From the IMG/VR virus record IMGVR_UViG_3300046323_000587, positions 162,481 to 226,480 of that record: a stretch of DNA of 64,000 bases; one strand, written 5' to 3'. The translations under genes were made by a program, and so were the position numbers. The notes beneath the pieces are model-generated. The model ran no database searches. It had not been told where the DNA came from and saw nothing but the letters and a program-made list of their open reading frames with translations. Within the stretch, counting starts at the first letter, position 1; each line of letters starts with the position of its first letter. Positions 1 through 64,000 of this stretch are shown piece after piece.

Positions 1-1251
1 TGTTCCGTAAAAAGTTCTTACAGATTCGTTATCTAAATTTCCAAAACTTCCAGCTGGTTGATCTGGTCTCTCAATATTATTAGTAAAAGGGGTTTTAGTA
101 CTTACTAATAAAGGAGAAATATGTTTAGAATTTTTTACATATTTATCAGGTATATATTTATGAGCATTGACACCTTCGTAAATTGATAATGGGTCAAATC
201 TTTTAAGAGATTCTTCATATTGTTCTTTTAATTCATTATTTTTTCTATTTAAATGTAAATCTCTTATTATAGAACTTGCTTCTGGAGTATAAGTGTAAGC
301 ATATTTTTTATCTGGAGTAGCCCAAAATAGTTCTAAATTTTTACTATATTCTGGTTTTACACGTACTTCTCCTTTTTCGGCTCTTTCTGAATTTGATTTA
401 CTTCCACCTCTATAATAAATATCTTGTACTTTACTACCCTTTAATTCTTTTTGTGCTTGTTCTGATTTAGTAGAAAGATAAAGTGCATCTGCTATATCAT
501 CATCTTTTGTATTTAAATCTTTATAATACTCTCTAGCACCAGGAATTTCATCTTTTATTTGTCCATACAATTTACTACCTCTATCAACTTCAATACCTTG
601 TTCTTTTGCTTGTTTAAGAAAATCAGTAAACATTTCAGTATTACTTACATAATCTTTAATAACAGGTTTAAATGTCTTTGCAGCATCTCCAGCTAATCCA
701 AATAATGGTAATACTCCTGCTAATGTCAATGGTGAAATTTTACCTGTTGATTTATATTCTTTCCAAGCATCAGAAGCACCTTTAACATCTCCAATTACTG
801 GTAACATATCTGCAACAGTATTAACAATAGATTTACTTACAGCTTTGTTATCCATTGTTTTATCAAGTTTATCTTTTGTATTAGGAACATTCACATTACC
901 TAATGTAGCAGTAGTATTCTTTTGTCTAGGTAAAAGATTAGCTTCTTGTGATTGTCTTTGAGACATACCAAATCCACTAGCATTACCGCCACGTTCTTTT
1001 TCTATACGTCTCTGAATAGCTAATCTCGTACTCATATCATCACCTTGTTCTTCTGATAGTTTTTCAATCTCTTGTTGTTGTTCTCTTTTATCAGATAATA
1101 AACCTTTATTGATTTTAAATTCAAAATAGCTGATTGCTCTACTATTTTTATGCTTAATAGCATTAGCATACATATTTCTTTCAACTGGTGAAAGATGCTT
1201 ATTAGCACCAACTTGTAATGCTTGTTTATCTCCGTCTTGATATTTATTCAT
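1..1251 (-). CDS. Polymorphic-effector-like protein, runs off the window edge: conserved N-terminal helical domain + pre-toxin-TG-like segment + ADP-ribosyltransferase-like (ART-PolyVal type) domain
   Basis: Not in ORF track; my translation from ATG 1251 is open to base 1: MNKYQDGDKQALQVGANKHLSPVERNMY...VADMLPVIGDVKGASDAWKEY...SKVQDIYYRGG...LFWATPDKKYAYTY...ISPLLVSTKTP. Confidence 0.65.
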   Translation of the reverse strand, partial: MNKYQDGDKQALQVGANKHLSPVERNMYANAIKHKNSRAISYFEFKINKGLLSDKREQQQEIEKLSEEQGDDMSTRLAIQRRIEKERGGNASGFGMSQRQSQEANLLPRQKNTTATLGNVNVPNTKDKLDKTMDNKAVSKSIVNTVADMLPVIGDVKGASDAWKEYKSTGKISPLTLAGVLPLFGLAGDAAKTFKPVIKDYVSNTEMFTDFLKQAKEQGIEVDRGSKLYGQIKDEIPGAREYYKDLNTKDDDIADALYLSTKSEQAQKELKGSKVQDIYYRGGSKSNSERAEKGEVRVKPEYSKNLELFWATPDKKYAYTYTPEASSIIRDLHLNRKNNELKEQYEESLKRFDPLSIYEGVNAHKYIPDKYVKNSKHISPLLVSTKTPFTNNIERPDQPAGSFGNLDNESVRTFYGT

Positions 1252-1256
1252 TGTCG

Positions 1257-3404
1257 TTATTTATTTAATAATTTTATATTCTTTAAGAACTTCTGTTTAT
1301 CAATATTAATCTTATCTTTCTTTAAATCTTTTAATACATAATCAGAGATTTCTTTTCTATTAGACTTATTTTTCACTTTATTAAGAATTGTAGTAATTCC
1401 TGAAATCATTTCTTTAATGTCTGATGTATTCTTTCCTCCTTTACTATACTTTAAAGGTTTTTTAAGTAACAACTCTTTTGGTTTCTTTACTACTTTGCCT
1501 ACATAATCTATCAAATCAGGTTCAATAATAGAGTGAGCTTCGTGTTCAACTGTACCAGGAATTTTATATCTTAGATTGTTCCCAATTTTATCGTACAATA
1601 TTTGTTTTGGTAGAAAAGAAAAATCATTAGTATTTTGAATACCAGTAAAGTATTTTGTTAATTCTGGAATATTATCCATTATCCAATCAGCTGAATTTTG
1701 ATTTGCATTATGATAATTATCAATAATTTCTTTTGTATGGCTTGTTTGAGGTTCTCTATTTAATTCATTTCCAATATGAGTTGTTTTACTTACTTTTTGT
1801 AAAGCGTGAGGAATTTCACTAATTAAATCTTGATAAGAATTTGGATTAACTGTAATCTTGTGTTCTATAGGGGTATAAAAAGCTCTTGTATTATTTTTAT
1901 TTAATTCAATTTCTGGATTTCCTGATTCTTCTAACAGTTGTTTAATCCTAACTTTATGAGAAGGAAGTAAATTTGAGTTAGACAGCAATTTATTTAAATT
2001 ATCTTTTGTCATTTGTTTTATAGAACTTAACTCTATCTTACTTCCTTTTTGAAATTTCATTAAAAATTTAAGTTTGTTTCCTTTTTTATATATTTGATTT
2101 TGTTGTTCTGGTGAACTAGACTTATTTAAATAAGAATTTATTCCAACTGCTGGTAAAGCTACTGCTGGTAATTTATTCATTGCAGAAACAAATTTTTTCT
2201 TGTCTTTAAGGTAACTTAATAAATCTTTTTTATCTTGTGAGAAGTTATTAAAGTTATTGTCTATATCTTGTTCTGTAAGTAATTTATAAGGATCTTTAGG
2301 ATTTATTTGATGTCTAATTTCTTGCATTCTTGCGGATATCTCTGTAGGTTTTAAAAGATATTCAGCATTTCTATAGTTTTTATCTTTATCTAAAATTTCA
2401 TTAAATTCATATAAAGGTTTATCTGAATGTAATTTTTTATAATTATCTCGAATATTGTCTAAATCAGTATTTCCATTTTCTGAAAATCCGTCAAGCAATA
2501 ATTTTTCTTGTTTTGGGTATATTAAATTATTACTTTGAGTTCTATTATGATCTAATTCATGTATTCCAGTATTTTTTATATCTGGCATACTAGGATCTAA
2601 AAAAACATTTGTTTCTGCTTTAACTATTTTATCTGTTGTTTTATTTAAATTAGGTATAGCAGAATATATTTCTTTATTTTCTATTGGAGTATCTCCTAAT
2701 AAAGGATAGTGTACGCCCATATTACCTTGTAATATATCTTGATCCTTAGTAAGTTGTGGTGTAATTGCATTAGTTCTTTTTCTCATTTTAGCTATATCTT
2801 CATTTATATACCCTACTGCTAAGGCCCTTCTTTCAAATTCTGGACTATTAATTTGTTTTCTGTATGCTTCTGTACCAGCATTTAATTCTTTTTGTGCAGA
2901 AGATTTAGTTAAATTATTTTTTAACTCTAAAGCAGCTTCTTTTACTTCTTTACCAAATTGATTTAATTTCTTTTTAGTTACTGTAACAACTGGTTTTACT
3001 ACATTTTTAGCTAAATTGGTTATTTTTTGTACACCTTTTTGAGCTAATTTTTTAACTACTGCTTTACCTAATAAACTTGTACCTCCAGTTAAAGCAGTTT
3101 CAGCTATTTGTTCAAAAGTATCATCTGGATTAATTTTACCTGTTGCCATACCAGTTTTAGCATCAATTAAGCCTTTATTAATTTTATCTTGTCTAGAGCC
3201 TTCTACAACTCTATTTGAAGCTTCTTTAGCTTTTTGTATCAATTCCCTATTAAGAAATACTCCTACATCATTTTTACCTTTACTAGGATTGTTTTGAGAT
3301 TCCCATAAAGAACGTGGTTTGTTGTTTCCTGTACGTTTAATATATTGTTCATAAGTCTCTACTGTTTTAGCAGGAAACTGAAATTTCTTGTATGATTTAA
3401 TCAT
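1257..3404 (-). CDS. Multi-module candidate virion cargo protein with two zincin-like metallopeptidase modules
   Basis: GIHELDH...YLLKPTEISARMQEIR; second degenerate module ISEIPH...VEHEAH; GGK-type tags at the N-terminus, between modules and near the C-terminus. Confidence 0.6.
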   Translation of the reverse strand: MIKSYKKFQFPAKTVETYEQYIKRTGNNKPRSLWESQNNPSKGKNDVGVFLNRELIQKAKEASNRVVEGSRQDKINKGLIDAKTGMATGKINPDDTFEQIAETALTGGTSLLGKAVVKKLAQKGVQKITNLAKNVVKPVVTVTKKKLNQFGKEVKEAALELKNNLTKSSAQKELNAGTEAYRKQINSPEFERRALAVGYINEDIAKMRKRTNAITPQLTKDQDILQGNMGVHYPLLGDTPIENKEIYSAIPNLNKTTDKIVKAETNVFLDPSMPDIKNTGIHELDHNRTQSNNLIYPKQEKLLLDGFSENGNTDLDNIRDNYKKLHSDKPLYEFNEILDKDKNYRNAEYLLKPTEISARMQEIRHQINPKDPYKLLTEQDIDNNFNNFSQDKKDLLSYLKDKKKFVSAMNKLPAVALPAVGINSYLNKSSSPEQQNQIYKKGNKLKFLMKFQKGSKIELSSIKQMTKDNLNKLLSNSNLLPSHKVRIKQLLEESGNPEIELNKNNTRAFYTPIEHKITVNPNSYQDLISEIPHALQKVSKTTHIGNELNREPQTSHTKEIIDNYHNANQNSADWIMDNIPELTKYFTGIQNTNDFSFLPKQILYDKIGNNLRYKIPGTVEHEAHSIIEPDLIDYVGKVVKKPKELLLKKPLKYSKGGKNTSDIKEMISGITTILNKVKNKSNRKEISDYVLKDLKKDKINIDKQKFLKNIKLLNK

Positions 3405-4188
3405 TGTTGTCTAATTTAAATTTATATAAAGAAAATAATTTTCCTCCTTTTGAGTAAGCAGGTATTACAAATGCAGCTCCAGAAAACCCTTTTGCATAAG
3501 TATTGTAATCTTTCCACTGAGCTGTAGACAATTGATTTTTACTATTTGCTTTTGGTTTTGCTGAATATCTTCCCATATCTTGATAAGTAAAATGCAGATC
3601 TTTTGGATTTAATTCATAATCTTTAATAATTTGTTCTCCTTGTTCTTTTAAAACTTCTGGAATTCCAGATACATCTATACCTATTTGTTTACCATTTTTA
3701 TCAGTAAAGAGATAAGTTACGCTTCCTCCACTAAATCTAGAAAAATTTTGATTTCCTGTACTAGATATACTTGTTTCTTGACCTTTTTTTGTTGGAATAT
3801 AATTAGATTTTTGTCCAATTTGCCAACCTGTAGACTTTCCTTTATTATTCCAGTCTATGTTTGCAAAAGAGTTAGATCTAACTGGTAATTTACTATCGTA
3901 ACCTTCTTCGTCTAAATATTTTTTGTTATTTAAATCAATTCCTTTTATATCTTTAAATTTTTTATACCTAACTAAATATTCTCCATTGAGTTGTTTTTTA
4001 TGTTGAGCTATATAAGTATCGGGAGTTTGTGGAATATCTGGTAAAAATATATCTTCGTACTTAGATTTTACTGGACCACTTTTCCAATCACTATGTTGTT
4101 TTGTATTTTTTTGATTTGGTGTAATGTCTCCGTCCATAATAAAATGAGATACACCTAATACATTATTTAATGTACTATCTTTAGACAT
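3397..4188 (-). CDS. Hypothetical cargo-cassette protein (probably the 3' part of a disrupted longer gene starting at 4862)
   Basis: 263-aa ORF ending in YSKGGKLFSLYKFK tag; the upstream sequence reads as protein in shifted frames. Confidence 0.5.
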   Translation of the reverse strand: MSKDSTLNNVLGVSHFIMDGDITPNQKNTKQHSDWKSGPVKSKYEDIFLPDIPQTPDTYIAQHKKQLNGEYLVRYKKFKDIKGIDLNNKKYLDEEGYDSKLPVRSNSFANIDWNNKGKSTGWQIGQKSNYIPTKKGQETSISSTGNQNFSRFSGGSVTYLFTDKNGKQIGIDVSGIPEVLKEQGEQIIKDYELNPKDLHFTYQDMGRYSAKPKANSKNQLSTAQWKDYNTYAKGFSGAAFVIPAYSKGGKLFSLYKFKLDNND

Positions 4189-4862
4189 TTCGTTTTAATT
4201 TAGGTAATACAATTGTTCTTCCTCCTGTAGAGTTATCAAAAGTTCTTTTAAAAGAGTGTAATTCTCCATTTTTATCTTTAGCAACTCTTAACAATTCATA
4301 AGATTCTCTATATTTCTCTTCAGGTGTTTTTGAATTTGATTTTGAGTTTAGTTTTGAATCTGATTTTGAATTGTTGTTAGAAGTAGATTTTTTAGGCTCT
4401 ACTTTAATTAATTTTGATCCTCATCTTTTGTAGTCAATTTATCTCACCCTCGTTTCAATCCTCCTACAACAACAGTAGCGTTATCAGGAGTAAATATCGA
4501 AGTAACTCTATTTACAAATGAAGGTTCTTGATCAGTTTTGCTTGAATTTTTATTCTCGTTTTGAGAGATAAAACTATTTTCTGTAGAACTTTGTTTAAAA
4601 TTGTTTTGAGTGTTTGGTAGTCTATTAAGAGTAATAGGAGTAGTTTTTTGTCTATTTAAAATAGATTTATTTAATTCTAATCTATTTTTATTTGTGTTTT
4701 CTAAATTATTTTGTTTTAGATAATCTTGGTAAGCTTTTTCTGTTTTTGGTCCCCAAGCTCCATTTATTTTTACACCTAAAACAGACTGTATTTTTTTATT
4801 TTTTCAACACCATTTTCATTTATTTTGCCATTATTTTGAAACTTTTCTATAAATTTTTTCAT
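4189..4862 (-). pseudogene. Disrupted 5' part of a cargo gene with a peptidoglycan-binding-like motif
   Basis: ATG 4862 MKKFIEKFQNNGKI; frameshift in A-runs near 4790-4805 into KIQSVLGVKINGAWGPKTEKAYQDY; in-frame TGA at 4444-4446; further shifts near 4415 and 4190. Confidence 0.55.
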
Positions 4863-5185
4863 TGATTTGTTTTAATTAAATTTTAACAAAGTAATACTGA
4901 TATGAGTTTTACATCATTTTTTTTACAATATTATAAATTATTTTATTTACTCTTCCTAATAGCTAGTAGCTTTATTTTGAACCTTAGTCAAATCCTTTTA
5001 TCTTTTCAGTTTCATTTCTATTAGTTTTGTAGTTAAGTTTTAGGTTTTAATTAAGATTTAAAAGTAAAGTTTAAAATTAAATTAGAGTTCAATATTTAAA
5101 AAGTAAAAGATAAAATAAATAGAGTTCTAAATGATAATATATGAGATTTTAATTACTTTATTGAATTAATAGAGTAACCTTATTC

Positions 5186-6115
5186 TTAATATTTATAATA
5201 AGTTTTAATACTAATAAAAGAAGGAAGATTAATATAAAGACATTGATTACGACCAATGAAACCAGATAAACCAGCTTCTGACATATAATTAAATATGGAA
5301 GAGTCATAAACTTGATGTTTAGTATTAATATAGTTCCTTTTTTCATCAAATAATAAACCAAGTTTTTTTAACTTATTGAAGATATTTTTAGCTTGTTGAT
5401 AAGTAACAGATTTAAGTTTTGCTAAAACACTTCTACTTGAAAAAGCAACAGGATTAATTAAATCTTTAAAATTGAATTTAGATAAATTAGAGAAGAAGCG
5501 CGAACCATATTTTGTAATATAATTATCAAAATTCTCGTTTATATGTTTAGTAAGACGAGAAATGATATTTTTATTAGCTTGATTTAATTTTTGCTCACTA
5601 GCTATGAAAATGCCTTTTTCTTTTAATTCATTCTTAACAATTTTATCAATAATAACTTTTTCTTGTTGTTTTTTATTTTGGTCAAGTGCATCTGCAATTA
5701 GAATTTCTTCTAGCATATACAAATCACCACAAGGTACTTTTAATACTCTAGTTTTAGCTACAACGATTTCTGAGTTTTCTGACCAAAATTCGTGAGTACG
5801 AAACACTTTTTTAGTAGCTTGAATAGTAAGATTATTTCCATCTAAAGTAACCCAACCAAGAGCAAGAAGATTTTTAATATGTTTTTTGACCCATTGCTCA
5901 GATGGTGTACGTAAATCACAATCATTTACTACAAATTGATTTATATTTCTAATATCAAGATATTGTGATTTATAGTTTAATATAACACCTCCAACATATA
6001 AAGCTTTCAATTTAAAAAAGAAACAAGTATTACTCATCATAGTATTGTCTAATACCAGATATCTTGATAAACCAACAGGAATAGAAATTTGAGTAACTTG
6101 TTTAATTTGTTTCAT
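5186..6115 (-). CDS. Hypothetical DNA-binding/replication-initiator-like protein with winged-HTH-like segments, inserted in the cargo cassette
   Basis: KKHIKNLLALGWV and SRSVLAKLKSVTYQQAKNIFNKLKKLGLL helices; lacks the cassette tag; flanked by AT-rich spacer. Confidence 0.4.
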   Translation of the reverse strand: MKQIKQVTQISIPVGLSRYLVLDNTMMSNTCFFFKLKALYVGGVILNYKSQYLDIRNINQFVVNDCDLRTPSEQWVKKHIKNLLALGWVTLDGNNLTIQATKKVFRTHEFWSENSEIVVAKTRVLKVPCGDLYMLEEILIADALDQNKKQQEKVIIDKIVKNELKEKGIFIASEQKLNQANKNIISRLTKHINENFDNYITKYGSRFFSNLSKFNFKDLINPVAFSSRSVLAKLKSVTYQQAKNIFNKLKKLGLLFDEKRNYINTKHQVYDSSIFNYMSEAGLSGFIGRNQCLYINLPSFISIKTYYKY

Positions 6116-6173
6116 TTTTATTATTTGTTTAAATGTTAAGAGAGTGTTATGATGTAAATATAACTAAAATAAT

Positions 6174-7172
6174 TTATCTTCTTTTGTCGAAACCAAATTT
6201 TTTTTGTTCTAGTAACAAATATATATAAGGATTTTCGTCTTGTGTATACTGTTTTTGTAAGGAACTTAATTTATTTAAAATTTCTTCTTTAGAATTTTTA
6301 TCTATATTTCTTAACTTATCAAAATCTTTGCTTAAAATTTCTTGTAAATTAGTTTTAAATACAGCTGGAGATCTTTTTTCTAATTCTGGCAATAAATTGA
6401 GGTTATTGATATAATCATCTTTAAGTTTTATTACATTTTTTAAATTATTTTTATCAGATAAAATTTTTAAAAAATTGTCGCTATCTGTAGCAGATTTTGA
6501 CATTTCAGATAAACCTATATCTGAAATATTTTTTATTGGATTAAATTTAGAGCTGATTTGCGAAACTAGTTTATTTTTTAACTGTTTCCCTAAAATAGGT
6601 ATAGTTTTTGCCCCAACAGTTATTAGTGATCCTACATCTGTCACTGGTTCAACTAAATTACTTACACCAGATATAGTATTCTCTAATGTATGTTGTTTAT
6701 TAGCTTCATTTCTTTTTTTATTGTATTGGGTTTGTTGATAAAGCTTTAAATCAGGGTCTTTAGTTTTATTTATCTTACGTTGAGCAACATAGTCTTCCTC
6801 AGTCTTTTCTGGACGGCCTGACACAGCTTCTTTAATATCTGATACAGCTAAACTAATAGAATTTCCTGATAAAGTATTATATAAAGGAATATAAGCTTTC
6901 CAAGAATTTGCATTAGATTGTTTTTCTACTAAATTTGTACCGTCTCTTTGATCTCTTCCAGATAATTCAGAAAGACGTTCAATTTCAGATTGTTGTTCTT
7001 TATTATCTTTAACTAATCCTTTATTAATCTTATTTTCAAAGTAATTTATTAATTTACTATTCTTTTTAGCAACTGCTCCTCTATACATTGCTTGTTCAGT
7101 AGCTGATAAATGTTTTTGAGCACCTTTATTCAAACCACCTAATTGATGTTTTAATATTGATTTTAATTTCAT
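6174..7172 (-). CDS. Paralog of the 1-1251 protein (shared N-terminal domain), different C-terminus
   Basis: GAQKHLSATEQAMYRGAVAKKNSKLINYFENKINKGLVKDNKEQQSEIERLSE aligns with GANKHLSPVERNMYANAIKHKNSRAISYFEFKINKGLLSDKEEQQQEIEKLSE. Confidence 0.7.
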   Translation of the reverse strand: MKLKSILKHQLGGLNKGAQKHLSATEQAMYRGAVAKKNSKLINYFENKINKGLVKDNKEQQSEIERLSELSGRDQRDGTNLVEKQSNANSWKAYIPLYNTLSGNSISLAVSDIKEAVSGRPEKTEEDYVAQRKINKTKDPDLKLYQQTQYNKKRNEANKQHTLENTISGVSNLVEPVTDVGSLITVGAKTIPILGKQLKNKLVSQISSKFNPIKNISDIGLSEMSKSATDSDNFLKILSDKNNLKNVIKLKDDYINNLNLLPELEKRSPAVFKTNLQEILSKDFDKLRNIDKNSKEEILNKLSSLQKQYTQDENPYIYLLLEQKKFGFDKRR

Positions 7173-7176
7173 TGTT

Positions 7177-7494
7177 TTATAATATAAATTTTAATAAAGA
7201 ATTTAACTTACCTCCTTGTTTCCAAGTTTTAAATCTTTTATGCCAATATAAAGGACTAAATGGGTCTTTTGCTTTTGAAGAATCTTTACCTCCCATTCTA
7301 TTCCAGAAGTTATTACGTCTATCTTTATTTTTATGTTGAGTAAAATCTTCCATTCCACGAAATCCTCCTGAAACTATTTTATATTTATCACCTTTCTTTG
7401 CTAATACCTGCCACTTTTTACTTGAATCAGCTGGAGCTGTTTTCTTAACTCCTACTTTATTAAATCCTTTCTTTATATATCTTTCTGGTATCAT
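7177..7494 (-). CDS. Small basic DUF5754/DUF6321-like viral protein
   Basis: KKWQV...KIVSGG.RGMEDFTQHK..DRR..F..R......DPFSPLYW pattern; C-terminal WKQGGKLNSLLKF tag. Confidence 0.55.
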   Translation of the reverse strand: MIPERYIKKGFNKVGVKKTAPADSSKKWQVLAKKGDKYKIVSGGFRGMEDFTQHKNKDRRNNFWNRMGGKDSSKAKDPFSPLYWHKRFKTWKQGGKLNSLLKFIL

Positions 7495-7508
7495 TTTCTA
7501 TTGATAAT

Positions 7509-8303
7509 TTAATTTATTTTAAATTTACTTAAAGAAGAAAGTTTAGCTCCTTTCTTAGCATATAATACACTAGATTTTTGTTTGTTGCTTACTAAACCAT
7601 TCATCATCTCAATAAATTTATTATCCTCAAAAGATTTAATTAAATTTCCCAGTTTCAATCCTTTATGTTTTGATTTAATCAATTCTAAATCTTCTAATTT
7701 AAACTTATCTTCTGGTTTTTTGTTAAGAAACTTTCTCATTCCCATTAACTCAGGATATAATTCGTGTTCTTGTCCATTATTAAATTGATCTACTTCTCCA
7801 GACTTAGTATAACTTTTAATATAATTCTGTAATTCAGAACTTTCATCAAAATGTGTAGAATGAGTAAATTCGTGAACACTTGTACGAGGAATAGATACAA
7901 TACCATCACCTAAAAAATCATTATATTTCTTAATAGTTTTAGGGAAGACTACAACTTGATGTTTATCTTTTAGGTAAGCTCCTGATACACCTTTATAATG
8001 ACGTTTAACTTTTTCAATATCTTCTTTTGTATATGGTGTATCATTAACAGGAGATTTTAAAAACATTTCTCGTTCTATTTCATCTTCAGGTATAACTGAA
8101 ACTGTATTTAATTTGTTTTGAATATTAGATAAAGTTGTATTAGCTTTTTTCTTGTTACCATACAACTTTATCATTTTATCTCTTGTTGTAGGATTATTAA
8201 ACCAATCTTTTACATAATTAAGATGTTCTTTTAAATCTGTTTCAGAATTTACAGAAGTATTTTGGACAGATTTTGTAGGTTTATCTTTGTCAAATTTGTT
8301 CAT
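7509..8303 (-). CDS. Zincin-like metallopeptidase, candidate cargo
   Basis: VHEFTHSTH then QEHELYPELMGMR; C-terminal YAKKGAKLSSLSKFK tag. Confidence 0.6.
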   Translation of the reverse strand: MNKFDKDKPTKSVQNTSVNSETDLKEHLNYVKDWFNNPTTRDKMIKLYGNKKKANTTLSNIQNKLNTVSVIPEDEIEREMFLKSPVNDTPYTKEDIEKVKRHYKGVSGAYLKDKHQVVVFPKTIKKYNDFLGDGIVSIPRTSVHEFTHSTHFDESSELQNYIKSYTKSGEVDQFNNGQEHELYPELMGMRKFLNKKPEDKFKLEDLELIKSKHKGLKLGNLIKSFEDNKFIEMMNGLVSNKQKSSVLYAKKGAKLSSLSKFKIN

Positions 8304-8348
8304 AGCATAAATTTGTTTTATATTGATTTTATTTGATTTATACGATTT

Positions 8349-8606
8349 TTATAAAACATTTGATCCAGAGTTTAACTTATTAATATCTTTACTTAAATCA
8401 GCTAATATCGATTTAATTTCAAGTTTATCTTTTTCTGTAAATGGATTGATTTTTTGAATTTTGTCAAAATTAGGTGTAATCTCAGTTGGGTTGTTTAATT
8501 TGATTCCTGAAATTGATTTTTGGTAAGCTTTTTTTGTAATATTGTCCCAAATACCTGTTTGAGAAATGTTGAGATATTTTTGTAATAATTTTATACGCTC
8601 TTTCAT
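8349..8606 (-). CDS. Small protein with peptidoglycan-binding-1-like N-terminus
   Basis: IKLLQKYLNISQTGIWDNITKKAYQ. Confidence 0.5.
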   Translation of the reverse strand: MKERIKLLQKYLNISQTGIWDNITKKAYQKSISGIKLNNPTEITPNFDKIQKINPFTEKDKLEIKSILADLSKDINKLNSGSNVL

Positions 8607-8626
8607 AATTATTAAATTATTATTAA

Positions 8627-9286
8627 TTAAGCACTAACTTGTGTATTAGGTCTTGGATGTAATCTCCAATACATTTGAGTGTATTTATTCACCATTCTTC
8701 CTATAATATCAGAAACCATCCAATTAGGTATTCCAGAAGGTGTCTCTCCATCTATTTTACAACAACCAAATTCTTCTAAATCTTTTGGATTAGCAGGAAT
8801 AAAATCTACACTAATATATTTAATGTTTTCAGTTGGAGGGTTAAATAAAAACCCATCTTTAAGATTTGGGTGAAACCAGACAAAAGGTTTTGTACGAGTA
8901 AATTTACCATAATCTTGTTGTTTCCAAGTTGGGCCTTTAACTATATTGAATACATATTCTCTATCAACAGTTCCTACAAACTTAATTGGATTTAGAACAT
9001 ATTGAGAAGGTTTAGGTAATTTAAAATGTAGTGTATTATTGAAGGAAGATACATTGCAACATAAACTTAAATCTTGACAATCTAATTCTAAACAATTAAT
9101 AGATTGTATTAATTCATTTTCTTGTAAAGTACCAGATAAAGATAATTGTTTAATTATTGCATCTCTTTCTACTAATATCTCATCTTGTAATTGTTCGTGA
9201 GAATAAGGTTCTTGTAAAGTTGCTCCTTTTAACCCAGCTAAAATATGATTATTAATTGCAGAAGCTATTTGTTCTAGAGTATTCAT
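8627..9286 (-). CDS. crAss-like tail ring/adaptor protein
   Basis: LEQIASAINNHILAGLKG...EQLQDEI...C..LDC and PRPNTQ end resemble crAss-like ring proteins; position in capsid block. Confidence 0.55.
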   Translation of the reverse strand: MNTLEQIASAINNHILAGLKGATLQEPYSHEQLQDEILVERDAIIKQLSLSGTLQENELIQSINCLELDCQDLSLCCNVSSFNNTLHFKLPKPSQYVLNPIKFVGTVDREYVFNIVKGPTWKQQDYGKFTRTKPFVWFHPNLKDGFLFNPPTENIKYISVDFIPANPKDLEEFGCCKIDGETPSGIPNWMVSDIIGRMVNKYTQMYWRLHPRPNTQVSA

Positions 9287-9289
9287 TGA

Positions 9290-10740
9290 TTAAAATTTAA
9301 TTTTATTAAATGAAGATAGTATACCTCCTAATTTAAAAGTCTTATTCATAATTTTTTTAATATTTCTTTTGTTTGTCATTTCGTCAGGTTTAATTTCTCT
9401 ATTAAACAAAGTATTTGCTATTTTAGCAAAGAATTTAGGTTGTTTTTTTGTACTATGATATAATTCATAAGTATCTGTATCTATATCTTCAGAGTTATTT
9501 TCTGCTAAATTTTTCAACTCTTTCCAATTTTTGTTTTTAAATTTTTTTTGTGAATTGTATTTACCTAAATCCTCTAAATTAAACATTGTAGTATATTTTC
9601 TAGCCAACCTTTCATCAGGAATAGATAAATAATCTTTATAAGGTTTTGTTGGTTCTCCATTTAACTGTTCACTTATTTTTTGTTCGATAGCTAAATTTTT
9701 ATGTAAATTTTTAATATAAGCATTTTCATCAGATTCTTTTTTTCCATAGGTAGATTCTAATATATATATATATTTTTATCTGAAAGATTGTTTCCTCCTC
9801 CTGTAGCTGCGTGTGAAAATTCGTGAGTACCTAAATATTTATATATATCTTTATAAGTTCTTTCTACATCTTTAGATTTATTGTAGGGACCTACTTCCAT
9901 AGGAAAAACAAATTCTTTTTTTGAAGGTAAGTTAATTTTTTTTGTATTATTAGAAAAAATTTGTACGTTAGGAGATGTTAAATTGTCTTTTGGGTAATCT
10001 AGCCCTGTATCTTCTAAATTTTTTAATCTTGTACCTATTTGTTTATCATTATATCCAGCAACTTTATTTAATTTTTGACCTCTTTTCGAAGTATAAAAAT
10101 CTATCAATCTTTTTTTATCGGGTTCGTAAGAATCTTTAAAAGATTTTTTATCGGTATAATTTTTTAAATTATAGCCCTCTAATTTTGTAGGTAAAGGTTG
10201 TTGAGATTTACCAGTTAATCTAATAATTTCAGAATCTACATTTTCTTTATGCCAACCAACAAGTTTTTGTTTATATTCTTCAGCATTATTTTTTGCCTCT
10301 TTTAAATTTTGAGTTATTTTTTCTATTTGTTGTTTATCTATAGGATCTAAAGAGTAGTTTTTTGGATCTTCCAATTTTTTAAAAGATTCTTTCCTATTAT
10401 AAAAATCTAAATCTTTTTCTAAGTCTTTTACATGATTTGTATACAATGTATTAACATCTGTTGGAGTTTTTTGTTCGGCTTTTAAATTTTCTAATTCATT
10501 AAGCAAATTTTCTCTATTCATTTTATTCCAAGGGTCTACATTTTCTTGAAATTCTTCTTCAGGTGTATCATAAGTAGGAATATCTGGAGCGTAATAATTA
10601 TTATATTTATCTTTTGAGTCTTTTTTAATATTTCTTTTTCCTTTAATATCTACATTTTTTAGTACAATAGTTGAATTTTGTAAAGTTCCATCAGGTTCTT
10701 GGTATTTTTTAATTTTTTTAAAACTATTTAGTTTTTTCAT
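9290..10740 (-). pseudogene. Zincin-like metallopeptidase cargo gene split by a 2-nt frameshift in a (TA)n tract (ORFs 9757..10740 and 9290..9607)
   Basis: THEFSH upstream; removing one TA at 9760-9773 gives DKNIYILESTYG...YLSIPDERLARKY in frame with the downstream ORF ending FKLGGILSSFNKIKF. Confidence 0.75.
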
Positions 10741-10758
10741 ATCGAATTTAATTTTAAA

Positions 10759-10794
10759 TAAAAAGCCTCAACCCAATGATTGAGTTAAGGCTTT
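10759..10794 (-). terminator. Intrinsic terminator after the capsid gene block
   Basis: AAAGCCTCAACCCAA/TTGAGTTAAGGCTTT hairpin with A-run (U-run on minus strand). Confidence 0.65.
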
Positions 10795-10840
10795 GAATTG
10801 ATTTGTTTTAATTGTTTGTAATAAAGAACTTTAACTAAAA

Positions 10841-11863
10841 TTAAACTTTAAATGCAGCAGCAGCAATAAGAGCAGGAGCAAGTGGAGTTTTATCAAAGAA
10901 TCTCGGAGCAACAAATTTAGTAGCATCAACTGTGGAAAGAACTGTCGCACGATTCAAGAAATCAACTACTGGATTTTGATAAGTTACCAAGCAAGAATCA
11001 TTAACAAAAATTTCAAAGTTACCACTTGTTTCAGCAATACCGTTAACAACACCATTACCACCATTTTGATTGATTCCATTATCATAACTTGACCAAGCTA
11101 AACTTGAATACAAATCGCCTTTAATAGGAGTAGTAAAACGATCAATTGAGTATGGCATACGATCTGCTGTATCAATAAACATTGATTTCAAGTTATAATA
11201 CTCATTTCTACCTGCAAAACCAATTACTTGAGAAGGAACTGTTTGAGTATAAGTAATATATGGAGATACTACATTGTCATCACCAAGAAATTCAATTTTA
11301 ACTAATTTAGCTTGATCAATTGCAGTCAAATCTAAAGCAGTCATTGTAATTGTTTTATTAGCTACAACTGTTGCAGAATAAGGAGCAGCAAGAATAGCTG
11401 TTAAAGAAGGTACAGTTATTAAGTTATTTCCATAAGAAAAAGATTGGAAAATCATTGCATTGTAAAGTTTTGCAAGAACAGTATTAGCTGTATCAGCAGT
11501 ATTTACAACCAATTGAACTACCAATTCTCTAGCTGGATCTCCCATTCTAGTAAAATCAGATTCATTTGAAAAAGAATGAAGAGTAGCTTTCATTTTAACA
11601 ATAGTTCCATTTGGAGTAGACGCACTATAAAAAAAGTTACCTCCAGCAATCAACCGATCTACTTGTTTAGTTCCAGCAACACCTCTATTACCAACTACTT
11701 TGTGTAATTTGTTAATATCAAATCTACCAAAACCTTCAACATCCATATAAGTTCCTAAAAGAGCTGTGGAAGGAGCATAATTTGTATCCCAAAATTTTAA
11801 GGGGAATAATGTAGCATTGTTAATTAATACTTGTTTTGTACCTGTACTAATAAATTGTGACAT
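10841..11863 (-). CDS. Probable auxiliary capsid/structural protein
   Basis: 340-aa beta-rich Ala/Thr protein, P.KG.LY motif, last gene of capsid block before terminator. Confidence 0.5.
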   Translation of the reverse strand: MSQFISTGTKQVLINNATLFPLKFWDTNYAPSTALLGTYMDVEGFGRFDINKLHKVVGNRGVAGTKQVDRLIAGGNFFYSASTPNGTIVKMKATLHSFSNESDFTRMGDPARELVVQLVVNTADTANTVLAKLYNAMIFQSFSYGNNLITVPSLTAILAAPYSATVVANKTITMTALDLTAIDQAKLVKIEFLGDDNVVSPYITYTQTVPSQVIGFAGRNEYYNLKSMFIDTADRMPYSIDRFTTPIKGDLYSSLAWSSYDNGINQNGGNGVVNGIAETSGNFEIFVNDSCLVTYQNPVVDFLNRATVLSTVDATKFVAPRFFDKTPLAPALIAAAAFKV

Positions 11864-11910
11864 AATTTTATTATTATTATTTGTAAATAAATAAATCTAT
11901 TGATATTAGC

Positions 11911-12771
11911 TTAACCAACTTGTGGAGGAGCAATACTCATAGATACATTAGGTTGAGATCCTTGTCTAGGATCACTTGCATTCTCAAAAATTAGTATCAT
12001 CATTTCATTAAGAATTTCTTGACAAATATAATTTGGAAATTCTAGTGTTGCAGAAGTGTCTGTTGATGAACCTGCTAAAGTTTGATCGTTATATTCTGTG
12101 TATGTAAGTTGAATTACTTTTGGAACTCTGATATAACTAATCTCTATTTTTTCAATAGAAAATTTAGGGTGGTTTCCTGTTAATATTTCTATTTCAGCAT
12201 TATTTGCACCCGAAATAAGGTTAGTTCTTACAGTAGTTAAATAAACAGATTGTGCAATATCAGGATTATCAGAAATCAAATATAATACATTAGTATAGCT
12301 GGGTCTTTGATAAAAATCTGTTAATACATACTGATATTGTGAATCTGTAATTCTTCTTGTTTTAATAGCAGGAAATATATCTCCCGGCTGGTAACAATTT
12401 TTTTGTTGTATTGCTTTAAAATATACATTAACTCTTGTAATATGATAATAATCAAGAGGAAGGAGGAATTTAATACCTTGATTAACTGGTGTAATAGTTA
12501 CAGCATTAGATTGGTAATGATCTAAAATATTACCTGTTACCATAGAAGCTATTGCACTTGTAGAAGATTGAATATTTATTGAGATAGTGGTTTTTAATCT
12601 AGATAAATCATCAGTTGCTTGTTGATTTATTTCAAAACCATTATATTTTTTATTAATGTATTGATTTAAAGCTTTGTTTGCAAAATAATTCCATTCTTCA
12701 AGATTAAGAGAAGGAGCATTGACCTTCTTTTGTTCAATTAAAGAATATTCAAATAACTCCTTTGTTGTCAT
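11911..12771 (-). CDS. crAss-like ring (head-tail adaptor) protein
   Basis: APSLNLEEWNYFANKA...FEINQQATDDL...ISYIRVP...LEFPNYICQEI...ENASDPR. Confidence 0.7.
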   Translation of the reverse strand: MTTKELFEYSLIEQKKVNAPSLNLEEWNYFANKALNQYINKKYNGFEINQQATDDLSRLKTTISINIQSSTSAIASMVTGNILDHYQSNAVTITPVNQGIKFLLPLDYYHITRVNVYFKAIQQKNCYQPGDIFPAIKTRRITDSQYQYVLTDFYQRPSYTNVLYLISDNPDIAQSVYLTTVRTNLISGANNAEIEILTGNHPKFSIEKIEISYIRVPKVIQLTYTEYNDQTLAGSSTDTSATLEFPNYICQEILNEMMILIFENASDPRQGSQPNVSMSIAPPQVG

Positions 12772-12879
12772 TGTATAAGTTGTATAAAAAAATAGTTATA
12801 AAATTAATCTACTCATTCAAATTAAGCTTATAACTATTTGTAATTTATGTTTTTTACTTCAATTAAAATGTATCAATAA

Positions 12880-13836
12880 TTATTTTTTACCTTTTTTAGT
12901 TTCTTCTTTTGTGAAATCTGTTGAAAGTTGATCTTCAAAATGAGAGGAATCATTATGTACTTTAGCTGGATCAATAAATTGTCCGTTTACATACAATTCA
13001 GGATACAAAGTTTTTCTCATTTCTGACAATACTTTTGCATTTTCTGGATATTTCATATAAGCAACAACTTGATGTAAACCAACTCCTAAAGTAATTTCTT
13101 TGAAAGAATATACTTCACCAACAATTTTAACAATACTTTTATCAACTAATTGATAAATCATTAATTTATTAGCAGCATCTCTATCATTTTTAATACCTAA
13201 AATTCTTTTTACAGTAGTAAGGTCTTTACTAAATGCCATTTCAGACAAATAATTTCTTATATATCTAGGATGCGTATTATCTAATTTATCTCCTAATAAT
13301 CTCACTTTTTCAGACAATTCGTTATCAGATAAAGATTTTACATAATTAATAGCGTCGGCTCTTGCGTCATTTAATTCTTCTCCTTGACGTTGTTCTTTTT
13401 CTTCATCAAATACAAAGAAATCAGCAGTAGGATCATTTAACATATCTTCATAGCTTAAAGCTATACCTTTACTATGTTGAATCCATTCCCAGTCAATACG
13501 GTCTACAATATCAGATAAATCTAAATAAAAACCTGGACCAATTGTTCTGCTTGTTACATCTTGATCTTTATCTGTTCCATCTTGAACAACATAAGATACT
13601 CTTAATTTTTCTTCTGGAGATAAAGTTTTAACTCCCATCATTTTTCTAGTTCTAGTATCTAATCTAGGATTAATAGTAATTTGAGGGATTCCAAAAACAG
13701 ATTTAAATTGAATAATTCTATTTTCTCTTCGTACTCCATAAATTTTTTCATCTTCTGACAATGTATTATCACTTATTTCAAATTTCATATTCATTTTAAT
13801 TTTTATTGGGTTAAAAAAGTAGGAATTGTATTTCAA
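12880..13836 (-). CDS. Conserved crAss-like protein next to MCP (true start probably ATG near 13794)
   Basis: YLDLSDIVDRIDWEWI motif; synteny directly after MCP. Confidence 0.55.
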   Translation of the reverse strand: MKYNSYFFNPIKIKMNMKFEISDNTLSEDEKIYGVRRENRIIQFKSVFGIPQITINPRLDTRTRKMMGVKTLSPEEKLRVSYVVQDGTDKDQDVTSRTIGPGFYLDLSDIVDRIDWEWIQHSKGIALSYEDMLNDPTADFFVFDEEKEQRQGEELNDARADAINYVKSLSDNELSEKVRLLGDKLDNTHPRYIRNYLSEMAFSKDLTTVKRILGIKNDRDAANKLMIYQLVDKSIVKIVGEVYSFKEITLGVGLHQVVAYMKYPENAKVLSEMRKTLYPELYVNGQFIDPAKVHNDSSHFEDQLSTDFTKEETKKGKK

Positions 13837-13917
13837 ATTCCTACAATAATTATTTTTTAAATAAATTATTCTTGTAATATATTTCTAAAAAGTAAATCAA
13901 ATTAAATAATTTAGTTT

Positions 13918-15306
13918 TTAGATATTTTCTTGCATAATAAAACCAGCATAAGGGTTGAATACAGCTACACCAGAGTAACCAATGATAGATTTAGTTGTAC
14001 CGTCAAAAGTAGAACCCATTGTACCAGAAGTCATACCATCAACTCCACCTAAACCTGGCAAAGTACCTTCAATCATTTCACGTCCTTTAAGAGTAAACAT
14101 AGAAACATTTGCACGTCCTTCTACCATTGTAGTATCAATAAACAAAGCATAACCATATTTATCATAAATTTCAGAAAGAATTGTATCAACAGTAAAGTTG
14201 ATAGTATTTCCCATCCATTGATAAGCTTTAAATGAACCACCAACTGTAATGTCTCCACCATTTTTAGTCCAGTAATAACCTCCATCAATAGCAGTAGACC
14301 TTAATTTATCTTCAAGAGCTTTAGAAATTTGTTTATATCCAATCCAGTTACAAACTACTGTGATATTATTTCCTGTTGTTTTACCTGTTTTTTTAACAAT
14401 ACTATCAATAGCATCTTCAAAAATAGAAGTAGTTAATTTTGTGTAGAAAAATTTATCGCAATAACGTTCAATTTGAGCTAATACCCCGTCACCTGAATCT
14501 AAAGCAGCTCCTGTAATACTATCGTGATCTAAGCAATTGCCGTTAATATCATGGTTATCTCTGCCTAACAACATTGAATTTTCTCTCATATAAAGGAATT
14601 GATCCAAGATTGCTTTTGCAGGTTGCTCCATTTTAAAATATTGTTTATTATCAGCTTGTCCAGCTTCAAAATAAATCATTTTAGCATCATTAGTCCAGCT
14701 ACCATCAACACGTACACGAGTAATATATCCACGGTGTTCTTCTAATTTCAACATACCTTTTTGATTACGTTGATCAACAGAACCATCAGATACGATATTT
14801 GAACGGAACATAGTTCTACGACCTCTTGTGGTGTATTGAGTATTCAGTCCTCTTGACATATCATTGTTTACTAAAACACAAGTATATCTCCAACGATTGT
14901 TATTCATTTTTTCTGGCGCTTGGATAACACGCAATTGAGTTACATTGTCTTCCAAAGAGAAAGTATCATTTGTTGCATAATAATTTTTCTCTAAAATCAA
15001 TGCAATAGGTTGTCTATTAGATCCACTTGAAGTACAATCTTCCATAATCGTTACTTTAGGAATCATATTAGTTTCAATTCTCCAAGTAAATTGCATTGCA
15101 TTAACAGATTCATAACTAGATTTACGATCTCTTACAATAACTCTACCTAAACCTTGTGTAATTGTAGAAATTGTCAAATCTTTTCTTGTTCTAGCCATTA
15201 AACCTAGTGCAGTTGTTCTTTTACCTAAAAGAGAGCTAATATTTTGTATGTTTTGTGTTGTATTCTGCAAATTTTGTGGTAAATCACTTAATTCAATTAC
15301 TCTCAT
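13918..15306 (-). CDS. Major capsid protein (crAss-like, HK97 fold)
   Basis: 462 aa; FTWRIE, N..WRYTC.L, EEHRGYIT..RVD.SW, GDGVLAQIE, GVAVFNPY motifs; follows acidic scaffold gene. Confidence 0.85.
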   Translation of the reverse strand: MRVIELSDLPQNLQNTTQNIQNISSLLGKRTTALGLMARTRKDLTISTITQGLGRVIVRDRKSSYESVNAMQFTWRIETNMIPKVTIMEDCTSSGSNRQPIALILEKNYYATNDTFSLEDNVTQLRVIQAPEKMNNNRWRYTCVLVNNDMSRGLNTQYTTRGRRTMFRSNIVSDGSVDQRNQKGMLKLEEHRGYITRVRVDGSWTNDAKMIYFEAGQADNKQYFKMEQPAKAILDQFLYMRENSMLLGRDNHDINGNCLDHDSITGAALDSGDGVLAQIERYCDKFFYTKLTTSIFEDAIDSIVKKTGKTTGNNITVVCNWIGYKQISKALEDKLRSTAIDGGYYWTKNGGDITVGGSFKAYQWMGNTINFTVDTILSEIYDKYGYALFIDTTMVEGRANVSMFTLKGREMIEGTLPGLGGVDGMTSGTMGSTFDGTTKSIIGYSGVAVFNPYAGFIMQENI

Positions 15307-15342
15307 TGTATTATTTTTGTTTAATTAATTAATCAATTTATT

Positions 15343-16362
15343 TTAAATTGTAATATCATCAATACTTCTAAATCTTTTTTGTTCTGTTGTATTGTTATTT
15401 CTTGTATTATTATTTCTGTTATTATCTGGATTAATTATATTTTTTCCTTTAGATTGATATTTAGTTAAAGCTTCTTTTGCTCCTTCTATTCTAGCTAATT
15501 TAATTTGATTGTTTAAATCTCCAATAATTTTAGGACCAAATTCTAACCAATAAGCAGCTTTATATTGTTGTTCTGGACTTTCCATTAAATCGTTTATAAA
15601 AACTGTATATTCTGGGTCTTTTTCAGAAGGTTCTAATAATCTTGGTGCAAGATAATCTATAATTTGTTGATTGTTTTCATAACCGTCAATTTCATTTATA
15701 CTAAAAAAAGAATTGTAAATTTGTTGTTGTACTTGTTCAATTTCTTTTTCACTTTCAAGTTCTTGCTGATATCTAATATTTTCTTGTTGATCAAATTCTT
15801 GTTCTAATAAAGATTTTCTAATTCCATTTACTGTTTTGTCAAAAGAAGAACTGTCTTTCAGTCTAAAATACTGCTCTTCAATTTCAGATTCATCGCAATC
15901 AGGACATTTGTTAGCTAATTCTAGTTTTACCACATCTTCATCTGATAAGGTTGCAATATAACTATCAGAAAAATTATTTGTATTATCTAATACTCCTGCT
16001 TCTTTTAATAATTCTGCTACTGCTTCTAAATTACCTTCTTTGTAAGCTTGATTAAGTAATTCTAACACTTCATCTGAAGATCCTTCTTCTGGTTGATCAC
16101 CATTTAATTCTTTCTCTTGTTTTGAATATTCTGAAATTAATTTATCCATTTCATCATTTTGAGCAGAATCGTAAGTTTTAGTAGAATTATTTAATATACT
16201 AAATTCATCTAAACTATTTAAACCATCTAAAGAAAAAGACTCTTCTTCTAATTCTTTTCTAGAATCAATTTCATTTGTGGAATCATTTATGATGTTATCA
16301 TTTATTGTATTCAAATCTACATCATCTAAATTTATTGTTTCTATTCCATTGTTATTTTCCAT
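15343..16362 (-). CDS. Probable scaffolding protein
   Basis: Very acidic, coiled-coil, YKAAYWLEFG motif, immediately upstream of MCP. Confidence 0.6.
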   Translation of the reverse strand: MENNNGIETINLDDVDLNTINDNIINDSTNEIDSRKELEEESFSLDGLNSLDEFSILNNSTKTYDSAQNDEMDKLISEYSKQEKELNGDQPEEGSSDEVLELLNQAYKEGNLEAVAELLKEAGVLDNTNNFSDSYIATLSDEDVVKLELANKCPDCDESEIEEQYFRLKDSSSFDKTVNGIRKSLLEQEFDQQENIRYQQELESEKEIEQVQQQIYNSFFSINEIDGYENNQQIIDYLAPRLLEPSEKDPEYTVFINDLMESPEQQYKAAYWLEFGPKIIGDLNNQIKLARIEGAKEALTKYQSKGKNIINPDNNRNNNTRNNNTTEQKRFRSIDDITI

Positions 16363-16437
16363 AGTATTGTATTTTAATTTTCATTGTTAATTATTATTAA
16401 AAATTTTAGTACAAGATACTAACTTTGTACTATAAAA

Positions 16438-16617
16438 TTATACACAACATTTAATAAATGTATCTGCTTGAATTCTATTTCCAAAAGCAATTATAGCTTG
16501 TGCATTATTTATTCCAGTTGTAGTTTGAATAATTGCTAAACTAGCACCAAAAGGAATAACATATTCAGTTTTGACTCCATTTACTTTTTTAATTATTTTT
16601 TTATACGTAATCAGCAT
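16438..16617 (-). CDS. 59-aa stand-alone copy of the N-terminal anchor domain of the adjacent fibre proteins
   Basis: Not in track; MLITYKKIIKKVNGVKTEYVIPFGASLAIIQTTTGIINAQAIIAFGNRIQADTFIKCCV resembles the N-termini of 19201..20355 and 20395..22146. Confidence 0.55.
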   Translation of the reverse strand: MLITYKKIIKKVNGVKTEYVIPFGASLAIIQTTTGINNAQAIIAFGNRIQADTFIKCCV

Positions 16618-16669
16618 ATTTAAAATTGTTTATAAATATTAAACTAAAAATTCTATTAACAAGATTTTT

Positions 16670-18325
16670 TTAAATTAGAGTCAAAACTTTGGTTTTAGTA
16701 TCGTAAGTTAATGTTCCTACTGAGGTACCTAAATTTGTAGTTGCATCTCCATAACCTGGAGATACAGTAGTTGTAGATTTATTTATAGTTTGAGTATTTA
16801 CAAGAGTTCCTCCTCCAATAGAAGGAGTAAATGAATATACAGGAGTAAGAGTTAAACCTGAATATTGTAAAGCTTGTATTGTAATAGCTCCTGTACCAAC
16901 AGAAGTGTCCCACAAAGCTCTTATATCTAATTTAATTTGTGAAACTTTTGGATGTTTGGCAATCATAGTTTTAAAATCTATTACAAAAAATTCTTCTTTT
17001 GTTGTTGTAATATTAGGAGAACTTCCGCACCATACAGCATAAAATATATTATTTCCACTAATATTTTCTTTTAATTGAACATCTGTTGCAAATCCAGCAA
17101 TAAATCCACTATTAGGAATACGCTGTTCCATATAAGGAGTAAATTGAGAAAACATTAATCTAGTAAGTAAAACTGTTGTAGAACTAGCTGCTGTCCAAGT
17201 AAATTTTAAAATGACTAAATCTGTTGCAGGCCCAGGTATACATTTACCTTGAGTATTAGCAAGAGTTTGTTTATTTGCACTAAACCAAGTAGTTGCTTGA
17301 AGATCTGCGTCTGCTTGTGAAACTAAAGAAGTAAATTGACCTAATGTTGTAGAAATTGTTTCTGAACTTCCAACTAATGGAGCACTACAATTATTTTTTT
17401 GTACTAATTCTGTTATTACAACACTTCTATAAGTAACAATATCAATACAATTTAATCCAGCTTTTGCTTGTTGAGTAGCTAAATTTAAAGCTTGATTATC
17501 AGCATCAATTTGAGATATATAAGAATTAATTGTACCTGCTGATACAGTTGATGTATTACTACTAGGTTGTTTACCTGCTCCACAGTTTGCTGTAAAAGTT
17601 TGATCGGTATTAGTATATGTAATAGGTGTACAAACTCCTTGAATATTGGCTATAGATTGTCTAGTTCTATTTAATTCTGCAATAGCTTTATTATCTGCAT
17701 CAATTTGTGAAACGTAAGATTGAAAAGAATTTGCTGCAATATTAACTGTAACATTGCTAGGCGTTGTATTAATTGGACAAGTACTTCTTAGTAATGTAGA
17801 AGTTTGTAGTACATTATAAAATATTGGTAATGGAGTACAAGTACCTTGAGCATTTGCTAAATTTTGTTTATTGTTATTCAAGTAATTAATTGCTAAATTA
17901 TTTGCTTCAATCTGAGTTGCTGCTTTAAATGTATTTGCTGCAATTGTAATTGTTTCATTAGAACCTATATAACCAATAGCACAATTATTTCGTTGAATTG
18001 TTGTAGTTTGAATAACATTTCCAAAAGAAATTGAGCACACAGTTTCATCTTTTTTAGTTCTATTATCTAATAATATTTTAGCTTCTTCTATTGTTGAAGA
18101 TATTAAATTAGCTAAATTAGTAATAGAAATTGAATTTGGTATTATAGTTAAAATGCTTTTTTCTTTTGTTATTGTTTCTAAATCTGTATATGTAAAAAAT
18201 CCATCGTTGAGTCCACTACAAGTATAATTCTTCCAAGCAAATGATTTACGAGATTGCAAAGATTCAATTGTAATTGTAGTACAAGGATTAGATTTAATAC
18301 AAGAATAATTAATTTTAGTTATCAT
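16670..18325 (-). CDS. Fibre/decoration protein with four DUF5977-like repeats
   Basis: Repeated (R/K)NNC...GS...AA..F.S..SQ.DAD..A.......Q..AN.QG.C units. Confidence 0.7.
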   Translation of the reverse strand: MITKINYSCIKSNPCTTITIESLQSRKSFAWKNYTCSGLNDGFFTYTDLETITKEKSILTIIPNSISITNLANLISSTIEEAKILLDNRTKKDETVCSISFGNVIQTTTIQRNNCAIGYIGSNETITIAANTFKAATQIEANNLAINYLNNNKQNLANAQGTCTPLPIFYNVLQTSTLLRSTCPINTTPSNVTVNIAANSFQSYVSQIDADNKAIAELNRTRQSIANIQGVCTPITYTNTDQTFTANCGAGKQPSSNTSTVSAGTINSYISQIDADNQALNLATQQAKAGLNCIDIVTYRSVVITELVQKNNCSAPLVGSSETISTTLGQFTSLVSQADADLQATTWFSANKQTLANTQGKCIPGPATDLVILKFTWTAASSTTVLLTRLMFSQFTPYMEQRIPNSGFIAGFATDVQLKENISGNNIFYAVWCGSSPNITTTKEEFFVIDFKTMIAKHPKVSQIKLDIRALWDTSVGTGAITIQALQYSGLTLTPVYSFTPSIGGGTLVNTQTINKSTTTVSPGYGDATTNLGTSVGTLTYDTKTKVLTLI

Positions 18326-18330
18326 TGAAA

Positions 18331-19179
18331 TTAATATAAATCAATTAAATTAGGAGTTGCTTGATTACTGATAGTTGCATCAAATGTACCAGGAGTAACT
18401 AAATTTCTTAATACCAAACCTGTATAATTACCATCATCAAAACTATAATGAATAGTTCTAGCAGCCATTACTGTTGCAGGATAGTGTGTTGCATATAAAT
18501 TAATATCATTAGTTCCTCTATTAAACATCTGACGAACTTCATTAGGTGTAATTACATACCCTTCACAAATCATAAAATCTGCCATGTGAGAATTATTAAC
18601 TATAAAACTAGAAGTTGCAAAACCACCGTTAATAGGAGCTGCATCTCTTAAGGTTCTTAATAATCCTGCATCATATTGAACTTTTGTTAAATTAGATTGT
18701 GTATTTACTCCAACACTGTCAATATCAATCCCATTAAGATATACTTTAAGATTGTTTACATTATAACCATTCCCACCCTGATTAGTGACCACTATATGAT
18801 CCATTTTTGTATCGTTTTGTCTAGTTAGTGTCAGTGTAGTCGTTTTTAATATAGATGAATTAGTTGGTTCGTTACTCCAGAATATTCCGTCTGAATATAT
18901 AATTAGTTGCAATCTATCGGTAGCTAAAGTAGTTGATCTTCTAGAACTTATAGATTGAAGATTTTTTCCCCAAAATGAGATAGAAAAAGTTACATCAGGC
19001 CTTAATCTATCAATAGCTGTATATCCATTAATATTAAGATATTCTCCATTAGAATTAGTTGCATTTCCTCCTGAAGTAATTACTCCTCCTGTACTATTCA
19101 TTCTTAGACCTCTACGAAATACTCTAGCTTGGTCATTAGACTCCATTTTATGTTCTACGTATTTGTTTCCTGTTGCCAT
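18331..19179 (-). CDS. LamG/concanavalin-A-like structural protein
   Basis: FSISFW...DHIVVT...LKVYLNG...MADFMI...EVRQMFNRG...HYSFDD. Confidence 0.6.
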   Translation of the reverse strand: MATGNKYVEHKMESNDQARVFRRGLRMNSTGGVITSGGNATNSNGEYLNINGYTAIDRLRPDVTFSISFWGKNLQSISSRRSTTLATDRLQLIIYSDGIFWSNEPTNSSILKTTTLTLTRQNDTKMDHIVVTNQGGNGYNVNNLKVYLNGIDIDSVGVNTQSNLTKVQYDAGLLRTLRDAAPINGGFATSSFIVNNSHMADFMICEGYVITPNEVRQMFNRGTNDINLYATHYPATVMAARTIHYSFDDGNYTGLVLRNLVTPGTFDATISNQATPNLIDLY

Positions 19180-19200
19180 AATGTGATTGATTAAAAGTAA

Positions 19201-20355
19201 TTAAACATAATTGAAAGTAAATGTAATGTTTGTAGTTGCTATATTTTTAGCTACAATATGTAATGTATAGTATCCGCTATTAGAAATAAAGGCTGTATCA
19301 ATTGCAGTGTTAAGTGCTGTTAATGTTGTCAAAGTGTAAGTAGTAAAATTAGAAGAATAATTATATAAAACTTCAATACTAAAATTAACAAAATCAAAGG
19401 TTAGTACATCGATTTTAGTATTAAATCCAACTAATGTTTCTAAAGAAATTCCTGTATTTGCATTATAGACAAATACTCCACTATTTGTCACTATTTCTGG
19501 AAAATCATATTGAAATAATATACTTTCATCAAAAATTGAGTTAGAATAATTTTGTAAGTAACAAGTTAAATTAAATGCTCTTTGTCTTGTAGCTACAATA
19601 GTTTGTAATTGATTAAATGTTTGACTAAGATTAGTTTGAGGCAAAGTTCCTGTTTCAAGATAATCAAATAATACCTGAGAAGTATTAGATATATCTGTAC
19701 CCAATAAAGTATTATACAGTTTTAAATTTGCTATAGTATCTCTAGCTATATTAAGTGTTTCTTCGTTTGAATCCGCTCTAAAATGTATTGTATGGTTATA
19801 TTTATTAATAGATTGTAATTGAATAATATTTGTAGGTAATACAGAGCATAAATTTGATATAACCATACCAGTAGGTGGAACTAAATTAAATATAAATGTT
19901 TTGTCTGGATCAACTGTTAAAGAATAATTTATTGTTGTAGTAAATGAGAGTGTTGTTGTTAATATTCCAGAAGCAAAAGAAAAAGTCCCGCTAGGAAAAA
20001 ACCCGCCTGTAAAATCTGCTATAACCGCTGGATTTACTCCTCCAGAAGAAACATTCCAAGTACCAGAAAAAGACGAAGTAATATCTCCTGTTCTAGTTAT
20101 TGTAAAAGTATAAGTATCTCCTTCTGTTGTTCCAGATGTTTTAGTTGCACATAATACAGTTAAAGGACAAGTTCCTGTGTTACCAACCAAAATTCTACTT
20201 GCATTTAATGTTGTAGCTAAACTAATATCTATATTTAATGCTATTGCTAATTGAGCATTTGTTAAAGGATAAGCTAGTCCAGAAGTATTTAAAGAAATTC
20301 CATTAATTGTGTCTCTAACTTGTGTATAATAACTATCTCCATTATTAAAAGGCAT
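19201..20355 (-). CDS. Calx-beta-domain fibre protein
   Basis: TEGDTYTFTITRTGD...ADF...SGTFSFASG...DKTF. Confidence 0.6.
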   Translation of the reverse strand: MPFNNGDSYYTQVRDTINGISLNTSGLAYPLTNAQLAIALNIDISLATTLNASRILVGNTGTCPLTVLCATKTSGTTEGDTYTFTITRTGDITSSFSGTWNVSSGGVNPAVIADFTGGFFPSGTFSFASGILTTTLSFTTTINYSLTVDPDKTFIFNLVPPTGMVISNLCSVLPTNIIQLQSINKYNHTIHFRADSNEETLNIARDTIANLKLYNTLLGTDISNTSQVLFDYLETGTLPQTNLSQTFNQLQTIVATRQRAFNLTCYLQNYSNSIFDESILFQYDFPEIVTNSGVFVYNANTGISLETLVGFNTKIDVLTFDFVNFSIEVLYNYSSNFTTYTLTTLTALNTAIDTAFISNSGYYTLHIVAKNIATTNITFTFNYV

Positions 20356-20394
20356 AACTATTTAATTTAAATTTTTAAAGTAATATTTTTAATA

Positions 20395-22146
20395 TTAATA
20401 ATATAATGTATAAAATTGAACAAACCAACCATCATTTCCACTTGCATTCAATTGTCCACTAATATTAAGTGTAACTTGTGAACCTATTGCAGCTGAATTG
20501 AATCCTGAAAGCAATAATAATTGTTGATAAGTTCCTCCTGATGGTATTGTATTATAAGTAGTTTTATTAAAATTTGCTACCGCATTAAGATTTGGAATTG
20601 TGTTGACAGGAGTCAAAGTATTGGAAATATAAGTTACATTAGAACCTGTTAAATTAGAAGAAACATTTGTGTTTCCTCCATAAAACATAAGGAATTCATT
20701 AGCTGCTGTTCCCGCAAATATTTCACATACTACCACTATATTATTATAGTATCTACCATCAGTAGGTTCTAATATAGTATATCTTTCTGGTGTATATGTA
20801 ACCATTGCATTAGATGTTCCACCTAAAACTTGATTGTTTTTATATACAATATTATCAGGAGAATACATTGATACAAATTCTGTAGTGACTGTTGAATTAA
20901 TTGTAATAGGTAAACTAATATTTCCACTAGCTCCATTTAGTCCTAGTTGTTTTACACTATTTAAATAAATAGCTTTTGTCCATTGAGTTGGATTAGGTAA
21001 ATAATTTAAAAAATAATTACTTCCAATATTAATATTAGTTACAACTCCGTTAGCAGGAGAAGTAGTACCTAAACCTGTATTTCTTTGAGTTACTGTATAA
21101 CTATATTTTACAAATACTATACTAAATGTTGTATTGGTTAATATTGATGAGCTTACAAAATTAGTTGGAAACGGAACTCCTCCATAATAATTATCAGTAG
21201 TTGCTACTCCATTTATTGTAGAAAATGGTAAATCTCCTTGTGTTTGATAAGCAACTTTATATCCTGCATTTGGTGTTACAGTTGTAGTAAAAGTTGTTCC
21301 TTTATCCCAAGTATAAGATCCAATACTTTGATTAGCTACCGTACCATTAGCAGTTGTTTCAAGTTTCACTATAATAGTTTCTTTAACAAAAACTACATCA
21401 ATAGTAATATCAGAAATTACTGTAAAAGAAATATTTTCATTAATAGAGTTTGTAGTTACAAATGTACTTCCAATATAATAACCAAGTATTTTTTGATATG
21501 GATTTGTAATATTAGCTGTAATAGAAAATAAAAATCCAGATTGAATTGTAGTTGCTCCTAACATTGTTACAGTACCTGAACCAGCAGCGTTACCCGATTT
21601 AGTTACTGTTACAGTATAAAATTGTATTTGTTGTATAACTCCTGAAATATTTCCACAAGTATTCATTTGTGCAGTTGGAGGAGTAATAGATATTGAAAAA
21701 GTTTTATCTAATAAAGTTCCAGTTAAAGTTGTATTTGTAACTATTGAAATAGTTTTTATTAACTCATTAGCATTAAATACAACACTTCCAGTTATAGCAG
21801 AGGCAAAATCAGAAGCAATTGCTGGATTTACTCCTGTGCCTATAATAGTCCAAGTAACTGGAACTTGATCTCCTAGACTACCTGTTCTAGAGATATCAAA
21901 ATTTAATGTATTTCCTTCTAATATAGTTGGGGCATTTGAAGATAAACAAAATAAACTTACTGGACATTTATTAGAATCAAATTTAACTACACTGTCTTTA
22001 ATTTGTTGTGCAACAGTTAAACTAACTCCAAGCATAAAAGAGATACTCTCTGCTGTTGAACTTGGAGTTATAGGATAACTTGTTTTTATTCCATTACTTA
22101 CTGTCTTAATAGACGAGTAAATCATATTTCCTGTACTATAAGGCAT
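20395..22146 (-). CDS. Calx-beta + InlB-B-repeat-like fibre protein
   Basis: LEGNTLNFDISRTG...SDF...GSVVFNA; YTVTV...G.GTV, TPNAGYKV repeats. Confidence 0.6.
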   Translation of the reverse strand: MPYSTGNMIYSSIKTVSNGIKTSYPITPSSTAESISFMLGVSLTVAQQIKDSVVKFDSNKCPVSLFCLSSNAPTILEGNTLNFDISRTGSLGDQVPVTWTIIGTGVNPAIASDFASAITGSVVFNANELIKTISIVTNTTLTGTLLDKTFSISITPPTAQMNTCGNISGVIQQIQFYTVTVTKSGNAAGSGTVTMLGATTIQSGFLFSITANITNPYQKILGYYIGSTFVTTNSINENISFTVISDITIDVVFVKETIIVKLETTANGTVANQSIGSYTWDKGTTFTTTVTPNAGYKVAYQTQGDLPFSTINGVATTDNYYGGVPFPTNFVSSSILTNTTFSIVFVKYSYTVTQRNTGLGTTSPANGVVTNINIGSNYFLNYLPNPTQWTKAIYLNSVKQLGLNGASGNISLPITINSTVTTEFVSMYSPDNIVYKNNQVLGGTSNAMVTYTPERYTILEPTDGRYYNNIVVVCEIFAGTAANEFLMFYGGNTNVSSNLTGSNVTYISNTLTPVNTIPNLNAVANFNKTTYNTIPSGGTYQQLLLLSGFNSAAIGSQVTLNISGQLNASGNDGWFVQFYTLYY

Positions 22147-22193
22147 TTTATAATAGATTCAAATTAATTTATTTATTTGTTGAGTGTTTTTTC

Positions 22194-23144
22194 TTAAGGC
22201 AATGTAATACAAGATTGACTTCCTGACCAAGCTAATGTAAAAGGAGTAAAAATTATATCAATTACTTGTGATGTAGTAACATTAGTAAATGTATAAGTAC
22301 CTGATTTCATTTTAGCAGAAGCTCCTGTTAAGTATGTAGATAATATATTTACTTCAGGTGCAGCAATACTTTGTATTGTATTTACTAAAATAGAAGTAAC
22401 CACTAAATTTGGAGCATTAGAATCAAAATCTATAACAAAAGTGTTAGGAAAAGCGTTAATTATATGAACATTAATAGGAGTAAATTTAGAACTTGTTCCT
22501 CCTCCTATAAGATTCACTGTAATAGTTAATGGACTTGTTGAAGCTAATACTAAATTAGATATAACACAATCAACTGTACTACTAACAACTATCTTATATT
22601 CTGTACCTGCGACTAACCCAGTAATATTAAACTGAACATCAGTAGTAAAATTAGTTGAAATTAGTGTATTGGTAGAATTATTGTAAGTTTCTATTTTATA
22701 TGTATTAATACCAATGTTATTCCAACCAATTAATATACTAGAAGAAGTTTGATCTAATATTTTTATGTTAAGAATTGACGTTAAATCTTTTGGTAAAAAA
22801 GTATTGATTATTTCTTCACGATATTTAGCAAAAAGATTTGTATCACAATTAGAAGAGCAATTTAACTTATAACAGTCATTATAAATTTTAGTTAATATTT
22901 CATCTGTTAAACAACAACCATTATCTAAATAATCTGAAATTATTTTTTTTATCATTGCTGATAAATTTATTAAATAATGTAATTTATTTATTTCATTGTA
23001 ATATTGTTTAACAGGTTTACCAATATATTCTAATTTTTGTGCGTCTATAATATATTGATAAGCATCTGAAAATATCTTGTTGTAAAGTGTATAAGTAGAT
23101 TGTTCTAGTTGTTCTATTAAATAATATTTACAAAATGTTGTCAT
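22194..23144 (-). CDS. Structural protein with fibronectin type III domain
   Basis: TSSSILIGW...YKI...FNITGLVAGTEYKIVV. Confidence 0.65.
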   Translation of the reverse strand: MTTFCKYYLIEQLEQSTYTLYNKIFSDAYQYIIDAQKLEYIGKPVKQYYNEINKLHYLINLSAMIKKIISDYLDNGCCLTDEILTKIYNDCYKLNCSSNCDTNLFAKYREEIINTFLPKDLTSILNIKILDQTSSSILIGWNNIGINTYKIETYNNSTNTLISTNFTTDVQFNITGLVAGTEYKIVVSSTVDCVISNLVLASTSPLTITVNLIGGGTSSKFTPINVHIINAFPNTFVIDFDSNAPNLVVTSILVNTIQSIAAPEVNILSTYLTGASAKMKSGTYTFTNVTTSQVIDIIFTPFTLAWSGSQSCITLP

Positions 23145-25558
23145 TATTTACAACCACAGTTAGAAGTTAAATTAGAGTTACTAGAATTATTAGAAAAAGA
23201 ACTATTAGAAAAAGTTGTATTACCTGATTCAACACATTCTTTTGTTTTACAAGGAATACAAAGCTCTTCAAGTTTTTTTCTTAAATCATCTAACTTAGTT
23301 ATAGTAGTCAATTTATTTGTAATATCAATTTCTGTATACACTTGATTCAATTTTTGTTCTTCTTGTACTAACATCATATACATTTGATACAGTGCCATAA
23401 TTTTATTAGTTTTATACTTTGTATCTTCACAAATTTTATCGTTACACGTATCATTAGAACAACAAATAGCTTTACTTAAAAAATCAGTATAACATTTATC
23501 AATAGCACAAAATACATATTCTAATTCAACCCAATTATCAGTAGCAATAGTAGTATTTAAATAATTTATTTTATACACACCATCTTGAAATGTATAATCC
23601 TTTGTCAAAGAAGAATTGAGTGTAAATTGGTCTATTTGAGTAAATACGCCATTAATAGATTTATTAATAGTAATTGTATAGTTATTTGTAGGGCTATTAT
23701 TTACAAATTTATATTTAGTACAATCACAAAGAGTTGTAGTATTATAACAATCTTTTAATAATTCAACTGATTTACACGTATTGATTAACAATTCTTTTAC
23801 AGTTTTAGTGCAACAATTTGTATGAGTTGCAATAACTTTACCTGCGCCTAATTTATCTAATGTGAGACTATAATTGAAATTAGCTAATACAATAGGTGTA
23901 ATTAAAGGATCAGGAACTACATAAGTTAATTTTTTTGCAACATTTTCTAACCAAGTTGAAGTTTTATAATTCCAAGAATAATATTGATAAATTAATGTAG
24001 AAGTTTGACCAACAACACAAGTTACAGCAGGAGTTGTAATTAAATCAATTAAAGTATCTGGATGAGCTACTTGAGTAACTAAATCATCACAATAACCTTC
24101 TGACCAATACCATTCTTCTATCGAATCTTGTTTATCGTTATTTGGATCAAGAGAAGTTGGAATTATGTTTAGTACACTGTTTACAGGATAACAACAATTT
24201 AATACAGGTAGTTCTATAATAGGTTTATAGTCTAATATATTAAATGTATATTCATACCAATCTGTTTCAAATTCAGTTTTTGGTGTAGGAGTTGAATCAC
24301 AACCACAACTATCTGTTTTAACGTAAGAAACATATTTTAATTTAGTTCTTAGTGTTTGAATACCAGTTGAACAAGCATCTGTTGTATAGCAACTTCCAGG
24401 TTTAGAATTAAAACAACTATTCCATACATTTGAAGTCTTCTTTTCAATATAAAAATCTATTTTATCAATTAAACAAGGGTTTGTTATCTTACTATCATCA
24501 CAAACAGTATACAATAAATTACAATTTTGTTGTGTATTAAAATTTAAAGTAGGTTTTATAGACTCTAAATAAAATGAAATACTTTCTTGATAAGGTGTAA
24601 CACCAGTAACAAGTATACCATTAATAAATGTTGTAGCAGTGCCTGTAAATTGGTTTTTATGTTGCTGTAAAGGCCAAGCATTAGTAAATCTTCCTGTTAA
24701 TTTAAAATCAGCTGTAAAATAAGTTAAATTAGGAATAAAATTAGGAGTAGGAATAGTGCATATACTAGAACTGCCATAAGTATAAGTGTATCCGATATTG
24801 CTAGATTTAAAATAAATGGTAAAAATATTGTTTGCTTCTGTTGTAATGTAATATTTATTGTTTTGATAACACGAAAATATTTTAGTACCAGAAGTAGATT
24901 CAACTTTTGTAATATTTGGTGAAGGTGTTTCATATAAATAAGCGGATAAATTAAATGATTGTCCGATAGCTTCAAAAATTAATGGGCTAGTCCCTCCACA
25001 ATTTGCAATTAATCTATATTCAAATCTAGTACGATAAATACAAGTTGTTTCAGTTAAACCTTTTACAATTTTTTGAGAATTTAATGGAACATAATCTACA
25101 ATTTCCCAAAGTGAAGTAGTAGTATTAAATTTTTCTATTGCAATTCTTCCTCTTGTTATATTTGGATTTTGCATCCAAGTTGTATTTGATACAGGTATAG
25201 AATGTGTGTGAGAATTTGTACTTTTAGTTGTTACGTCAATAAAATTAATTGAAGTAGTACCTGCAATTCTTTCATAAATAACTTTAGGTTCAATTACTTC
25301 ATAATTTATAGTTAAATTTTGTAAATCACACGGAGTAGTAGCTGAAAATAGAGTTGAAATTGCATTAAAAGTTGTTGAAGAATTTATACTTATTGGATTT
25401 GAAGGAACCCAAACAATAGGTGAAGGAAAGGGTCCAGGACACACTGTATTCACATTAGAAGTTAACGAAATTAAATGAGCACCTGAACCTCTTGCTACTG
25501 TAATCCAATTATTTGTAATAAATACGTTGATATTATTAATTGGTGTTATTGTAATCAT
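23144..25558 (-). CDS. Large Cys-rich virion protein (portal-vertex/tail-hub-like)
   Basis: 804 aa; DGVYKI...C.I.KCY helical C-terminus ending CGCK; near portal. Confidence 0.45.
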   Translation of the reverse strand: MITITPINNINVFITNNWITVARGSGAHLISLTSNVNTVCPGPFPSPIVWVPSNPISINSSTTFNAISTLFSATTPCDLQNLTINYEVIEPKVIYERIAGTTSINFIDVTTKSTNSHTHSIPVSNTTWMQNPNITRGRIAIEKFNTTTSLWEIVDYVPLNSQKIVKGLTETTCIYRTRFEYRLIANCGGTSPLIFEAIGQSFNLSAYLYETPSPNITKVESTSGTKIFSCYQNNKYYITTEANNIFTIYFKSSNIGYTYTYGSSSICTIPTPNFIPNLTYFTADFKLTGRFTNAWPLQQHKNQFTGTATTFINGILVTGVTPYQESISFYLESIKPTLNFNTQQNCNLLYTVCDDSKITNPCLIDKIDFYIEKKTSNVWNSCFNSKPGSCYTTDACSTGIQTLRTKLKYVSYVKTDSCGCDSTPTPKTEFETDWYEYTFNILDYKPIIELPVLNCCYPVNSVLNIIPTSLDPNNDKQDSIEEWYWSEGYCDDLVTQVAHPDTLIDLITTPAVTCVVGQTSTLIYQYYSWNYKTSTWLENVAKKLTYVVPDPLITPIVLANFNYSLTLDKLGAGKVIATHTNCCTKTVKELLINTCKSVELLKDCYNTTTLCDCTKYKFVNNSPTNNYTITINKSINGVFTQIDQFTLNSSLTKDYTFQDGVYKINYLNTTIATDNWVELEYVFCAIDKCYTDFLSKAICCSNDTCNDKICEDTKYKTNKIMALYQMYMMLVQEEQKLNQVYTEIDITNKLTTITKLDDLRKKLEELCIPCKTKECVESGNTTFSNSSFSNNSSNSNLTSNCGCK

Positions 25559-26040
25559 ACTTTAATTCCTTTACTTAATTTATAATTAAATATATATTTG
25601 TTTATATTAATTTCAGGCAAAATTTTCTCTATAGTATCTCTGTATTTTTCTATTCTGCTTTCTCTAATATATTTAATTTGTTTATTTGCTAATTGAAAAG
25701 GTATTTCTAACTCAGAAATTCTTTTATTAAAGTTATCTTGATTTCTATAATCAACATATTTAGATTTTCTAGAAATATTTTTATATACTATTCTAATAAC
25801 ACATTTTTTATCTTGAGGTCTTCTTTCTGATGTAGTAAATTTCCATAGAAAAGAATGTCTGACTTTATCTCTTGATAATAACCAATCTTTAGTTAAATTA
25901 TTAGAAGATAACAATTTTTTTTCCCATTGAACAGCTTTATCTAAACAACTAAATTTATCTTTTCCATTAAATGTTTTACTACAAAAAGTATTGTCTGGAA
26001 ATATGATAACAATATAAATACCATCTCTAAGTATTTTCAT
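25555..26040 (-). CDS. Basic protein, possibly AP2-like DNA-binding/homing-endonuclease remnant
   Basis: SKTF......CLDKAVQWEKKL; very basic; inserted between portal and structural gene. Confidence 0.3.
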   Translation of the reverse strand: MKILRDGIYIVIIFPDNTFCSKTFNGKDKFSCLDKAVQWEKKLLSSNNLTKDWLLSRDKVRHSFLWKFTTSERRPQDKKCVIRIVYKNISRKSKYVDYRNQDNFNKRISELEIPFQLANKQIKYIRESRIEKYRDTIEKILPEININKYIFNYKLSKGIKV

Positions 26041-26087
26041 TTATTTTATCTTTATAATTATTTATATTAATTTTTATCATTTAAAAT

Positions 26088-28412
26088 TTACCAAGAAACA
26101 TTTTTAACTTCTTTATCTTTTCCACCATTAACTGCTTGAATTTTTTCTATTTCATTACGTTGTTTCTCAGCATCAGTCTTAGCTTGTAAATTTTTTTCTT
26201 TTAATTCTTTATCGTGTGCTAATTTAGTTTCAGTTGTAATAACTTTTCTTTCTTGTAATGATAATTCTTTTGCTTTAGTGTCTAAATCTAATTTTTTCAA
26301 TTTCTCTAGTTCTTTATTAGTTTCTTCCATTTGTTTGTTAATTTGTTCAAGTTGTTGTTTCATTTGTTCTAATTCAGAATTTTCTTTAGCTTTTTTCTTA
26401 TTCAAAATAGTAGATTTCATTTTAGATACAGAATTAGTTGTAACTAATTCTAAAGCTAAATCCATATCAAGAGTTCCATTTTGTGCAAATGGTTGAATAA
26501 ATTGTTCTAGTTTTGCCAGCATAGTTTCTTCTTGACCTGAATCAGATACATAAACAGAATAAGAAGATAACTTAAATAAGTTATTTATTGAATAAATTTT
26601 TTGTTTGGTTCCTAAAAGATAAGCTCCTTTCTGACCTATTTCATAAGATATTCTTGATAATTCTAATAGATCTGTTAATAGACATTCAGTAACTCTATCA
26701 ATAGATGTGAACCAAGTTTTAGTAGAAAGACTTGTTTGCATTAAAGCTTGTTTAGTTACAGCAGCTCCATCACGTTCTTCCATTTGCCCCATCATTTGTC
26801 TATTTACACCTGTAATATCAGCAGCAAGAGCTTCTAATTGTTCTAGTATTTGATTACAAGCTTGAATAAAATTCAGGTCCACATTTGAAGGATAATCTTG
26901 AATGGAAGCATTTTGTCCTCCTTGAAGAATACCTTCTTGAGAAGAATCCATAAGATAAATATTAGCATTTTTACGATATTGAAGAACTTTTTCAAGACGT
27001 TCTTCCATTGTACCGCCTAAAAGTTTTGGTAAAGAAGCTACATCAATAGCTAAACCTCCTAACCTAAATTGAGATTCTGCTTGTTTTCTAAGATATAAAG
27101 TAATGTCGTAATCATCTTGAATTTGTTTTAATAATAAAACCATTGATTCAGGTTTAGTAGAATTTACATTTGCTTGTATAATTCCGTTATAAGAAAGAGT
27201 ACATTTATCAGGAAAATCAAGATCTCTTACAACATAAGGACTTTTTCTTAATTTAAGATATATACCAGCTTCTCCACCAATACGATAGCCTTCGTAACGA
27301 TCCATACGATACTTTGTTATAGTCTGACTATTTTTATCTGTAGTAATATATTCATTATTACTTAACCATTCAGAGTGATACACACAAATATATTCGTGAA
27401 AAGATTTATCTTGATACTTATATTGTTGATATTGATTTATGTTAGAATTTTCTTCATTTAATAGATTGACTGTACCTTGTTGGTATAAACCTAAATCCCA
27501 ATAGTTGTCTGTATCATAAGAAAATAAAGATAGTCGATTAGATAATTCTTTCTTTTCTTCTAATGTCATTTCAGCTCCAAATTTATTTAAAATTTCAGTT
27601 TTAGTCATATACATTTTATAAAAACATTGATTAGATTGAGAAACTTCTTTTTTATAATCGTGTTTTTTATAATAAAAATGTCTTGGATTACAAATATCTA
27701 ATTGAGGAGTTTCACCTAAATTATCAATAAAAGTTCTATAATAGCATTGACCATAAATTAAAAGATGTTCAAATAAATCTGCTGAAAGATTTTTAATATT
27801 AAGTTTAGATACCAAATCATTAAGAACATCTTGAGAGAGGATTTCAATTTCTGAAATAAATTCTGCGTCATAATCAAGAATTAATTTATCTATTTTCTTT
27901 TGATACAATTCATCTTGAATCTTTAATTGCTTAGATTGTTCGTCAGGCTTAGCAAAATGAGTTAATAATTTTAATCTAGCTTGTATGTCTTCAACTATTT
28001 CATTATAAATCTTATTCAATAATCCAGTTTTCTTTTCTTCTTCTATTAAAGTTAAAGCATCATTACCTCTACAACTAATAAAGTAATTAAATCTATGTTG
28101 AAGATGAACTCCAACCAATACTTTTATTCTAGGTAAAATCAATGAAACAAAAGGTAATTCACCTGGATTTGCTAACCCTTCAGATTCCCATAAATAACAA
28201 AATTCATTATTATCTCTTGTTCTATTGTAATACATAGCAGCTTTCTTTAAATCTAATTTATCATAGTTTAAATCTCTAATTACTTTATCAACCATATAAA
28301 TTAAATAATTAGAAGAATTTTTTTCTTCTTCAGAAATTAACTCATTTTCGTAATAATAGTTAGAAAATGAATCTTCGTAATTATCTTGTTTAATTAACTT
28401 TTCTTTTGTCAT
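26088..28412 (-). CDS. Portal protein
   Basis: 774 aa; LI.PRIKVLVG, VYH.EW, RYEGYRIG, LSYNG, ITGVNRQMMGQ.E.RD, C-terminal coiled coil; near terminase. Confidence 0.85.
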   Translation of the reverse strand: MTKEKLIKQDNYEDSFSNYYYENELISEEEKNSSNYLIYMVDKVIRDLNYDKLDLKKAAMYYNRTRDNNEFCYLWESEGLANPGELPFVSLILPRIKVLVGVHLQHRFNYFISCRGNDALTLIEEEKKTGLLNKIYNEIVEDIQARLKLLTHFAKPDEQSKQLKIQDELYQKKIDKLILDYDAEFISEIEILSQDVLNDLVSKLNIKNLSADLFEHLLIYGQCYYRTFIDNLGETPQLDICNPRHFYYKKHDYKKEVSQSNQCFYKMYMTKTEILNKFGAEMTLEEKKELSNRLSLFSYDTDNYWDLGLYQQGTVNLLNEENSNINQYQQYKYQDKSFHEYICVYHSEWLSNNEYITTDKNSQTITKYRMDRYEGYRIGGEAGIYLKLRKSPYVVRDLDFPDKCTLSYNGIIQANVNSTKPESMVLLLKQIQDDYDITLYLRKQAESQFRLGGLAIDVASLPKLLGGTMEERLEKVLQYRKNANIYLMDSSQEGILQGGQNASIQDYPSNVDLNFIQACNQILEQLEALAADITGVNRQMMGQMEERDGAAVTKQALMQTSLSTKTWFTSIDRVTECLLTDLLELSRISYEIGQKGAYLLGTKQKIYSINNLFKLSSYSVYVSDSGQEETMLAKLEQFIQPFAQNGTLDMDLALELVTTNSVSKMKSTILNKKKAKENSELEQMKQQLEQINKQMEETNKELEKLKKLDLDTKAKELSLQERKVITTETKLAHDKELKEKNLQAKTDAEKQRNEIEKIQAVNGGKDKEVKNVSW

Positions 28413-28744
28413 TAGTCTAATTCAAATTTAATTACATAATTAGATAAATCTTCAATAGTTTTTGGATATTTTAAAATTGGTGAAGGTTTATATTCTCTTA
28501 AGACTGAATCAAAAACTAATAAAGACTTATCTTTTAAAAATTTTATATTATTAGTAATGACTTGATAACTTATTTTTAATTTTTGTGAAGCAGATCTCCT
28601 ATTTGTTTTATTTATATTAGCTGTTTTACAAATATATTCTAATAGTTTATATTGAATATTAGTAAGTTTAATTCCCATTCTAATACTAACTAAAATTTTT
28701 AACCAAATCAAAATATAATTCTTTTGATTGACTTTTATTCTCAT
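28412..28744 (-). CDS. Winged-HTH protein
   Basis: RRSASQKLKISYQVITNNIKFLKDKSLL. Confidence 0.55.
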   Translation of the reverse strand: MRIKVNQKNYILIWLKILVSIRMGIKLTNIQYKLLEYICKTANINKTNRRSASQKLKISYQVITNNIKFLKDKSLLVFDSVLREYKPSPILKYPKTIEDLSNYVIKFELD

Positions 28745-28750
28745 AATAAT

Positions 28751-29386
28751 TTACAATAAAATTTTCAATTCTTTTAAATAATCTTCTGATAAACTTCCAT
28801 TATTTAATAATTGTGCTAAACCTGTTTCAAGTAAATCAAATATTCGAGATAGTTGAACTCCTTCAATATTATCAAATAAGTGAATATAAGCAATGTGTAT
28901 ATGTTTATATAAATAATGAGCTATAAACATTGCTAAAATTTGATTGTAAGTAAGTTCTATTTTATTAGACGAAATTTTATTCTCTCTTACAAATTGTATA
29001 ACACTTTTTATTTGGTCTAATAACCTCCATTTATTAAGAGGGCAGTTATTTTCTTGACTTCTTGATTTTGCTGATAAATGACAACCACAACCTAATAAAT
29101 AACCTTCTTGTTGTAGAGACAGATATGTACCTGTTGATAAAGTTTCATAAGAAATACCTTCTTCTTTAATATAAGTAAAAAAATTAGCTATTAATTCTTC
29201 ATCAGGTATTATTTTTGATAATTTTTTATTATTACAATGCTCAGGCAAAATTCCATTTCCTTTATTATATAAAGGGCAAGTATGACAAATTGCTATTCTT
29301 TCTTTATAGAGCACTTCATCTGCTCCAAATAAACTTTTTATGTGCCCTTTTACTATTGCTGTAAGGTTTTTATAATTATTAATCAT
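28751..29386 (-). CDS. Cys-rich (Zn-binding) conserved phage protein
   Basis: RIAICHTCP...GCGCHLSAK.R.....CPLNKW. Confidence 0.6.
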   Translation of the reverse strand: MINNYKNLTAIVKGHIKSLFGADEVLYKERIAICHTCPLYNKGNGILPEHCNNKKLSKIIPDEELIANFFTYIKEEGISYETLSTGTYLSLQQEGYLLGCGCHLSAKSRSQENNCPLNKWRLLDQIKSVIQFVRENKISSNKIELTYNQILAMFIAHYLYKHIHIAYIHLFDNIEGVQLSRIFDLLETGLAQLLNNGSLSEDYLKELKILL

Positions 29387-31475
29387 ATTTTATTGTTCCA
29401 TTTTTATTTTTAGACCTATCTAAATAAGATATTTGTTTTTGTTTTTCATATTTAATTTTTACTTTAGGATCATAACCATATCTTTTATATCCATTTTCAT
29501 CTACATAAAAAGATTTTAGTTGAACAATTTTTTCATTATTTTCTTTAGGAACTAATCTCAACATTTCTAATTCTTTATCTGCTAGTTCACACAATCCTAA
29601 AGCTACAATAATATCATAATTTCCTCTTTTATCTGGATTATAGTTTGAAGCATCTACTAAAAATCTTTCAAATTTAATTTTATCACAATTATCTTCTATA
29701 TAGTTTTTTAAATGATTATCCATTAAATTATTAGTTTCACTTGTAGCTTTTGTACCAAAATCTCTTGTATTATTTGTAATTCTAAATTTATTGCTAAGAG
29801 CATTAGAAGGTGCCATAAATTTATGTGAAAAATCTCCTAGTTTGTGTTCTCTAAAATATTGATATACCATAATACGAGTTTTTTCAAGATTGATTTGACA
29901 ATTGTACCAAATAGATAATTTTAAAGCATTATCAAAACATTCTCTTTCGTCACGAGGTCTGTCACAATAATAAGCAACATAAGTATTATTGTAATCATCA
30001 TACATTGAATTAGTACGTTTTTTAATAATCATTGCAAATTCTGAATTATTTTTTGTTACAGTTAAATCTTCTCCCATATCAATACCATCAATACCAGCTA
30101 TATAAAGATTTGCAGGAGGTTCGCTATTATCTTCTCCTCTATGAGGCGGTTGTAGGATATGTATTTTACCATTTTTGTCTGAAATAAATTCACAACCTGC
30201 AATTTTTCCTTGTTTATCAAATAAAAATTCTAATCGACCTATTTTAATATTAGGTTTATTTGTAGGTTGTTCTAACCAAATTCTTTGATTAACTAATTTA
30301 TCAAGATTAAATATACAAGCTCTAATCTCTCTAAAAGCTTCATCTGGATTTAAACAATGTTCAGCAACATACTTTTGATAATCATCAGGAGATTTTAATA
30401 ATTTTTGTTCTTCTCTTATTTTTAATACATTAGATAAAGATTCTTCTTGATCAATGTTTCCAAACTTATCCATACATTTTATATTAATTTGAGTGTATGG
30501 AAAGAAAAATCCAGATTCTTTATATAAATCTCCATAAATAGAATTATCGAAAGTTTTAAAACCAAATCCTTTAGGATTACGGAATATTTCTTTTAATCCT
30601 TCAATTCCTGCTCCTATTTCACCTCCTGTACCCCAAGCTATAATTTGACCAATAAATGCACCTCCTTCTTCTACAACAGGTCGAATAACTTCAATTGCTT
30701 CTTTTGCTTTTTTAAAAGAACCAAATTCTTCAAGATGTATCTTATAAGCAGACTTACCTCTAAATTTATGTGGATTACTTGCTAACAAACCTAATATTTC
30801 TCCACCTGTTTGAGTTTCTATGTTAGATTTTTCTAGTTTTCCTGAAGCTTTTTTATGTGTAGCTGTATTTGCTCCCATTCTAGCGTGAAACATAGCCATC
30901 TCTGTTTCTTTATCAAGATAGTTTATATTAGCCCAAACAAAAGCTAAAATATTAGTTAAATATTCTTCATCAGTAGCTGCATATATTACTTTGCGATACT
31001 CTCCTTTCATATTAGGTGTTCTTATAGCATAATCTCTTGCTCCCATTGCAGCTTGTTTATAAGACCAACCAGCTCTTCTAGGTTTTAATACTATAAGATG
31101 TTTTTCTTCTTGTTCAGCTTCTTCTACAACATTAAACCAATCATAATCTAATTTCCAAAAATTAGGATTTTTGGTTATTTTTTTAGTTAGTTTTTTACCG
31201 TTTAATATATAATCTTCTTGAAGTTCTATTTGAACATAATTTAAATAGAAATAATGGTATCCAGTAATTCTAACTTCACCTATTGTATAACCATTCATAC
31301 ATTTATCAAACTCACTCAACCAAAATTCTTTATATTGTTGAGTACCTTTTTTATATAAAGAATAATACCCAGTTTTAAGTTTTTTATTTATGGCATCTTG
31401 AAATCGATGTGTATTCATTAAATAATCACCTTTAAAATAAGGTAATTCATCATTTATGGTAGTTATTATATTCAT
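29379..31475 (-). CDS. terL: Terminase large subunit
   Basis: Walker A LKPRRAGWSY, Walker B IHLEEFG, WGTGG, nuclease YIAGIDGID, N.D C-terminal motif. Confidence 0.92.
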   Translation of the reverse strand: MNIITTINDELPYFKGDYLMNTHRFQDAINKKLKTGYYSLYKKGTQQYKEFWLSEFDKCMNGYTIGEVRITGYHYFYLNYVQIELQEDYILNGKKLTKKITKNPNFWKLDYDWFNVVEEAEQEEKHLIVLKPRRAGWSYKQAAMGARDYAIRTPNMKGEYRKVIYAATDEEYLTNILAFVWANINYLDKETEMAMFHARMGANTATHKKASGKLEKSNIETQTGGEILGLLASNPHKFRGKSAYKIHLEEFGSFKKAKEAIEVIRPVVEEGGAFIGQIIAWGTGGEIGAGIEGLKEIFRNPKGFGFKTFDNSIYGDLYKESGFFFPYTQINIKCMDKFGNIDQEESLSNVLKIREEQKLLKSPDDYQKYVAEHCLNPDEAFREIRACIFNLDKLVNQRIWLEQPTNKPNIKIGRLEFLFDKQGKIAGCEFISDKNGKIHILQPPHRGEDNSEPPANLYIAGIDGIDMGEDLTVTKNNSEFAMIIKKRTNSMYDDYNNTYVAYYCDRPRDERECFDNALKLSIWYNCQINLEKTRIMVYQYFREHKLGDFSHKFMAPSNALSNKFRITNNTRDFGTKATSETNNLMDNHLKNYIEDNCDKIKFERFLVDASNYNPDKRGNYDIIVALGLCELADKELEMLRLVPKENNEKIVQLKSFYVDENGYKRYGYDPKVKIKYEKQKQISYLDRSKNKNGTIKYD

Positions 31476-31554
31476 TGTTTATATTTATTACTTATTTTCA
31501 TTTTTTATTTTACAACAAAAGAAAGTTATTTAAAAATAAATTAATTAAAGTTGA

Positions 31555-32118
31555 CTACCATTCTATAAAACCTCCTTCTGCTCCACCTTTATTCAATTTT
31601 TTATCTTGTTTTAATTCTTTTTCTGCAACTTTTCTAAGATTTTGTAACTCGTCCATAATAGTATTACTTTCTTTTAACATCTTCACTGCATCATAAGGTT
31701 GATCGATTCTTTGTCCTCTATGTGGACCTTCTTCAATATATTTATCAAAAGATACTGTTCTATAATGTTCACATAAAGTATCTACTAATTCCATTGAAGC
31801 AGAAATCATATTAAGAACTCTATTAGAATTAATTAATGAGTCAAATTTCTTTTCTGCTGCAAGATATTCAGGTTTTAATACATCTTCAGTAGTTAATTCA
31901 GAAGCAATTAAAGCTGATTCAAATCTTTTCTTTTTGGTTTCCTCTACGTGAGGAGACATTGGATCTTTATTAAGAAAAAGAAATGTAAAATATCTATTAG
32001 TTAAATCTTTATTTTTTGACTTATCTAATGCAACTAATTTTTTAAATTCTGGAATGAGTAATATACCTTCAATATTTAAAGTTGGTACAAAATTTTCATA
32101 TTCAAATAGTCTTAACAT
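31555..32118 (-). CDS. Conserved crAss-like protein upstream of terminase
   Basis: ILLIPEFKKL..LDKSKNK..., C-terminal KGG.EGGF; synteny. Confidence 0.5.
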   Translation of the reverse strand: MLRLFEYENFVPTLNIEGILLIPEFKKLVALDKSKNKDLTNRYFTFLFLNKDPMSPHVEETKKKRFESALIASELTTEDVLKPEYLAAEKKFDSLINSNRVLNMISASMELVDTLCEHYRTVSFDKYIEEGPHRGQRIDQPYDAVKMLKESNTIMDELQNLRKVAEKELKQDKKLNKGGAEGGFIEW

Positions 32119-32193
32119 TTTATTATCATTTACATTAAATTATTAATTAAAATTTTAAAACTAAACACCAACTAAATATTAACTTAACCTTAA

Positions 32194-32547
32194 TTAAACC
32201 TTTTCAATTTTTTGTTTGTATTTATCTAATAATACATTGCAATAGTAAGTGAATTTTTCTAATGATTCAAAATCATTTTTTCCGTCCCAATCAGAAGCTC
32301 TTGGATTAATATAATCTTCTTCTTTTATTGCATTCATTGGAATAACAGAATCTACAATAGTTAAATTATATTTTAAAAGTGTAAGTAAAGTAACTTGATT
32401 TGGATTATAATATAAATAAACTTCAATTTCATTTATTTTTCCAGCTGCTCTTGACATTGTATTAAACGCAATTCCTGATATATCACATTCTACATCAGAC
32501 ATAAAAGAAAATTCTAAGTTGTACCTGTTTGTTGTATCTGTTTGCAT
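32194..32547 (-). CDS. Hypothetical protein
   Basis: 117-aa ORF co-oriented in operon. Confidence 0.55.
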   Translation of the reverse strand: MQTDTTNRYNLEFSFMSDVECDISGIAFNTMSRAAGKINEIEVYLYYNPNQVTLLTLLKYNLTIVDSVIPMNAIKEEDYINPRASDWDGKNDFESLEKFTYYCNVLLDKYKQKIEKV

Positions 32548-32569
32548 AATTTAAACATTTTATATATTA

Positions 32570-32800
32570 CTACATATATTTAGAAGCTACAACTGAAAAA
32601 GCTAAACCAAATACAATAGCTACTCCAATTAAACCTAGAATTACTTTTTGATATAGAGTATTTTGTGTTTCTAATTTTTCTACTTTTTTACTTGCTTCTA
32701 ATAATTGTTCATAATATTTTAAAGATATTGTAGCTTTATCTGTGGATTTTGCTGATTCTTTTGATTCTATTTTATCTATATTTTCATTATTCATTGACAT
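32570..32800 (-). CDS. Small coiled-coil protein with C-terminal transmembrane helix
   Basis: VILGLIGVAIVFGLAFSVVA. Confidence 0.55.
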   Translation of the reverse strand: MSMNNENIDKIESKESAKSTDKATISLKYYEQLLEASKKVEKLETQNTLYQKVILGLIGVAIVFGLAFSVVASKYM

Positions 32801-33683
32801 AGTGATTTAATAATTTAGTTATAATTTCTTGATTTATCTTTAATTCAATTTCTTTACAACAAGGTTGATTATCTACAAATCTTAAATGATGAACAACTAA
32901 TTTTGTAACAGGTTTTTTGTATATCTGTTCAGCAAATAAAGCATAAATATTTAATTGTAATTCGTATTTTCCTAAATCTCCAGAAGGTTGTTCTTTTATA
33001 GGAGATTTCATCATTTGATTATTGTAGCCTTCGTATTTTAATTCTTTGTCATTAGTTTTATAATCGTGTATTTCAATAAAATCTTTTCCTTCAATAACTA
33101 AATCAGCTTGTCCTGCAATTTGATGTTTATGTGAATAGAGTATCTCTTCTGCGTGAATTTTGCACTCTTTGTATCTATCAAATATTTTAGACATATATTC
33201 AAGATAATAGATTATTTCGTCATCAATAGCGTAATTCTTTACAATACTTTCAATAATTTCATTATTATTTAGCATCTTATCTAAACTATAATGTATTGCT
33301 GAACCTCTGTTTGTAGATTGATCTCTAATATTATCCCAATATTTTAATACTTCTTCATAAGTCATACCAAACTTATCCATTGTAGATTTAGCTTTAAATT
33401 TATCAGATTCAAATTTATGTGCATATTTTCCTATTAAAGTAGTTACAGAAGTGTATCTTTTTTTTAATAGTGTGTGAGTGTAAGTATGGTGTTTGTCATC
33501 GTATTCAATATACTCATTAAATTTAAACCTGTCTTGTTTAAATAAATCTAGATTATATTTACAAGTGGTATCTCTTAATAAATGTTTGTTCTTATTTTTA
33601 GCATCTTCTATTTGTTCTTCATAACTTTTAACTACTTTCTTTTGCTTTACTGGAGACGATTTTCTATTATTTGTTAAAGCCAT
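32787..33683 (-). CDS. PD-(D/E)XK nuclease (Cas4/RecB-like)
   Basis: YTSVTTLI, RGSAIH, IAGQADL, IHDYKTN, YELQLNIY. Confidence 0.85.
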   Translation of the reverse strand: MALTNNRKSSPVKQKKVVKSYEEQIEDAKNKNKHLLRDTTCKYNLDLFKQDRFKFNEYIEYDDKHHTYTHTLLKKRYTSVTTLIGKYAHKFESDKFKAKSTMDKFGMTYEEVLKYWDNIRDQSTNRGSAIHYSLDKMLNNNEIIESIVKNYAIDDEIIYYLEYMSKIFDRYKECKIHAEEILYSHKHQIAGQADLVIEGKDFIEIHDYKTNDKELKYEGYNNQMMKSPIKEQPSGDLGKYELQLNIYALFAEQIYKKPVTKLVVHHLRFVDNQPCCKEIELKINQEIITKLLNHYVNE

Positions 33684-33717
33684 TTGTCTAATTTTTATAA
33701 TTTATTTTGTTATGAAA

Positions 33718-33725
33718 CAAATATA
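33718..33725 (-). promoter_or_regulatory. Bacteroidota sigma-A -7 element (TATATTTG)
   Basis: Exact TAnnTTTG 35 nt upstream of the nuclease start. Confidence 0.45.
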
Positions 33726-33727
33726 GA

Positions 33728-34321
33728 TTAATATTTCATTCTTTCCAATACTGTAAAATTATCAGTAAAATATATATTTTTATCAGAAATTCCAATACTT
33801 TTTAAATATCTAGGGACAGAGAAATTAGGACAAGTTTTAAATGTAGGTCTCATAACTTCATTGACTGCAACTTGATTATGTCCTAATATTTTAATATCTG
33901 GATAAGTAGATACATACCATTTTATAATAGATTCCATCATTTTTAATTGATACTCCGTACGATTATCGACAGGAATAAAATTATTTTTACGATCTCTAAG
34001 AATTTTTTTGTTTTCTTGTTTTAAACCTCCTGTATAACAAATATTTACAGAATTACTATTTGATATTTTTATATCTATATTATTGTTATATACAGCTACT
34101 CCATTACTAATTAAATCATCAGAAATAAGTCTTACAACTCCTGAATTTTCTATTTCTGGACTACGAGCTTCTTTTTCAATTACTACGTGATAACCACTCC
34201 TTTTCCAACCTAATGTAAATTTTTCATATCTAGCTATGTCTTCTGCTTTATCAAACTGATTTCCTGCATGACAATGAACAACTAAATATTGTATATTTCT
34301 TATACTTGATAATTGTTTCAT
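33728..34321 (-). CDS. N-acetylmuramoyl-L-alanine amidase (T7-lysozyme/Amidase_2 type), endolysin
   Basis: LVVHC, GYHVVI, SNGV, NICYTGG, DNRT..Q, ILGH, K.CPNF. Confidence 0.88.
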   Translation of the reverse strand: MKQLSSIRNIQYLVVHCHAGNQFDKAEDIARYEKFTLGWKRSGYHVVIEKEARSPEIENSGVVRLISDDLISNGVAVYNNNIDIKISNSNSVNICYTGGLKQENKKILRDRKNNFIPVDNRTEYQLKMMESIIKWYVSTYPDIKILGHNQVAVNEVMRPTFKTCPNFSVPRYLKSIGISDKNIYFTDNFTVLERMKY

Positions 34322-34363
34322 ATATTATTTTATTTTACTTTATTATTTTACTTATTATCTCGA

Positions 34364-34771
34364 CTATTTTTGTTGAAAATTAGGGTACAAATCTAAATCT
34401 AATCTAAGAATTTGTTTTATACCTTGACCTACTGCACTTGTTTCTAATTGTGTAAATTTTAAATTAGCTGGACGATCTACAACTGTCTTAATTTCAAATG
34501 TAGCAGCAGTCACTAAAGTATTATTCTCATCGTATACAGAAGGAGTTACTTCTATTGCTATATCTTTGTAAGTTTCTAATCTATCAAATCTAGTAAAAGA
34601 ATTTTCAGATTCTGTTTTCATTATAATTTTTGTAGGAGACAATAAATTTATTTGATAATAAATTGTTATTGTATTTATAGACCCATCAATATCTACACGA
34701 TATATTTGAATATATCTATCTAAACCTGTAATTGAATCGGCTTCTATTTTCTTTTCTTGTAAAATTCTCAT
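34364..34771 (-). CDS. Hypothetical protein (tail-associated)
   Basis: 135-aa ORF in tail block. Confidence 0.5.
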   Translation of the reverse strand: MRILQEKKIEADSITGLDRYIQIYRVDIDGSINTITIYYQINLLSPTKIIMKTESENSFTRFDRLETYKDIAIEVTPSVYDENNTLVTAATFEIKTVVDRPANLKFTQLETSAVGQGIKQILRLDLDLYPNFQQK

Positions 34772-34786
34772 ATTGTTTAATATTGT

Positions 34787-35998
34787 TTAGTACTCTTGAA
34801 AATTAATTATTCCATTTAATGTTATAGTAGCTGTTATAGGTTGCACACATAAAACTAATGTATTCATTGTATTATTTAAAGTAGAACCTAAATAAGATAG
34901 GTAATCTTTTTCAAAAAGGTTTGTTGGAATTACACTGTTTTGACCTAAAATTCCAGAAGCTAAAACTCTGCCTGGAGTAGTTACTGTAATAGCTATTGCA
35001 GCAGCAGCACTACCATTAGCTTCTTCTATTGCACTATTTGTAACACCAATCCAAGTTAAAGGTGCTGATAACACAGGATTAAGTTGTAAAGACCAAATAA
35101 CAATATCAGCAGCACTAGATACAAATACACCTAAACCAGAAATTCTTATTGCATTATCTCTATTAGTTGTTTTTTTTCTGATTGCTTTTAAAGGATAAAC
35201 TGTACCAATACTAGCAATTGTATTAGAAGAAATTGCAACTGTAGACAAAGATTTAACAGAATTATTATATCCAGACTCACTAATAGAACCTTCTGTGGCA
35301 ACTTGAGAACAGATATATCTTAAACTTCCTGTTCCAGTTGTACTTCTTATTTCATATCTTACAGGTTGATTTGGAGAAGCAATAAAAGTATCTGTTGAAT
35401 TTCCTGAATAATTCATTGTATGAGCTAATATAAACCCTAAATCAGTTTTTAAATATATTCTTAATACAGCTCCACCTAACCAAAGAAAATCAAATGCAAG
35501 TACTGTAAAATTACTCCAATTATAGCTAGAGATTAAATTATAATTATCCCAAGATGTCCAGGGTATATTTATAGTAGTTATACCAAGTCGTTCAGCTTTC
35601 AATCTAAATGTTGTTCCATCATTCTCTAAATAAAATCCATCATAATTAGTTGCAAATGGGGCTACAGTATTAGAAGAAAAATACCCAACTCTTTTAACAG
35701 TATTTGCTTCTATTTGAAAGTTATCAAAAGTGCATTCAACAAATTGAGATTTTCCAGAAAAATAAGGAAAAAATTGAGTTGTTTGACGAACTACATATTG
35801 ACCAGAATTAACAGACAAATTAAATTTATTATTTGCATAAGCTGTAGCTCCTGTTCCTTGATTATCAAATAAATAAACATTATCACTATTTAAAATCTTT
35901 CCATCAAATAAAGTAGTAAAATTAGAAGTTCTAACACGACCTCCTGCATCTATACTAATTTGACTAGGATTAAAATTTATATTTTTGAATCCACTCAT
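34787..35998 (-). CDS. Lectin-like beta-sandwich virion protein
   Basis: DAGGRVRTS, VRQT..FFPYFSGKSQ, DFLWLG, PNQPVRYEI. Confidence 0.55.
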   Translation of the reverse strand: MSGFKNINFNPSQISIDAGGRVRTSNFTTLFDGKILNSDNVYLFDNQGTGATAYANNKFNLSVNSGQYVVRQTTQFFPYFSGKSQFVECTFDNFQIEANTVKRVGYFSSNTVAPFATNYDGFYLENDGTTFRLKAERLGITTINIPWTSWDNYNLISSYNWSNFTVLAFDFLWLGGAVLRIYLKTDLGFILAHTMNYSGNSTDTFIASPNQPVRYEIRSTTGTGSLRYICSQVATEGSISESGYNNSVKSLSTVAISSNTIASIGTVYPLKAIRKKTTNRDNAIRISGLGVFVSSAADIVIWSLQLNPVLSAPLTWIGVTNSAIEEANGSAAAAIAITVTTPGRVLASGILGQNSVIPTNLFEKDYLSYLGSTLNNTMNTLVLCVQPITATITLNGIINFQEY

Positions 35999-36025
35999 AA
36001 ATCATAATTATTTTAAATATTTAAT

Positions 36026-36409
36026 TTATATAATTCTCCAATTACTATTATTACTTATTACATCTAACCATTCTTCAGATTGTAAGTCAATATAAAAAGG
36101 ATTTGTTATAATATTATTTCCTATTGTTTGAGAAGAGATTGTGTGGATTCTAATAATCCCATTACTACAATTTATAATTCTAAAACACTTTCCTGCCATA
36201 CCAATAGCTGAAGGTAAAGTTTGTATAGTATTAGCTGTAATTACTTCTATATTTTTGTCATTTATTGTTGCAGTATAAGAAGTATTTTTTATTGTATAAG
36301 GTTCATAATCTACATATTTTTTAGTTGCAGCTGACTGTAATAGAATAGGGTTTAATAAATTGATTACACCTTCTTGATTTTCAAAATCTAATATTAATTT
36401 ATTTTTCAT
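36026..36409 (-). CDS. Small tail-fibre module protein
   Basis: AATKKYVD; YTAT..D; TLPSA...GK.F.I.N; S..SNWRII. Confidence 0.55.
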   Translation of the reverse strand: MKNKLILDFENQEGVINLLNPILLQSAATKKYVDYEPYTIKNTSYTATINDKNIEVITANTIQTLPSAIGMAGKCFRIINCSNGIIRIHTISSQTIGNNIITNPFYIDLQSEEWLDVISNNSNWRII

Positions 36410-36496
36410 ACATATTAAAATAAAAAAACCTATAAATAACTAAAATAATTAAATATAGGTTTTTAGTTTTAAACTATTTTTTAATTAAATTTTAAA

Positions 36497-37165
36497 TTAA
36501 GAAATTATTACATTTCCAGAAAAAGCAGATAAAGAAGTTAATGTTACTTGTGTAGTTGAAGTACAAACAACTTCTACTTTAACTAATACATCTGTTGCAT
36601 CATAAACTTCTACGACTACAAATTTTCTACTAAGGTTGTGAGTGATTACTAAACCAACTGAAGCTACAAAAGTTACAGCTTGTGTATATCTAGATATACC
36701 AGTAGTATTAGTAACATATTGAGACAATAAGTTAGGAGTAATAATATCAGTTGTATTTAACAATGCAGCAGTTGGAGTAGCTACATCACCAACAGAAGCT
36801 AATCTAGCTATTCCTGCAACTGTTGTAGTAGCTTGGTCTACATTAGATTGAACCACAAAGAAGTCAGCTGCTAATGTTGCACCAGAGATTTTAGCAAACA
36901 AAACATCTCCTATTTTTACTTGTGTAATAGGAGTTAAGCCTGTAATATTTCCAGCAACTGAAACTAACCAATAATCTCCTTTATCAATTGCAGATGCAAT
37001 ACCTGTACCAGTTGTTGGTAATAATCCAGCAGAAGCATCGTGAGAACCTGCAAAAGCTCCAACTCCTGTAATTAAAGTGTCTACATATTGTTTATCAACT
37101 AAAGTTCTGTTTGTAAATGAACCACTATAATCTGCGCCGTATTCTTGTAATGTGTAATTTTTCAT
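36497..37165 (-). CDS. Tail fibre-like protein
   Basis: LVDKQYVD, KGDYWLVSVAG, ATTTVAGIARLA, ITHNL C-terminal domain. Confidence 0.6.
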   Translation of the reverse strand: MKNYTLQEYGADYSGSFTNRTLVDKQYVDTLITGVGAFAGSHDASAGLLPTTGTGIASAIDKGDYWLVSVAGNITGLTPITQVKIGDVLFAKISGATLAADFFVVQSNVDQATTTVAGIARLASVGDVATPTAALLNTTDIITPNLLSQYVTNTTGISRYTQAVTFVASVGLVITHNLSRKFVVVEVYDATDVLVKVEVVCTSTTQVTLTSLSAFSGNVIIS

Positions 37166-37202
37166 ATTTTAAATTGTTATAAAAGGTAAAAAATTATTGT
37201 TT

Positions 37203-38018
37203 TTATTTAAGGATAACTAATAAATTATTTAATGAAGTAAAACTTGTAATGGTAACAGTATTTAATGTTACAGCACTTGTTCCTAATTCTATTATTTCAG
37301 TATTATATATATAAGTAATAATAATATTAAGACTATTTAAATTATGTGTTATAAGATAAGGTATGTTAGAAACAATATTTATAGTTTGTGTGTAACTTGA
37401 ACTTGATAATAAATCTGATAATAAAGCTATTGTACCAGATTTATTTGGTAATAGAATAGTGTTGTTTGAAGTATTATTTGTGAGAGCAGAAAGATTTGTA
37501 GAAAATATAGTTCCATTATTAAATTCTATTTTATTTGAATGAAGTTTTGTATATACACTAGAAATATTGTTTATGATATTAATAGAATTTCCTGTAACAA
37601 TTGTATGATAATTTATATTAGTCAATAAATCTACTTCTTGAAATATTAAAGTAGCTAAATTATTCATTAAATCGCCATTTTTGTCTACAAACACAGAACC
37701 ACCAGAACTATCATAAATAGTTACCCAACCTGTTGTAGAATTATGTTGAAAAGCTTGTGTATCTGTATTATATATTAAAAGAGATTCAATATTTGGCAAT
37801 AAATTTCTTTGAGCTGTTGTAAGTCTTGGTAGTAATACTCCATTATTAATTCCTCCAATATCTAAAGTAGCTTGTGGAGTGTTATTATTTATCCCTAATC
37901 TTTTATTAATTTCATCATATACAAAAAGTGTATCAAAAGTTTGAGTTTGAGTATTACTGCCAAAAGGTATTGTTTGTTGTGGCTGTTCTATTTGTTTACC
38001 CCTAAAAAAATTTGCCAT
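37203..38018 (-). CDS. Tail fibre-like protein (paralog of 41798..43336 N-terminus)
   Basis: RGKQI, LGINNNTPQATLDI, GVLLPRLTTAQRN, LPNKSGTIALLSD, ITHNL. Confidence 0.65.
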   Translation of the reverse strand: MANFFRGKQIEQPQQTIPFGSNTQTQTFDTLFVYDEINKRLGINNNTPQATLDIGGINNGVLLPRLTTAQRNLLPNIESLLIYNTDTQAFQHNSTTGWVTIYDSSGGSVFVDKNGDLMNNLATLIFQEVDLLTNINYHTIVTGNSINIINNISSVYTKLHSNKIEFNNGTIFSTNLSALTNNTSNNTILLPNKSGTIALLSDLLSSSSYTQTINIVSNIPYLITHNLNSLNIIITYIYNTEIIELGTSAVTLNTVTITSFTSLNNLLVILK

Positions 38019-38043
38019 TAGAGTAAATTAAATTAAATTATTG

Positions 38044-38619
38044 TTATTCTATTAAATGATCTTCTGGTTTTGGTTGAGTATTGATTATTTCAAGATATTG
38101 TGCAACAGAAATTACTTTATAGTCTTCATCAAAAAATAAAGCTTTTGTTTCATTTTTATCATACATTACACCAAAAGGATTAGAATGAATATAATATAAA
38201 TCAGTGAGAATATCTTTAAAAATAGTATTGTTATTTCTTTCGTAATATTCTTTCCAAGTTAGTTGTTTAAAAGCAATAGGAGTTTGTGTACCATCTTCAT
38301 TAGTTATCCAATCAGTTTCAATAGTATTATTTTTTAAATACTCTGGAACTGTTGAATTTAATTGAAAATCTTTTAGTTCAATAAAGAAAGGATATTCTTC
38401 AATCCAACCACCATCCAACATAACTTGTTTAAGAAAAGGTATTGTAATCTCATTTGCATCTGAACGATTATCAGACCATAAATATCTTTTACCATCAACA
38501 AATACAGAACCTGTATTAAATGATTCAGAAGATTGATTTAAAAAAGATACTAACATTAATGAGTTGTGATATTTAGATAAAGCTACATCAGTAGCAATAT
38601 AAATTTTAAATTTTGACAT
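38044..38619 (-). CDS. Hypothetical protein (possible fibre chaperone)
   Basis: 191-aa acidic ORF directly after the LamG protein. Confidence 0.45.
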   Translation of the reverse strand: MSKFKIYIATDVALSKYHNSLMLVSFLNQSSESFNTGSVFVDGKRYLWSDNRSDANEITIPFLKQVMLDGGWIEEYPFFIELKDFQLNSTVPEYLKNNTIETDWITNEDGTQTPIAFKQLTWKEYYERNNNTIFKDILTDLYYIHSNPFGVMYDKNETKALFFDEDYKVISVAQYLEIINTQPKPEDHLIE

Positions 38620-38658
38620 AATTTGTAATTAAAATATTTTAAATAATTATTAAATAAT

Positions 38659-41600
38659 TTATTTTTTAAGTTTAAATGTAGCTTTTCTTCTATTTGAAAT
38701 ATCTTGACTTGTATTAGCTTTGATTTTACTAGAACGATTAGATAATATTGTAGAATATGGTAAGTTGTTACTAGCTCCTCCTCCTGTAAACATATAATTT
38801 GCAGAATCTCTTGTTATGACTTCTGGTGCTTGATATTGCCTAAATAAAGTTTCTGCTTCATTGTGCCAAGTTTGATTATAGTTTGATTGAGTTTGTGGAT
38901 TTGTAGCCGTGATCGGTTTGTAAACTTGCAAAGTAGTCCCATTGTTTGTAATTGTTTTTGGATTTGTATTCCTATCATTCAACCCTCTCAAAAACAAAAC
39001 CCTATTTGCTATTTCTGCACTATAATCTGCTTCAGTTGTTGGCAAAGCGTAGCCTCCTGTTGTCCATAAAGCACGACCAACAAACATTCTAAAGTTAGAT
39101 ATATAGCCGTTCCAAAGAGTATTGGTCGCAAAATAACCACCCACTACAAGATTTGTATATGTAAAATTTGTAGAGCTTGTTTCAGTGCTTATTTGAACAT
39201 TGTTGAGATAAACTCTTAAAGTAGTCCCACTTCTTACAACTGCAAAATGTATCCATTGGTTTATTGGCGGAGTGTTGGTAATTATAGTCAAACCATTTCT
39301 ATACAAACCAACAACGGTACCCGCAAATCCTAAAGCTATTGATGGTTGTCCTGCGGTACTATCTAAACCACCAGCAACACTGCTCAATTGAAATATACCT
39401 CTATTACTAGTATCTTTTATATATACCCAACCATCAATAGTAAAATCATCTGTTCCTATATTAAAACTTGCATCAGACAAGGAAAGATTTTGAGTAGTTC
39501 CTCCATTGAAAAAAACACTTGCATCAAAACCTTGTATCAAATTACTATGCACTACATCTTGTCTATTTGCCCAAGCGGCAGGGAATGCAAAGTTGTTAAG
39601 TGTTCCTATATGCCCGCCTGCACGGCTAAATATTCTATCGCCTGCACCTTCTTGTAAAGGAAAGTCAAAAATAGTAGTACCATTTATAGACATAAAATGA
39701 GAAGCATAACGACCATTTAAGTATAAAGGGTCATTTGATTGCCCAATATTATTAAATCCACCCGTAAAAGCATTTGCATAAGCAACCGTAAGCATTGCAA
39801 TACCATTTATAGAATAAGTGATATCCCCTGCTTGTCTTTGTATTCTATATCTATACCAAACATTATCTTGTGGTGCAAAAATATTAGGTGTTCCAGTCAA
39901 TCCATTTACTCCATAAAGAAATCCTGTACCGTTGTTGTAGTATATTTTTATATCTCTGTATGATATTATGTTTTGAAATTGTGCAATAGTTGCAAGCATA
40001 AAATTTCCTTCAATAATGAAGTTGTCTGATGCTGCTATATCTACAGAAGGTAAAGTCACAAAATCATTAGTTCCATCAAAAGTCAAACAATTTGATTGTC
40101 TTAATTGTGCATTATACTTTGCACGGTTGCGATAAAATAATGGTCTTCCTAAAGCATCATCTATAGGATTATTTTCATTACGAGGTATTAAAAGACTTGT
40201 AATATCTACAAAAGTTATAGGTAAATTCAATGGATTATTTACAATGTTTTGAGTATAGATAGCAAGTTTACTAGGGTTTGTAGCTTCTAAATTCTGATAA
40301 TCTGCCCAAGTTGTAGGTGGCGTAAATACATTTGTTCCTATTGTTGTTGATCCTCCCTCTGTCCATACCGCCGAAGGAACAAAACAGATATTTTGCATAC
40401 GCCCATCAAAAGTGAACCCTACAGCATTAAGAATGTCAGTGCCTATATACATTACACTTGTAGGAATTACAGTATTTGCATAAGTAAAACGACCCCTAAA
40501 ATTACCGTTTACATACATTTTGCAACCGTCTGTTCCTGTGTTTTCTCTTACCCAAGCAATATGAAACCAAGTATTAGCTACGATATTATCAGCACCATTG
40601 TAAACATAACCTATATTTGGAATAAATAAAGTAATATTAGTTCCAGCTGTACCAAATTGAAATTGTGTTCCATTTCCTACATTGAAATAATTTGAAAGAA
40701 TTGCTTTCCCTGTGGCACTTGGTATATTGATCCAAGTATGAAAAGTAAAAGCCTGATGCTGTACTATTTGAGCATTTGCACCGTTCCCTAGATTGATACC
40801 ACTCGCATTTGTAAGACCATTAAATCTGACGATAGGAGTAAATCCAAATTGATTTTGCCAGTCAGCCCCAAAACCATCTGTTCTTTGTTGATGAAAAGTA
40901 GCTGGTACTATATTATTCAAAGTTAAGTTGGTATTGCCACCAAGTCCAAGTGTATTTATTCCAAGAGTTCCATCTCCCTCATCACATTTATAACCAAACA
41001 TTAGATTTGCAATATTTGGCAACTGTAAAATAGGTTTTGTACGATCTGACAAACGAATACAATCAGAAACAGACAAAGCAGTATTCCAAGCAAAAAGATT
41101 AGCAAGACTGCCTGAAAGATAAGGAGCTCCAAGTGCACCAAGTTCATTCATATTTACTCCTATACACAAAGGAGCTGTTGTAAGATACGATATATTGAAC
41201 CCTGAATTAAATCCCCCACTAGATGTACCAATCGTGACAGATACTTCTGTGCCATTTACCCAAGCCCTACAATCTGATGCTGTCGCAGTTATATTCGACC
41301 ATCTAGCAACAATTCTGTTTAGTTCAGTAGCTAAATTTGCAACGGGTAAATTAAAACCTACCCAATTTACTCCGTTATCAAAATACAGCTGCATTGTATC
41401 AACAGAAACATAACGAAAAAAATAGCTTTTATATCCACCAAAAGCGCTAGCTTTATTGAAAACAATGCCACCTGCTCCTATAAGTTGCAAATCACAAATC
41501 ATTGAAAATTGATTTGTAGCTGTTTCAAAAGTTGTGCTTGTTCCTGATACTGCATAATCAGTCGATCCATTGAAAAGATAAGACCTTCCTTGTTGTACTG

Positions 41601-41736
41601 GACGTTGTTCTTGCCCCATTCTATCTACTACTTCAGGAATACCTAAGTTATTTGCAAATCCTGAACTACCTTCAAATATGTTCTGAATTGTATTAAGACT
41701 TGTATCTGTATTTTTATTTCTTTTTCTTAATATCAT
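38659..41736 (-). CDS. Receptor-binding/adhesin protein with four LamG-like domains
   Basis: Repeated xxFNG/FDG starts, FTIDGWVY, WIHFAVVRSGTTLRVYLN, GYISNFRM. Confidence 0.75.
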   Translation of the reverse strand: MILRKRNKNTDTSLNTIQNIFEGSSGFANNLGIPEVVDRMGQEQRPVQQGRSYLFNGSTDYAVSGTSTTFETATNQFSMICDLQLIGAGGIVFNKASAFGGYKSYFFRYVSVDTMQLYFDNGVNWVGFNLPVANLATELNRIVARWSNITATASDCRAWVNGTEVSVTIGTSSGGFNSGFNISYLTTAPLCIGVNMNELGALGAPYLSGSLANLFAWNTALSVSDCIRLSDRTKPILQLPNIANLMFGYKCDEGDGTLGINTLGLGGNTNLTLNNIVPATFHQQRTDGFGADWQNQFGFTPIVRFNGLTNASGINLGNGANAQIVQHQAFTFHTWINIPSATGKAILSNYFNVGNGTQFQFGTAGTNITLFIPNIGYVYNGADNIVANTWFHIAWVRENTGTDGCKMYVNGNFRGRFTYANTVIPTSVMYIGTDILNAVGFTFDGRMQNICFVPSAVWTEGGSTTIGTNVFTPPTTWADYQNLEATNPSKLAIYTQNIVNNPLNLPITFVDITSLLIPRNENNPIDDALGRPLFYRNRAKYNAQLRQSNCLTFDGTNDFVTLPSVDIAASDNFIIEGNFMLATIAQFQNIISYRDIKIYYNNGTGFLYGVNGLTGTPNIFAPQDNVWYRYRIQRQAGDITYSINGIAMLTVAYANAFTGGFNNIGQSNDPLYLNGRYASHFMSINGTTIFDFPLQEGAGDRIFSRAGGHIGTLNNFAFPAAWANRQDVVHSNLIQGFDASVFFNGGTTQNLSLSDASFNIGTDDFTIDGWVYIKDTSNRGIFQLSSVAGGLDSTAGQPSIALGFAGTVVGLYRNGLTIITNTPPINQWIHFAVVRSGTTLRVYLNNVQISTETSSTNFTYTNLVVGGYFATNTLWNGYISNFRMFVGRALWTTGGYALPTTEADYSAEIANRVLFLRGLNDRNTNPKTITNNGTTLQVYKPITATNPQTQSNYNQTWHNEAETLFRQYQAPEVITRDSANYMFTGGGASNNLPYSTILSNRSSKIKANTSQDISNRRKATFKLKK

Positions 41737-41797
41737 AATTTACATTTATAATTCGATTATTGACTACTTAATTACTAATAAAATATTAAAATCATAA

Positions 41798-43336
41798 TTA
41801 AGCATAATTAGGTATTGGTATAAATTGATAGTAAGCTCCTCTAATAGGATCAGCTGTTTTATAATCTACTTCAAGTGTAAATCTAGTATTAGGTAAAGAA
41901 GCTGTAAAAGTATTACCTCCTGCGTCAGGTGATATTGAACCTGGTGGGAATGTAATTGTTCTAGCTGTTGTTGCGTGATCTATAACCATAATTTGATAGC
42001 TTCCAGGAGCTGTTGGATTGTTCAGTGTAAGTGTAACATTACCTGTTGAAGTTCTAAGATCAAGAATAACATAATCACCAAGAGTCCAATCAATAGTAGC
42101 GGTAGTACCTCCAACAGTAAGGATTTGTTGAGCACCAGAAGAGTTCATTAAATTAAAGATACTTGTTTTAGCGTGAGTTAATGCAGAAGCATCCCAAAAT
42201 TCAATTTGATCTAAAGATCTATCAATAGTATTTTGTGTAGGTCTATTGTTGATATTAGATGTACTAGGATTGAGTAATTTTTCTGTAAGAGTACCTGCAT
42301 TAGATTCAGCTTGAGTTGCATAGTTAATAGCATTATCTATTTTATTCCAAACTCCATTAGCAAAAAATAACATGTCTCCTACATTCCAAGCAGCTATACC
42401 ATCTAAAGTAGTTGTACCTGCAACACTTACAACATAAAAATTTCCAACTGTACCTGTACTTGATACTAATGCGGTATTAGCAGGAAAAGTTAAATTTGTA
42501 GTAGCATTCCAAGTACCTTTGGGAACTAAAGCTCCAGCTGCAACTAAGTCTACATATCTTTTATTAGGAATAGCATTATTATTTGTAATAAGTACTTCAT
42601 AATTAGTTGTATTACTTGATAATGTACCATCATTTTCAATAGTAAATCTGTTGAGTCCGTTTGTAGTAAAATCTATTTGATTTGGTATTACATCAATAGC
42701 TGAACCATTGACCAAAATTCGATCTCCTGAATTTAATTGAGCTTGACCTGAAGTAATAAGTAATTGAGAACCTGTTGTTGCAGGTATAGGAAATGTAGTT
42801 ACATTTTGACTATCTATTGTATAACTTGAATTATCAAGAATTGTAGTTACTGAAGTTGAAACTGGTCCAACAGTATTAATAAATTGATTTGTTATTTGTC
42901 CTGTTGTACCTTGCACAATTAAATCAAATGTTGTTTGATCGATAGTAGTATTTTGAACTAATGGGCCACCTAATTGAGTTACACCAGCAGTTGTAGTCAA
43001 AGCATTATTAAATATTCCTGAACCTATTGCAGTCCAAGTAAGACCGTTCCAAAATTCAAATTGAGGAGTTGTAGCATCTGTATTAAAAATTAACATAGAA
43101 ATCACTCTATCCCCTAATAATATTGCATTTCTTTGAGCAGTGCTCATTCTTGGTATTAACATACCTCTTGTTGTAGATGTAATATCAACTGCTCCTTGTG
43201 GAGTATTAATGCCTACACCTAAAAATTTATTTGTTAAATCAAATGTAAATAAAGTATCTTCAGATAAACTATTACTAGAATCTCCAAAAGCTACTGTTTT
43301 ACTTGTTTGATTTATTTGCTTACCTTTTATGTCCAT
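41798..43336 (-). CDS. Tail fibre-like protein
   Basis: KGKQI, GVGINTPQGAVDI, GMLIPRMSTAQRN, KGTWNATTN, YATQAE. Confidence 0.65.
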   Translation of the reverse strand: MDIKGKQINQTSKTVAFGDSSNSLSEDTLFTFDLTNKFLGVGINTPQGAVDITSTTRGMLIPRMSTAQRNAILLGDRVISMLIFNTDATTPQFEFWNGLTWTAIGSGIFNNALTTTAGVTQLGGPLVQNTTIDQTTFDLIVQGTTGQITNQFINTVGPVSTSVTTILDNSSYTIDSQNVTTFPIPATTGSQLLITSGQAQLNSGDRILVNGSAIDVIPNQIDFTTNGLNRFTIENDGTLSSNTTNYEVLITNNNAIPNKRYVDLVAAGALVPKGTWNATTNLTFPANTALVSSTGTVGNFYVVSVAGTTTLDGIAAWNVGDMLFFANGVWNKIDNAINYATQAESNAGTLTEKLLNPSTSNINNRPTQNTIDRSLDQIEFWDASALTHAKTSIFNLMNSSGAQQILTVGGTTATIDWTLGDYVILDLRTSTGNVTLTLNNPTAPGSYQIMVIDHATTARTITFPPGSISPDAGGNTFTASLPNTRFTLEVDYKTADPIRGAYYQFIPIPNYA

Positions 43337-43446
43337 TTATTTTTTAATTTTTGCATTAAAATACTTAGTTAAATTCAAACTTTTTAAATAAGATAGGTTT
43401 ATACAAATATTAAAATGTATAAACCTTCAATAAATAATTAAAAAGA

Positions 43447-44190
43447 TTAAGCAAAAGAATAATAAGTTACTTTAACATCATCAGTAGCAGCAATATTAAA
43501 AGCTAAGGCAATTGGGTCTACTGTTGCAACACCACCAGAAGTAGTAATAATACCTGTTGGATTTACACCTAATACAACAGAGGAGTTAGCTGGACTTCCT
43601 GCAAATACAGATTGACCGTTGATAACATAAATTACTGGAGAAGACGTTATTACAGGTCTAGTGATTGTAGATAAAGTATTGACACCAGGAGTGACTACTT
43701 CCCAATATTGTTTACCATTACCGCCATTTGGATCTTGATTGATATTAGTAGCAGTTGTAGCAAGTAAACTATCTGTTGGATAAGTCCACAAACTAAAACG
43801 ATATGGGAATTCAATATCAATGTTTGTAGTAGCAGCAAAAGTGTAAGCAGTATCTACACCAGCTATTTGAGAGAAATAATTGATTGTATAAGTGCCAGCT
43901 AATTGAGTTAATCTACCAAATATTTCATTACCAGTTGCATCAATTAATTTTTTTCTTGTAACTGCATCAAAAATTTCACAATGATTATTACCAGATGTAA
44001 TAAAACCTACTACATTGTCAGCAGTAGATTCTACAAGTGTAGCAAATACACCAGCATAACCTGTAATACCAATTGCAGTAGAAATAGCAGCTGTTACGTT
44101 AGCTGTTGCAGCAGCAGTTGAAGGAAAATTATTTGTTCTTACTTTACCAGCAAGAATACGATCAATTTGTTTGGATTGAAAACGGTTCAT
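43447..44190 (-). CDS. Structural protein (Ala/Thr-rich)
   Basis: QSKQI N-terminus, EIFGRLT...YT..YFS, D.VKVTY end. Confidence 0.5.
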   Translation of the reverse strand: MNRFQSKQIDRILAGKVRTNNFPSTAAATANVTAAISTAIGITGYAGVFATLVESTADNVVGFITSGNNHCEIFDAVTRKKLIDATGNEIFGRLTQLAGTYTINYFSQIAGVDTAYTFAATTNIDIEFPYRFSLWTYPTDSLLATTATNINQDPNGGNGKQYWEVVTPGVNTLSTITRPVITSSPVIYVINGQSVFAGSPANSSVVLGVNPTGIITTSGGVATVDPIALAFNIAATDDVKVTYYSFA

Positions 44191-44250
44191 ATTTTAAATT
44201 GTTTTATTGGATTATTTATTGGTTAAATATTTTAATTGTTGAAAAGACTA

Positions 44251-44769
44251 TTAATAGTAATAAATTTCTATTGTATCAAGTCCGTCTAAAGGAGCTCCTA
44301 AATACAAATCATTGTATAATACACTTGTAGGTGTCATTGAATATCCAGTTCCTTGTGCTATTTTTTGTCCATTTATAAATAACTTACTTACACTAAAAAA
44401 TAAAGGATTTGCATTTACAGTTAAAGGAAATGTTATTACATTAGCTATAGGTGCAACATAAGGTAGAGTTTGAAATAATTCTATTGAAGCAGCTGTTACA
44501 TTTATCCATTGTGCTCCATCATAAATAAGAGTTTCTCCAATAGAAGGTATAGTAATTGTAACATCTGTTAAATCATCTAAACCAATAGGAGCTGGAATCG
44601 CAGCAATAGCAGCTGATAATTGTGCTACTGTGGCTTTAAATTGCATTTCAGCTCCATTGATATGATTGACACTGAAAACAAGTTGATGTTCTGGTAAAAT
44701 TACAAAACTATTTGAAACGTCTTGTAAATCATTAATTAATGAAAAAAGGGATTGTCTAACGTCTGACAT
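44251..44769 (-). CDS. Structural/fibre protein
   Basis: LDDLTDVTI...GETLIYDGAQWIN repeat motif; LFINGQK. Confidence 0.55.
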   Translation of the reverse strand: MSDVRQSLFSLINDLQDVSNSFVILPEHQLVFSVNHINGAEMQFKATVAQLSAAIAAIPAPIGLDDLTDVTITIPSIGETLIYDGAQWINVTAASIELFQTLPYVAPIANVITFPLTVNANPLFFSVSKLFINGQKIAQGTGYSMTPTSVLYNDLYLGAPLDGLDTIEIYYY

Positions 44770-44820
44770 TATTTTATTTATTATTTTCTAATTTTTATAT
44801 TAGATAAACTTGATAATTCA

Positions 44821-45627
44821 TTACAACTTACATATAATATCAAGTTCTCTAACTATTTTATAATTCTTTGCATCAATATCAATTTCAGCACCAGCAAAGT
44901 ATCCAATATAAACAATATCTCCTAGATTATATTGCATTGGAATTAAAGTACCTGATTCAATTCCATACATACCTTGACCAATAGAAACAATTTGGCCTTT
45001 TTCGTATTTAACTTCATCTTGAATCAATCGTTCTCCTAAACGACCTGTTTTAATATGAGAATTTTGATAAATTACTCCTGATGTAGTTGTAGTGTAATCA
45101 ACACGATCTTCAATGATTCTTATTGCTACTTTATCATGACGACAAATTGGTAGTTTAGCATATTCTTGATATGATTTAGTAATGTAATTCCAACAACTAA
45201 AACTTTTACATATAAGTTCATTTATTGGGATATAAATTGTTTTTGTATTAGCATTGATTTTATAGACAATTTTAATATTTTCTGTTGTATCTTCATATAT
45301 AATAACTACAAAAGAATTTACACAAGAATATATATTACCAATAAAAGGAATAGTTGATTTAGGAAATAAATCTTTTTGCCAATCTAATAACTCTTCAAAA
45401 GACACTTGTTTTTTATTCTCAATCAACTCTTCATAAGTCAAAAATTCTACTTCTAATTTATCATCAAATCTATTTTTAACAATATCTTTTGAATCATTTA
45501 TTACAACATTATTAAATACATCATTAAGAGGTGCACGACTTTCAAATTTTACAATATCAGGATTATTTGCTAATTTAATATTTGCTAAAGAAGAATTTAA
45601 TATTTGCTTATTTTCTTTCATATTCAT
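44821..45627 (-). CDS. groES: GroES (Cpn10) co-chaperonin domain fused to ~160-aa N-terminal extension
   Basis: HDKVAIR...TTSGVI...KGQIVSIGQG....GTLIPM....GDIV....FAGAEIDIDAKNYKIVRELDII. Confidence 0.8.
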   Translation of the reverse strand: MNMKENKQILNSSLANIKLANNPDIVKFESRAPLNDVFNNVVINDSKDIVKNRFDDKLEVEFLTYEELIENKKQVSFEELLDWQKDLFPKSTIPFIGNIYSCVNSFVVIIYEDTTENIKIVYKINANTKTIYIPINELICKSFSCWNYITKSYQEYAKLPICRHDKVAIRIIEDRVDYTTTTSGVIYQNSHIKTGRLGERLIQDEVKYEKGQIVSIGQGMYGIESGTLIPMQYNLGDIVYIGYFAGAEIDIDAKNYKIVRELDIICKL

Positions 45628-45715
45628 TGTTATTTAATATTTAATATTTGTTATTCATTATCTATTATTTGTTAATCACTCATTAACTTATTGTTTATTT
45701 CTGAGTGTGATTGTA

Positions 45716-46120
45716 TTAAGATTTCTTTTGAAATAAGTGAGATTTATTAGATTTTCTTGGATCATTTTTAGCTTTATCTAATGGACTGATATACCTAGAT
45801 GCAGCTATTCCAACAGTTTTTAATGTAATTACTTCACTTTCTTGAGAATCTGTGGTATTTTTAGTAGCAGACTTATTTGTATTACTTGTATTACTTGTTG
45901 AAACATTTTCTAATGTGTAAAAATTGAATGTGACCAAATCAATTGAATATAGATCATAATGAAATATAGATTCAATTTGATCAATATTTTCTGCTACAAT
46001 ATAGACAATTTTATTACAATCTGAAACAATTTCTCCTTTAAAATCAAGATATTTTTCAGCTGGAATAAGACATCTAAATAACTTCTTTTCAGATGGAGTG
46101 ACATTTAATTGAAATTTCAT
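45716..46120 (-). CDS. Hypothetical protein
   Basis: 134-aa ORF. Confidence 0.5.
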   Translation of the reverse strand: MKFQLNVTPSEKKLFRCLIPAEKYLDFKGEIVSDCNKIVYIVAENIDQIESIFHYDLYSIDLVTFNFYTLENVSTSNTSNTNKSATKNTTDSQESEVITLKTVGIAASRYISPLDKAKNDPRKSNKSHLFQKKS

Positions 46121-46125
46121 TTTGA

Positions 46126-46416
46126 TTAAAGAGTAATAAGAATTAAATCTTTTGTATTGAATATTTTCTTCTGATACTTATTATCATTAGTAAACCAATA
46201 ACATTCAACACCAAGAAGAATTTTTTGATTAAGATGATCTTTAATAAGATTGCCTTGAGAGTCTACTTTAAATTTAATATCATTCACAAGCATTTTAGGA
46301 GAAGGTATATTTTTAACTGCAACTACGTCTCCTTTATGATAATATTGAACTATATTAGAAAGTATTTCTACTTTTCCAGTTGTAGAAATTGTAATTTCAT
46401 TATATGAATTTTCCAT
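46126..46416 (-). CDS. DUF2158/YodC-like small beta-barrel protein
   Basis: GDVVAVK..PSPKMLV...VECYWF....Q...F...DL. Confidence 0.6.
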   Translation of the reverse strand: MENSYNEITISTTGKVEILSNIVQYYHKGDVVAVKNIPSPKMLVNDIKFKVDSQGNLIKDHLNQKILLGVECYWFTNDNKYQKKIFNTKDLILITL

Positions 46417-46429
46417 TTTTGATTTTTTA

Positions 46430-47500
46430 TAAATTTTATTTTAATTATTGATTACAAATATTTCAAATATTGTTTCAATTTTTTTAATAAAATTTTTTAA
46501 AAGTTTCGAAAAATTTAAGATCTTTAAAAAATTGTTAAAATTCTTTTTATTCTTGAACAGTTTAATTAGTCTAGTTAGTCTAGTGAATTAGTAGAGTATT
46601 ACTATAATACTAGACTGTACTTACAATAGAACTATATAGAACTAGACAAAATACTAAAAGACTAGATAAAGAGAAATTTAATTAATATTGATATTAGAAT
46701 AATACCCCTGGCAGTGAATTTAATAGGAAATTTATACCCCCACTATTGAAGAATTTTATAGGAAATCAAAAAGCTATTAAAAGAGAATTACTTAAAAAAG
46801 AATTAGTTATAAGTTTAAACTATATAATCAATTTAAAATCAATTTAAAATCAATTTAAATTATTTGAGAAGTATCAATAATTGAATTATTAAAGAAAAAC
46901 TATATAAATAATAATATAGTATTTAGTTATTAAGATTTATTTTTATTATTTTTATTATTTTTATTGAATTTTATTGATGATAAATTTAATGTTGAAACTT
47001 AAAAGTTAAACTTTACATTGAAATATTAAATGAATTTTAAAATAAATTAAAAAACAATTAGTAAATAACAAGTAATAATTGAGAGGTTTTAATTTAGATA
47101 GTTGATTAAGAGATTAAAGGGACAGTTTTGATTATTAAAGTTAATTATTAAAGTTAGTTATTAAAGCTAGTTGATGGATTTAATTTAGTTAATTTAAAAA
47201 TTTAGAAACTTTAAAGAGGACTTTTATTGAGAAATTTTATTGAGAACTTTTAAGAATTAATTTTGAAGAACTTTTAGACTAATTTTAGATTAGTTTTAGA
47301 TTAGTTTTTAGACTAATTTTAGGACTTACTTTTACGATTTACTTTAGAAGATTTGAGAAGATTTTAGAAATCTAGTTTAAACTGTAATAAATGGAATATG
47401 CTTTTAAATTTAAAATTTTATTGAATTAGTTTGATAGGATGTGGATTGATTTGTAAAAGGTATAGTGTAAAGTACCCCTACCGTAGTTGGGCGCGGGAAA
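46430..47500. repeat. Low-complexity divergent spacer with short tandem repeats (candidate genome-end/packaging/control region)
   Basis: AATTTAAAATC x2-3, TTATTAAAG x3, TTTTAGA(C/T)TA x4-5, TACCCC x3; separates minus-strand late from plus-strand early genes. Confidence 0.6.
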
Positions 47501-47554
47501 GGACAGAGGTATCAACGTAGATATTCTGTTATTCTTTCTTGCCAACTTTCAAAA

Positions 47555-48910
47555 ATGCCACAAGAAACAAGAGTTCCATCAGTATTCGCAACAGCAAATG
47601 TATCATTTACTTCTGCATTAACAGAAGAACAATTGCAAACAGAATTTTCAGGTATGGCGGTTACTCGTTCAAAACCAACAGCATCTTCTGATGATGTTCA
47701 AGCGGGTCTTTTCAATTTAATGATGAAATTTGCAAACTTAACTTATGCTACTTCACAAGGCGTAGGTGCGTTAGCTATGAATTTCAATCATAGAGGTACG
47801 ACAGACACAGGTTTAGTTGCAAGAGATACGGCGACTTTGAAATGGTTTAAAGATCAAGGTCTTTACATTGGTGCGGAAGACGCAACCAAAACTACTTTCA
47901 AAGGCAAAAAATTTGTTGCAGTTTTGTCCAAATTGGCAGGTGATGACCGAAAAATCAAAACTATTACGGAAGACGAATTTAGCCCTAAAAGCAATATTCT
48001 TTGCCCGATAGGTAGTTTTGCTACACCTGAGGCAGTCATAGCCCATTTTTCGGATATTATGACTTCAAATGTCAAAAAATTGCAATTAGCAAAACTAGTG
48101 AAAGATACATTGGAAATTGTTGAACCTAATCCTAAAACTCACGTAAAAGTGACGATAGAGAAAATTTTAAGCAACGACCCAACAAAACCAACGACAGACG
48201 AAGCCAAAGAACTTGTCAAATTTATTGGCAAACAATTTGCAGGACTAGCTTTTCCTTTGGGAACAATTGATGGCGTTACTTTAACTGCACCTATTGGTCA
48301 GCCAAAAGAAGTGCAAGTAGCTTATAACGGAAAACCAGTATACGCCCCACAAGTTGAATTGTACAAAGCAAGAGTATTTGACTTTGTTACAGGTGAATTG
48401 GTCGCAGAAGGAGTTTTAGACAGCAAAGATTTGTTTAATACAATGGCTTTACCTGTTTCATACAAATCAATCTCTTCGGAGTATTTGGAGAAAAATGAGG
48501 CTTTGTTGGCACAAGCAAAAACAAGCAATTTGCCAATTTTTGGTGTTCATAAAGCAGATTTTGAACACATCTTGCAATTTGATATCAAGAAATCTTTTGA
48601 GACAATAGGCGAAAATTTGATTATGCAAATCAATTTAGATGCTGTTTGTCTAAAAGGAAAAGGTTATGACGAAGCTAGTGCAGATCAAAAATTGACAAGA
48701 TGTTTGTTTAATTTCAGAGGAGAAGTAGTAAAATTGGATACTTTGTCAGACGCGACTAAGAAAGCTGTTGGACATTTTTCAGATCCTGAAAAACTAGAAG
48801 CAATTAAAAGCAAAATAGCTGCTGATGATCTTGCTACTTTAAAAGGGGCTCTTTTAGATAAAGAATATTTCAGAATTACGAAATTATTCCCTGCTTTGGC
48901 AATTAAATAA
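47555..48910 (+). CDS. First early-region protein, unknown function
   Basis: 451 aa, Ala/Lys-rich, higher GC than neighbours, own terminator. Confidence 0.8.
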   Translation: MPQETRVPSVFATANVSFTSALTEEQLQTEFSGMAVTRSKPTASSDDVQAGLFNLMMKFANLTYATSQGVGALAMNFNHRGTTDTGLVARDTATLKWFKDQGLYIGAEDATKTTFKGKKFVAVLSKLAGDDRKIKTITEDEFSPKSNILCPIGSFATPEAVIAHFSDIMTSNVKKLQLAKLVKDTLEIVEPNPKTHVKVTIEKILSNDPTKPTTDEAKELVKFIGKQFAGLAFPLGTIDGVTLTAPIGQPKEVQVAYNGKPVYAPQVELYKARVFDFVTGELVAEGVLDSKDLFNTMALPVSYKSISSEYLEKNEALLAQAKTSNLPIFGVHKADFEHILQFDIKKSFETIGENLIMQINLDAVCLKGKGYDEASADQKLTRCLFNFRGEVVKLDTLSDATKKAVGHFSDPEKLEAIKSKIAADDLATLKGALLDKEYFRITKLFPALAIK

Positions 48911-48916
48911 TTCTAT

Positions 48917-48951
48917 AACCCTATGATTAATTTCATAGGGGTATTTTTTTT
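48917..48951 (+). terminator. Intrinsic terminator
   Basis: CCCTATGA/TCATAGGG + T-run. Confidence 0.75.
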
Positions 48952-49129
48952 AATCAAAAATTCGCTTCCCAAAGATAGTGCTTTGATTTTTTATTATTAA
49001 ATTTTGTTTTAGCTTAGTTCTTTGATACATTTTTTCTGCGTGTACCAAATAACTTATACTTAAAATACTTGAATACTTTGATACCCAGAAACCTTATATG
49101 GTTAGCTGATATTGCATAGAATACTTGGT

Positions 49130-49174
49130 AGAGCGGTAGAAATTTTTAGGTTTACGCTCTTTAATATAAACCTA
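49130..49174 (+). ncRNA. H-type pseudoknot candidate
   Basis: S1 AGAGCG/CGCTCT, S2 TAGGTTTA/TAAACCTA, L1 11 nt, L2 0, L3 6 nt. Confidence 0.45.
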
Positions 49175-49192
49175 TCACTAATAATTATTTAT

Positions 49193-49236
49193 ATACGTAA
49201 TGAAATTGTTTAATAACGTTTCATTACGTATTTTTT
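49193..49236 (+). terminator. Intrinsic terminator
   Basis: ATACGTAATGAAA/TTTCATTACGTAT 13 bp + T-run. Confidence 0.7.
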
Positions 49237-49239
49237 CTT

Positions 49240-49336
49240 AACATAGTTCTAGCCTTTGCTATGTTATTATAATTGCCTGATGAGAGCTAGACGAAACAGT
49301 ATTAGAAGTAGTTACTCTAATAGATTATGGTCGCAA
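49240..49336 (+). ncRNA. Type I hammerhead ribozyme with minimal stem II and pseudoknot
   Basis: Stem I TTGC/GCAA, core CTGATGA (49277) and GAAAC (49293), GTC cleavage triplet (49330-32), loop II GCTAGA pairs with upstream TCTAGC (49248-53). Confidence 0.75.
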
Positions 49337-49352
49337 ACTAAATTTTATTTTT

Positions 49353-49514
49353 ATGTCAGCATTACAAACAAAAGTAATAGAAAAAGTGTTACAAACATTA
49401 ATTTCTAATGGAACTCTTACAGGAGCTAATTTGCTTTCTGTTTTAATTCAAGGAGAACTAAATCAAGAAAAATTAGAAGATATTCTAAACAGATTTATTG
49501 ATTTAGAAAAATAA
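49353..49514 (+). CDS. 53-aa hypothetical protein directly after the hammerhead
   Basis: Not in track; MSALQTKVIEKVLQTLISNG...NRFIDLEK*, followed by terminator. Confidence 0.6.
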   Translation: MSALQTKVIEKVLQTLISNGTLTGANLLSVLIQGELNQEKLEDILNRFIDLEK

Positions 49515-49556
49515 TTTTCACATCTTCAAGACAAAGCTTAATGTCTATAAATAAGT

Positions 49557-49588
49557 AGCCTAGTACATCGTGTATTAGGCTTTTTTTT
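49557..49588 (+). terminator. Intrinsic terminator
   Basis: AGCCTAGTAC/GTATTAGGCT + T8. Confidence 0.75.
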
Positions 49589-49611
49589 CAAACTTTTTAT
49601 TTATCAAATTT

Positions 49612-50100
49612 ATGAAATCTCATATCTTAGAAACAAATTTTACGTCTGTATTAGGTGTTGTAGTAGAATCTGTCCAATTTTCAATCGAAGTTAGACAATT
49701 TGTTGCGCATATAGCAAAAGCACTGTTAAGTGAATTGAATTACGGTGATTATAAAGCTCGTGAAGCTGAATTAGGACGAGTTTATGCTAAAATTCAAGAT
49801 GTGTTTTATTTTTTTAATGTAAACACACATATTAATTCAATGCAAATACGTAACGCCATTCGTGTGTTAGATATGCGTATCAATCATTGTGAAAACTCTT
49901 TGAAAATAGGAGATTGGACAAAAGCAGACTCGCATCCACAACATTTTGAAGGTATTACAGAGAAGACTAGAGATAGTTATATTCGTAAAGACTTTGGTAT
50001 ATTTGCAACTCTCTATAATGGAAAAACTATGGAAGTAATGTTAGCTACAAGACAAATCCTTGTAGATTCATTAATTACAATAACACCAGAATTTGAGTAA
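49612..50100 (+). CDS. Hypothetical early protein
   Basis: 162-aa ORF. Confidence 0.65.
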   Translation: MKSHILETNFTSVLGVVVESVQFSIEVRQFVAHIAKALLSELNYGDYKAREAELGRVYAKIQDVFYFFNVNTHINSMQIRNAIRVLDMRINHCENSLKIGDWTKADSHPQHFEGITEKTRDSYIRKDFGIFATLYNGKTMEVMLATRQILVDSLITITPEFE

Positions 50101-50159
50101 TTTTCACCAAACCTATACAGTCTTTTATTAATGGATAATGTAGGTTTAAATTTGAATCA

Positions 50160-50393
50160 ATGAAACACCTCTTAATACTTCCAGTTCTTTTATTCTTATC
50201 ATTATTAGGAATAAATAAGTTCTCTATTTCCAATCCGCCATTATGGTTAATTAGTATTTTAACTAAGAATGTTGAAGGAGTGGGAAAGAGTGTATATTCT
50301 ATTGGTTTCTCAAAAGAACTGATGGAAATGTATGAAGTAGATGAGTATCAATTAGGTAATTGGTATGTGAGAATATTCTCAGAAATTGTTTAA
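50160..50393 (+). CDS. Small protein with N-terminal hydrophobic helix
   Basis: MKHLLILPVLLFLSLLG. Confidence 0.5.
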   Translation: MKHLLILPVLLFLSLLGINKFSISNPPLWLISILTKNVEGVGKSVYSIGFSKELMEMYEVDEYQLGNWYVRIFSEIV

Positions 50394-50456
50394 ACAACTT
50401 TCACCACTCAATTGAAGTTCTAGGTATCTTGTATTATAAAGATTCTAGTTTATAGA

Positions 50457-50795
50457 TTGAGTATAATTTTAAATCAAATGGCACAATCAGTTATTGAAGT
50501 TGTAACAAAAGTAGTAAGTCCAATTGAGCAAATTCTCTTGGCAATAATAAATTATAATTATCATTGCGACAGAAAAGTTCTATTGAAAGTAGTTCCAGAA
50601 TGTTGTTATCTATACGACAAAAAATCTGGTACAACTCAATTCGTAGAAGAGGTGATGAAAGCTGTTGAAACATTGGGAACACTAGATATTTCACAACAAC
50701 CAGAAGAAATTGGAGCAGTTGGTCAAGCTTACTTGATTGATATCAATGTTCTTTTAGGTCATTTTGGTTTTGCACAAGATGAACCAAATGATTAG
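50457..50795 (+). CDS. Hypothetical early protein (likely start ATG 50478)
   Basis: ORF followed by terminator hairpin. Confidence 0.6.
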   Translation: MSIILNQMAQSVIEVVTKVVSPIEQILLAIINYNYHCDRKVLLKVVPECCYLYDKKSGTTQFVEEVMKAVETLGTLDISQQPEEIGAVGQAYLIDINVLLGHFGFAQDEPND

Positions 50796-50846
50796 TAATA
50801 AAGAGGTGTAACAGCCTCTATTTTTTCACAATTAATTTTAAATCAA

Positions 50847-51227
50847 ATGTCAAAATCGCCAATAAGACTACTTCCAAAAGTAGAACTAGGTACAATAAAC
50901 TTTTGTTTTACTGCTCTTAATCACCTAAGAAGTCAAATTAAAGGACAACACCTTTGTATGACTAAATCAGGTAAACTTGAAAACCCGTTAGAAAATGAGT
51001 TGAATGGTAATCCTTGGTTATGTGAGCTTTCTTTAATTGAAGATGAGGATTTATTTAATTTTCTCTCTCAATTTAAACCGTTGATAGCTTCTCAAAAGAG
51101 GTCTGGTCAAAAGAATTATCCACCAATGAGATGGTCATTACGTAATGGTTTAGCCGTGTATTCTTGGTTACCACTGAATAAAGAGCAAGAAGAGTGGTGT
51201 TTGAATGAAACTTTAAAAGGGGTGTAA
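50847..51227 (+). CDS. Hypothetical early protein
   Basis: 126-aa ORF followed by terminator hairpin. Confidence 0.6.
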   Translation: MSKSPIRLLPKVELGTINFCFTALNHLRSQIKGQHLCMTKSGKLENPLENELNGNPWLCELSLIEDEDLFNFLSQFKPLIASQKRSGQKNYPPMRWSLRNGLAVYSWLPLNKEQEEWCLNETLKGV

Positions 51228-51281
51228 TAGCCTTTATTTTTTTATTTAGTGACACCACTTTAAATTAATTCTTAAAGCAAT

Positions 51282-51349
51282 GCTCTTATAGTTTAATGGA
51301 AAAATCTCTGATTATTCAGATGTTCTTGGTTCGATTCCAGGTGAGAGCA
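51282..51349 (+). tRNA. tRNA-like gene with truncated anticodon loop (pseudo-tRNA)
   Basis: Acceptor GCTCTTA/TGAGAGC, D-arm TAGTTTAATGG, T-arm CTTGG-TTCGATT-CCAGG; anticodon stem TCTGA/TCAGA closes only TTAT. Confidence 0.7.
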
Positions 51350-51374
51350 ATAAACTTTTTAATACCCCAAAACT

Positions 51375-51683
51375 ATGAAAACTATTATCGCAAAAGTTCT
51401 GATTCCTTCATTTGAAGTTGCAGTCAATGAATATTTGAAACAGCCTGCTTTTGCTAATGATTTTGAGAGAGGTTTAGTTAGAGAAACTTTATCAGAAGTT
51501 TGGGAAGACAATTCTCATTCTTTTGCTAAATACGTTCCTAAACATTTATTACAACCTGAGACAACAGAAGTTGTTTTGGAAGATGTAACAAGAATCTGGC
51601 AAAATTATGTCAGAGTAATGTGGAAGGGTAAAGTAGAGAAAATTTGTGAAATCGATTCAATTGTGTCGTATATTCGCAAGTAG
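51375..51683 (+). CDS. Hypothetical early protein
   Basis: 102-aa ORF + terminator 51697-51725. Confidence 0.6.
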   Translation: MKTIIAKVLIPSFEVAVNEYLKQPAFANDFERGLVRETLSEVWEDNSHSFAKYVPKHLLQPETTEVVLEDVTRIWQNYVRVMWKGKVEKICEIDSIVSYIRK

Positions 51684-51756
51684 TCTTGATTATTAAACTC
51701 TATCATTGATTTGGTAGGGTTTTTTAATTTTAAATTAAAACTAAAAAATAATAAAT

Positions 51757-51945
51757 ATGAAACTATTCCCAATTTGTGAGTGTGATAATGAAGAAAAAGC
51801 AGTTAAAATAGCTTCTTTTTTTGTTAATAAAGGACTAATTTTCCATTATGTTTATACTGGAAATTCTAGTAAACCTTATTTGGTAATTTCAAATCAAGAA
51901 GGTTTAACTGCTTTTGAAAAATGGACTATGGAAAATACAAAATAA
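51757..51945 (+). CDS. Hypothetical early protein
   Basis: 62-aa ORF with A-rich leader. Confidence 0.55.
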   Translation: MKLFPICECDNEEKAVKIASFFVNKGLIFHYVYTGNSSKPYLVISNQEGLTAFEKWTMENTK

Positions 51946-52245
51946 GTCCTTTTCCTATTATTGAGTGCAAACTCTAATAGATTTTACTGGTTTTAGGAAA
52001 TCAGATAATAAAAAAATACGTAAAAAAAGATATTAAATACAATACTGTTTTATATAAGGCAATCGGTAAAAACATTTGGAAAAGATGTTCGATTTTCTCA
52101 AACAGAGATGTAGATAATTATATATACACGCGATTCTAAGCGTGTATATGTACTTATCGAAATACATTGAAATAAAGAAGTACATCTTTTTTTTGATAAA
52201 GATCTAAGGGCAAATGAAAAATAAAACTCACATAAATTTTTAACA

Positions 52246-53172
52246 TTATTGTTGTTTTATCATGGTGAACTTACCAGATTTGTATTTTATTAGGTTATTC
52301 TCTTTAAGGATATTCTCTAATAATTCTTTTCTGAAATAACTTTCACTCTTGTCTAGTCTTTTACAAAAAACATCAATAAAGTTTCCCATTGAAATAGGAA
52401 AAGTGATATCTATTAATATATCAAGATATTTTTGTTTCTTATTTTCCTCTGTTTCTTTGATATCAACTACTTTCTTAAACATAGTAGTCTGTTCATCAAA
52501 CTCTACAAAGAAATCAAAGCCTTTTCCCTCTCTTAATTTTGTAGACTTTATTTTATATTTATGTTTGTATTGTGCAATAGCTAATGAAGCAACACTTTTT
52601 TGTTCTAAGAATGAACCTAAGTGTCCTCTTGCTTTTGCATTAATGCCTGCGTCTTCGTTCTGATGAATTATTAATATTATAGAACAATTATAATCTTTTA
52701 TTATCTTATTTAATTCAGATAGTAGAGTGGTTGAGTTGCCTATATCATTAATATTTTCAATGAAATCTGCAAATTGGTCTATGATAATTAGATATGGTGG
52801 GAATTCTTTACAAGCACTATTCACTGAACCTAATTTATCAGGAGTATCCAAATCCCAAAACATTAATAAATCTTCTTTATCTTGACTTACTTGTTCTAAA
52901 ATCTTTAATAGTCTTTTTTGAAGATGATATTTAGACATTTCAGTAGAGAAATAAAGAATTTTTTTATCAGGAGGACAAGGTGTGTATGTTAATCCTAGAG
53001 TATCTTCACCATTAAGAAGACCTACTAACATATTCATTACTAGTCTAGATTTACCTGAACCTACTTCACCTTTTATTAAACAAAAAGAGTTAGAAGTCAA
53101 TATTTCAGATCCATCATTTTGAATTACAATAAGTGGTTGCATATAATTAGAATTTCTTGTTATGTGTTCCAT
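52246..53172 (-). CDS. AAA_25/RepA-like ATPase (helicase-like)
   Basis: Walker A GEVGSGKS, FSTEMS, Walker B LIIIDQFAD, IIHQN, RGHLGS. Confidence 0.8.
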   Translation of the reverse strand: MEHITRNSNYMQPLIVIQNDGSEILTSNSFCLIKGEVGSGKSRLVMNMLVGLLNGEDTLGLTYTPCPPDKKILYFSTEMSKYHLQKRLLKILEQVSQDKEDLLMFWDLDTPDKLGSVNSACKEFPPYLIIIDQFADFIENINDIGNSTTLLSELNKIIKDYNCSIILIIHQNEDAGINAKARGHLGSFLEQKSVASLAIAQYKHKYKIKSTKLREGKGFDFFVEFDEQTTMFKKVVDIKETEENKKQKYLDILIDITFPISMGNFIDVFCKRLDKSESYFRKELLENILKENNLIKYKSGKFTMIKQQ

Positions 53173-53217
53173 TGATTTGTTTTTAAATTAACACTGTTAC
53201 ATATATTTTATTAGGTA

Positions 53218-53225
53218 CAAATGTA
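53218..53225 (-). promoter_or_regulatory. Bacteroidota sigma-A -7 element (TACATTTG)
   Basis: TAnnTTTG upstream of the AAA gene, with TTTG ~22 nt further upstream. Confidence 0.55.
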
Positions 53226-53280
53226 ACATATTTTTTTAAGATAAAATCAAAATAATTGAAAGAAAAAATGAAAACAACAC

Positions 53281-53367
53281 AGTGTCCACAGCACTTTAAA
53301 ATAAATAGTCTCTGATGACTGTGGTGTTCCTGATGCTGGAACTTAATAGAAAAATAGCAAATAGACT
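53281..53367 (+). ncRNA. Degenerate/variant hammerhead-like element
   Basis: AGTCT/AGACT stem I, CTGATGA, CTGTGG pairing with upstream looped CCACAG; no clear stem III/NUH. Confidence 0.3.
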
Positions 53368-53403
53368 TTTAGTAAATCCCAAACCTTTTTAAATCCCCTT
53401 AAA

Positions 53404-53844
53404 ATGGATATCACAAATATCAAATCTCAAGCAATCCTTAATCATTTCTTTGGAACTCTTACACCTGATACAAAGGAAGTAATTGCAGTTCAAAATACTT
53501 TGTATAACAAAGGAGAAGAATCAATTGCAATGAGTATTGAACACGCAATTCAGTTCATTGAAGAAGATCAGCCAGAAGAGTTAACCTTCTTTAAAACTGA
53601 ATTAAAGACTTCTGATGAATGGTTGTATTGGTCAATAGAAGAAAAAGAAAACATTGGAAATTGGAAGCTATTATTTACAGATTCTATTTCTAAGAATGGA
53701 TTCTATGAATTCATTGCTGTAAATTCTGATTACGGTGCGGTATTTGGACATTTGAATGGAGAAATCTATTCAACTTCAAATGAAGCTATGAAGAACTTCT
53801 TTGAGAGTTATGTTCCAGTTCAAGTGGATTGGGATAGAGATTAG
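53404..53844 (+). CDS. Hypothetical acidic early protein
   Basis: 146-aa ORF. Confidence 0.65.
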   Translation: MDITNIKSQAILNHFFGTLTPDTKEVIAVQNTLYNKGEESIAMSIEHAIQFIEEDQPEELTFFKTELKTSDEWLYWSIEEKENIGNWKLLFTDSISKNGFYEFIAVNSDYGAVFGHLNGEIYSTSNEAMKNFFESYVPVQVDWDRD

Positions 53845-53859
53845 TTTTGATATATAAAA

Positions 53860-53900
53860 AGAATAACTTAGAAGAAGTATTGATCTAAGTTATTCTCTTT
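53860..53900. terminator. Bidirectional terminator between convergent genes
   Basis: AGAATAACTTAGA/TCTAAGTTATTCT with A- and T-runs. Confidence 0.65.
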
Positions 53901-53914
53901 TGACTTACTGTGCT

Positions 53915-54454
53915 TTAATTCTCTATAGAACCTTTATAAAAATATTTCGAATTAAGTTGAAATATATTTCTAGATTTAGATAGAAGTAATCCTTTCTTTA
54001 CAAGGTTAGATAAAGCATTATTAAGTGTTCCCAATTTAATGTTTAGTTTACTCGCTAATATTTGTTTAAATGTTTTAATTAAAGCAAATTCAGTATTAGT
54101 AGAATACATTAACAATAATTGGCAATATAGTTTTATCTCTGGCAAAGAAAGACTAGAAGAAAAGAGTTTTAGTAAATCAGATGTAAAGATATGTGAAGGA
54201 GATTCTATTTCAGTTAAGATATTCTCTACTGTTTCTTTTAAAGCCTCTGTTGCTTCAATATTAAACCATTCACCTCTAATTTTATTAGATTGAAAATGTT
54301 TATGAAGTATTGATTCTTCAATATAAGAACCTTCAATTGTAAATAATACTTCTAATTTCTCAGAAGAACCTGTTTGTAATTGTGATAGTCTTTTGGTAAT
54401 GTTCTCTGTTACACCTATTTTGATGTGATGAGAGTTGGAGATGAAGTATATCAT
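53915..54454 (-). CDS. GIY-YIG (T5orf172/MUG113-type) nuclease fused to RepL-like wHTH
   Basis: MIYFI...IKIGVT....RL..LQTG...E..LH..F....RGEWF; C-terminal TLNNALSNLVKKGLL...FQLNSKYFYKG; start moved to ATG 54454. Confidence 0.8.
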   Translation of the reverse strand: MIYFISNSHHIKIGVTENITKRLSQLQTGSSEKLEVLFTIEGSYIEESILHKHFQSNKIRGEWFNIEATEALKETVENILTEIESPSHIFTSDLLKLFSSSLSLPEIKLYCQLLLMYSTNTEFALIKTFKQILASKLNIKLGTLNNALSNLVKKGLLLSKSRNIFQLNSKYFYKGSIEN

Positions 54455-54484
54455 AGTAAATTTTATTATGTTAAACACTATATA

Positions 54485-54492
54485 CAAATATA
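54485..54492 (-). promoter_or_regulatory. Bacteroidota sigma-A -7 element (TATATTTG)
   Basis: Exact TAnnTTTG 31 nt upstream of GIY-YIG start. Confidence 0.55.
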
Positions 54493-54649
54493 TTAAATAT
54501 TTTTTAGTGTAACTAACAATTTAAAGTAATTCTTTGTTTTAAACTACCATACTAAGTTTCAAAGGCTTAGATACATTATAAATGTATAGTAGTGAGGAGA
54601 ACAAACACGTGTAAAATCAACTACACTTGGAATACAGACAAAAATCTGC

Positions 54650-54657
54650 TATCTTTG
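54650..54657 (+). promoter_or_regulatory. Bacteroidota sigma-A -7 element (TATCTTTG)
   Basis: TAnnTTTG with TTG ~20 nt upstream, 25 nt before start of 54682 gene. Confidence 0.55.
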
Positions 54658-54681
54658 TTTATAATTTAAAAAAAAATAAAA

Positions 54682-55521
54682 ATGAATATAAGTAAATTAA
54701 AGCCAGGAATGGTAATCAAGAATTACAAAGAATTATGTGAATTGTTAGAAGAGAAAGTGAAAAATGGTGCAGCTAAAGTGTATCAAATGAAATTATTTGA
54801 TACATTAGTAAAATATAAGAAAGTAAAATATAGTTTTCATATTGAAGAAATCTATAAAACACCCACCAAATTGCTGAATAAAAGAAACATATCTACAAAA
54901 AGATTTACAATTAAATCAAGATTTTCTAACTATAAATTATTTCTTTGTAACGAGTCCAACAAAGATTTATCTTGTAGATCAATAGAGAAAATCAAATTTA
55001 GATGTCAAAACTGTTTCGCTTTAATTAATAAAAAAATTTGTAATGTTTTAAGAAAAAGTGAACCTATTTGTAATAATTGTAAAGCAGAACTAAACTTAGC
55101 AAAATTGTCTATGTATGAAAGAAAAATATTTAACGAATTAAAATTATTTAATTTGTGTTTTGATAGAGAAGTTTTAATTGATGATCTTAAAACTTCTAAT
55201 GGAGCATATAGGTTCGATTTTGTAATATATAAAAACAAGATTCCTTATGTAATAGAATATGACGGAGAGTTTCACGATATAACAGAATCTATAAAAATAA
55301 ATGATTTAATAAAAACTAAATATTGTCAAGAAAAAGGAATAGAGTTATTAAGAATAAACTACAAAGAAAAACTTAATTGGAAATCAATATTATACGAATT
55401 TTTAGCTAAACATAACATTTGTAATATTGATAGTTTAGTAATCTCTTTGTCAGAAGAAAAAGAAAAATTATTAGAAAGAATAAAAGAAATTGAGTTTGTT
55501 TTAATAAAGTATAAAATGTGA
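54682..55521 (+). CDS. Putative homing endonuclease: Zn ribbon + DUF559/Vsr-like PD-(D/E)XK domain
   Basis: CQNC...CNNC; YRFDFVI, IEYDGEFH, ND..KTKYC..KGI.LLRI.Y. Confidence 0.8.
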   Translation: MNISKLKPGMVIKNYKELCELLEEKVKNGAAKVYQMKLFDTLVKYKKVKYSFHIEEIYKTPTKLLNKRNISTKRFTIKSRFSNYKLFLCNESNKDLSCRSIEKIKFRCQNCFALINKKICNVLRKSEPICNNCKAELNLAKLSMYERKIFNELKLFNLCFDREVLIDDLKTSNGAYRFDFVIYKNKIPYVIEYDGEFHDITESIKINDLIKTKYCQEKGIELLRINYKEKLNWKSILYEFLAKHNICNIDSLVISLSEEKEKLLERIKEIEFVLIKYKM

Positions 55522-56454
55522 AATAGCTGTAAAAAGTTGTTTCACAAAAAATTTATTGAAATCAAAAATACCCACACAAACAACACAATTCCAATAATTA
55601 TTCCATTCAAATGCACCCTAAATAAAGGAATTTTACTGAGAGATATCAAGAGAATGGTAAGAATATTAATTCCATAAAAATTAATTTTCAATTCTCTCTT
55701 CTCATCTACTTTTTGTAGAAAATGGATAGATATATTTATGACAAGTTCACCTAATAAAAACATTTCCCATTTTTTCCTCAATTCCACCAAATTTCTTCAA
55801 TTTTTCATAAGAAGGAGTAAGAAGTCTTAAAAAAGAATTAAGTAGTTTTAAGAAGAATTAAAAAAGAATTAAAAAAGGATTAAGTAAAAGAGTGTTAAGG
55901 ATTAAGAAGTATTAAGGAATATCGAAATAATATCGAAATAATATTGAAAAATTAGTTAAGAATTAAGAAGGATTAAGAAAAAGTAATTGAGATTGATGAT
56001 TAAATTAATTAATTTCTCTCTCTTAATATCTTATTTTATTCTATTCTAAAACAACTCTTTTCTGGAACAACTGGAAAAGCACTGAAAAGAAAAAAAGGGG
56101 AATTCATTTGATTTAGTTATTCATTTAACTCTTTATATTTTATTTAATCTAAGAAACCTCGATTCCAGACAAGAGGGTTCAAAAATCACGGCTCTTTTGG
56201 CTGGGATTTGATTTTTGAACCCGTTCAACAAATTAGGCGACAATCCAGATAAATTTCAAGATTTTTAATTCACAAGAATATTATTAGTGAAGAAAAAGTG
56301 AAAGAAAAAGAAATCCAAGAGAAATTTTTAAGAAGTATTTTTTAAGAAGTTCTCTTCTCTTATATACAGGTTGTATTTAATCCTCGTATGTAACTACCAA
56401 TAGATGTATTGGTGTAGCTTGTAAATGTTTTTTAAGGTCTAACAAGTGAAATAA

Positions 56455-56922
56455 ATGGATAGTGGTGCAAAGATGCTCAAACCAAAAATATGTAAAATTA
56501 TGTTACGACATAGAATAAATCTTTATGGTAGAAAAATTTCTGCTGTAAATGTTTTTGATAGATATTTTGTTCAAGGTAAACATTCTCAATGGTTCAAAGA
56601 CAACAATGAATGTGGATTTTTTGCTTCAGATGGGTTTAAAAATAAATATTTTGTTACACCTTACTCATCTATTAAAAAAGATGGAGATGTTTTAAATTAT
56701 TATTTATTTTTTGGATCTACATCAAGAAATGAAGAAGGAAGATTGATGTTTGCAAATTCCTCAAAAGAACTTTTAGCGTTAATTAAATTAGAAGCTTGGA
56801 AAGAGATAAAACAATTGATAGATGAAAAGAAAGCTATTGTAATGTTTTCTATTTATAATCATTGTGGAGAAACTACTAAAAAACATTTAAGAAAACATTT
56901 AAAAAAATATCTGACAAAATAG
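56455..56922 (+). CDS. Hypothetical protein
   Basis: 155-aa ORF. Confidence 0.55.
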   Translation: MDSGAKMLKPKICKIMLRHRINLYGRKISAVNVFDRYFVQGKHSQWFKDNNECGFFASDGFKNKYFVTPYSSIKKDGDVLNYYLFFGSTSRNEEGRLMFANSSKELLALIKLEAWKEIKQLIDEKKAIVMFSIYNHCGETTKKHLRKHLKKYLTK

Positions 56923-56957
56923 TTAGATATTTCTTTATATCTAGAATAGTTTAAACC

Positions 56958-57401
56958 TTGTACTATATTATAAACAAGGGCTTTTTGTTTAATGACAAAA
57001 TGAAAAAGTTGACAATTTTAAATCCTAAATTTATGCTAGTCACACCTGAAGTATTCAATGCTGCTGTAAAAGCTGCTTCACTATTAAATAGTTGCAATGG
57101 TGATTTTAATGTGTATTGTAATAACTTTTTAGTCAATCTTCCAACTAATCATAATTTAGACAGCAATACAAAAGCATCTTTAAGAGTTTCTTTCAATGAA
57201 GCTTTGTGGTATATCAAAACATTTCCTTTGTCAAAGATAACTCTTGGCGAATCTGGTTCTGTGAAAATTGATTTACAATCTCTTGAAGAGGTAAAACAAT
57301 ATTTAATGGAATTGCACGAAAGCCCAGATAGATATATCGATCAAAAGGAGTGTGAACAACATATTAGTTGCCTGGAAAAAGAAATCTCTAAACTTTCTTA
57401 G
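56958..57401 (+). CDS. Hypothetical protein (likely start ATG 57000)
   Basis: ORF in early operon. Confidence 0.6.
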   Translation: MYYIINKGFLFNDKMKKLTILNPKFMLVTPEVFNAAVKAASLLNSCNGDFNVYCNNFLVNLPTNHNLDSNTKASLRVSFNEALWYIKTFPLSKITLGESGSVKIDLQSLEEVKQYLMELHESPDRYIDQKECEQHISCLEKEISKLS

Positions 57402-57404
57402 AAG

Positions 57405-57488
57405 ATGAACTCATACCAACAACTTTTAGCTGAAATGCTGGAAGACCTAAGAGAAATGAATCGCTTATTAAAACAATTAGTAAAATAG
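57405..57488 (+). CDS. 27-aa amphipathic peptide
   Basis: MNSYQQLLAEMLEDLREMNRLLKQLVK*, 3 nt after upstream stop and before terminator 57514-57547. Confidence 0.4.
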   Translation: MNSYQQLLAEMLEDLREMNRLLKQLVK

Positions 57489-57576
57489 TTGTTGAAGTGA
57501 TTCAATTCTTTACAACACCATTTGATTAATTTCATTTGGTGTTTTTTATTCCTTTTTAATATCTTTTCTTTATATA

Positions 57577-57667
57577 GTCTGCACCTATATAATTATACTC
57601 AATTACTACCTTCACAGGCGTTTATATTCCTTATTAGCTTTGGATATAAATCGGAATAGGTGCAGAC
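57577..57667 (+). ncRNA. Structured leader RNA candidate upstream of OmpA-like gene
   Basis: Perfect 12-bp GTCTGCACCTAT/ATAGGTGCAGAC closing stem with two inner hairpins. Confidence 0.45.
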
Positions 57668-57727
57668 GAAATAATTTAGCTAATTATCAGTAAACCCATT
57701 TTAAAAAACTAAAAAACAAAACCCAAA

Positions 57728-58978
57728 ATGAAAAATCTTGTTTTAATTCTCGTATTTGTATTGTCTTTTGTAGCGAATTCTTTTGCTCAGACAGTTTCAA
57801 CAATTAATTTTTCTTCTAATTCTGCTGTATTGAAAAACACAGTAATGAATTTGGAATTGACTGCAACTTCTTCTATCACTGTAATCGGACATACTGATAG
57901 CAGAGGTTCAGAAGAATACAACTTAGCTTTGTCTTTAAGAAGAGCTGAGGAAGTGAAGTCGCATTTGGTATCATTAGGTTATTCTGCTGACTTAATCACT
58001 GTAATTGGAAAAGGAGAATCTCAACCTTTATCTGATAATTCAAGTGTCCAAGGTAGAGCAACTAATAGAAGAGTAGAAATCGTAGTTTCAAGTTCAACTT
58101 CAACTTCAACTATTGAAGATATTATTAATGGAAATAGCAACTCTGATCAAGTTACTTCTTCTATTGATAATGTTTCTAGTATTTCTAGTGTTGTAGTAGA
58201 CTCTTCTTCAATCACTTCTTTGAAAAACTCTTTTATTACAGTTGCAAATGTAATTTCAGATACAATTCATATCGAAGTAGTTGAATCAGAAACTACACCA
58301 GAAGACTATTATGCAATGTATGATTCTTTAATCAAATTGCATAGCGATTCAGTGAAAACTGTAATTGTTCACGAGACTTTTTATTCTTATGAACAAGAAA
58401 AAGTGGTTAAAAAAGCATTTAAAGACTCAGTTGCTAATGAGAAACGTACTCGTAAAGCAATTTATAAAGATTCTTTGAGTTCTTTGAAAGACCAATTGAA
58501 AGCATCAAAAGAGTCAGGAGATCTTGGTTTAGCATTTTGGACAAGAAGTCAAATAGCTATGTTAAAAGCTACTTACTTTAAAAATGATTATGATCCTAAA
58601 GGATTTTTTACTTACTATGAGTATATTCCTTGCTATCCTAATGTATCTACATTAGATTTGAATATTCATAGAATTTTGAATTATTCCCCTTTAGTATATC
58701 CAATTGAGTATGCAGCTCAAGGAATTAAAGCTTTGGCTCATTCTTCATTGAAATCTCGTGCTAGATATCTTGCAATGAAAGCGTTACAACACGGTAGCTA
58801 CCAAGCTTATATTAATATTCGTACAAACCATTATGGTGGGTCGAATATGATTAAATATGCTAAGAAGTATCGTAATCTTTGTAAAGCCAATAAAGGCAAA
58901 GCAGAGATTAAGGATGTGAAAGATGTAGCAACTTTTGAACAAAATGTAGAAGTCTCTTCATCAGATAATGAAAAATAG
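57728..58978 (+). CDS. Secreted OmpA-like peptidoglycan-binding protein with Ser-rich linker and unknown C-terminal domain
   Basis: Signal peptide MKNLVLILVFVLSFVANSFA; IGHTDSRGSEEYNLALSLRRA...GKGESQP...NRRVEI. Confidence 0.88.
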   Translation: MKNLVLILVFVLSFVANSFAQTVSTINFSSNSAVLKNTVMNLELTATSSITVIGHTDSRGSEEYNLALSLRRAEEVKSHLVSLGYSADLITVIGKGESQPLSDNSSVQGRATNRRVEIVVSSSTSTSTIEDIINGNSNSDQVTSSIDNVSSISSVVVDSSSITSLKNSFITVANVISDTIHIEVVESETTPEDYYAMYDSLIKLHSDSVKTVIVHETFYSYEQEKVVKKAFKDSVANEKRTRKAIYKDSLSSLKDQLKASKESGDLGLAFWTRSQIAMLKATYFKNDYDPKGFFTYYEYIPCYPNVSTLDLNIHRILNYSPLVYPIEYAAQGIKALAHSSLKSRARYLAMKALQHGSYQAYINIRTNHYGGSNMIKYAKKYRNLCKANKGKAEIKDVKDVATFEQNVEVSSSDNEK

Positions 58979-59019
58979 TTGTTGACAAATAATTCTTGAA
59001 AAAGAGTTTTTGAAAAAGA

Positions 59020-59416
59020 GCTTCTCATTATCTGATTGTCCATTAAAACCAGTACAAAGTATCTTACAAAATATCTAATACCAATAACTAATTCATTCAA
59101 TCAAATCCTTTTTATTTCTCTTTAATTCTCTTTATTTCTCTTCTCTTAATATTACTATCATCTATTGAATGAAATCTTGAAATCCTGCCCTTGTTGTGAA
59201 ACATTAGTAAAAGATTTCAAGATTGGTTATTCTATCCTTCTACTATTAGAAGTTGATTAAAGAATAATTAGAGTTTAATTATTGGTAATGATATTGAGAT
59301 TGATAAGAATGGAAGATTGAATGGTAAAATTGAATGGTAAAATGGTTTGGTTTGATTGAGTTGGTTATGAAGTATTTGATATATTTGATATATTGTGTTG
59401 GTTTTAGTGAAGAAGC
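59020..59416 (+). ncRNA. Long rod-like fold-back RNA candidate (~370-400 nt)
   Basis: Nested helices with many G-U pairs, e.g. 59041-57/59393-409, and perfect 12 bp 59173-84/59213-24. Confidence 0.55.
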
Positions 59417-59748
59417 AAAGTTTAAATTATTATTCATTTTTAATTCAATTGTTTATGTTTAATTTAGTTTATTTAGAGGCATTTAAAATGCTAAAAGAAC
59501 ACGGAATCAACCTTAAAACTATTTCTGAACAAGAATTAGAAAATAGATTGAGCCTGCATCCAGATTTGAGTAAAGCTGTTGATATTGTAAGATACTACCA
59601 TTCCTTTGTAGACTTACTTATTGTATATAGAAGAGCTTTATCATCTGGAAATTCCACAATTGCAAATAAATCAGAAAAAATTTTGAAGGAAGAATATCCT
59701 AATGAGTTTGATGAGTATTGCAATAGTTTGAATCAAAAATTCGAGTAA
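59395..59748 (+). CDS. Hypothetical protein (likely start ATG 59455)
   Basis: ORF; TATATTTG at 59380-87 upstream. Confidence 0.5.
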   Translation: MLVLVKKQSLNYYSFLIQLFMFNLVYLEAFKMLKEHGINLKTISEQELENRLSLHPDLSKAVDIVRYYHSFVDLLIVYRRALSSGNSTIANKSEKILKEEYPNEFDEYCNSLNQKFE

Positions 59749-60175
59749 GAAATAAGAGTTAATCTTCTCTTTAAAAAGATACCTTATATAATATAATTAA
59801 TATTTAATAATGATTTGATTCAACTTCTTTCGTGTTGAATTGCAAGTCTATTTCTTATTAATTCACTGTTATTTAAGAAGAAGTTATACCAATAATCCAC
59901 TTTAAAAGGATTTCTTAGGTTGTAGTTCAACCGTTTATAGATTTTAATTGTAGTCTCTTTTAAAAATATTTAAAGAAACTCTTAAAATTGAAAGAAAACA
60001 AAACTCTTCTATTACAAGTAGAAGTAAATACTAATCTTGTAGGTGTGATGATTTATACCTTAAAAACAATCCGAAATTTGAATACACAATCTTATCTTAG
60101 AGTAGCTAGTAACTACTATTCCGAAAAGGATAAACTTCTATAAGACTGTTGAAGTATTCAGTACAAAAATATATA

Positions 60176-60244
60176 AGAATAGATTGGTTATATTAATGTT
60201 TAATACACATTGATATAAGTGGGTCCGATTCCCATACTATTCTC
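60176..60244 (+). ncRNA. D-armless tRNA-like element 1
   Basis: AGAATAG/CTATTCT stem, ATTGG linker, 12-bp stem with 7-nt loop, T-arm GTGGG-TCCGATT-CCCAT. Confidence 0.55.
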
Positions 60245-60360
60245 TAAAATGCGCTGAATACTAGAAATAGTTTTGATTTTTACTACAAAATTTTAACAAT
60301 CAAAACTATTTCGATATTTTTATGTAAAAAAATTATAATTTAATTCAAACCAAATAGTTT

Positions 60361-60861
60361 ATGAAAATAGATGCAAAACAAAAAATAAGTTTACTTGGAA
60401 TTAGTCCTTTAACTACAAAAGAATTTTTTAAAATTCCAGTTTCTAATATAGAAACAAAAGAATATACGAAAGAATATTTTGATGAAGAAATTATTTTTAT
60501 TCCTAAGTATATTTATGTAGAAAGAAATGAGTCTGTCAGATATCACAAATCTACATTTAGTAAAAAAGTAATTAGTAGTTTGTCTCCAATTAGTTGTAAA
60601 ATGTTTTTATATTTAATGAGTAATATTAAAAGAAATGCGGATTTTGTAGATATTGATATTAAACATTGTATGAAATGGATGCAAATAACTTCTATAAACA
60701 CATATAAAAAAGCATTAAAAGAAATAATATCTAATATAATAATTGTTCCTACAAAAGAAACAAATGTTTATTGGATTAATCCCGATGTGTTTTATAATGG
60801 TAATAGAATCAAACATTTTCCTGATAATGTTGATATTATTCAAGATATGTCAAGAGGATAA
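60361..60861 (+). CDS. RepL-like winged-HTH protein
   Basis: KMFLYLM...SINTYKKALKEI...YWINPDVFYNG. Confidence 0.7.
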   Translation: MKIDAKQKISLLGISPLTTKEFFKIPVSNIETKEYTKEYFDEEIIFIPKYIYVERNESVRYHKSTFSKKVISSLSPISCKMFLYLMSNIKRNADFVDIDIKHCMKWMQITSINTYKKALKEIISNIIIVPTKETNVYWINPDVFYNGNRIKHFPDNVDIIQDMSRG

Positions 60862-60887
60862 ATAATTGAATATAATTAATCAAAACA

Positions 60888-61331
60888 ATGGGAAAATTAA
60901 TTACCTTCGCTTCTTTTTGTCAGAGTACAAAAGGAGTCTTTAAAATTACCTCTTTGATACCAAGAAGAACGCCTGATTATACATCAAAATCTGGATCTCT
61001 TTATTGGTTTGGAGGCAGTCTCTCAGATTCTGTATTAGCTTCTCTTAAATTGGCTAAAACAGATTCTGATTGGTTAAAGATATATCAAACATTACGTAAA
61101 GAAGAGAAACGTTCTCTATATGTAATAAGATTATCTAATCATTGGAGTTCAAAAGAAGATACTCAAATATCATCAAGACACCATTCAGACAATAATAAAA
61201 TTAATACTTGTAAATGGTTCTTGAAGATACCTAATAATAATCAAAATGATTTAGAGTCGACTGATACTCTTTGTGGTATTGCTAAATTATCTGATTTTGT
61301 TGGTAGAGTGCCTTCTTTTAAAAGAAAATAA
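60888..61331 (+). CDS. Hypothetical protein
   Basis: PDYTSKSGSLYW...VIRLSNHW...C.W. Confidence 0.6.
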   Translation: MGKLITFASFCQSTKGVFKITSLIPRRTPDYTSKSGSLYWFGGSLSDSVLASLKLAKTDSDWLKIYQTLRKEEKRSLYVIRLSNHWSSKEDTQISSRHHSDNNKINTCKWFLKIPNNNQNDLESTDTLCGIAKLSDFVGRVPSFKRK

Positions 61332-61614
61332 AAGAAAAAAAAATTAATTCATCAGAGTTAGACTCTGGAATGTAGTTGTAGTGCTTTAATGTTATTTCGA
61401 TAACCTCTTACTGACAAAAATCAACTATTCATTGACTATAAGACTCTTAGTAATGTAATAGTGTAATATTGCACGAATAGAGATTAAGTAGTGATTACTC
61501 TTTTAAGAAAGAGATTCATAACAAGAATTAAAAATGTTTAGTCATACTATTAGACAATAAAAAATAGTTAATGATGTAATTTCATCTGCTGATAAGAAAT
61601 CAAGAAGAGACTCA

Positions 61615-61678
61615 GGGATTAAGGTTAATTAGATTCTATTAAGGATTTAATTAAAGTGGTTGAACTCCATTAATCTTC
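61615..61678 (+). ncRNA. D-armless tRNA-like element 2
   Basis: GGGATTA/TAATCTT stem, AGG linker, 12-bp stem, T-arm GTGG-TTGAACT-CCAT. Confidence 0.5.
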
Positions 61679-61723
61679 ATTTTTATTTTAATGTTTTGAT
61701 ACAAGATTTTAATCCAAATATTT

Positions 61724-62257
61724 ATGGAACTATCAGACAGATTAATCGATCAGTTCTATCGTCTTCTTTTCAAAGGTTATTTAAAAATCTTTATTGAAGA
61801 AATAGAACTCGCACCAAAAGGTTGGGAAGCCTTAGGTTGGGATAATAAACCTATAAGAGGCTACAATCCACCTACAGAGATAGAACTTTCTTATAGAGAG
61901 TTTCGTGAAAGATTTTCATATCATTGTTTATTTCATCTTTCTTGTCGTACATACAAACCTCTTCCTGAAAAATCATTAGATAATAAAGGAATGGAGAAGT
62001 CTGTAGTACAATTTAATAAAGACTTGAATGAAAAATATAAAGATACATACTTCATTGAAATCTCTGATATGAGAGGAGAGCAAAAGCATTTATTATTCAC
62101 CAAATCATTAGAAAAAGTCAATGAAATCATCGAAGCCTTTAAAGCTATTAAAAATAGTTGGGCTTCTGAGTTTCTTTTTCTAGTGGAATACTTTGAAATG
62201 GAAACTACTTTTGAAATGTATCGGTCTTCAACAGTATTTGAAGATTCTTATACGTAA
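61724..62257 (+). CDS. Hypothetical protein
   Basis: 177-aa ORF. Confidence 0.65.
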   Translation: MELSDRLIDQFYRLLFKGYLKIFIEEIELAPKGWEALGWDNKPIRGYNPPTEIELSYREFRERFSYHCLFHLSCRTYKPLPEKSLDNKGMEKSVVQFNKDLNEKYKDTYFIEISDMRGEQKHLLFTKSLEKVNEIIEAFKAIKNSWASEFLFLVEYFEMETTFEMYRSSTVFEDSYT

Positions 62258-62292
62258 GTTTAATCAATTTAACTCAAAAAATCACAAAAAAT

Positions 62293-63096
62293 ATGAAAAC
62301 CATCACAATCCCTCAAGAAATAGTTGATACTTTATTGTGTCAAACTATTCAGTTTCATAAGTTGAGTAACGAAGATTTTACTTTATTGCAAGAATTTATT
62401 TCTTCAATTCAAGGTAAAGAATTAATCGTAACTCCTATGAACGGTTCTATTGTAGCTAGATTGTTAAACACAATTTACTATAATATGGAAAAAATTTCTG
62501 GTAAGATTGACAGAGAAAACTTCTTAATTCGAGATGCACAAGGTTTGAAAAGAGAATTTATTTCTGAACAAGACTTGGATTCTGTTTTTGTACAAAAAGA
62601 TTTGAAAGGAGTTTACACGGTAAACTTGGATTTCTTAGGTCTTGATGACTATAATAGAAGACGAGCTGAAAAAGATGTGTATCTTTCTGGTGATGTAGTA
62701 TACTCTATTTATTGGAGTATTCTAAGTAAACTTAAAGATGTAATGGCTTTCTTTAATGGTTATTTAACTAGAAAAGAGCTATTATCTTTTCCTTCTTTGC
62801 CTTTCGAAGATTTCTTTTACGGAAAAAGTATTTCAAAGGAAATGTTGAAAGTATTACAAGAAAATGTAGATAATCTAAACTATAATTCTAAATATTTTCA
62901 AGATTCTTCTATGGAAGTTTCCTCAGATAATTATCTTCAAGACGGTATTAGATCAGAAAAAGACTTTAAAGAAATGTTAGAAAATCTTTATTGGGCTTAT
63001 TTTGGTGTAGAGAACCGAGAAGAAAATGGATTGATGTGGGCCAGATGGGACGAATTGGAAGTCGCAGAAAATCAAATTGATTTGTTCGCTTTATAA
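62293..63096 (+). CDS. Hypothetical protein
   Basis: 267-aa ORF; ends QIDLFAL (resembles the QL[SD]LF beta-clamp motif). Confidence 0.65.
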   Translation: MKTITIPQEIVDTLLCQTIQFHKLSNEDFTLLQEFISSIQGKELIVTPMNGSIVARLLNTIYYNMEKISGKIDRENFLIRDAQGLKREFISEQDLDSVFVQKDLKGVYTVNLDFLGLDDYNRRRAEKDVYLSGDVVYSIYWSILSKLKDVMAFFNGYLTRKELLSFPSLPFEDFFYGKSISKEMLKVLQENVDNLNYNSKYFQDSSMEVSSDNYLQDGIRSEKDFKEMLENLYWAYFGVENREENGLMWARWDELEVAENQIDLFAL

Positions 63097-63107
63097 ACTA
63101 ATCCGAT

Positions 63108-63374
63108 ATGATTTTTAATTATCACAACCCTGTCACAGATAAAATAGAAGAAGTAAATACTGATTCTATAAAATCAATGCCTGAATATTATCTGAAAGGA
63201 GAAGATGTAGTTCTTGCATTTGACGCACTCTTTAATCGCCATAAAGATACTTTGAGTATTGTAATCTTAGATGTATTGAATAATATTCGATATAAAGCTA
63301 CAAGATTATCTATACTTGGTATGATTTATAGAGATGAGTTTAAAAGATTTAGTTTTGCTTATTCTAAAATCTAA
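63108..63374 (+). CDS. Hypothetical protein
   Basis: 88-aa ORF. Confidence 0.6.
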   Translation: MIFNYHNPVTDKIEEVNTDSIKSMPEYYLKGEDVVLAFDALFNRHKDTLSIVILDVLNNIRYKATRLSILGMIYRDEFKRFSFAYSKI

Positions 63375-63385
63375 ATCATAAAATT

Positions 63386-63475
63386 ATGATTACAATCATC
63401 ATTGCAGTAACATTATTCAGTATATTCTTCTATTTCAAAGAAAAAAGAGATAGAGATCTACTTGATAAAGAATAA
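63386..63475 (+). CDS. 29-aa single-pass membrane peptide
   Basis: MITIIIAVTLFSIFFYFKEKRDRDLLDKE*. Confidence 0.45.
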   Translation: MITIIIAVTLFSIFFYFKEKRDRDLLDKE

Positions 63476-63502
63476 TCCGTTCACTTTTAAACATCAAATC
63501 AG

Positions 63503-63913
63503 ATGAAATATTTAAAAGAATTACAAGAATTTTACAATGAAGTAGTGGATATCAATCACGCTGTAAGAATGCTTGAAGAAAGATATCTACCTGAATTACC
63601 TGTACCACCAGCTTTAGTTGCATTGTACAACAAAAATCCCACTAAAGAAGAATTTGAGGAATACATCTCTCTTTCTAAACAATTTAATATAGATTGGGAA
63701 ACTTATGAAAAGAGTTGTAATGGATATAGACAATCAAAAGCTACAATTGAAGAAACTATTCAAAAATTTCTTTCAGATAAAGCCGGATTGAGTAATATAG
63801 CTGAAAAATCTCGTGAAAAGGTTTGGTGTTTGGCTTATTCAAGAGGTAAATTATTTGGTTGGCAACAAGTCTATGAAGAACTTGTAGAATTAATTGATTT
63901 ATTCTTAGATTAA
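63503..63913 (+). CDS. Hypothetical protein
   Basis: 136-aa ORF; KVWCLAYSRG...V..EL.EL.DLF. Confidence 0.65.
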   Translation: MKYLKELQEFYNEVVDINHAVRMLEERYLPELPVPPALVALYNKNPTKEEFEEYISLSKQFNIDWETYEKSCNGYRQSKATIEETIQKFLSDKAGLSNIAEKSREKVWCLAYSRGKLFGWQQVYEELVELIDLFLD

Positions 63914-64000
63914 TTAATTCTATTTTCTTTTTCATCAATTTTCCTTTAATTTAAGCTCTTAGTTTTTTTCTTGATGATTATCATTAATAAAGAAAGATGT

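Follow-up and report, generated by a model that had tools for sequence, protein, structure and literature searches.

What kind of protein is encoded by the gene that runs into our window at its first base, and what does it mean that its N-terminal domain recurs in a second gene nearby? The window is the 64,000-nucleotide stretch analyzed here (positions 162,481 to 226,480 of IMG/VR record IMGVR_UViG_3300046323_000587). A first-pass annotation had taken the ORF at 1-1251 for a protein with a variable C-terminus, however, this ORF is cut by the window edge and the apparent C-terminus is the middle of the 709-aa protein P0001 (Table 1). Module HMMs give the order of its parts as leader, N-domain, TG-like segment, helical cassette, degenerate ART-PolyVal core, "REHLGKWDW" module, Gly-rich segment, junction motif and K-rich tail. 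The sequence motifs quoted by the first-pass annotation are present where it placed them, and P0001 itself has no match in Pfam, PHROGs or a PDB sequence search.

The contig is a 226-kb crAss-like phage from freshwater. Its genome encodes a crassvirus major capsid protein (Pfam E 2e-22), a portal similar to crAss001 gp20 (E 1.4e-19) and a crassvirus muzzle protein (Pfam E 7e-36), while the Ring_1 (R1) match falls below the Pfam threshold. The P0001 block lies between the genes of tail ring proteins R2 and R1, with the muzzle gene close by. All genes of the block share the strand of the structural genes, and around P0001 they overlap or abut their neighbors. Positions 1-10740, together with the genes just beyond the window, are most likely a late-gene block in the tail part of the genome. 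In the relative L007, a 105-kb crAss-like contig, the P0001 homolog is found two genes past the muzzle gene, and in crAss001 the cargo genes gp45 and gp46 also come after the muzzle gene (PMC10172136). Unlike the cargo genes of crAss001, the block studied here does not follow the muzzle gene but lies between R2 and R1. Considering the ring-gene setting and the location in L007, which is that of the crAss001 cargo genes, the genomic setting fits virion-carried, ejected proteins.

Table 1. Features of the P0001 block; positions refer to the window unless marked as genome.
Feature	Position	Strand	Remarks
P0001, 709-aa ORF	1..1251 (first 417 codons); genome 161602-163731	-	Runs 879 bases past window start, to genome 161602
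Degenerate ART-PolyVal core, window part, residues 281-417	1..411	-	Putative; alignment; Pfam on 7/8 aligned members; ESM Atlas
Conserved "PLL-S-K-P" strand	82-117	-	Alignment
W310 at catalytic Tyr position	codon 322-324	-	Alignment
R281 at catalytic His position	codon 409-411	-	Alignment
Helical cassette of P0001, residues 194-283	403..672	-	Precedes ART core
TG-like Gly-rich hydrophobic segment of P0001, residues 142-194	670..828	-	Alignment; Pfam on homologs; PT-TG likeness sub-threshold
N-domain of P0001, residues 15-72	1036..1209	-	BLASTP E 2e-18; HMM E 7e-33
715-aa ORF	1257..3404	-	HExxH motif HELDH 2547-2561; junction motifs 2043-2090 (internal), 1428-1448
263-aa ORF	3397..4188	-	Ends in junction motif 3415-3456
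gp45-like part of 263-aa ORF, residues 164-219	3532-3699	-	Weak likeness to portal-bound domain of crAss001 cargo protein C1 (gp45)
Coding-looking stretch split over three frames	4188..4870	-	Junction-type leader, then PG_binding_1-like motif past A7 run near 4800
309-aa ORF	5186..6115	-	Only weak winged-helix/replication-initiator-like matches; without junction motif
332-aa ORF	6174..7172	-	Junction-type leader 7134-7172; N-domain residues 17-74, 6951-7124
105-aa ORF, DUF5754	7177..7494	-	Pfam E 4e-9; ends in junction motif 7186-7224
264-aa ORF	7509..8303	-	HExxH motif HEFTH 7860-7874; ends in junction motif 7518-7562
R2, tail ring protein 2	8627..9286	-	Pfam CrAss_Ring_2 E 2.9e-11; upstream edge of block
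105-aa ORF	9290..9607	-	Ends in junction motif 9293-9337
327-aa ORF	9757..10740	-	N-terminal junction-type leader; HExxH motif HEFSH 9811-9825 near C-terminus

The N-terminal domain proposed to be common to P0001 and the 332-aa ORF was confirmed by BLASTP (39/70 residues identical, 56%), and an HMM of this domain matches these two proteins only in the whole genome. The two copies lie 5 kb apart, and their DNA identity of 63% points to an old duplication. About 255 aa of the 332-aa ORF past the domain are unrelated to P0001, and ESM Atlas gave no firm lead for this ORF. The "DKINKGL" string of the 715-aa ORF, initially thought to be another sign of the domain, is a match of 7-10 residues at chance level (BLASTP E 2.0; N-domain HMM E 1.1). 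When homologs of the N-domain were tabulated by their downstream parts using module HMMs, the parts were found to differ and the proteins to be modular, with the domain joined to other partners in other phages (P0002, P0010).

This modularity extends to the N-domain, TG-like segment, helical cassette, ART or other inserts, K-rich tail, DUF5754 and HExxH modules, all of which recombine among relatives; what is a separate gene in one phage may be a piece of a fusion protein in another. The helical cassette is interrupted in relatives by inserted domains of 45-235 aa. The P0001 family is tiny (13 matches among 1.84 billion representatives), and the shuffling is seen in few sequences, several of them on short contigs. 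Module and gene borders are marked by a basic linker with the core aromatic-[K/Q]-x-G-G, often followed by K-L-x-S-L-x-K-F, and it is via this junction motif that the tail module and N-domain of P0010 are linked. The strict motif has nine matches in nine tail/cargo block proteins (10,519 aa) vs. none in the remaining 55,214 aa (binomial p 7e-8), and in the 21-kb stretch of L007 that was examined every match is downstream of the muzzle gene. The motif may also be a site of cleavage. By eye, the region of L007 matching the DUF5754 ORF seems to be part of a 237-aa protein, joined on behind a junction motif.

Neighboring genes offer further leads. The 715-aa ORF is a candidate zincin-like peptidase module, with ESM Atlas leading to peptidase, LPD23 and MPTase-PolyVal clusters and its L003 homolog having a weak DUF6782 metallopeptidase match; the MPTase-PolyVal and LPD23 models have no match in the genome. 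Parts of crAss001 gp45 are recognizable in the 126-aa ORF directly after the muzzle gene (gp45 residues 379-437, E 3e-12) and weakly in the 263-aa ORF (Pfam crAss_CARG1 E 0.069; BLASTP to gp45 residues 457-514, E 7e-5). The split coding-looking stretch recurs without any difference in contigs from two other runs and in a second IMG/VR assembly. Further polyvalent proteins are encoded elsewhere in the genome, among them a 1824-aa ORF with a PD-(D/E)XK nuclease domain and a 1446-aa ORF with a 2OG-Fe(II) oxygenase match slightly under the Pfam cut-off.

The middle of P0001 had been likened to ART-PolyVal, and while the ancestry stands, the Pfam model (PF18760) does not match P0001 itself. It does match 7/7 homologs aligned over this part (best E 1.9e-12; 43 bits for P0003 against a cut-off of 31.2), to which P0001 is 40-50% identical in the flanks of the region. 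In ESM Atlas, ART-PolyVal clusters top the feature search (0.88) and NAD+-utilizing ART-type families fill nine of ten rows of the structure search. Aligning the P0001 core with the homologs' profile (hhalign) recovered the last strand alone, and fold searches with two poor structure models (pLDDT 46 and 53) gave no significant match. The putative ART fold is thus drawn from sequence alignment together with weak leads, which support the view that the middle part descends from an ART-PolyVal domain of which it would be a degenerate member. The defining sites of ART-PolyVal are H, Y and D (PMC5512222). His is kept in 7/7 aligned relatives and Tyr in 6/7, while P0001 has R281 and W310 at these positions and keeps the acidic D523. 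Since the catalytic His and Tyr are replaced, the domain probably lacks canonical NAD+-dependent transferase activity; it would act in binding or as a structural module, or its chemistry would be altered. An active ART tip is not supported for P0001.

It is unlikely, in our estimation, that R281, W310 and D523 instead form a working variant site on NAD+ or a related substrate, which would make P0001 an injected host-modifying ADP-ribosyltransferase. R281 does recall the strand 1 Arg that binds NAD+ in ARTs of the R-S-E class (PMC5512222), P0001 retains the acidic residue as well as the "PLL-S-K-P" strand, and the ORF is intact with an identical copy in a second assembly. However, inspection by eye showed neither the S-T-S nor the E-x-E motif of R-S-E enzymes near the aligned positions, the relatives largely conserve what P0001 has lost, the Pfam model no longer recognizes the domain, and the phage has a second ART-PolyVal with the H-G-T motif intact, in a 2342-aa ORF.

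Another reading is that the block proteins stay undelivered, as tail assembly factors, scaffolds, decoration or late intracellular proteins. The shared N-domain would then be no more than the trace of a local gene duplication, which the proximity of the two copies in one genome would fit, but the domain has other partners in other phages, ART-PolyVal, Topo IB and HExxH are typical of delivered polyvalent proteins (PMC5512222), and gp45, a demonstrated cargo protein, has partial homologs here, all of which makes this reading improbable.

The original proposal was framed as a polymorphic toxin. In the bacterial sense, such a system has a conserved trafficking N-part, PT-TG, an active toxin at the C-terminus that can be exchanged, and an immunity protein to match. 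A TG-like segment does precede a toxin-family domain, the parts behind the N-domain vary, and the 332-aa ORF has an ESM Atlas lead that contains a viral PT-TG cluster (score 0.80). The PT-TG model (PF14449), however, does not match P0001 at E<=1, nor anything in the genome at E<=10, and the sub-threshold matches in 3/7 homologous segments (E 0.01-0.1, 13-16 bits) lie 7-10 bits below the cut-off of 23.5 and cover profile positions 2-27 of 68 only, so that the resemblance to the pre-toxin motif is sub-threshold and partial. With no known trafficking or secretion domain found by Pfam, a type IB topoisomerase (Pfam E 1.4e-16) rather than an immunity gene after P0001 (the lack of a small immunity-like gene had been correctly observed), an internal ART-like part without catalytic His and Tyr, and a phage structural module as setting, a polymorphic toxin is very improbable.

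The right frame is that of phage polyvalent proteins and crassvirus cargo proteins (PMC5512222; PMC10172136). The former, described from phages and conjugative elements, include ART-PolyVal (PF18760, Tox-ART-HYD2 clade; Iyer, Burroughs, Anand, de Souza, Aravind, 2017, PMC5512222). Shared with them are the phage origin, reshuffling multi-module proteins, an ART-PolyVal-derived domain, predicted delivery with DNA, and zincin-like HExxH modules and GNAT-like and other inserts as companions. The same genome also has a classic polyvalent protein, the 2342-aa ORF, combining ART-PolyVal with a PIF1-type helicase. The block differs in having its modules mostly on separate small genes (85-715 aa) and not in one giant protein, and in an ART domain without His and Tyr that the Pfam model misses; no description of the aromatic-[K/Q]-x-G-G motif was found in the searched passages of PMC5512222. 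The cargo proteins C1 (gp45) and C2 (gp46) of the Bacteroides phage crAss001 (Bayfield et al., 2023, PMC10172136) are likewise encoded in the tail module beside ring and muzzle genes. However, no similarity to gp45 or gp46 could be detected for P0001 or for the 332-aa and 715-aa ORFs, neither cargo protein has been reported to carry enzymatic domains (ART-like, Topo IB, HExxH), and the parts recognizable in the single 842-aa gp45 are on separate small ORFs here. A Gly-rich or hydrophobic N-terminal segment is common to both: gp45 has a predicted transmembrane helix, and the most hydrophobic 19-aa stretch of P0001 begins at residue 172 (mean Kyte-Doolittle 1.39). Phe-x-x-G-G type motifs also occur in gp45. 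The likeness to PT-TG toxins is limited to the Gly-rich "P-h-h-G-D-h-K...T-G" segment and the variable parts behind a conserved N-terminus.

T4 Alt, an ART of the R-S-E clade, and the T4 internal proteins are packaged and injected, and the prohead protease removes their capsid-targeting leader. By analogy, our working model is that a short terminal signal would pack enzymes and small proteins in the virion for injection with the DNA, although the leader and cleavage motif are different and no prohead-protease homolog was found here.

Overall, we consider it fairly probable that the block encodes modular, virion-packaged and ejected proteins of polyvalent/cargo type in a crAss-like phage. The first-pass annotation had envisaged injected host-modifying or anti-defense effectors with interchangeable tips; the modularity holds and the setting fits ejection, but an active ART tip is not supported, and packaging in the virion, ejection and a possible action on the host are inferred. 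The capsid or the tail barrel would hold the block proteins until they are ejected into the host, either before the DNA or together with it. Each is built from short modules that related phages recombine, and the 332-aa ORF reuses the N-domain on another body.

The source is a single virus contig of 226,480 bp, of which the window makes up the final 64 kb (162481-226480); the contig is rated about 95% complete and originates from freshwater metagenomes. By its gene content the phage is crAss-like, with capsid, muzzle and tail ring proteins recognised by Pfam (table below) and a portal matching gp20 of crAss001 (E 1.4e-19). With its 226 kb, about 27% G+C and freshwater habitat it is far larger than crAss001, whose genome measures 103 kb, and does not come from the gut. 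Over 21 kb the present contig shares 99.96% identity with a second IMG/VR assembly, the sole difference being a 9-bp indel in non-coding sequence after a 309-aa ORF (window ~5105-5113). An alternative genetic code was considered and dropped, since all long ORFs, the longest of 3833 aa, stay open under table 11. Two of the large ORFs, one with DUF5977 repeats and one with Laminin_G_3 domains, are probably fibre or receptor-binding proteins, and an Rfam search of window 1-12000 returned no match. The genes for ring proteins 2 and 1 (R2 and R1) are adjacent in L007, the 105-kb crAss-like contig of a relative, whereas here about 10 kb of cargo-type genes lie between them, a block that looks inserted or relocated inside the tail module.

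Coordinates of the features discussed (L001 and L008 are stretches of the present genome)
Feature	Position	Strand	Remarks
2342-aa ORF	genome 97478-116002 (L008)		ART-PolyVal with intact H-G-T motif, plus PIF1/UvrD-type helicase
1824-aa ORF	genome 97478-116002 (L008)		PD-(D/E)XK nuclease
1446-aa ORF	genome 97478-116002 (L008)		2OG-Fe(II) oxygenase family match just under Pfam cut-off
Patatin-like phospholipase	L001 6919-7818 = genome 152916-153818		Pfam E 2e-24
126-aa ORF	L001 7875-8252 = genome 153872-154252		directly after muzzle gene; matches gp45 379-437, E 3e-12
Muzzle protein	just upstream of window		Pfam E 7e-36
Ring protein 1 (R1)	genome 160117-160800, just upstream of window		Pfam, sub-threshold
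Type IB topoisomerase, 270 aa	L001 14793-15602 = genome 160790-161602	minus	Pfam E 1.4e-16; overlaps P0001 stop codon
P0001, 709 aa	genome 161602-163731	minus
715-aa ORF	window 1257-3404	minus
263-aa ORF	window 3397-4188	minus	weak match to gp45 457-514, E 7e-5; CARG1 HMM sub-threshold, E 0.069
Broken frame, frame 1	window 4188-4870	minus	short ORF with junction-type leader
Broken frame, frame 2	window 4188-4870	minus	shifted; PG_binding_1-like motif, after A7 run near 4800
Broken frame, frame 3	window 4188-4870	minus	ends at start of 263-aa ORF
332-aa ORF	window 6174-7172	minus
264-aa ORF	window 7509-8303	minus
Tail ring protein 2 (R2)	window 8627-9286	minus	Pfam E 2.9e-11
327-aa ORF	window 9757-10740	minus
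Major capsid protein, crassvirus	window 13921-15306		Pfam E 2e-22
551-aa ORF	window 16673-18325	minus	four DUF5977 repeats, E 2e-57
1025-aa ORF	window 38662-41736	minus	Laminin_G_3 / concanavalin-like domains, E 1e-29
tRNA-like gene	window 51281-51350	plus	ARAGORN; undetermined two-base anticodon

The ORF at window 1-1251, in which the first-pass annotation saw a polymorphic toxin, is present in the sequence but cut by the window edge, and the complete gene encodes the 709-aa protein P0001. The question of an immunity gene, which that annotation left open downstream of the ORF, is answered in the negative, the gene that follows P0001 encoding a type IB topoisomerase (Topo IB); a Topo IB gene likewise adjoins the P0001 homologues on the relatives' contigs L003, L005 and L007. 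Neither Pfam nor PHROGs gave a match for P0001, the 332-aa ORF or the 327-aa ORF, and P0001 found none in a PDB sequence search or, by tblastn, among 50,697 phage records. When 1.84 billion representatives were searched exhaustively with P0001, no more than 13 hits came back, and a word-indexed search contributed three further relatives. Word-indexed searches with the N-terminal domain alone and with the 263-aa ORF each retrieved nothing but the query itself.

The N-domain claimed to be common to P0001 and the 332-aa ORF is borne out (identity 39/70, E 2e-18), and its HMM finds exactly these two ORFs across the genome and six relatives only among the 1.84 billion representatives, all on phage-like contigs. 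A recent duplication or gene conversion was dropped as its origin, DNA identity being only 63%, and the DKINKGL string that was also noted in the 715-aa ORF is a match at chance level. A scan of all relatives with HMMs for six modules placed the N-domain in three settings: in P0001 and its relative P0002 it is followed by the TG-like segment, a helical cassette and the ART domain, in the 332-aa ORF by an unrelated 255 aa, and in another relative, P0010, it stands after the K-rich tail module with which P0001 ends. The same C-terminus therefore does not always follow it, in agreement with the variable partners proposed. The cassette running from the helical module to the 'REHLGKWDW' module also occurs behind other N-termini, such as an amine oxidase in the relative P0003, and can be interrupted, between the two halves of its helical part, by insertions 45-235 aa long; Pfam, run on these variable insertions in the homologues, gave a single weak GNAT match, in L007. 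The sharing and shuffling of modules is real as an observation. A helix-like motif, L-[ST]-x-x-[EQ]-[RQ]-N-[ML]-[FY]-x-A, is common to the K-rich tail and the N-domain (P0001 17-35 and 683-700; also P0010), a likeness that may be due to chance given an HMM cross-hit of only E ~1.5.

The conserved N-domain with a variable C-terminus had been read as polymorphic-toxin architecture, and the segment behind the N-domain was likened to the pre-toxin family PT-TG (PF14449; cut-off 23.5 bits, 68 profile positions). The segment is conserved in seven proteins of the alignment, and three of the seven homologous segments match PT-TG, more than for any other Pfam family, but at a sub-threshold 13-16 bits and over profile positions 2-27 only, the first third. 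Neither P0001 nor, at E<=10, the whole genome has a match, so that a resemblance stands but membership does not. It is also the most hydrophobic part of P0001 and recalls the transmembrane helix predicted for gp45, cargo protein C1 of crAss001 (PMC10172136). Residues 1-200 of P0001 match no Pfam family, those of secretion or trafficking domains (LXG, RHS, T6SS/T7SS-linked etc.) included. With neither an immunity gene nor such a domain, the polymorphic-toxin frame does not hold, and the reshuffling is of the polyvalent-protein kind instead, unlike the exchange of toxin tips on a constant stalk.

The ART-like pattern noted in P0001 proved a good lead to ancestry, but the protein itself departs from the family. 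The ART-PolyVal profile (PF18760; gathering score 31.2 bits) matches seven of the seven homologues aligned with P0001 (E<=0.1; best E 1.9e-12; 43 bits for P0003), the sole aligned member without a match being P0001, for which there is none at E<=1, nor any at its locus at E<=10 in the genome scan. The seven align to P0001 on both flanks of the disputed region at 40-50% identity, and because of this identity, the flanks that are invariant to either side of the core, and the 'PLL-S-K-P' strand that P0001 has kept, its core and the bona fide ART-PolyVal members are, as judged from the alignment, of common descent. The ART-PolyVal active site comprises, as defined by Iyer et al. (2017; PMC5512222), a His in strand 1, a Tyr in strand 2 and an Asp in strand 5. 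At the His site all seven homologues read Y-H-G-[ST] and P0001 reads Y-Y-R-G-G (R281); at the Tyr site (G-x-G-x-Y) six have Tyr and one Phe, with W310 in P0001. The acidic site is D or E in 7/7 (alignment A6) and D523 in P0001, the strand-5 assignment of this column coming from a low-confidence model. We conclude that this region descends from an ART-PolyVal domain, yet is degenerate, failing the family HMM and two of the three catalytic-residue tests; in this copy it is probably not a working canonical enzyme.

For structural comparison, AF2 with the family alignment returned an unusable model for P0001 190-585 (pLDDT 46) and one of pLDDT 53 for residues 227-397 of the canonical homologue P0007. 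Searches with the latter were insignificant both in Foldseek against the PDB (best KptA/Tpt1 and tankyrase, E 0.3-1.4) and in VIA-align wide (Z<=3.6), and the longer alignments of the two, all insignificant, were mostly to ART-fold proteins (KptA/Tpt1, tankyrase, RES, RhsP2, ParT, diphtheria toxin, exotoxin A). ART-PolyVal clusters came top of the ESM Atlas feature search (0.88), and in its structure search, at TM 0.30-0.41, nine of ten rows were NAD+-utilising ART-type families (ART-PolyVal, PARP, diphtheria toxin, RES) and one was unannotated. Comparison of the P0001 core with the homologues' ART profile by hhalign aligned the last strand alone, and PDB sequence searches with the ART alignment and the TG alignment gave no match. 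The degenerate domain is a caution that pattern-level likeness to a toxin domain does not imply an active toxin.

The genes of the block proteins belong to the tail module and neighbour those for the ring and muzzle proteins, like crassvirus cargo genes. In L007 the muzzle gene comes two genes ahead of the P0001 homologue, and Topo IB is next after the homologue. Two parts of gp45, one protein in crAss001, have counterparts on separate small ORFs here, namely the 126-aa ORF and, weakly, the 263-aa ORF, whose matching stretch belongs to gp45's portal-bound domain. The crAss_CARG1 HMM had no match in a scan of the genome, nor did P0001, the 332-aa ORF or the 715-aa ORF match gp45 or gp46 (cargo protein C2), and a complex prediction of the portal with residues 120-263 of the 263-aa ORF scored 0.00, which is neutral as to binding. 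The giant ORFs downstream are, by domain content, of the classic polyvalent type. Taking together the L007 gene order, the Topo IB neighbours, the gp45 matches and these giant ORFs, the most economical reading, an inferred one, is that the block proteins are packaged and ejected into the host. Topoisomerase IB is packaged in poxvirus virions, and by analogy the enzyme beside P0001 may be a packaged one. A gene for a patatin-like phospholipase, possibly a membrane-attacking cargo enzyme, is found two genes after the muzzle gene amid ORFs with the junction motif described below.

The most interesting by-product of the analysis is this basic junction motif, which marks the cargo block as a whole. 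Its core, aromatic-[K/Q]-x-G-G, is commonly followed by K-L-x-S-L-x-K-F, and its strict form has 9 hits, in 9 proteins, all encoded on the minus strand in the block that spans genome 138.6-172.3 kb; these hits fall within 10,519 aa of protein, against none in the remaining 55,214 aa (p 7e-8, binomial). Six full junction copies, C-terminal or internal, occur in six block proteins (HMM E 1e-9 to 1e-6), the type IB topoisomerase carries the motif near its C-terminus, and by eye an apparent second half, K-[YF]-Q-x-G-G among residues 1-20, opens seven proteins, of which three lie in the window. Over the 21 kb of L007 that were examined, every copy lies downstream of the muzzle gene, and in the homologues found in other metagenomes the motif stands at termini and where modules meet. 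Modules that are separate genes in the present genome appear joined through a junction in other phages, the clear case being the tail and N-domain of P0010. By eye, a DUF5754-like region likewise looks fused into a 237-aa protein in L007. Looser versions, Phe-x-x-G-G, are present in crAss001 gp45.

The motif may be a flexible linker, a protease site or a docking peptide. A tentative proposal, to which we give rather less than even weight, is that the junction, often G-G-K-L-x-S-L-x-K-[FY]-Q-x-G-G in its full form, is a dedicated signal of an environmental crassvirus clade. A maturation protease, perhaps an HExxH protein of the block, would cut there, or the junction would serve as a peptide that docks onto the tail barrel or portal. 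The cargo set would then be a 'distributed polyprotein', whose modules could be fused, split and swapped at junctions with packaging kept, and trimming after G-G would remove the leaders, linkers and C-terminal stubs. Such a signal would account for genes that end 10-20 residues past G-G, for neighbouring genes that start with the second half of the motif, and for one phage having as a free gene a module that another phage has in a fusion. HExxH is carried by three block proteins (the 715-, 264- and 327-aa ORFs), and ESM Atlas leads for the 715-aa ORF are clusters of peptidase, LPD23 and MPTase-PolyVal type. Scanned with HMMs, the genome gave no match for MPTase-PolyVal or LPD23, nor for Peptidase_C48, Peptidase_C39 or Peptidase_S78, and among the peptidase scans no candidate for a G-G-specific or prohead protease was found.

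One stretch of the block, an apparent 1-kb gap at window 4188-4870, holds coding-looking sequence in three frames (table). It is probably not an assembly error, because contigs from two other runs, like the second assembly, have exactly this sequence, and it may represent either a pseudogene or programmed or transcriptional slippage.

Overall, the relatives encode several effector-type domains in variable combinations, the criterion for phage polyvalent proteins (Iyer et al., 2017), with ART-PolyVal partnered by the amine oxidase in P0003 and, weakly, by a GNAT-like insert in L007. HExxH modules are present as well. P0001 itself has a single recognisable effector-type domain, the degenerate one, and the one argument for delivery of the block proteins into the recipient cell with the DNA is gene context. 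The block proteins fit best among phage polyvalent and crassvirus cargo proteins, as a new variant with split genes. Few known phages are as abundant as the crassviruses, and their virions bring both DNA and a giant RNA polymerase into the host. The present block ties their cargo genes to the polyvalent arsenal, that is, ART-PolyVal, topoisomerase IB and zincin-like modules with a patatin-like phospholipase nearby, and displays polyvalent modules split and reshuffled. Should the junction motif prove to signal packaging or processing, sequence alone could suffice to recognise cargo proteins in uncultured crassviruses, and the motif would offer a handle to load foreign proteins into such virions.

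Follow-up and report, generated by a model that had tools for sequence, protein, structure and literature searches.

A short Gly-Gly peptide shared by the ends of unrelated candidate cargo proteins in a divergent crAss-like phage

Why should a run of largely unrelated phage proteins carry the same short peptide at their ends or between their modules, and could this peptide serve to load them into the virion? The question arose from a 64-kb stretch of viral DNA, referred to here as the window. In the initial annotation, a block at its start was described as a cassette of effector-like proteins sharing a GGK/KLxSLxKF peptide not seen in ORFs outside the block, and this peptide was proposed to be a capsid-targeting or maturation-cleavage signal that allows effectors to be swapped into the phage head. 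The observation proved to be correct, whereas the interpretation is only partly supported. The genes (G1 to G12, numbered along the block and beyond the window start) and the peptides are compiled in Table 1.

Table 1. Positions of the cassette genes, their shared peptides and related features; coordinates are those of the window.
Feature	Position	Strand	Sequence	Description
G1	9290-10740	-		Protein with an HEFSH motif, split by a frameshift
G1 N-terminal leader	10687-10740	-	MKKLNSFKKIKKYQEPDG
G1 frameshift	near 9760-9775	-		In a (TA)n run
G1 C-terminal tag	9293-9337	-	FKLGGILSSFNKIKF
G2	8627-9286	-		Tail ring protein R2, untagged
G3	8349-8606	-		85 aa, PG_binding_1-like motif, no tag
G4	7509-8303	-		264 aa, HEFTH motif
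G4 C-terminal tag	7515-7562	-	YAKKGAKLSSLSKFK
G5	7177-7494	-		DUF5754 module plus an appended C-terminal tag
G5 C-terminal tag	7180-7224	-	WKQGGKLNSLLKFIL
G6	6174-7172	-		332 aa, N-terminal domain paralogous to that of G11
G6 N-terminal leader	7134-7172	-	MKLKSILKHQLGG
G7	5186-6115	-		309 aa, unknown function, untagged; interrupts the cassette
Indel between assemblies	about 5105-5113			9 nt
G8	4181-4862	-		Three frame pieces: 4776-4862, 4444-4803, 4181-4420
G8 N-terminal leader	4821-4862	-	MKKFIEKFQNNGKI	Followed by a PG_binding-like motif
G9	3397-4188	-		263 aa, conserved cargo domain of unknown fold
G9 C-terminal tag	3412-3456	-	YSKGGKLFSLYKFK
G10	1257-3404	-		715 aa, two modules, HELDH motif
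G10 N-terminal leader	3378-3404	-	MIKSYKKFQ
G10 internal linker	2034-2090	-	YKKGNKLKFLMKFQKGSKI	Full form of the motif
G10 further copy	1431-1448	-	YSKGGK
G11	1-1251	-		N-terminal 417 aa of a 709-aa protein
G11 N-terminal leader	1231-1251	-	MNKYQDG
G11 near-C-terminal copies	beyond window start		HSKGGS..., YKSGGTLKSLKKF
G12	just outside the window			Type IB topoisomerase
ORF outside the block	31555-32118			Variant of the tag at the C terminus

Every peptide listed in the initial annotation was found on the minus strand. The C-terminal and internal copies follow the pattern [YWF]-x-K-G-G-K-L-x-S-L-x-K-F. In leave-one-out tests with a position-specific scoring matrix, five instances scored 13.7-29.1 bits, whereas the maximum over 14,509 positions of non-block proteins was 5.0 bits; the instance in G1 was borderline at 3.5 bits. 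Shuffled block proteins almost never reached the observed scores. In a six-frame scan of all 64 kb, simple patterns for the tag and for the N-terminal K-[FYH]-Q leaders hit only the block, although one variant of the tag lies outside it. An independent search for direct repeats returned the four C-terminal tags as the top repeat family. Some corrections were necessary. The ends of G1 and G8 lie in ORF pieces that are joined only across frameshifts, and NSTGGRTIVLPKLKR at the end of G8 is not a tag but part of a conserved domain. In addition, the series continues beyond window position 1 with the near-C-terminal copies of G11, with G12 and with a post-muzzle gene.

We first considered whether the similarity might be a by-product of a DNA-level element, such as a recombination junction, a ribosome-binding-like GGAGG or a regulatory repeat, or a chance product of Lys-rich composition. 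Seven of nine copies contain GGAGG, the tags form the top DNA repeat family, and the genome is Lys-rich with a G+C content of 27%. However, the DNA identity among the copies is only 72-79%, and synonymous positions differ (GGA/GGT, AAA/AAG, TTA/CTT/CTA, TCT/TCA/AGT). The Gly-Gly codons lie about 36 nt or more upstream of the next start, and other genes show no Shine-Dalgarno sequence. The peptide is also conserved in phages with other sequence versions and compositions. Explanations at the DNA level are thus very unlikely.

The window belongs to a divergent crAss-like phage, as indicated by matches to Pfam Crass_capsid and CrAss_Ring_2 (the latter in G2, E = 2.9e-11; G2 is a homologue of 24342-25064 in the comparison sequence L001). 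The block is an insertion of about 9 kb between the tail-ring genes R2 and R1, i.e. between the MCP-R2 region and the R1-muzzle region. A megablast search returned no close relatives among GenBank phages, the G9 domain was absent from 50,697 phage records, and DUF5754 gave only weak Vibrio-phage hits. A scan of IMG/VR with the exact tag of this phage (KGGKLxSLxKF) returned the phage's own contigs as the only real matches; the other 11 were chance or unrelated matches, for example a terminase motif. This precise version is therefore private to the phage.

The payload assignments of the initial annotation (ART-like, four zincin-like, PG-binding and DUF5754-like) held only in part. DUF5754 (PF19058) was confirmed in G5 (E = 4e-9, 36.8 bits against a gathering cutoff of 27.4). 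The label ART-like for G9 is not supported: no Pfam hit and no PDB sequence hit were obtained, and the AF2 model (pLDDT 82, disordered tail) had no fold match in PDB or BFVD (best E-values 0.11 and 0.04, TM below 0.26). The only recurring lead was phosphodiester glycosidase (NAGPA-like) at a TM of about 0.22-0.25 in both libraries, which is too weak to use. The sole match of a cassette protein to the portal-binding domain profile crAss_CARG1, in G9, was insignificant (E = 0.069, 13.7 bits against a cutoff of 27). Only three HExxH motifs exist instead of four, in G1, G4 and the N-terminal module of G10; the C-terminal module of G10 has only HEAH. The zincin label rests on these motifs alone, as no profile, PDB or HMM match was obtained, HMMs of three HExxH module families from polyvalent homologues did not hit G1, G4 or G10, G4 had no homologues, and its single-sequence AF2 model was unusable (pLDDT 40). 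PG binding is supported at the motif level only; G3 had no Pfam hit but matched the PG-binding-like region of a homologous polyvalent protein, P0123, in a phmmer search.

Comparison with homologues showed that for three payloads, DUF5754, the G9 domain and topoisomerase IB, the tag is an add-on missing from homologues encoded elsewhere. A total of 137 homologues of DUF5754 were found. They align with G5 over residues 1-91 only, with 60-79% identity, and 69 of 75 end at the final Trp. Six carry W-x-x-G-G tails, and in 11 the module starts directly after a double Gly-Gly linker, at the residue that is Met+1 in stand-alone forms. G12 was identified as a type IB topoisomerase by its match to Pfam Topoisom_I (E = 1.4e-16) and the catalytic Tyr motif KKSYIDP. 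About 12 of its closest homologues carry Gly-Gly tags, whereas about 100 more distant ones end 10-20 aa after the catalytic Tyr. The G9 domain had 189 homologues, mostly modules of 400-4800-aa proteins, and Gly-Gly follows the domain in 38 of 47.

In relatives, the tag was tied to the cargo gene block. Tagged topoisomerases lie 1-3 kb after the crAss muzzle gene, and an untagged one lies among DNA ligase and early-type genes. Terminal tags occurred in 18 of 42 cargo-block genes but in 3 of 91 other genes (P = 3e-8); excluding this phage, the counts were 12 of 30 against 1 of 26 (P = 0.0013). In an independent approach, 2.9 million viral contigs of IMG/VR were scanned blindly with the pattern encoding one linker octapeptide, GGWLDKYQ. 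The scan returned 38 loci where about 1 is expected by chance. Of the 27 loci of at least 5 kb, 26 hold a crAss muzzle or cargo homologue, the motif ORF being the gene just after the muzzle. About 20 proteins of 78-1896 aa share the extreme C terminus ...GGWLDKYQ.

Tagged relatives of the three payloads are often fused into giant polyvalent proteins joined by the same Gly-Gly linker. The G9 domain and DUF5754 occur in one 1326-aa protein at the cargo position of a crAss-like contig. The single motif was seen 291 times against 118 ± 10 in shuffles, and the double linker 28 times against 1.8 ± 1.5. Polyvalent proteins (Iyer, Burroughs, Anand, de Souza and Aravind 2017; PMC5512222) are predicted to be packaged and injected, and homologues of the cassette modules are domains of such proteins next to virion genes, which also carry HExxH, glucosaminidase, LysM, YkuD and DUF5872 modules. 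The cassette shares the position beside virion genes, but most of its genes hold one module, whereas two to fifteen unrelated effector-type domains in one polypeptide are found in the homologues P0122-P0137 and arguably in G10 and G11. No mention of a Gly-Gly linker was found in the passages of that paper returned by a term search.

The cargo protein C1 (gp45) of crAss001 (Bayfield et al. 2023; PMC10172136) is encoded in the same neighborhood of ring, muzzle and cargo genes, and a 126-aa post-muzzle gene of the phage studied here matches its residues 396-457. The aromatic-x-x-G-G motif is enriched in gp45 (10 observed against 3.2 expected). Both structurally resolved pieces, residues 214-245 bound to R1/R2 and residues 425-552 bound to the portal, are bracketed by motif copies, and the portal-bound piece begins AFGGWL. 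In contrast to the tagged genes between R2 and R1, gp45 is one 842-aa chain encoded after the muzzle gene. That paper describes the cargo zones but does not mention the motif, and our term searches of it found no mention of a protease or scaffolding protein and no loading signal.

Taken together, the motif is best described as the inter-module linker and end-tag of Crassvirales cargo (ejected) proteins. Its full form is hydrophobic/aromatic-x-[KQ]-x-G-G, followed by a short basic amphipathic stretch (here K-L-x-S-L-x-K-F) and then [FY]-Q-x-G-G. In many crAss-like phages it joins modules inside giant polyvalent proteins encoded just after the muzzle gene, whereas in this phage the same modules (DUF5754, the G9 domain, HExxH proteins, PG-binding-like pieces and the topoisomerase) are separate genes, each keeping a copy at its N or C terminus. 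The analysis establishes that the motif is non-random, selected at the peptide level, specific to the cargo block and added relative to untagged homologues. What it does there is inferred from sequence alone, and the presence of any tagged protein in virions, the sufficiency of the tag for loading and its cleavage are hypothetical. With moderate confidence, we propose that the peptide is a position-independent docking signal, which would recruit a module into the capsid interior or the tail-barrel lumen by binding a putative repeated site on the portal, ring or muzzle proteins or on another cargo protein, with Gly-Gly as a hinge between tag and payload. It would be a functional analogue of the T4 capsid-targeting sequence. 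The tag is not universal among cargo, which speaks against a universal address: the virion RNA polymerase subunits, the patatin and 126-aa post-muzzle genes, G3 and other cargo-block proteins lack it. Furthermore, the virion cargo proteins of Cellulophaga phage phi14:2, verified by mass spectrometry, have at most two weak copies, so that this phage is not a useful test bed, and the AF2 pLDDT of the G9 tail is below 50 and gives no structural hint.

The main rival explanation is a maturation site at which a virion-associated protease would cut after Gly-Gly, removing leaders and tails and releasing modules from polyvalent precursors before packaging or after ejection. The enzyme could be one of the HExxH proteins of the cassette, the zincin domain of the giant polymerase-associated protein or an unrecognized one. 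In accordance with this view, module boundaries coincide with Gly-Gly, as seen above for fused DUF5754, and N-terminal leaders of 7-19 aa end in G-G or G. In T4-like homologues of DUF5754, the same position holds a hydrophobic-x-Glu site of the gp21 type (PMC9026906). HExxH modules co-occur with the linkers here, in the comparison sequences L008 and L009 and in crAss001 gp47, and are present in 32 of 84 long polyvalent homologues; polyvalent-protein zincins have been proposed to autoprocess (PMC5512222). On the other hand, no prohead protease, C39 peptidase or clan CE peptidase was detected among the ORFs of the window, which covers 64 kb of a contig of at least 141 kb, and the zincin fold of G1, G4 and G10 is inferred from motifs only. 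Residues 425-552 of gp45 were built with AFGG attached, the protein is treated as a 90.8-kDa species, and the virion gel bands include 85 and 100 kDa. An extreme C terminus GGWLDKYQ leaves only six residues to remove. Gly-Gly-directed processing occurs in double-glycine bacteriocin leaders cut by C39 peptidases and at sites cut by clan CE proteases in adenovirus, ASFV and poxvirus core proteins, where it matures virion core proteins. There, as here, short leaders or junctions end in G-G with an upstream hydrophobic residue. C39 leaders have hydrophobic residues at -4, -7 and -12 and an adjacent peptidase transporter. In the present motif, the aromatic residue sits at -5, not four residues before the cut as in adenain sites, and copies at C termini and extreme termini do not fit a leader. 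Cleavage remains possible but is considered less likely than docking.

A second rival is a passive flexible linker, which would only separate small modules so that ejected proteins can unfold and thread through the tail; copies at gene ends would be vestiges of gene fission at the only permissive sites, and their similarity within a phage would come from recent duplication or recombination at linkers. This would explain much of the same comparative pattern. The modules are fused in relatives and split here, G8 plus G9 being collinear with a single 611-aa homologue, the linkers are predicted to be disordered, and many cargo proteins do without the motif. Some cassette genes are also degenerating, which suggests that part of the cassette may be decaying. 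G8 is broken by a shift in an A7 run, by a TGA where homologues have Trp and by a further non-homopolymer shift, and the frameshift of G1 is present in a second assembly as well. Stop-codon recoding was rejected as an explanation, because stop use in the window is TAA 57, TAG 10 and TGA 3 and read-through gave nothing; the TGA in G8 is best read as a nonsense mutation. However, a passive spacer does not need a conserved aromatic and basic context or a fixed K-L-x-S-L-x-K-F stretch. G5 ends in GGKLNSLLKF and the next gene, G6, starts with MKLKSILKHQLGG, so that each keeps its own K-L-x-S-[LI]-L-K stretch rather than half of one linker. Tags were added to topoisomerase IB and DUF5754, which are single-module proteins with untagged relatives, and an identical 20-aa C-terminal peptide is kept on proteins of very different length. 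We therefore consider a purely passive linker unlikely. The idea of a sliding-clamp-binding peptide (Q-L-x-L-F-like termini) was dropped because the motif lies in late, structural-block proteins and inside polyvalent cargo proteins.

The closest parallel is the capsid targeting sequence of the phage T4 internal proteins IPI-III and Alt, a short peptide shared by otherwise unrelated small proteins encoded in a cluster among late genes and thought to let the phage load varied proteins into the head (PMC9026906). In a T4-like contig, DUF5754 carries a leader resembling this sequence at the same position and sits in a cluster of genes with such leaders, so that one payload family occurs with either type of label, which makes the analogy of an address label concrete. 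The T4 sequence is strictly N-terminal, about 10 aa long, ends in hydrophobic-x-Glu and is removed by the gp21 protease. The peptide described here is basic with Gly-Gly; leaders of 7-18 aa exist on G1, G6, G8, G10 and G11, ending in Q-x-G-G or G rather than Glu, but the motif also occurs at C termini and internally. No gp21-like protease or scaffolding core was found in the window. In the literature library searched, no paper mentions this motif, and hits for DUF5754 and DUF5872 concern giant viruses and polinton-like viruses only.

A signature that marks cargo-block proteins across several crAss-like lineages gives a way to list candidate ejected proteins in uncultured phages, including enzymes such as topoisomerase IB, HExxH proteins and cell-wall-binding modules. 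It also offers a concrete, mutable element for testing cargo loading in cultured crassviruses and links crAss-like cargo to the polyvalent-protein theme and, through DUF5754, to T4 internal proteins. The most far-reaching possibility, which is not excluded but remains doubtful, is that the tag is a portable virion-loading signal of Crassvirales, the functional counterpart of the T4 sequence, docking modules to the portal, tail-barrel or muzzle interior and perhaps trimmed by a packaged zincin. In that case, the motif alone would predict the ejected proteome of uncultured crAss-like phages, here including a type IB topoisomerase, the two resolved pieces of gp45 would be docking units flanked by tags, and foreign proteins could be loaded into crAss-like virions for delivery into Bacteroides. 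If sufficient for loading, the tag would be a tool for putting proteins into phage particles that infect gut Bacteroidales.

Two further features of the cassette were observed. The N-terminal domains of G6 and G11 are 58% identical over 62 aa in a BLASTP comparison and were also recovered in the direct-repeat search. G7 is flanked by the largest gaps in the cassette, and the indel between assemblies lies next to it.

The left two-thirds of the 64-kb window, which has 25-34% G+C, are one minus-strand late operon of a divergent crAss-like phage. Profile searches against Pfam identified the major capsid protein (Crass_capsid, E = 2e-22) and the tail ring protein R2 (CrAss_Ring_2, E = 3e-11). The nearest GenBank phages share only 29-34% identity in the major capsid protein, and there is no nucleotide-level relative. 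A second assembly from another sample differed from IMG/VR contig 3300046323_000587, of which the window is an identical part, by one 9-nt intergenic indel. With these contigs the gene series was followed beyond window position 1, where it continues with G12, a type IB topoisomerase (Pfam Topoisom_I, E = 1.4e-16), ring protein R1, a 172-aa gene, the 1717-aa muzzle protein (crAss_MUZ, E = 7e-36), a gp45-like 126-aa gene, a patatin-like phospholipase (E = 2e-24) in the cargo position without a terminal tag, and a further tagged protein. In the relative MT835470, R2 and R1 are adjacent. G3-G12 is therefore an insertion of about 9 kb between the two ring genes, and G1 is a second insertion in front of R2.

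Coordinates of the tagged block in transcription order, of genes around it and of loci used for comparison (window positions unless a contig handle is given; L011, contig reaching beyond window position 1; L005, crAss001; L014, T4-like metagenomic contig)
Feature	Position	Strand	Description
G1	10740-9290	-	HEFSH motif; frameshifted in a (TA)n run
G1 frame change	9757-9775	-	Within the (TA)n run, right after HEFSH
G2	9286-8627	-	Tail ring protein R2
G3	8606-8349	-	85 aa, PG-binding-like motif
G4	8303-7509	-	HEFTH motif
G5	7494-7177	-	DUF5754
G6	7172-6174	-
G7	6115-5186	-	309 aa, untagged, no credible family match
Gaps flanking G7	4863-5185 and 6116-6173		Largest non-coding gaps of the cassette
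Indel between assemblies	about 5105-5113		9 nt
G8	4862-4181	-	Three frame pieces
G8 lesions	near 4795; near 4444; near 4422	-	A7-run frameshift; TGA aligned with Trp of homologues; non-homopolymer frameshift
G8/G9 overlap	4188	-	ATG/TAA
G9	4188-3397	-	Conserved domain, see text
G10	3404-1257	-	715 aa
G11	1251 to beyond position 1	-	709 aa in full
G12	L011:12130-12942	same as cassette	270-aa type IB topoisomerase, catalytic KKSYIDP, C-terminal Gly-Gly tag
Patatin-like phospholipase	L011:19914-20816		Just after the muzzle gene
Major capsid protein	13918-15306		Crass_capsid
Gene upstream of the capsid gene	15343-16362	-	339 aa, scaffold position
DUF5977 protein	16670-18325		Four DUF5977 repeats
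Portal	26088-28412
Protein with variant tail	31555-32118	-	187 aa, outside the block
Cpn10-domain protein	44821-45627		268 aa, C-terminal Cpn10 domain
T5orf172/MUG113 gene	53915-54454		GIY-YIG-like
OmpA-domain protein	57728-58978		416 aa, signal-peptide-like N-terminus
crAss001 gp45	L005:21987-24515		Cargo protein C1
Cluster of small genes	L014:8790-10303		Leaders resembling the T4 capsid targeting sequence
Post-muzzle proteins	L033-L069 (IMG/VR loci)		78-1896 aa, nearly identical 20-residue C-terminus

The observation of the initial annotation, that largely unrelated proteins of this block share a short peptide at their ends or between modules, was confirmed, and all of the peptides it quoted are present. 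A 15-column scoring matrix was built from the C-terminal-type copies and tested leave-one-out. Five copies scored 13.7-29.1 bits, whereas the best of 14,509 positions in the other 60-odd proteins of the window scored 5.0. The G1 copy was borderline at 3.5 bits, and the supposed copy at the end of G8 failed. The N-terminal K-[FYH]-Q leaders were found on five block genes and on one of about 60 other genes. Outside the block, where the initial annotation had seen no copies, the 187-aa protein ends in KLNKGGAEGGFIEW, a variant double Gly-Gly tail, and may be another tagged protein near the presumed terminase and portal genes. The 339-aa gene just upstream of the major capsid gene contains TKYQSKGKNII, a tag-like K-Y-Q-x-x-G-K, about 30 residues from its Asn-rich C-terminus.

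At the DNA level the four C-terminal tags are 72-79% identical and differ at synonymous sites. The conservation is therefore on the peptide. The internal copy in G10 shows the full unit, which consists of Y-K-K-G-N, then K-L-K-F-L-M-K-F-Q, and then K-G-S. C-terminal tags are its first half plus the middle stretch, whereas N-terminal leaders are the middle stretch plus its second half. Adjacent genes each keep their own middle stretch, as G5 ends GGKLNSLLKF and G6 starts MKLKSILKHQLGG, which is not what a simple split of one linker would leave.

Homologues of three payloads were then examined. G5 has 137 DUF5754 homologues that are 60-79% identical over residues 1-91 only. Of 75, 69 end at the final Trp and six have W-x-x-G-G tails. 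In 11, the module begins directly after a double linker such as YKKGGRLMEAYYMKNGG, at the position that is Met+1 in 17 stand-alone forms. One fused form lies in an 89.8-kb crAss-like contig between the muzzle gene and the giant polymerase gene. Its neighbours are rich in aromatic-x-D-G-G, and one of them ends QMRKGGRLMYAYKFR, the same kind of tag as in the window phage.

For the G9 domain, an exhaustive HMMER search found 189 homologues, almost all of which are modules inside proteins of 400-4800 aa. In 38 of 47 the domain is followed within 7-9 residues by G-G, and a second unit of the form GG-x-L-x-K-Y-Q-x-GG often follows. One such protein (1326 aa) contains DUF5872, DUF5754, the G9 domain and a glucosaminidase. 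It sits right after the muzzle gene of a crAss-like contig, and another does likewise. Across the 149 homologues used for counting, the single motif occurred 291 times, against 118 +/- 10 in shuffled sequences, and the double linker 28 times, against 1.8 +/- 1.5.

The dozen closest homologues of the topoisomerase G12 carry Gly-Gly tags at one or both ends, whereas about 100 more distant ones stop 10-20 residues after the catalytic Tyr. Two tagged ones lie 1-3 kb after crAss muzzle genes, and an untagged one lies among DNA ligase and other early-type genes of a different 78-kb phage. The tag on G12, its position between the tail-ring genes, and the location of tagged relatives in crAss cargo blocks and of untagged ones elsewhere suggest a virion-carried topoisomerase, as in poxviruses. 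A passive linker that merely serves threading would explain the fused and split patterns, but it does not explain the specific conserved context or the addition of tags to single-module enzymes, and we regard it as unlikely.

Specificity for the cargo block was assessed across six crAss-like loci. Terminal tags occurred in 18 of 42 cargo-block genes and in 3 of 91 other genes (P = 3e-8). Without the window phage the counts were 12 of 30 against 1 of 26 (P = 0.0013), and a stricter pattern gave 10 of 42 against 0 of 91. As a blind test, IMG/VR (2.9 million contigs) was scanned for DNA encoding one common linker octapeptide, GGWLDKYQ. The scan returned 38 stretches, where about one is expected by chance. 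Of the 27 retrieved loci of at least 5 kb, 26 contain a homologue of a crAss muzzle protein or of a cargo-block protein, and the motif-bearing ORF is a separate gene just downstream of the muzzle. About half of the instances are the extreme C-terminus of proteins that differ widely in length but share an almost identical final 20 residues ending NFTNYNKPTKGGWLDKYQ, a strikingly conserved terminal peptide on otherwise variable proteins. Others lie at residues 41-48 or are internal. The window's own exact version (KGGKLxSLxKF) is private to this phage.

In crAss001 the cargo protein C1 (gp45) is enriched in the motif, with 10 copies observed against 3.2 expected. G-G pairs in gp45 end at residues 21, 210, 264, 334, 428 and 563, and residues 425-436 contain AFGGWLNTQGG. 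Two segments of gp45 were resolved by cryo-EM (PMC10172136). Residues 214-245 are bound to rings R1 and R2 and are bracketed by FSAYGG (205-210) and AFAEGG (259-264). Residues 425-552 are bound to the portal, and this segment starts at AFGGWL (425-430) and is followed by MFAYGG (558-563). If these aromatic-x-x-G-G copies are cut sites, the tail-bound and capsid-bound pieces need not be one chain spanning the portal, as proposed in the structure paper. The same paper reports an unassigned 14-residue helix bound to the muzzle.

In T4, a 10-residue N-terminal capsid targeting sequence loads unrelated internal proteins and is removed by gp21 (PMC9026906). DUF5754 homologues in other contexts carry leaders such as MNFSEFLKESE or MKYLLKFNEFLNES. 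One of them sits in a T4-like metagenomic contig (gp32, UvsW, Cpn10), in a cluster of small genes whose products start MKTYKEYLLE, MKHISTFSQFLNE and MNFSEFLKESE, all resembling the T4 capsid targeting sequence. The last is the DUF5754 protein, which suggests that DUF5754 is an internal head protein in T4-like phages. The same payload therefore carries a T4-type address in T4-like phages and the Gly-Gly peptide in crAss-like phages.

Taken together, we favor a docking or loading tag with a Gly-Gly hinge, although we hold this reading to be only about as likely as not. It is favored by the extreme C-terminal conservation, the retention of a full middle stretch on both sides of gene junctions, the ordered AFGGWL at the start of the portal-bound gp45 domain, and the lack of any recognizable maturation protease in the window. 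Cleavage after Gly-Gly remains a serious rival, albeit a less likely one, because module boundaries coincide with Gly-Gly and HExxH proteins co-occur with the linkers. The proposal of the initial annotation that the tag is a capsid-targeting or maturation-cleavage signal is partly supported. The analysis itself demonstrates the conservation of the peptide and its association with cargo-block genes, whereas every functional step, including docking, loading and cleavage, is inferred, none of these proteins having been shown to be in a virion. No description of this motif was found in the literature searched. A short peptide shared by virion-loaded proteins is already known from T4. What is new is the sequence, its positional freedom, its use as the joint of polyvalent cargo proteins and its restriction to crAss-like cargo blocks.

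Some payload labels of the initial annotation did not hold. G9, which had been called ART-like, is not detectably an ADP-ribosyltransferase, as a confident AF2 model (pLDDT 82, pTM 0.82) had no fold match in PDB or BFVD. Of four modules labeled zincin-like, HExxH was found in G1, G4 and the first module of G10 only, and no profile or structure supported a zincin fold. G8 and G9 together are collinear with one 611-aa homologue (P0123). G8 is interrupted by two frameshifts and a TGA where homologues have Trp, and both assemblies carry these interruptions. Because the window shows ordinary stop-codon use, they are lesions or assembly errors, not recoding. The change of frame in G1 is likewise identical in the two assemblies and could be an assembly error, a phase-variable tract or a pseudogene. 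The untagged gene G7 sits in the middle of the cassette, and the only difference between the two assemblies lies in one of the gaps that flank it.

What the first reader, a model, noticed from the sequence alone, without database searches (positions are those of the whole stretch)
9290..10740. Metallopeptidase cargo gene switched off by a (TA)n microsatellite: possible phase variation
Seen: the HEFSH-containing ORF stops at ...DKNIYIY* immediately after the ATATATATATATAT tract (9760-9773). Losing one TA unit (or gaining two) reads through 50 open codons. These supply YLSIPDERLAR, the third-ligand motif matching YLLKPTEISAR of the 715-aa paralog, and continue to the C-terminal GG tag. The OFF state therefore removes both the predicted third zinc ligand and the C-terminal tag. 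Inference: a slipped-strand ON/OFF switch; an assembly error is the alternative.
Basis: partly seen in the sequence, partly recalled or inferred. Interest (0 to 1): 0.6.

Follow-up and report, generated by a model that had tools for sequence, protein, structure and literature searches.

The report
Phage accessory gene frameshifted at (TA)7
A lineage-specific, probably zinc-peptidase-like gene of a 226-kb freshwater crAss-like phage really is split by a two-base frameshift at a (TA)7 repeat, but every assembly available carries the same broken allele, so it looks more like a recently lost dispensable gene than a proven on/off switch.

Summary
On the minus strand a 327-aa ORF (9757-10740) with HEFSH ends in TAG just after (TA)7 (9760-9773). 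The -1/+2 frame then stays open for 160 codons (to 9290) and carries YLSIPDERLAR and a C-terminal tail shared with three neighbouring ORFs. One TA unit fewer fuses the two parts.

It is not an assembly error. A second IMG/VR contig and contigs from two further freshwater samples carry exactly (TA)7.

No other tract length was seen. No homologue exists in 1.84 billion protein representatives.

The gene is an insertion between a terminator and the R2 ring-protein gene. It is absent in a 272-kb relative and in a ~94% relative. A ~89% copy may carry a nonsense codon.

Best reading: a recent slipped-strand frameshift in a dispensable accessory gene, reversible in principle, with switching unproven.

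"Metallopeptidase" rests on motifs and language-model or fold leads only. "Cargo" is inferred from gene position.

Programmed recoding has no support: no slippery heptamer and no downstream RNA structure. One odd fact remains: the phage's only tRNA has a 6-nt anticodon loop centred on UA. Interest is modest.

The parts
9757..10740 (-). Upstream part of the broken gene: 327-aa ORF (P0001), ending in TAG at 9757-9759
   Evidence: Coding signature +0.63 per codon. No homologue found.
9811..9825 (-). HEFSH (HExxH) motif, residues 306-310 of P0001
9760..9773 (.). (TA)7 tract, the longest TA run in the 226-kb genome. It fills the 6-codon overlap of the two frames.
   Evidence: Same length in L001 and in contigs of X3 and X4.
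9290..9775 (-). Downstream part in the -1/+2 frame: 160 open codons (P0002) plus the TAA stop at 9290-9292. First canonical start is the TTG at 9605-9607.
   Evidence: P(open by chance) <= 1.7e-7 and coding signature +0.55 per codon.
9599..9631 (-). YLSIPDERLAR, the candidate second zincin helix with the Glu ligand. It lies 67 residues after HEFSH in the fused reading.
   Evidence: The 715-aa protein has YLLKPTEISAR 71 residues after HELDH.
9293..9334 (-). C-terminal tail KLGGILSSFNKIKF, shared with three other ORFs of the block
10762..10794 (-). Intrinsic terminator of the conserved 340-aa structural gene. The inserted gene starts 21 nt after it.
   Evidence: The same terminator-then-R2 layout, without the gene, is seen in L006 and L009.
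8627..9286 (-). Crassvirus tail ring protein 2 (R2) gene. Its ATG lies 3 nt after the stop of the broken gene.
   Evidence: Pfam PF25702, E 2.9e-11. Homologues.
10841..11863 (-). Conserved 340-aa structural-module gene upstream. It sits directly next to R2 in relatives.
   Evidence: 40% identical to L006 5895-6917. Synteny.
7509..8303 (-). 264-aa neighbour with HEFTH and the same C-terminal tail (...KKGAKLSSLSKFKIN). It is the closest in-genome look-alike.
   Evidence: Alignment to the X-joined gene spans the break, z 3.1. Atlas leads to LPD23 and zincin folds.
1257..3404 (-). 715-aa protein (P0003) with HELDH, YLLKPTEISAR and an internal copy of the tail motif
3397..4188 (-). 263-aa ORF ending ...SKGGKLFSLYKFKLDNND (tail motif). 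It has a weak, sub-threshold crAss_CARG1 hit.
   Evidence: (E 0.069)
7177..7497 (-). Short ORF ending ...KQGGKLNSLLKFIL (tail motif)

Best explanation
A real DNA-level frameshift. Slipped-strand mispairing at the (TA)n run most simply took (TA)6 to (TA)7. This broke a roughly 483-aa accessory gene that this phage lineage carries between the terminator of a conserved structural gene and the R2 ring-protein gene.

The broken allele is the consensus in every sample that holds the phage. It makes a 327-aa product that keeps the HEFSH helix but lacks the Glu-bearing second helix (PDERLAR) and the shared C-terminal tail, so it is presumably inactive.

The downstream 160 codons are still intact and still look coding, so the event is recent. 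A 7-unit dinucleotide run is slippage-prone, so occasional revertants are expected. Nothing shows that the phage uses this as a switch.

Shown: the frame break, the tract, the identical allele in several assemblies, the insertion and its dispensability. Inferred: the direction of the slip, the loss of activity, the zincin function and any role as a virion cargo protein.
For: - Anatomy.
- The tract is the longest TA run in the genome and coincides exactly with the frame overlap.
- The downstream frame is open (P <= 1.7e-7) and has a coding signature.
- The C-terminal tail is shared by four ORFs at peptide level. The HExxH to PxExxAR spacing is 67 against 71 residues in P0003.
- The alignment to the 264-aa neighbour crosses the break (z 3.1).
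- The (TA)7 allele is identical in a second IMG/VR contig and in contigs of samples X3 (9552-9877, 0 differences) and X4 (9694-9844, 0 differences).
- Dispensability: the 272-kb relative L006 and L009 have the 340-aa gene, terminator and R2 with no gene between.
- An X4 contig joins 9287 to 10760 with 19 nt between.
- A ~89% copy in X2 shows TGG>TAG at codon 163 and mostly non-synonymous changes.
- No homologue anywhere.
Against: - Only contigs, not raw reads, were available. A minority (TA)6 or (TA)9 population cannot be excluded.
- The four samples seem to hold one near-clonal strain. They exclude an artefact but are not evolutionarily independent.
- An intact 160-codon downstream frame also fits a maintained switch or a recoding mechanism.
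- The deletion joint in X4 has depth 2.
- The nonsense reading in X2 rests on 6 of 16 listed differences in one 151-nt contig.
Confidence: 0.58

Rival explanations
1. A true contingency locus. The (TA)n tract is kept by selection as a reversible ON/OFF switch. OFF phages avoid a cost of the protein, for example recognition by a host defence. ON phages arise by slippage when the protein is needed.
For: - The tract is unusually long for this genome, which is otherwise depleted of TA runs, and it lies inside the ORF.
- Both halves are still intact and look coding.
- OFF removes a catalytic motif and the tail cleanly.
Against: - No second allele was found in any collection or run.
- There is only one such tract-in-ORF in 226 kb, so this is not a genomic strategy.
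- Relatives have lost the gene entirely or may carry a nonsense codon. That is what decay looks like, not balancing selection.
Confidence: 0.2
2. Programmed or compensatory recoding. On a (UA)7 mRNA the full-length protein would be made at some rate in one of three ways: a +2 hop of peptidyl-tRNA-Ile from AUA to the overlapping AUA, doublet (-1) decoding of UA, or 2-nt slippage of the RNA polymerase. The phage would then make both a 327-aa and a roughly 483-aa product. The phage's own tRNA, with a 6-nt anticodon loop centred on UA, could be the shifter.
For: - The OFF allele is fixed while the downstream frame stays intact.
- A +2 hop on AUAUA re-pairs perfectly and gives the same protein as the (TA)6 allele. 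This follows directly from the sequence.
- The only tRNA of the genome has the loop AUUAUU and is called tRNA-?(Stop|Ile)(ta).
- -1 shifting by doublet decoding exists for E. coli tRNA-Ser3 (PMC12202706).
- 'Savior indel plus low-level compensatory frameshifting' is known for the G-run of herpesvirus thymidine kinase (PMC5009743).
Against: - There is no X XXY YYZ heptamer.
- No RNA structure lies downstream (z -0.19).
- The word 'dinucleotide' does not occur in the held part of the comprehensive recoding review, so no precedent was found.
- The tRNA is more simply an AUA-reading tRNA-Ile for an AT-rich phage, where AUA makes 31 per 1000 codons, or a defective gene.
- No relatives were available to test conservation.
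Confidence: 0.08
3. Two genes by design. A 327-aa protein and a separate small protein of about 98-105 aa carrying the tail, started at the TTG (9605-9607) or the ATG seven codons further downstream. The 55 open codons between would be a leftover.
For: the ORF listing finds a 105-aa ORF with a TTG start. The small ORF 7177-7497 shows that short tail-bearing proteins exist in the block.
Against: - The stretch before the TTG is open, scores as coding and holds the conserved YLSIPDERLAR motif at the spacing seen in P0003.
- The HExxH helix without its partner helix makes no sense as a designed end.
- The alignment to the 264-aa neighbour crosses the break.
Confidence: 0.07
4. An assembly or sequencing error: the real phage has an in-frame tract.
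For: Dinucleotide runs can be miscalled, and the consensus came from a metagenome assembly.
Against: - The same 14-nt tract, without indel, appears in a second IMG/VR contig.
- It also appears in short-read-derived contigs of two other samples from other studies: X3 (326 nt, depth 6.2) and X4 (151 nt, depth 3).
- The genome shows no other frameshift-like junctions on the gene-dense strand.
Confidence: 0.03

Closest known systems
Simple-sequence-repeat contingency loci, such as in-ORF CT or polyG tracts of bacterial surface genes and polyG tracts in receptor-binding genes of Campylobacter phages
   Same: A short tandem repeat inside an ORF whose unit number sets the reading frame. One unit more or fewer turns the full-length protein off or on by slipped-strand mispairing.
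   Different: - Only one allele (OFF) has been seen here.
- The repeat is (TA)n inside a coding region. As far as I know TA repeats are described in promoters, for example H. influenzae hif, rather than in ORFs.
- The genome has a single such tract.
- The gene is missing or possibly broken in relatives.

The named examples are from my own knowledge. PMC4235727 appeared in the literature search as a general review but was not read.
Zincin-like metallopeptidase domains of polyvalent proteins of phages and conjugative elements (Iyer et al. 2017, PMC5512222), including Pfam LPD23
   Same: - An HExxH helix followed by a second helix with a Glu, which is the core described in PMC5512222.
- The gene is phage-encoded and lies in a virion-protein gene module.
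- The two intact look-alikes in the block (264 aa; P0003 residues 180-420) both land nearest to LPD23 clusters by language-model features. By the Atlas's own models they land near M13, Zn_peptidase, Peptidase_Mx, ATLF and MA_2 folds.
   Different: - No profile match: Pfam at E <= 10 and a six-frame search with PF18838 both found nothing.
- Feature scores are 0.86-0.89 and TM about 0.4-0.6, which makes them leads only.
- These are small stand-alone proteins, not multidomain polyvalent proteins.
- The broken gene itself could not be searched in the Atlas.
Crassvirus cargo proteins C1/C2 (gp45, gp46 of PhiCrAss001; Bayfield et al. 2023, PMC10172136)
   Same: The gene sits in the tail and cargo part of the structural module of a crAss-like phage, next to the ring proteins. 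In PhiCrAss001 the inner surface of those rings binds a helix of cargo protein C1.
   Different: - No sequence relation to C1 or C2. Only the 263-aa neighbour has a sub-threshold CARG1 hit (E 0.069).
- Presence in the virion is untested.
- The gene is a lineage-specific insertion and not part of the conserved cargo set.
'Savior' or 'problem' indels with low-level compensatory frameshifting, such as the herpesvirus thymidine kinase G-run (PMC5009743)
   Same: A frameshifting indel in a repeat run leaves the downstream frame intact. A little full-length product could still be made by slippage.
   Different: That case is a homopolymer. No dinucleotide-run case was found, and no expression data exist here.
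Phage morons and accessory-gene insertions between conserved late genes
   Same: A single ORFan gene inserted precisely between a terminator and the next conserved gene. It is present in some strains and absent in close relatives.
   Different: It shares a C-terminal tail with a 10-kb block of other lineage-specific genes in the same module. That suggests a family of related virion-associated proteins rather than a random moron.

Membership tests
SSR contingency locus (phase variation) | A tandem repeat inside the ORF or promoter whose unit number changes the frame or expression | tested here: met
   (TA)7 at 9760-9773 fills the overlap of the two frames. One unit fewer or two more fuses them.
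SSR contingency locus (phase variation) | Tract-length polymorphism within or between populations, with ON and OFF alleles both observed | tested here: not met
   Only (TA)7 was seen: the window, IMG/VR contig L001, and contigs of X3 and X4. Flank-pattern scans allowing 6-24 nt between the flanks found nothing else in IMG/VR, JGI metagenomes or GTDB genomes. Contigs hide minority alleles, so this holds at consensus level only.
SSR contingency locus (phase variation) | Repeat over-represented or maintained against decay; the gene kept in relatives | tested here: not met
   A single long in-ORF TA tract in 226 kb. The gene is absent in L006, L009 and an X4 relative, and a ~89% copy may carry a stop.
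Zincin-like metallopeptidase (MPTase of polyvalent proteins / LPD23) | HExxH in a helix | tested here: met
   HEFSH at residues 306-310 of P0001. Helix not verified.
Zincin-like metallopeptidase (MPTase of polyvalent proteins / LPD23) | A second helix with a Glu ligand downstream of HExxH | tested here: inconclusive
   PDERLAR lies 67 residues downstream in the other frame, and PTEISAR lies 71 residues downstream in P0003. This is a motif only, and no usable model was obtained (AF2 pLDDT 40).
Zincin-like metallopeptidase (MPTase of polyvalent proteins / LPD23) | Significant profile match to the family | tested here: not met
   Pfam and PHROGs gave no hit. The six-frame search of the genome with PF18838 gave no match at E <= 10.
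Zincin-like metallopeptidase (MPTase of polyvalent proteins / LPD23) | Zincin fold | tested here: inconclusive
   Atlas leads for the two intact look-alikes only, with TM 0.35-0.59 to peptidase families. The broken gene itself was not folded.
Crassvirus cargo protein | Homology to C1 or C2, or presence in the virion | tested here: not met
   No CARG1 or C2 hit for P0001 or P0002. Presence in the virion cannot be tested with these tools.
Programmed ribosomal frameshift site | Slippery heptamer X XXY YYZ (for -1), or a shift-prone codon before a slow codon, plus a stimulatory RNA structure | tested here: not met
   The sequence reads U AAA AAU AUA UAU AUA UAU UAG, with no canonical heptamer. The 150 nt downstream fold no better than shuffles (z -0.19).
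Programmed ribosomal frameshift site | Frame break conserved in diverged relatives | not testable with these tools
   No relatives of the gene are retrievable.
Crassvirales (context) | Crass-type major capsid protein, ring proteins and muzzle protein in conserved order | tested here: met
   Crass_capsid E 2.2e-22 for 13918-15306. R2 E 2.9e-11. R1 and MUZ homologues in G000 and L006.

The most novel reading that the evidence does not exclude
The frame break is decoded, not dead. The phage's single tRNA has a six-nucleotide anticodon loop, AUUAUU, centred on UA or UAU. It would promote a -1 (doublet) or +2 (AUA to AUA hop) shift on the (UA)7 run, so that a phage-encoded shifter tRNA sets the ratio of the truncated to the full-length tailed zincin-like protein. 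That would be a first natural case of tRNA-programmed frameshifting on a dinucleotide repeat.
Probability: 0.03. Interest if true: 0.9.

Novelty: new member of a known kind. Interest (0 to 1): 0.3.

Why it matters
If the tract does switch, it would be an in-ORF dinucleotide-repeat contingency locus in an environmental crAss-like phage. It would control a putative injected or virion peptidase. That would extend repeat-driven phenotypic heterogeneity beyond the polyG tracts of Campylobacter phages.

As the evidence stands, it is an ordinary example of accessory-gene turnover. One strain has a frameshift, one relative may have a nonsense codon, and others lack the gene.

The context may be the more useful lead. 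A roughly 10-kb lineage-specific block of ORFan proteins sits between the two tail-barrel ring genes. Several of these proteins end in the same short tail. This is a testable candidate for a virion-loading or docking signal in crassviruses.

Tried and rejected
- **Nucleotide and protein searches of phage records (INPHARED):** no match.
- **Word-index protein search:** run with P0001 and the 264-aa neighbour; each found only itself.
- **Exhaustive HMMER search over 1.84 billion representatives with P0001:** only itself.
- **IMG/VR, JGI metagenome and GTDB scans with peptides or flank patterns:** these allowed 6-24 nt between the flanks. They found only the window's own record and one identical contig.
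- **Pfam, PHROGs and a six-frame LPD23 search:** no family.
- **BLASTP of the X-joined protein against all ORFs of the genome:** no significant paralogue. Smith-Waterman with shuffles gave z 1.2 against P0003 and z 3.1 against the 264-aa protein.
- **AlphaFold2 single-sequence model of the 264-aa neighbour:** pLDDT 40 and unusable, so no fold search was run on it.
- **RNA fold downstream of the tract:** no structure beyond shuffles.
- **Search for the odd tRNA in IMG/VR, allowing any loop length:** no match. The 272-kb relative's record is not held for genome search.
- **GGAGG inside the tail-coding DNA as a Shine-Dalgarno for the next gene:** rejected, because it lies 36-50 nt upstream and the conservation is at peptide level.
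- **TAG read-through by an alternative code:** rejected. TAG ends 14 of 122 long ORFs, and the zero frame closes again after about 22 codons.
- **Not attempted:**
  - No complex prediction of the two halves was sent, because single-sequence folding of this family fails.
The join was made only in scripts, with X at the break.
Full report
**What the window is.** The window is the last 64 kb of a 226,480-bp IMG/VR virus record (G000:C1:162481-226480). CheckV estimates it about 95% complete. GC content is 25%, and the holders are freshwater metagenomes. It is a crAss-like phage:
- a Crass-type major capsid protein at 13918-15306 (Pfam E 2.2e-22);
- tail ring protein R2 at 8627-9286 (PF25702, E 2.9e-11);
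- R1 and muzzle homologues further on in the genome.

Table 11 gives dense, long ORFs, so no alternative code is needed. TAA ends 102 of 122 long ORFs, TAG 14 and TGA 6.

**The observation.** The gene lies on the minus strand.
- The ORF 9757-10740 (327 aa, P0001) carries HEFSH at residues 306-310 (9811-9825). It ends ...DKNIYIY, then TAG.
- Its last codons are the tract ATATATATATATAT (9760-9773).
- The -1 (=+2) frame opens at 9775, right after a TAA, and runs 160 codons to the TAA at 9290-9292 (P0002).
- That frame contains YLSIPDERLAR (9599-9631) and ends KLGGILSSFNKIKF.
- The two frames overlap only in AAA AAU AUA UAU AUA UAU UAG, which is the tract itself.
- Two bases fewer or four more fuse them.

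**Is it more than chance?**
- (TA)7 is the longest TA run in the genome. A first-order Markov model expects about 0.1 runs of 14 nt or more, and shorter runs are depleted.
- It is the only frameshift-like junction on the gene-dense strand.
- Off-frame stop density in this genome is 9-16% per codon, so 160 open codons have P <= 1.7e-7.
- The downstream part scores as coding in its own frame: +0.55 per codon against -0.70 and -1.61 in the other frames. The upstream part scores +0.63.

**One former gene.** Three lines tie the halves together.
- In the fused reading PDERLAR lies 67 residues after HEFSH. In the intact 715-aa protein (P0003, 1257-3404) PTEISAR lies 71 residues after HELDH, within YL..P.E..AR in both.
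- The best local alignment of the X-joined sequence to the 264-aa neighbour (7509-8303; HEFTH) crosses the break. It matches VFP and HEFxH before it and YIK and F.LEDL after it (z 3.1; 3 of 300 shuffles reach the score).
- The downstream frame ends in a tail, K-x-G-[GA]-x-L-x-S-[LF]-x-K-[FI]-K. This tail closes four ORFs (stops at 9290, 7509, 7177 and 3397) and occurs once inside P0003. All lie within about 8.5 kb and nowhere else in the genome. The DNA carries synonymous differences, so the tail is a peptide feature.

Overall pairwise similarity to P0003 is not significant (z 1.2). BLASTP finds no paralogue. "Paralog" therefore means shared motifs, not demonstrable homology over the whole length.

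**Not an artefact.**
- A second IMG/VR contig (141 kb, another sample) is 100% identical over 9-12.6 kb, including the tract.
- Four runs were laid on 7500-12500. Only Logan contigs were on offer, not raw reads.
- Sample X3 has a 326-nt contig on 9552-9877, and sample X4 has a 151-nt contig on 9694-9844. Both have 0 differences and 0 gaps, and both come from other samples and studies than the likely sources X1 and X2.
- The tool masks 9754-9785 as a repeat. It reports that no gap rows were dropped there, and the contig lengths equal the spans covered.

**No switching seen.** No other tract length was found:
- not in those contigs;
- not by flank patterns allowing 6-24 nt between them in IMG/VR, JGI metagenome contigs and GTDB genomes;
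- not by peptide-seeded scans.

Contigs drop rare variants, so a minority ON population is not excluded. The samples appear to hold one near-clonal strain.

**The gene is an insertion and is dispensable.** R2 homologues led to a 272-kb relative, L006. Its gene order is MCP, 316 aa, 286 aa, 340 aa, R2, R1, 482 aa, MUZ.
- In L006 the 340-aa gene is followed by a terminator and then, 84 nt after its stop, by R2. L009-L012 show the same layout.
- In the window the same terminator (10794-10762) is followed by the HEFSH gene. The stop of that gene lies 3 nt before the R2 ATG.
- One X4 contig from a relative joins 9287 to 10760 with 19 other letters between. That relative is about 94% identical on the neighbouring R2 stretch. 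The contig has depth 2 and a shorter side of 49 letters. It lacks exactly this gene.
- A ~89% identical copy in X2 (a contig on 10158-10302) carries C>T at 10253, which reads TGG>TAG at codon 163. It also carries four further listed changes that alter residues and one synonymous change. Only 6 of its 16 differences were listed, so this is tentative.
- The protein has no homologue in 5.8 billion clustered proteins by word search. It has none in 1.84 billion representatives by full HMMER.

**What the protein is.**
- Pfam and PHROGs give nothing.
- Language-model and fold look-ups were possible only for the two intact look-alikes. Both the 264-aa protein and P0003 residues 180-420 land nearest to LPD23 clusters (0.86-0.89).
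- By the Atlas's own models they land near M13, Zn_peptidase, Peptidase_Mx, ATLF/M90, M78 and MA_2 folds at TM 0.35-0.59.
- These are leads. The LPD23 profile itself does not hit the genome.
- The layout fits the zincin-like peptidase core described for polyvalent proteins of phages: an HExxH helix followed by a second helix with a Glu (PMC5512222). The tract lies between the two elements.
- An AlphaFold2 single-sequence model of the 264-aa protein was unusable (pLDDT 40).

"Cargo" is an inference from position. In PhiCrAss001 cargo proteins fill the capsid and the tail barrel, and a helix of C1 binds the inside of R1 and R2 (PMC10172136). Here the gene, and a roughly 10.3-kb block of ORFan genes between R2 and R1, sit in that module. 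Only the 263-aa ORF has a CARG1 hit, and it is sub-threshold (E 0.069).

**Mechanism.** The most likely history is a one-unit gain at a (TA)6 run by slipped-strand mispairing during replication. This gave a truncated, presumably inactive product.
- The event is recent, because the downstream frame is intact.
- The allele is the consensus wherever the strain is seen.
- The same run can slip back, so revertants must arise at some rate. Whether that rate matters biologically is unknown.
- Loss of the gene in relatives, and the possible nonsense allele, favour plain decay (0.58) over a maintained switch (0.20).

**Recoding.** The needed shift is -1/+2.
- There is no canonical slippery heptamer and no downstream structure (z -0.19).
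- The large recoding review never uses the word "dinucleotide" in its held part.
- A +2 hop of tRNA-Ile from the last AUA to the overlapping AUA would re-pair perfectly. It would give the same protein as a (TA)6 allele.
- The phage's only tRNA (51281-51350; Rfam 50.8 bits) has a 6-nt anticodon loop, AUUAUU. ARAGORN cannot decide between Stop and Ile, and reports the anticodon as "ta".
- The simpler reading of that tRNA is an AUA reader for an AT-rich genome, where AUA makes 31 per 1000 codons. It could also be a defective gene.
- I keep recoding as a low-probability case (0.08 in all, about 0.03 for the tRNA link).

**Verdict.**
- The assembly-error alternative is rejected.
- The phase-variation reading is mechanistically possible but unsupported by any observed variation.
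- The peptidase and cargo labels are plausible inferences.
- The finding is a new member of a known kind: a repeat-borne frameshift in an accessory phage gene. Interest is modest.

Noticed in passing
window 51281-51350 (+): The only tRNA gene of the 226-kb phage scores 50.8 bits with Rfam tRNA but has a 6-nt anticodon loop, AUUAUU, on a 4-5 bp stem. ARAGORN labels it tRNA-?(Stop|Ile)(ta). It could be an AUA-reading tRNA-Ile, a defective gene or a frame-shifting tRNA. No copy was found in IMG/VR with any loop length.
   Followed up: partly
window 1-8626, continuing to G000:160810 (outside the window): A roughly 10.3-kb block of ORFan genes lies between the ring-protein genes R2 and R1. These two genes are 27 nt apart in the 272-kb relative L006. 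Four ORFs of the region end in the same tail, K-x-G-[GA]-x-L-x-S-[LF]-x-K-[FI]-K: three in this block, with stops at 7509, 7177 and 3397, plus the broken gene itself (stop at 9290). The 715-aa protein has an internal copy. This is a candidate virion-loading or docking signal.
   Followed up: partly
window 10690-10740, 7125-7172, 3360-3404 (-): The N-termini of three proteins of the region resemble the C-terminal tail motif placed at the other end of the protein: MKKLNSFKKIKKYQEPDG, MKLKSILKHQLGG and MIKSYKKFQFP. The 332-aa ORF and the 712-aa ORF running off the window start also share a clearly paralogous N-terminal stretch of about 50 aa.
   Followed up: no
window 10158-10302 (contig of run X2): A ~89% identical copy of the gene exists in sample X2. 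The listed differences include C>T at 10253 (TGG>TAG, codon 163) and mostly non-synonymous changes. Only 6 of 16 differences were shown.
   Followed up: partly
window 9287-10760 (contig of run X4): A contig of depth 2 joins 9287 to 10760 with 19 other letters between. It comes from a relative that lacks exactly the HEFSH gene; a separate X4 contig on the adjacent R2 stretch (9088-9287) is about 94% identical.
   Followed up: partly
L006:1564-3866: In the 272-kb relative the crass-type major capsid gene is split into two ORFs by a LAGLIDADG homing-endonuclease ORF, probably an intron. The window's MCP (13918-15306) is uninterrupted.
   Followed up: no
L008:5249-6263: An R2 homologue (53% identical) is fused to a YkuD_2 L,D-transpeptidase domain at the end of a 6.3-kb contig of a Flavobacterium sp. 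MAG that otherwise carries bacterial genes. This is a host lead, a prophage remnant or a chimeric contig.
   Followed up: no
G000:97481-102976 and 104617-111645 (-), outside the window: Two giant ORFs (1832 and 2343 aa) also carry HExxH motifs (HEIVH and HEITH). They may be the zincin domains of the virion RNA-polymerase-type cargo proteins.
   Followed up: no
G000:33099-33111, outside the window: The second-longest TA run (13 nt) lies in what looks like an A/T-rich intergenic stretch. It was not examined further.
   Followed up: no
G000:58056-58083 (+), outside the window: A 294-aa ORF is followed, in another frame, by a 200-codon open stretch whose first ATG is at codon 46. No repeat lies at the junction. 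This may be a second split gene or a non-ATG start.
   Followed up: no
whole record G000: At 226 kb and 25% GC this is an unusually large crAss-like genome from fresh water. The nearest relative found is 272 kb.
   Followed up: no
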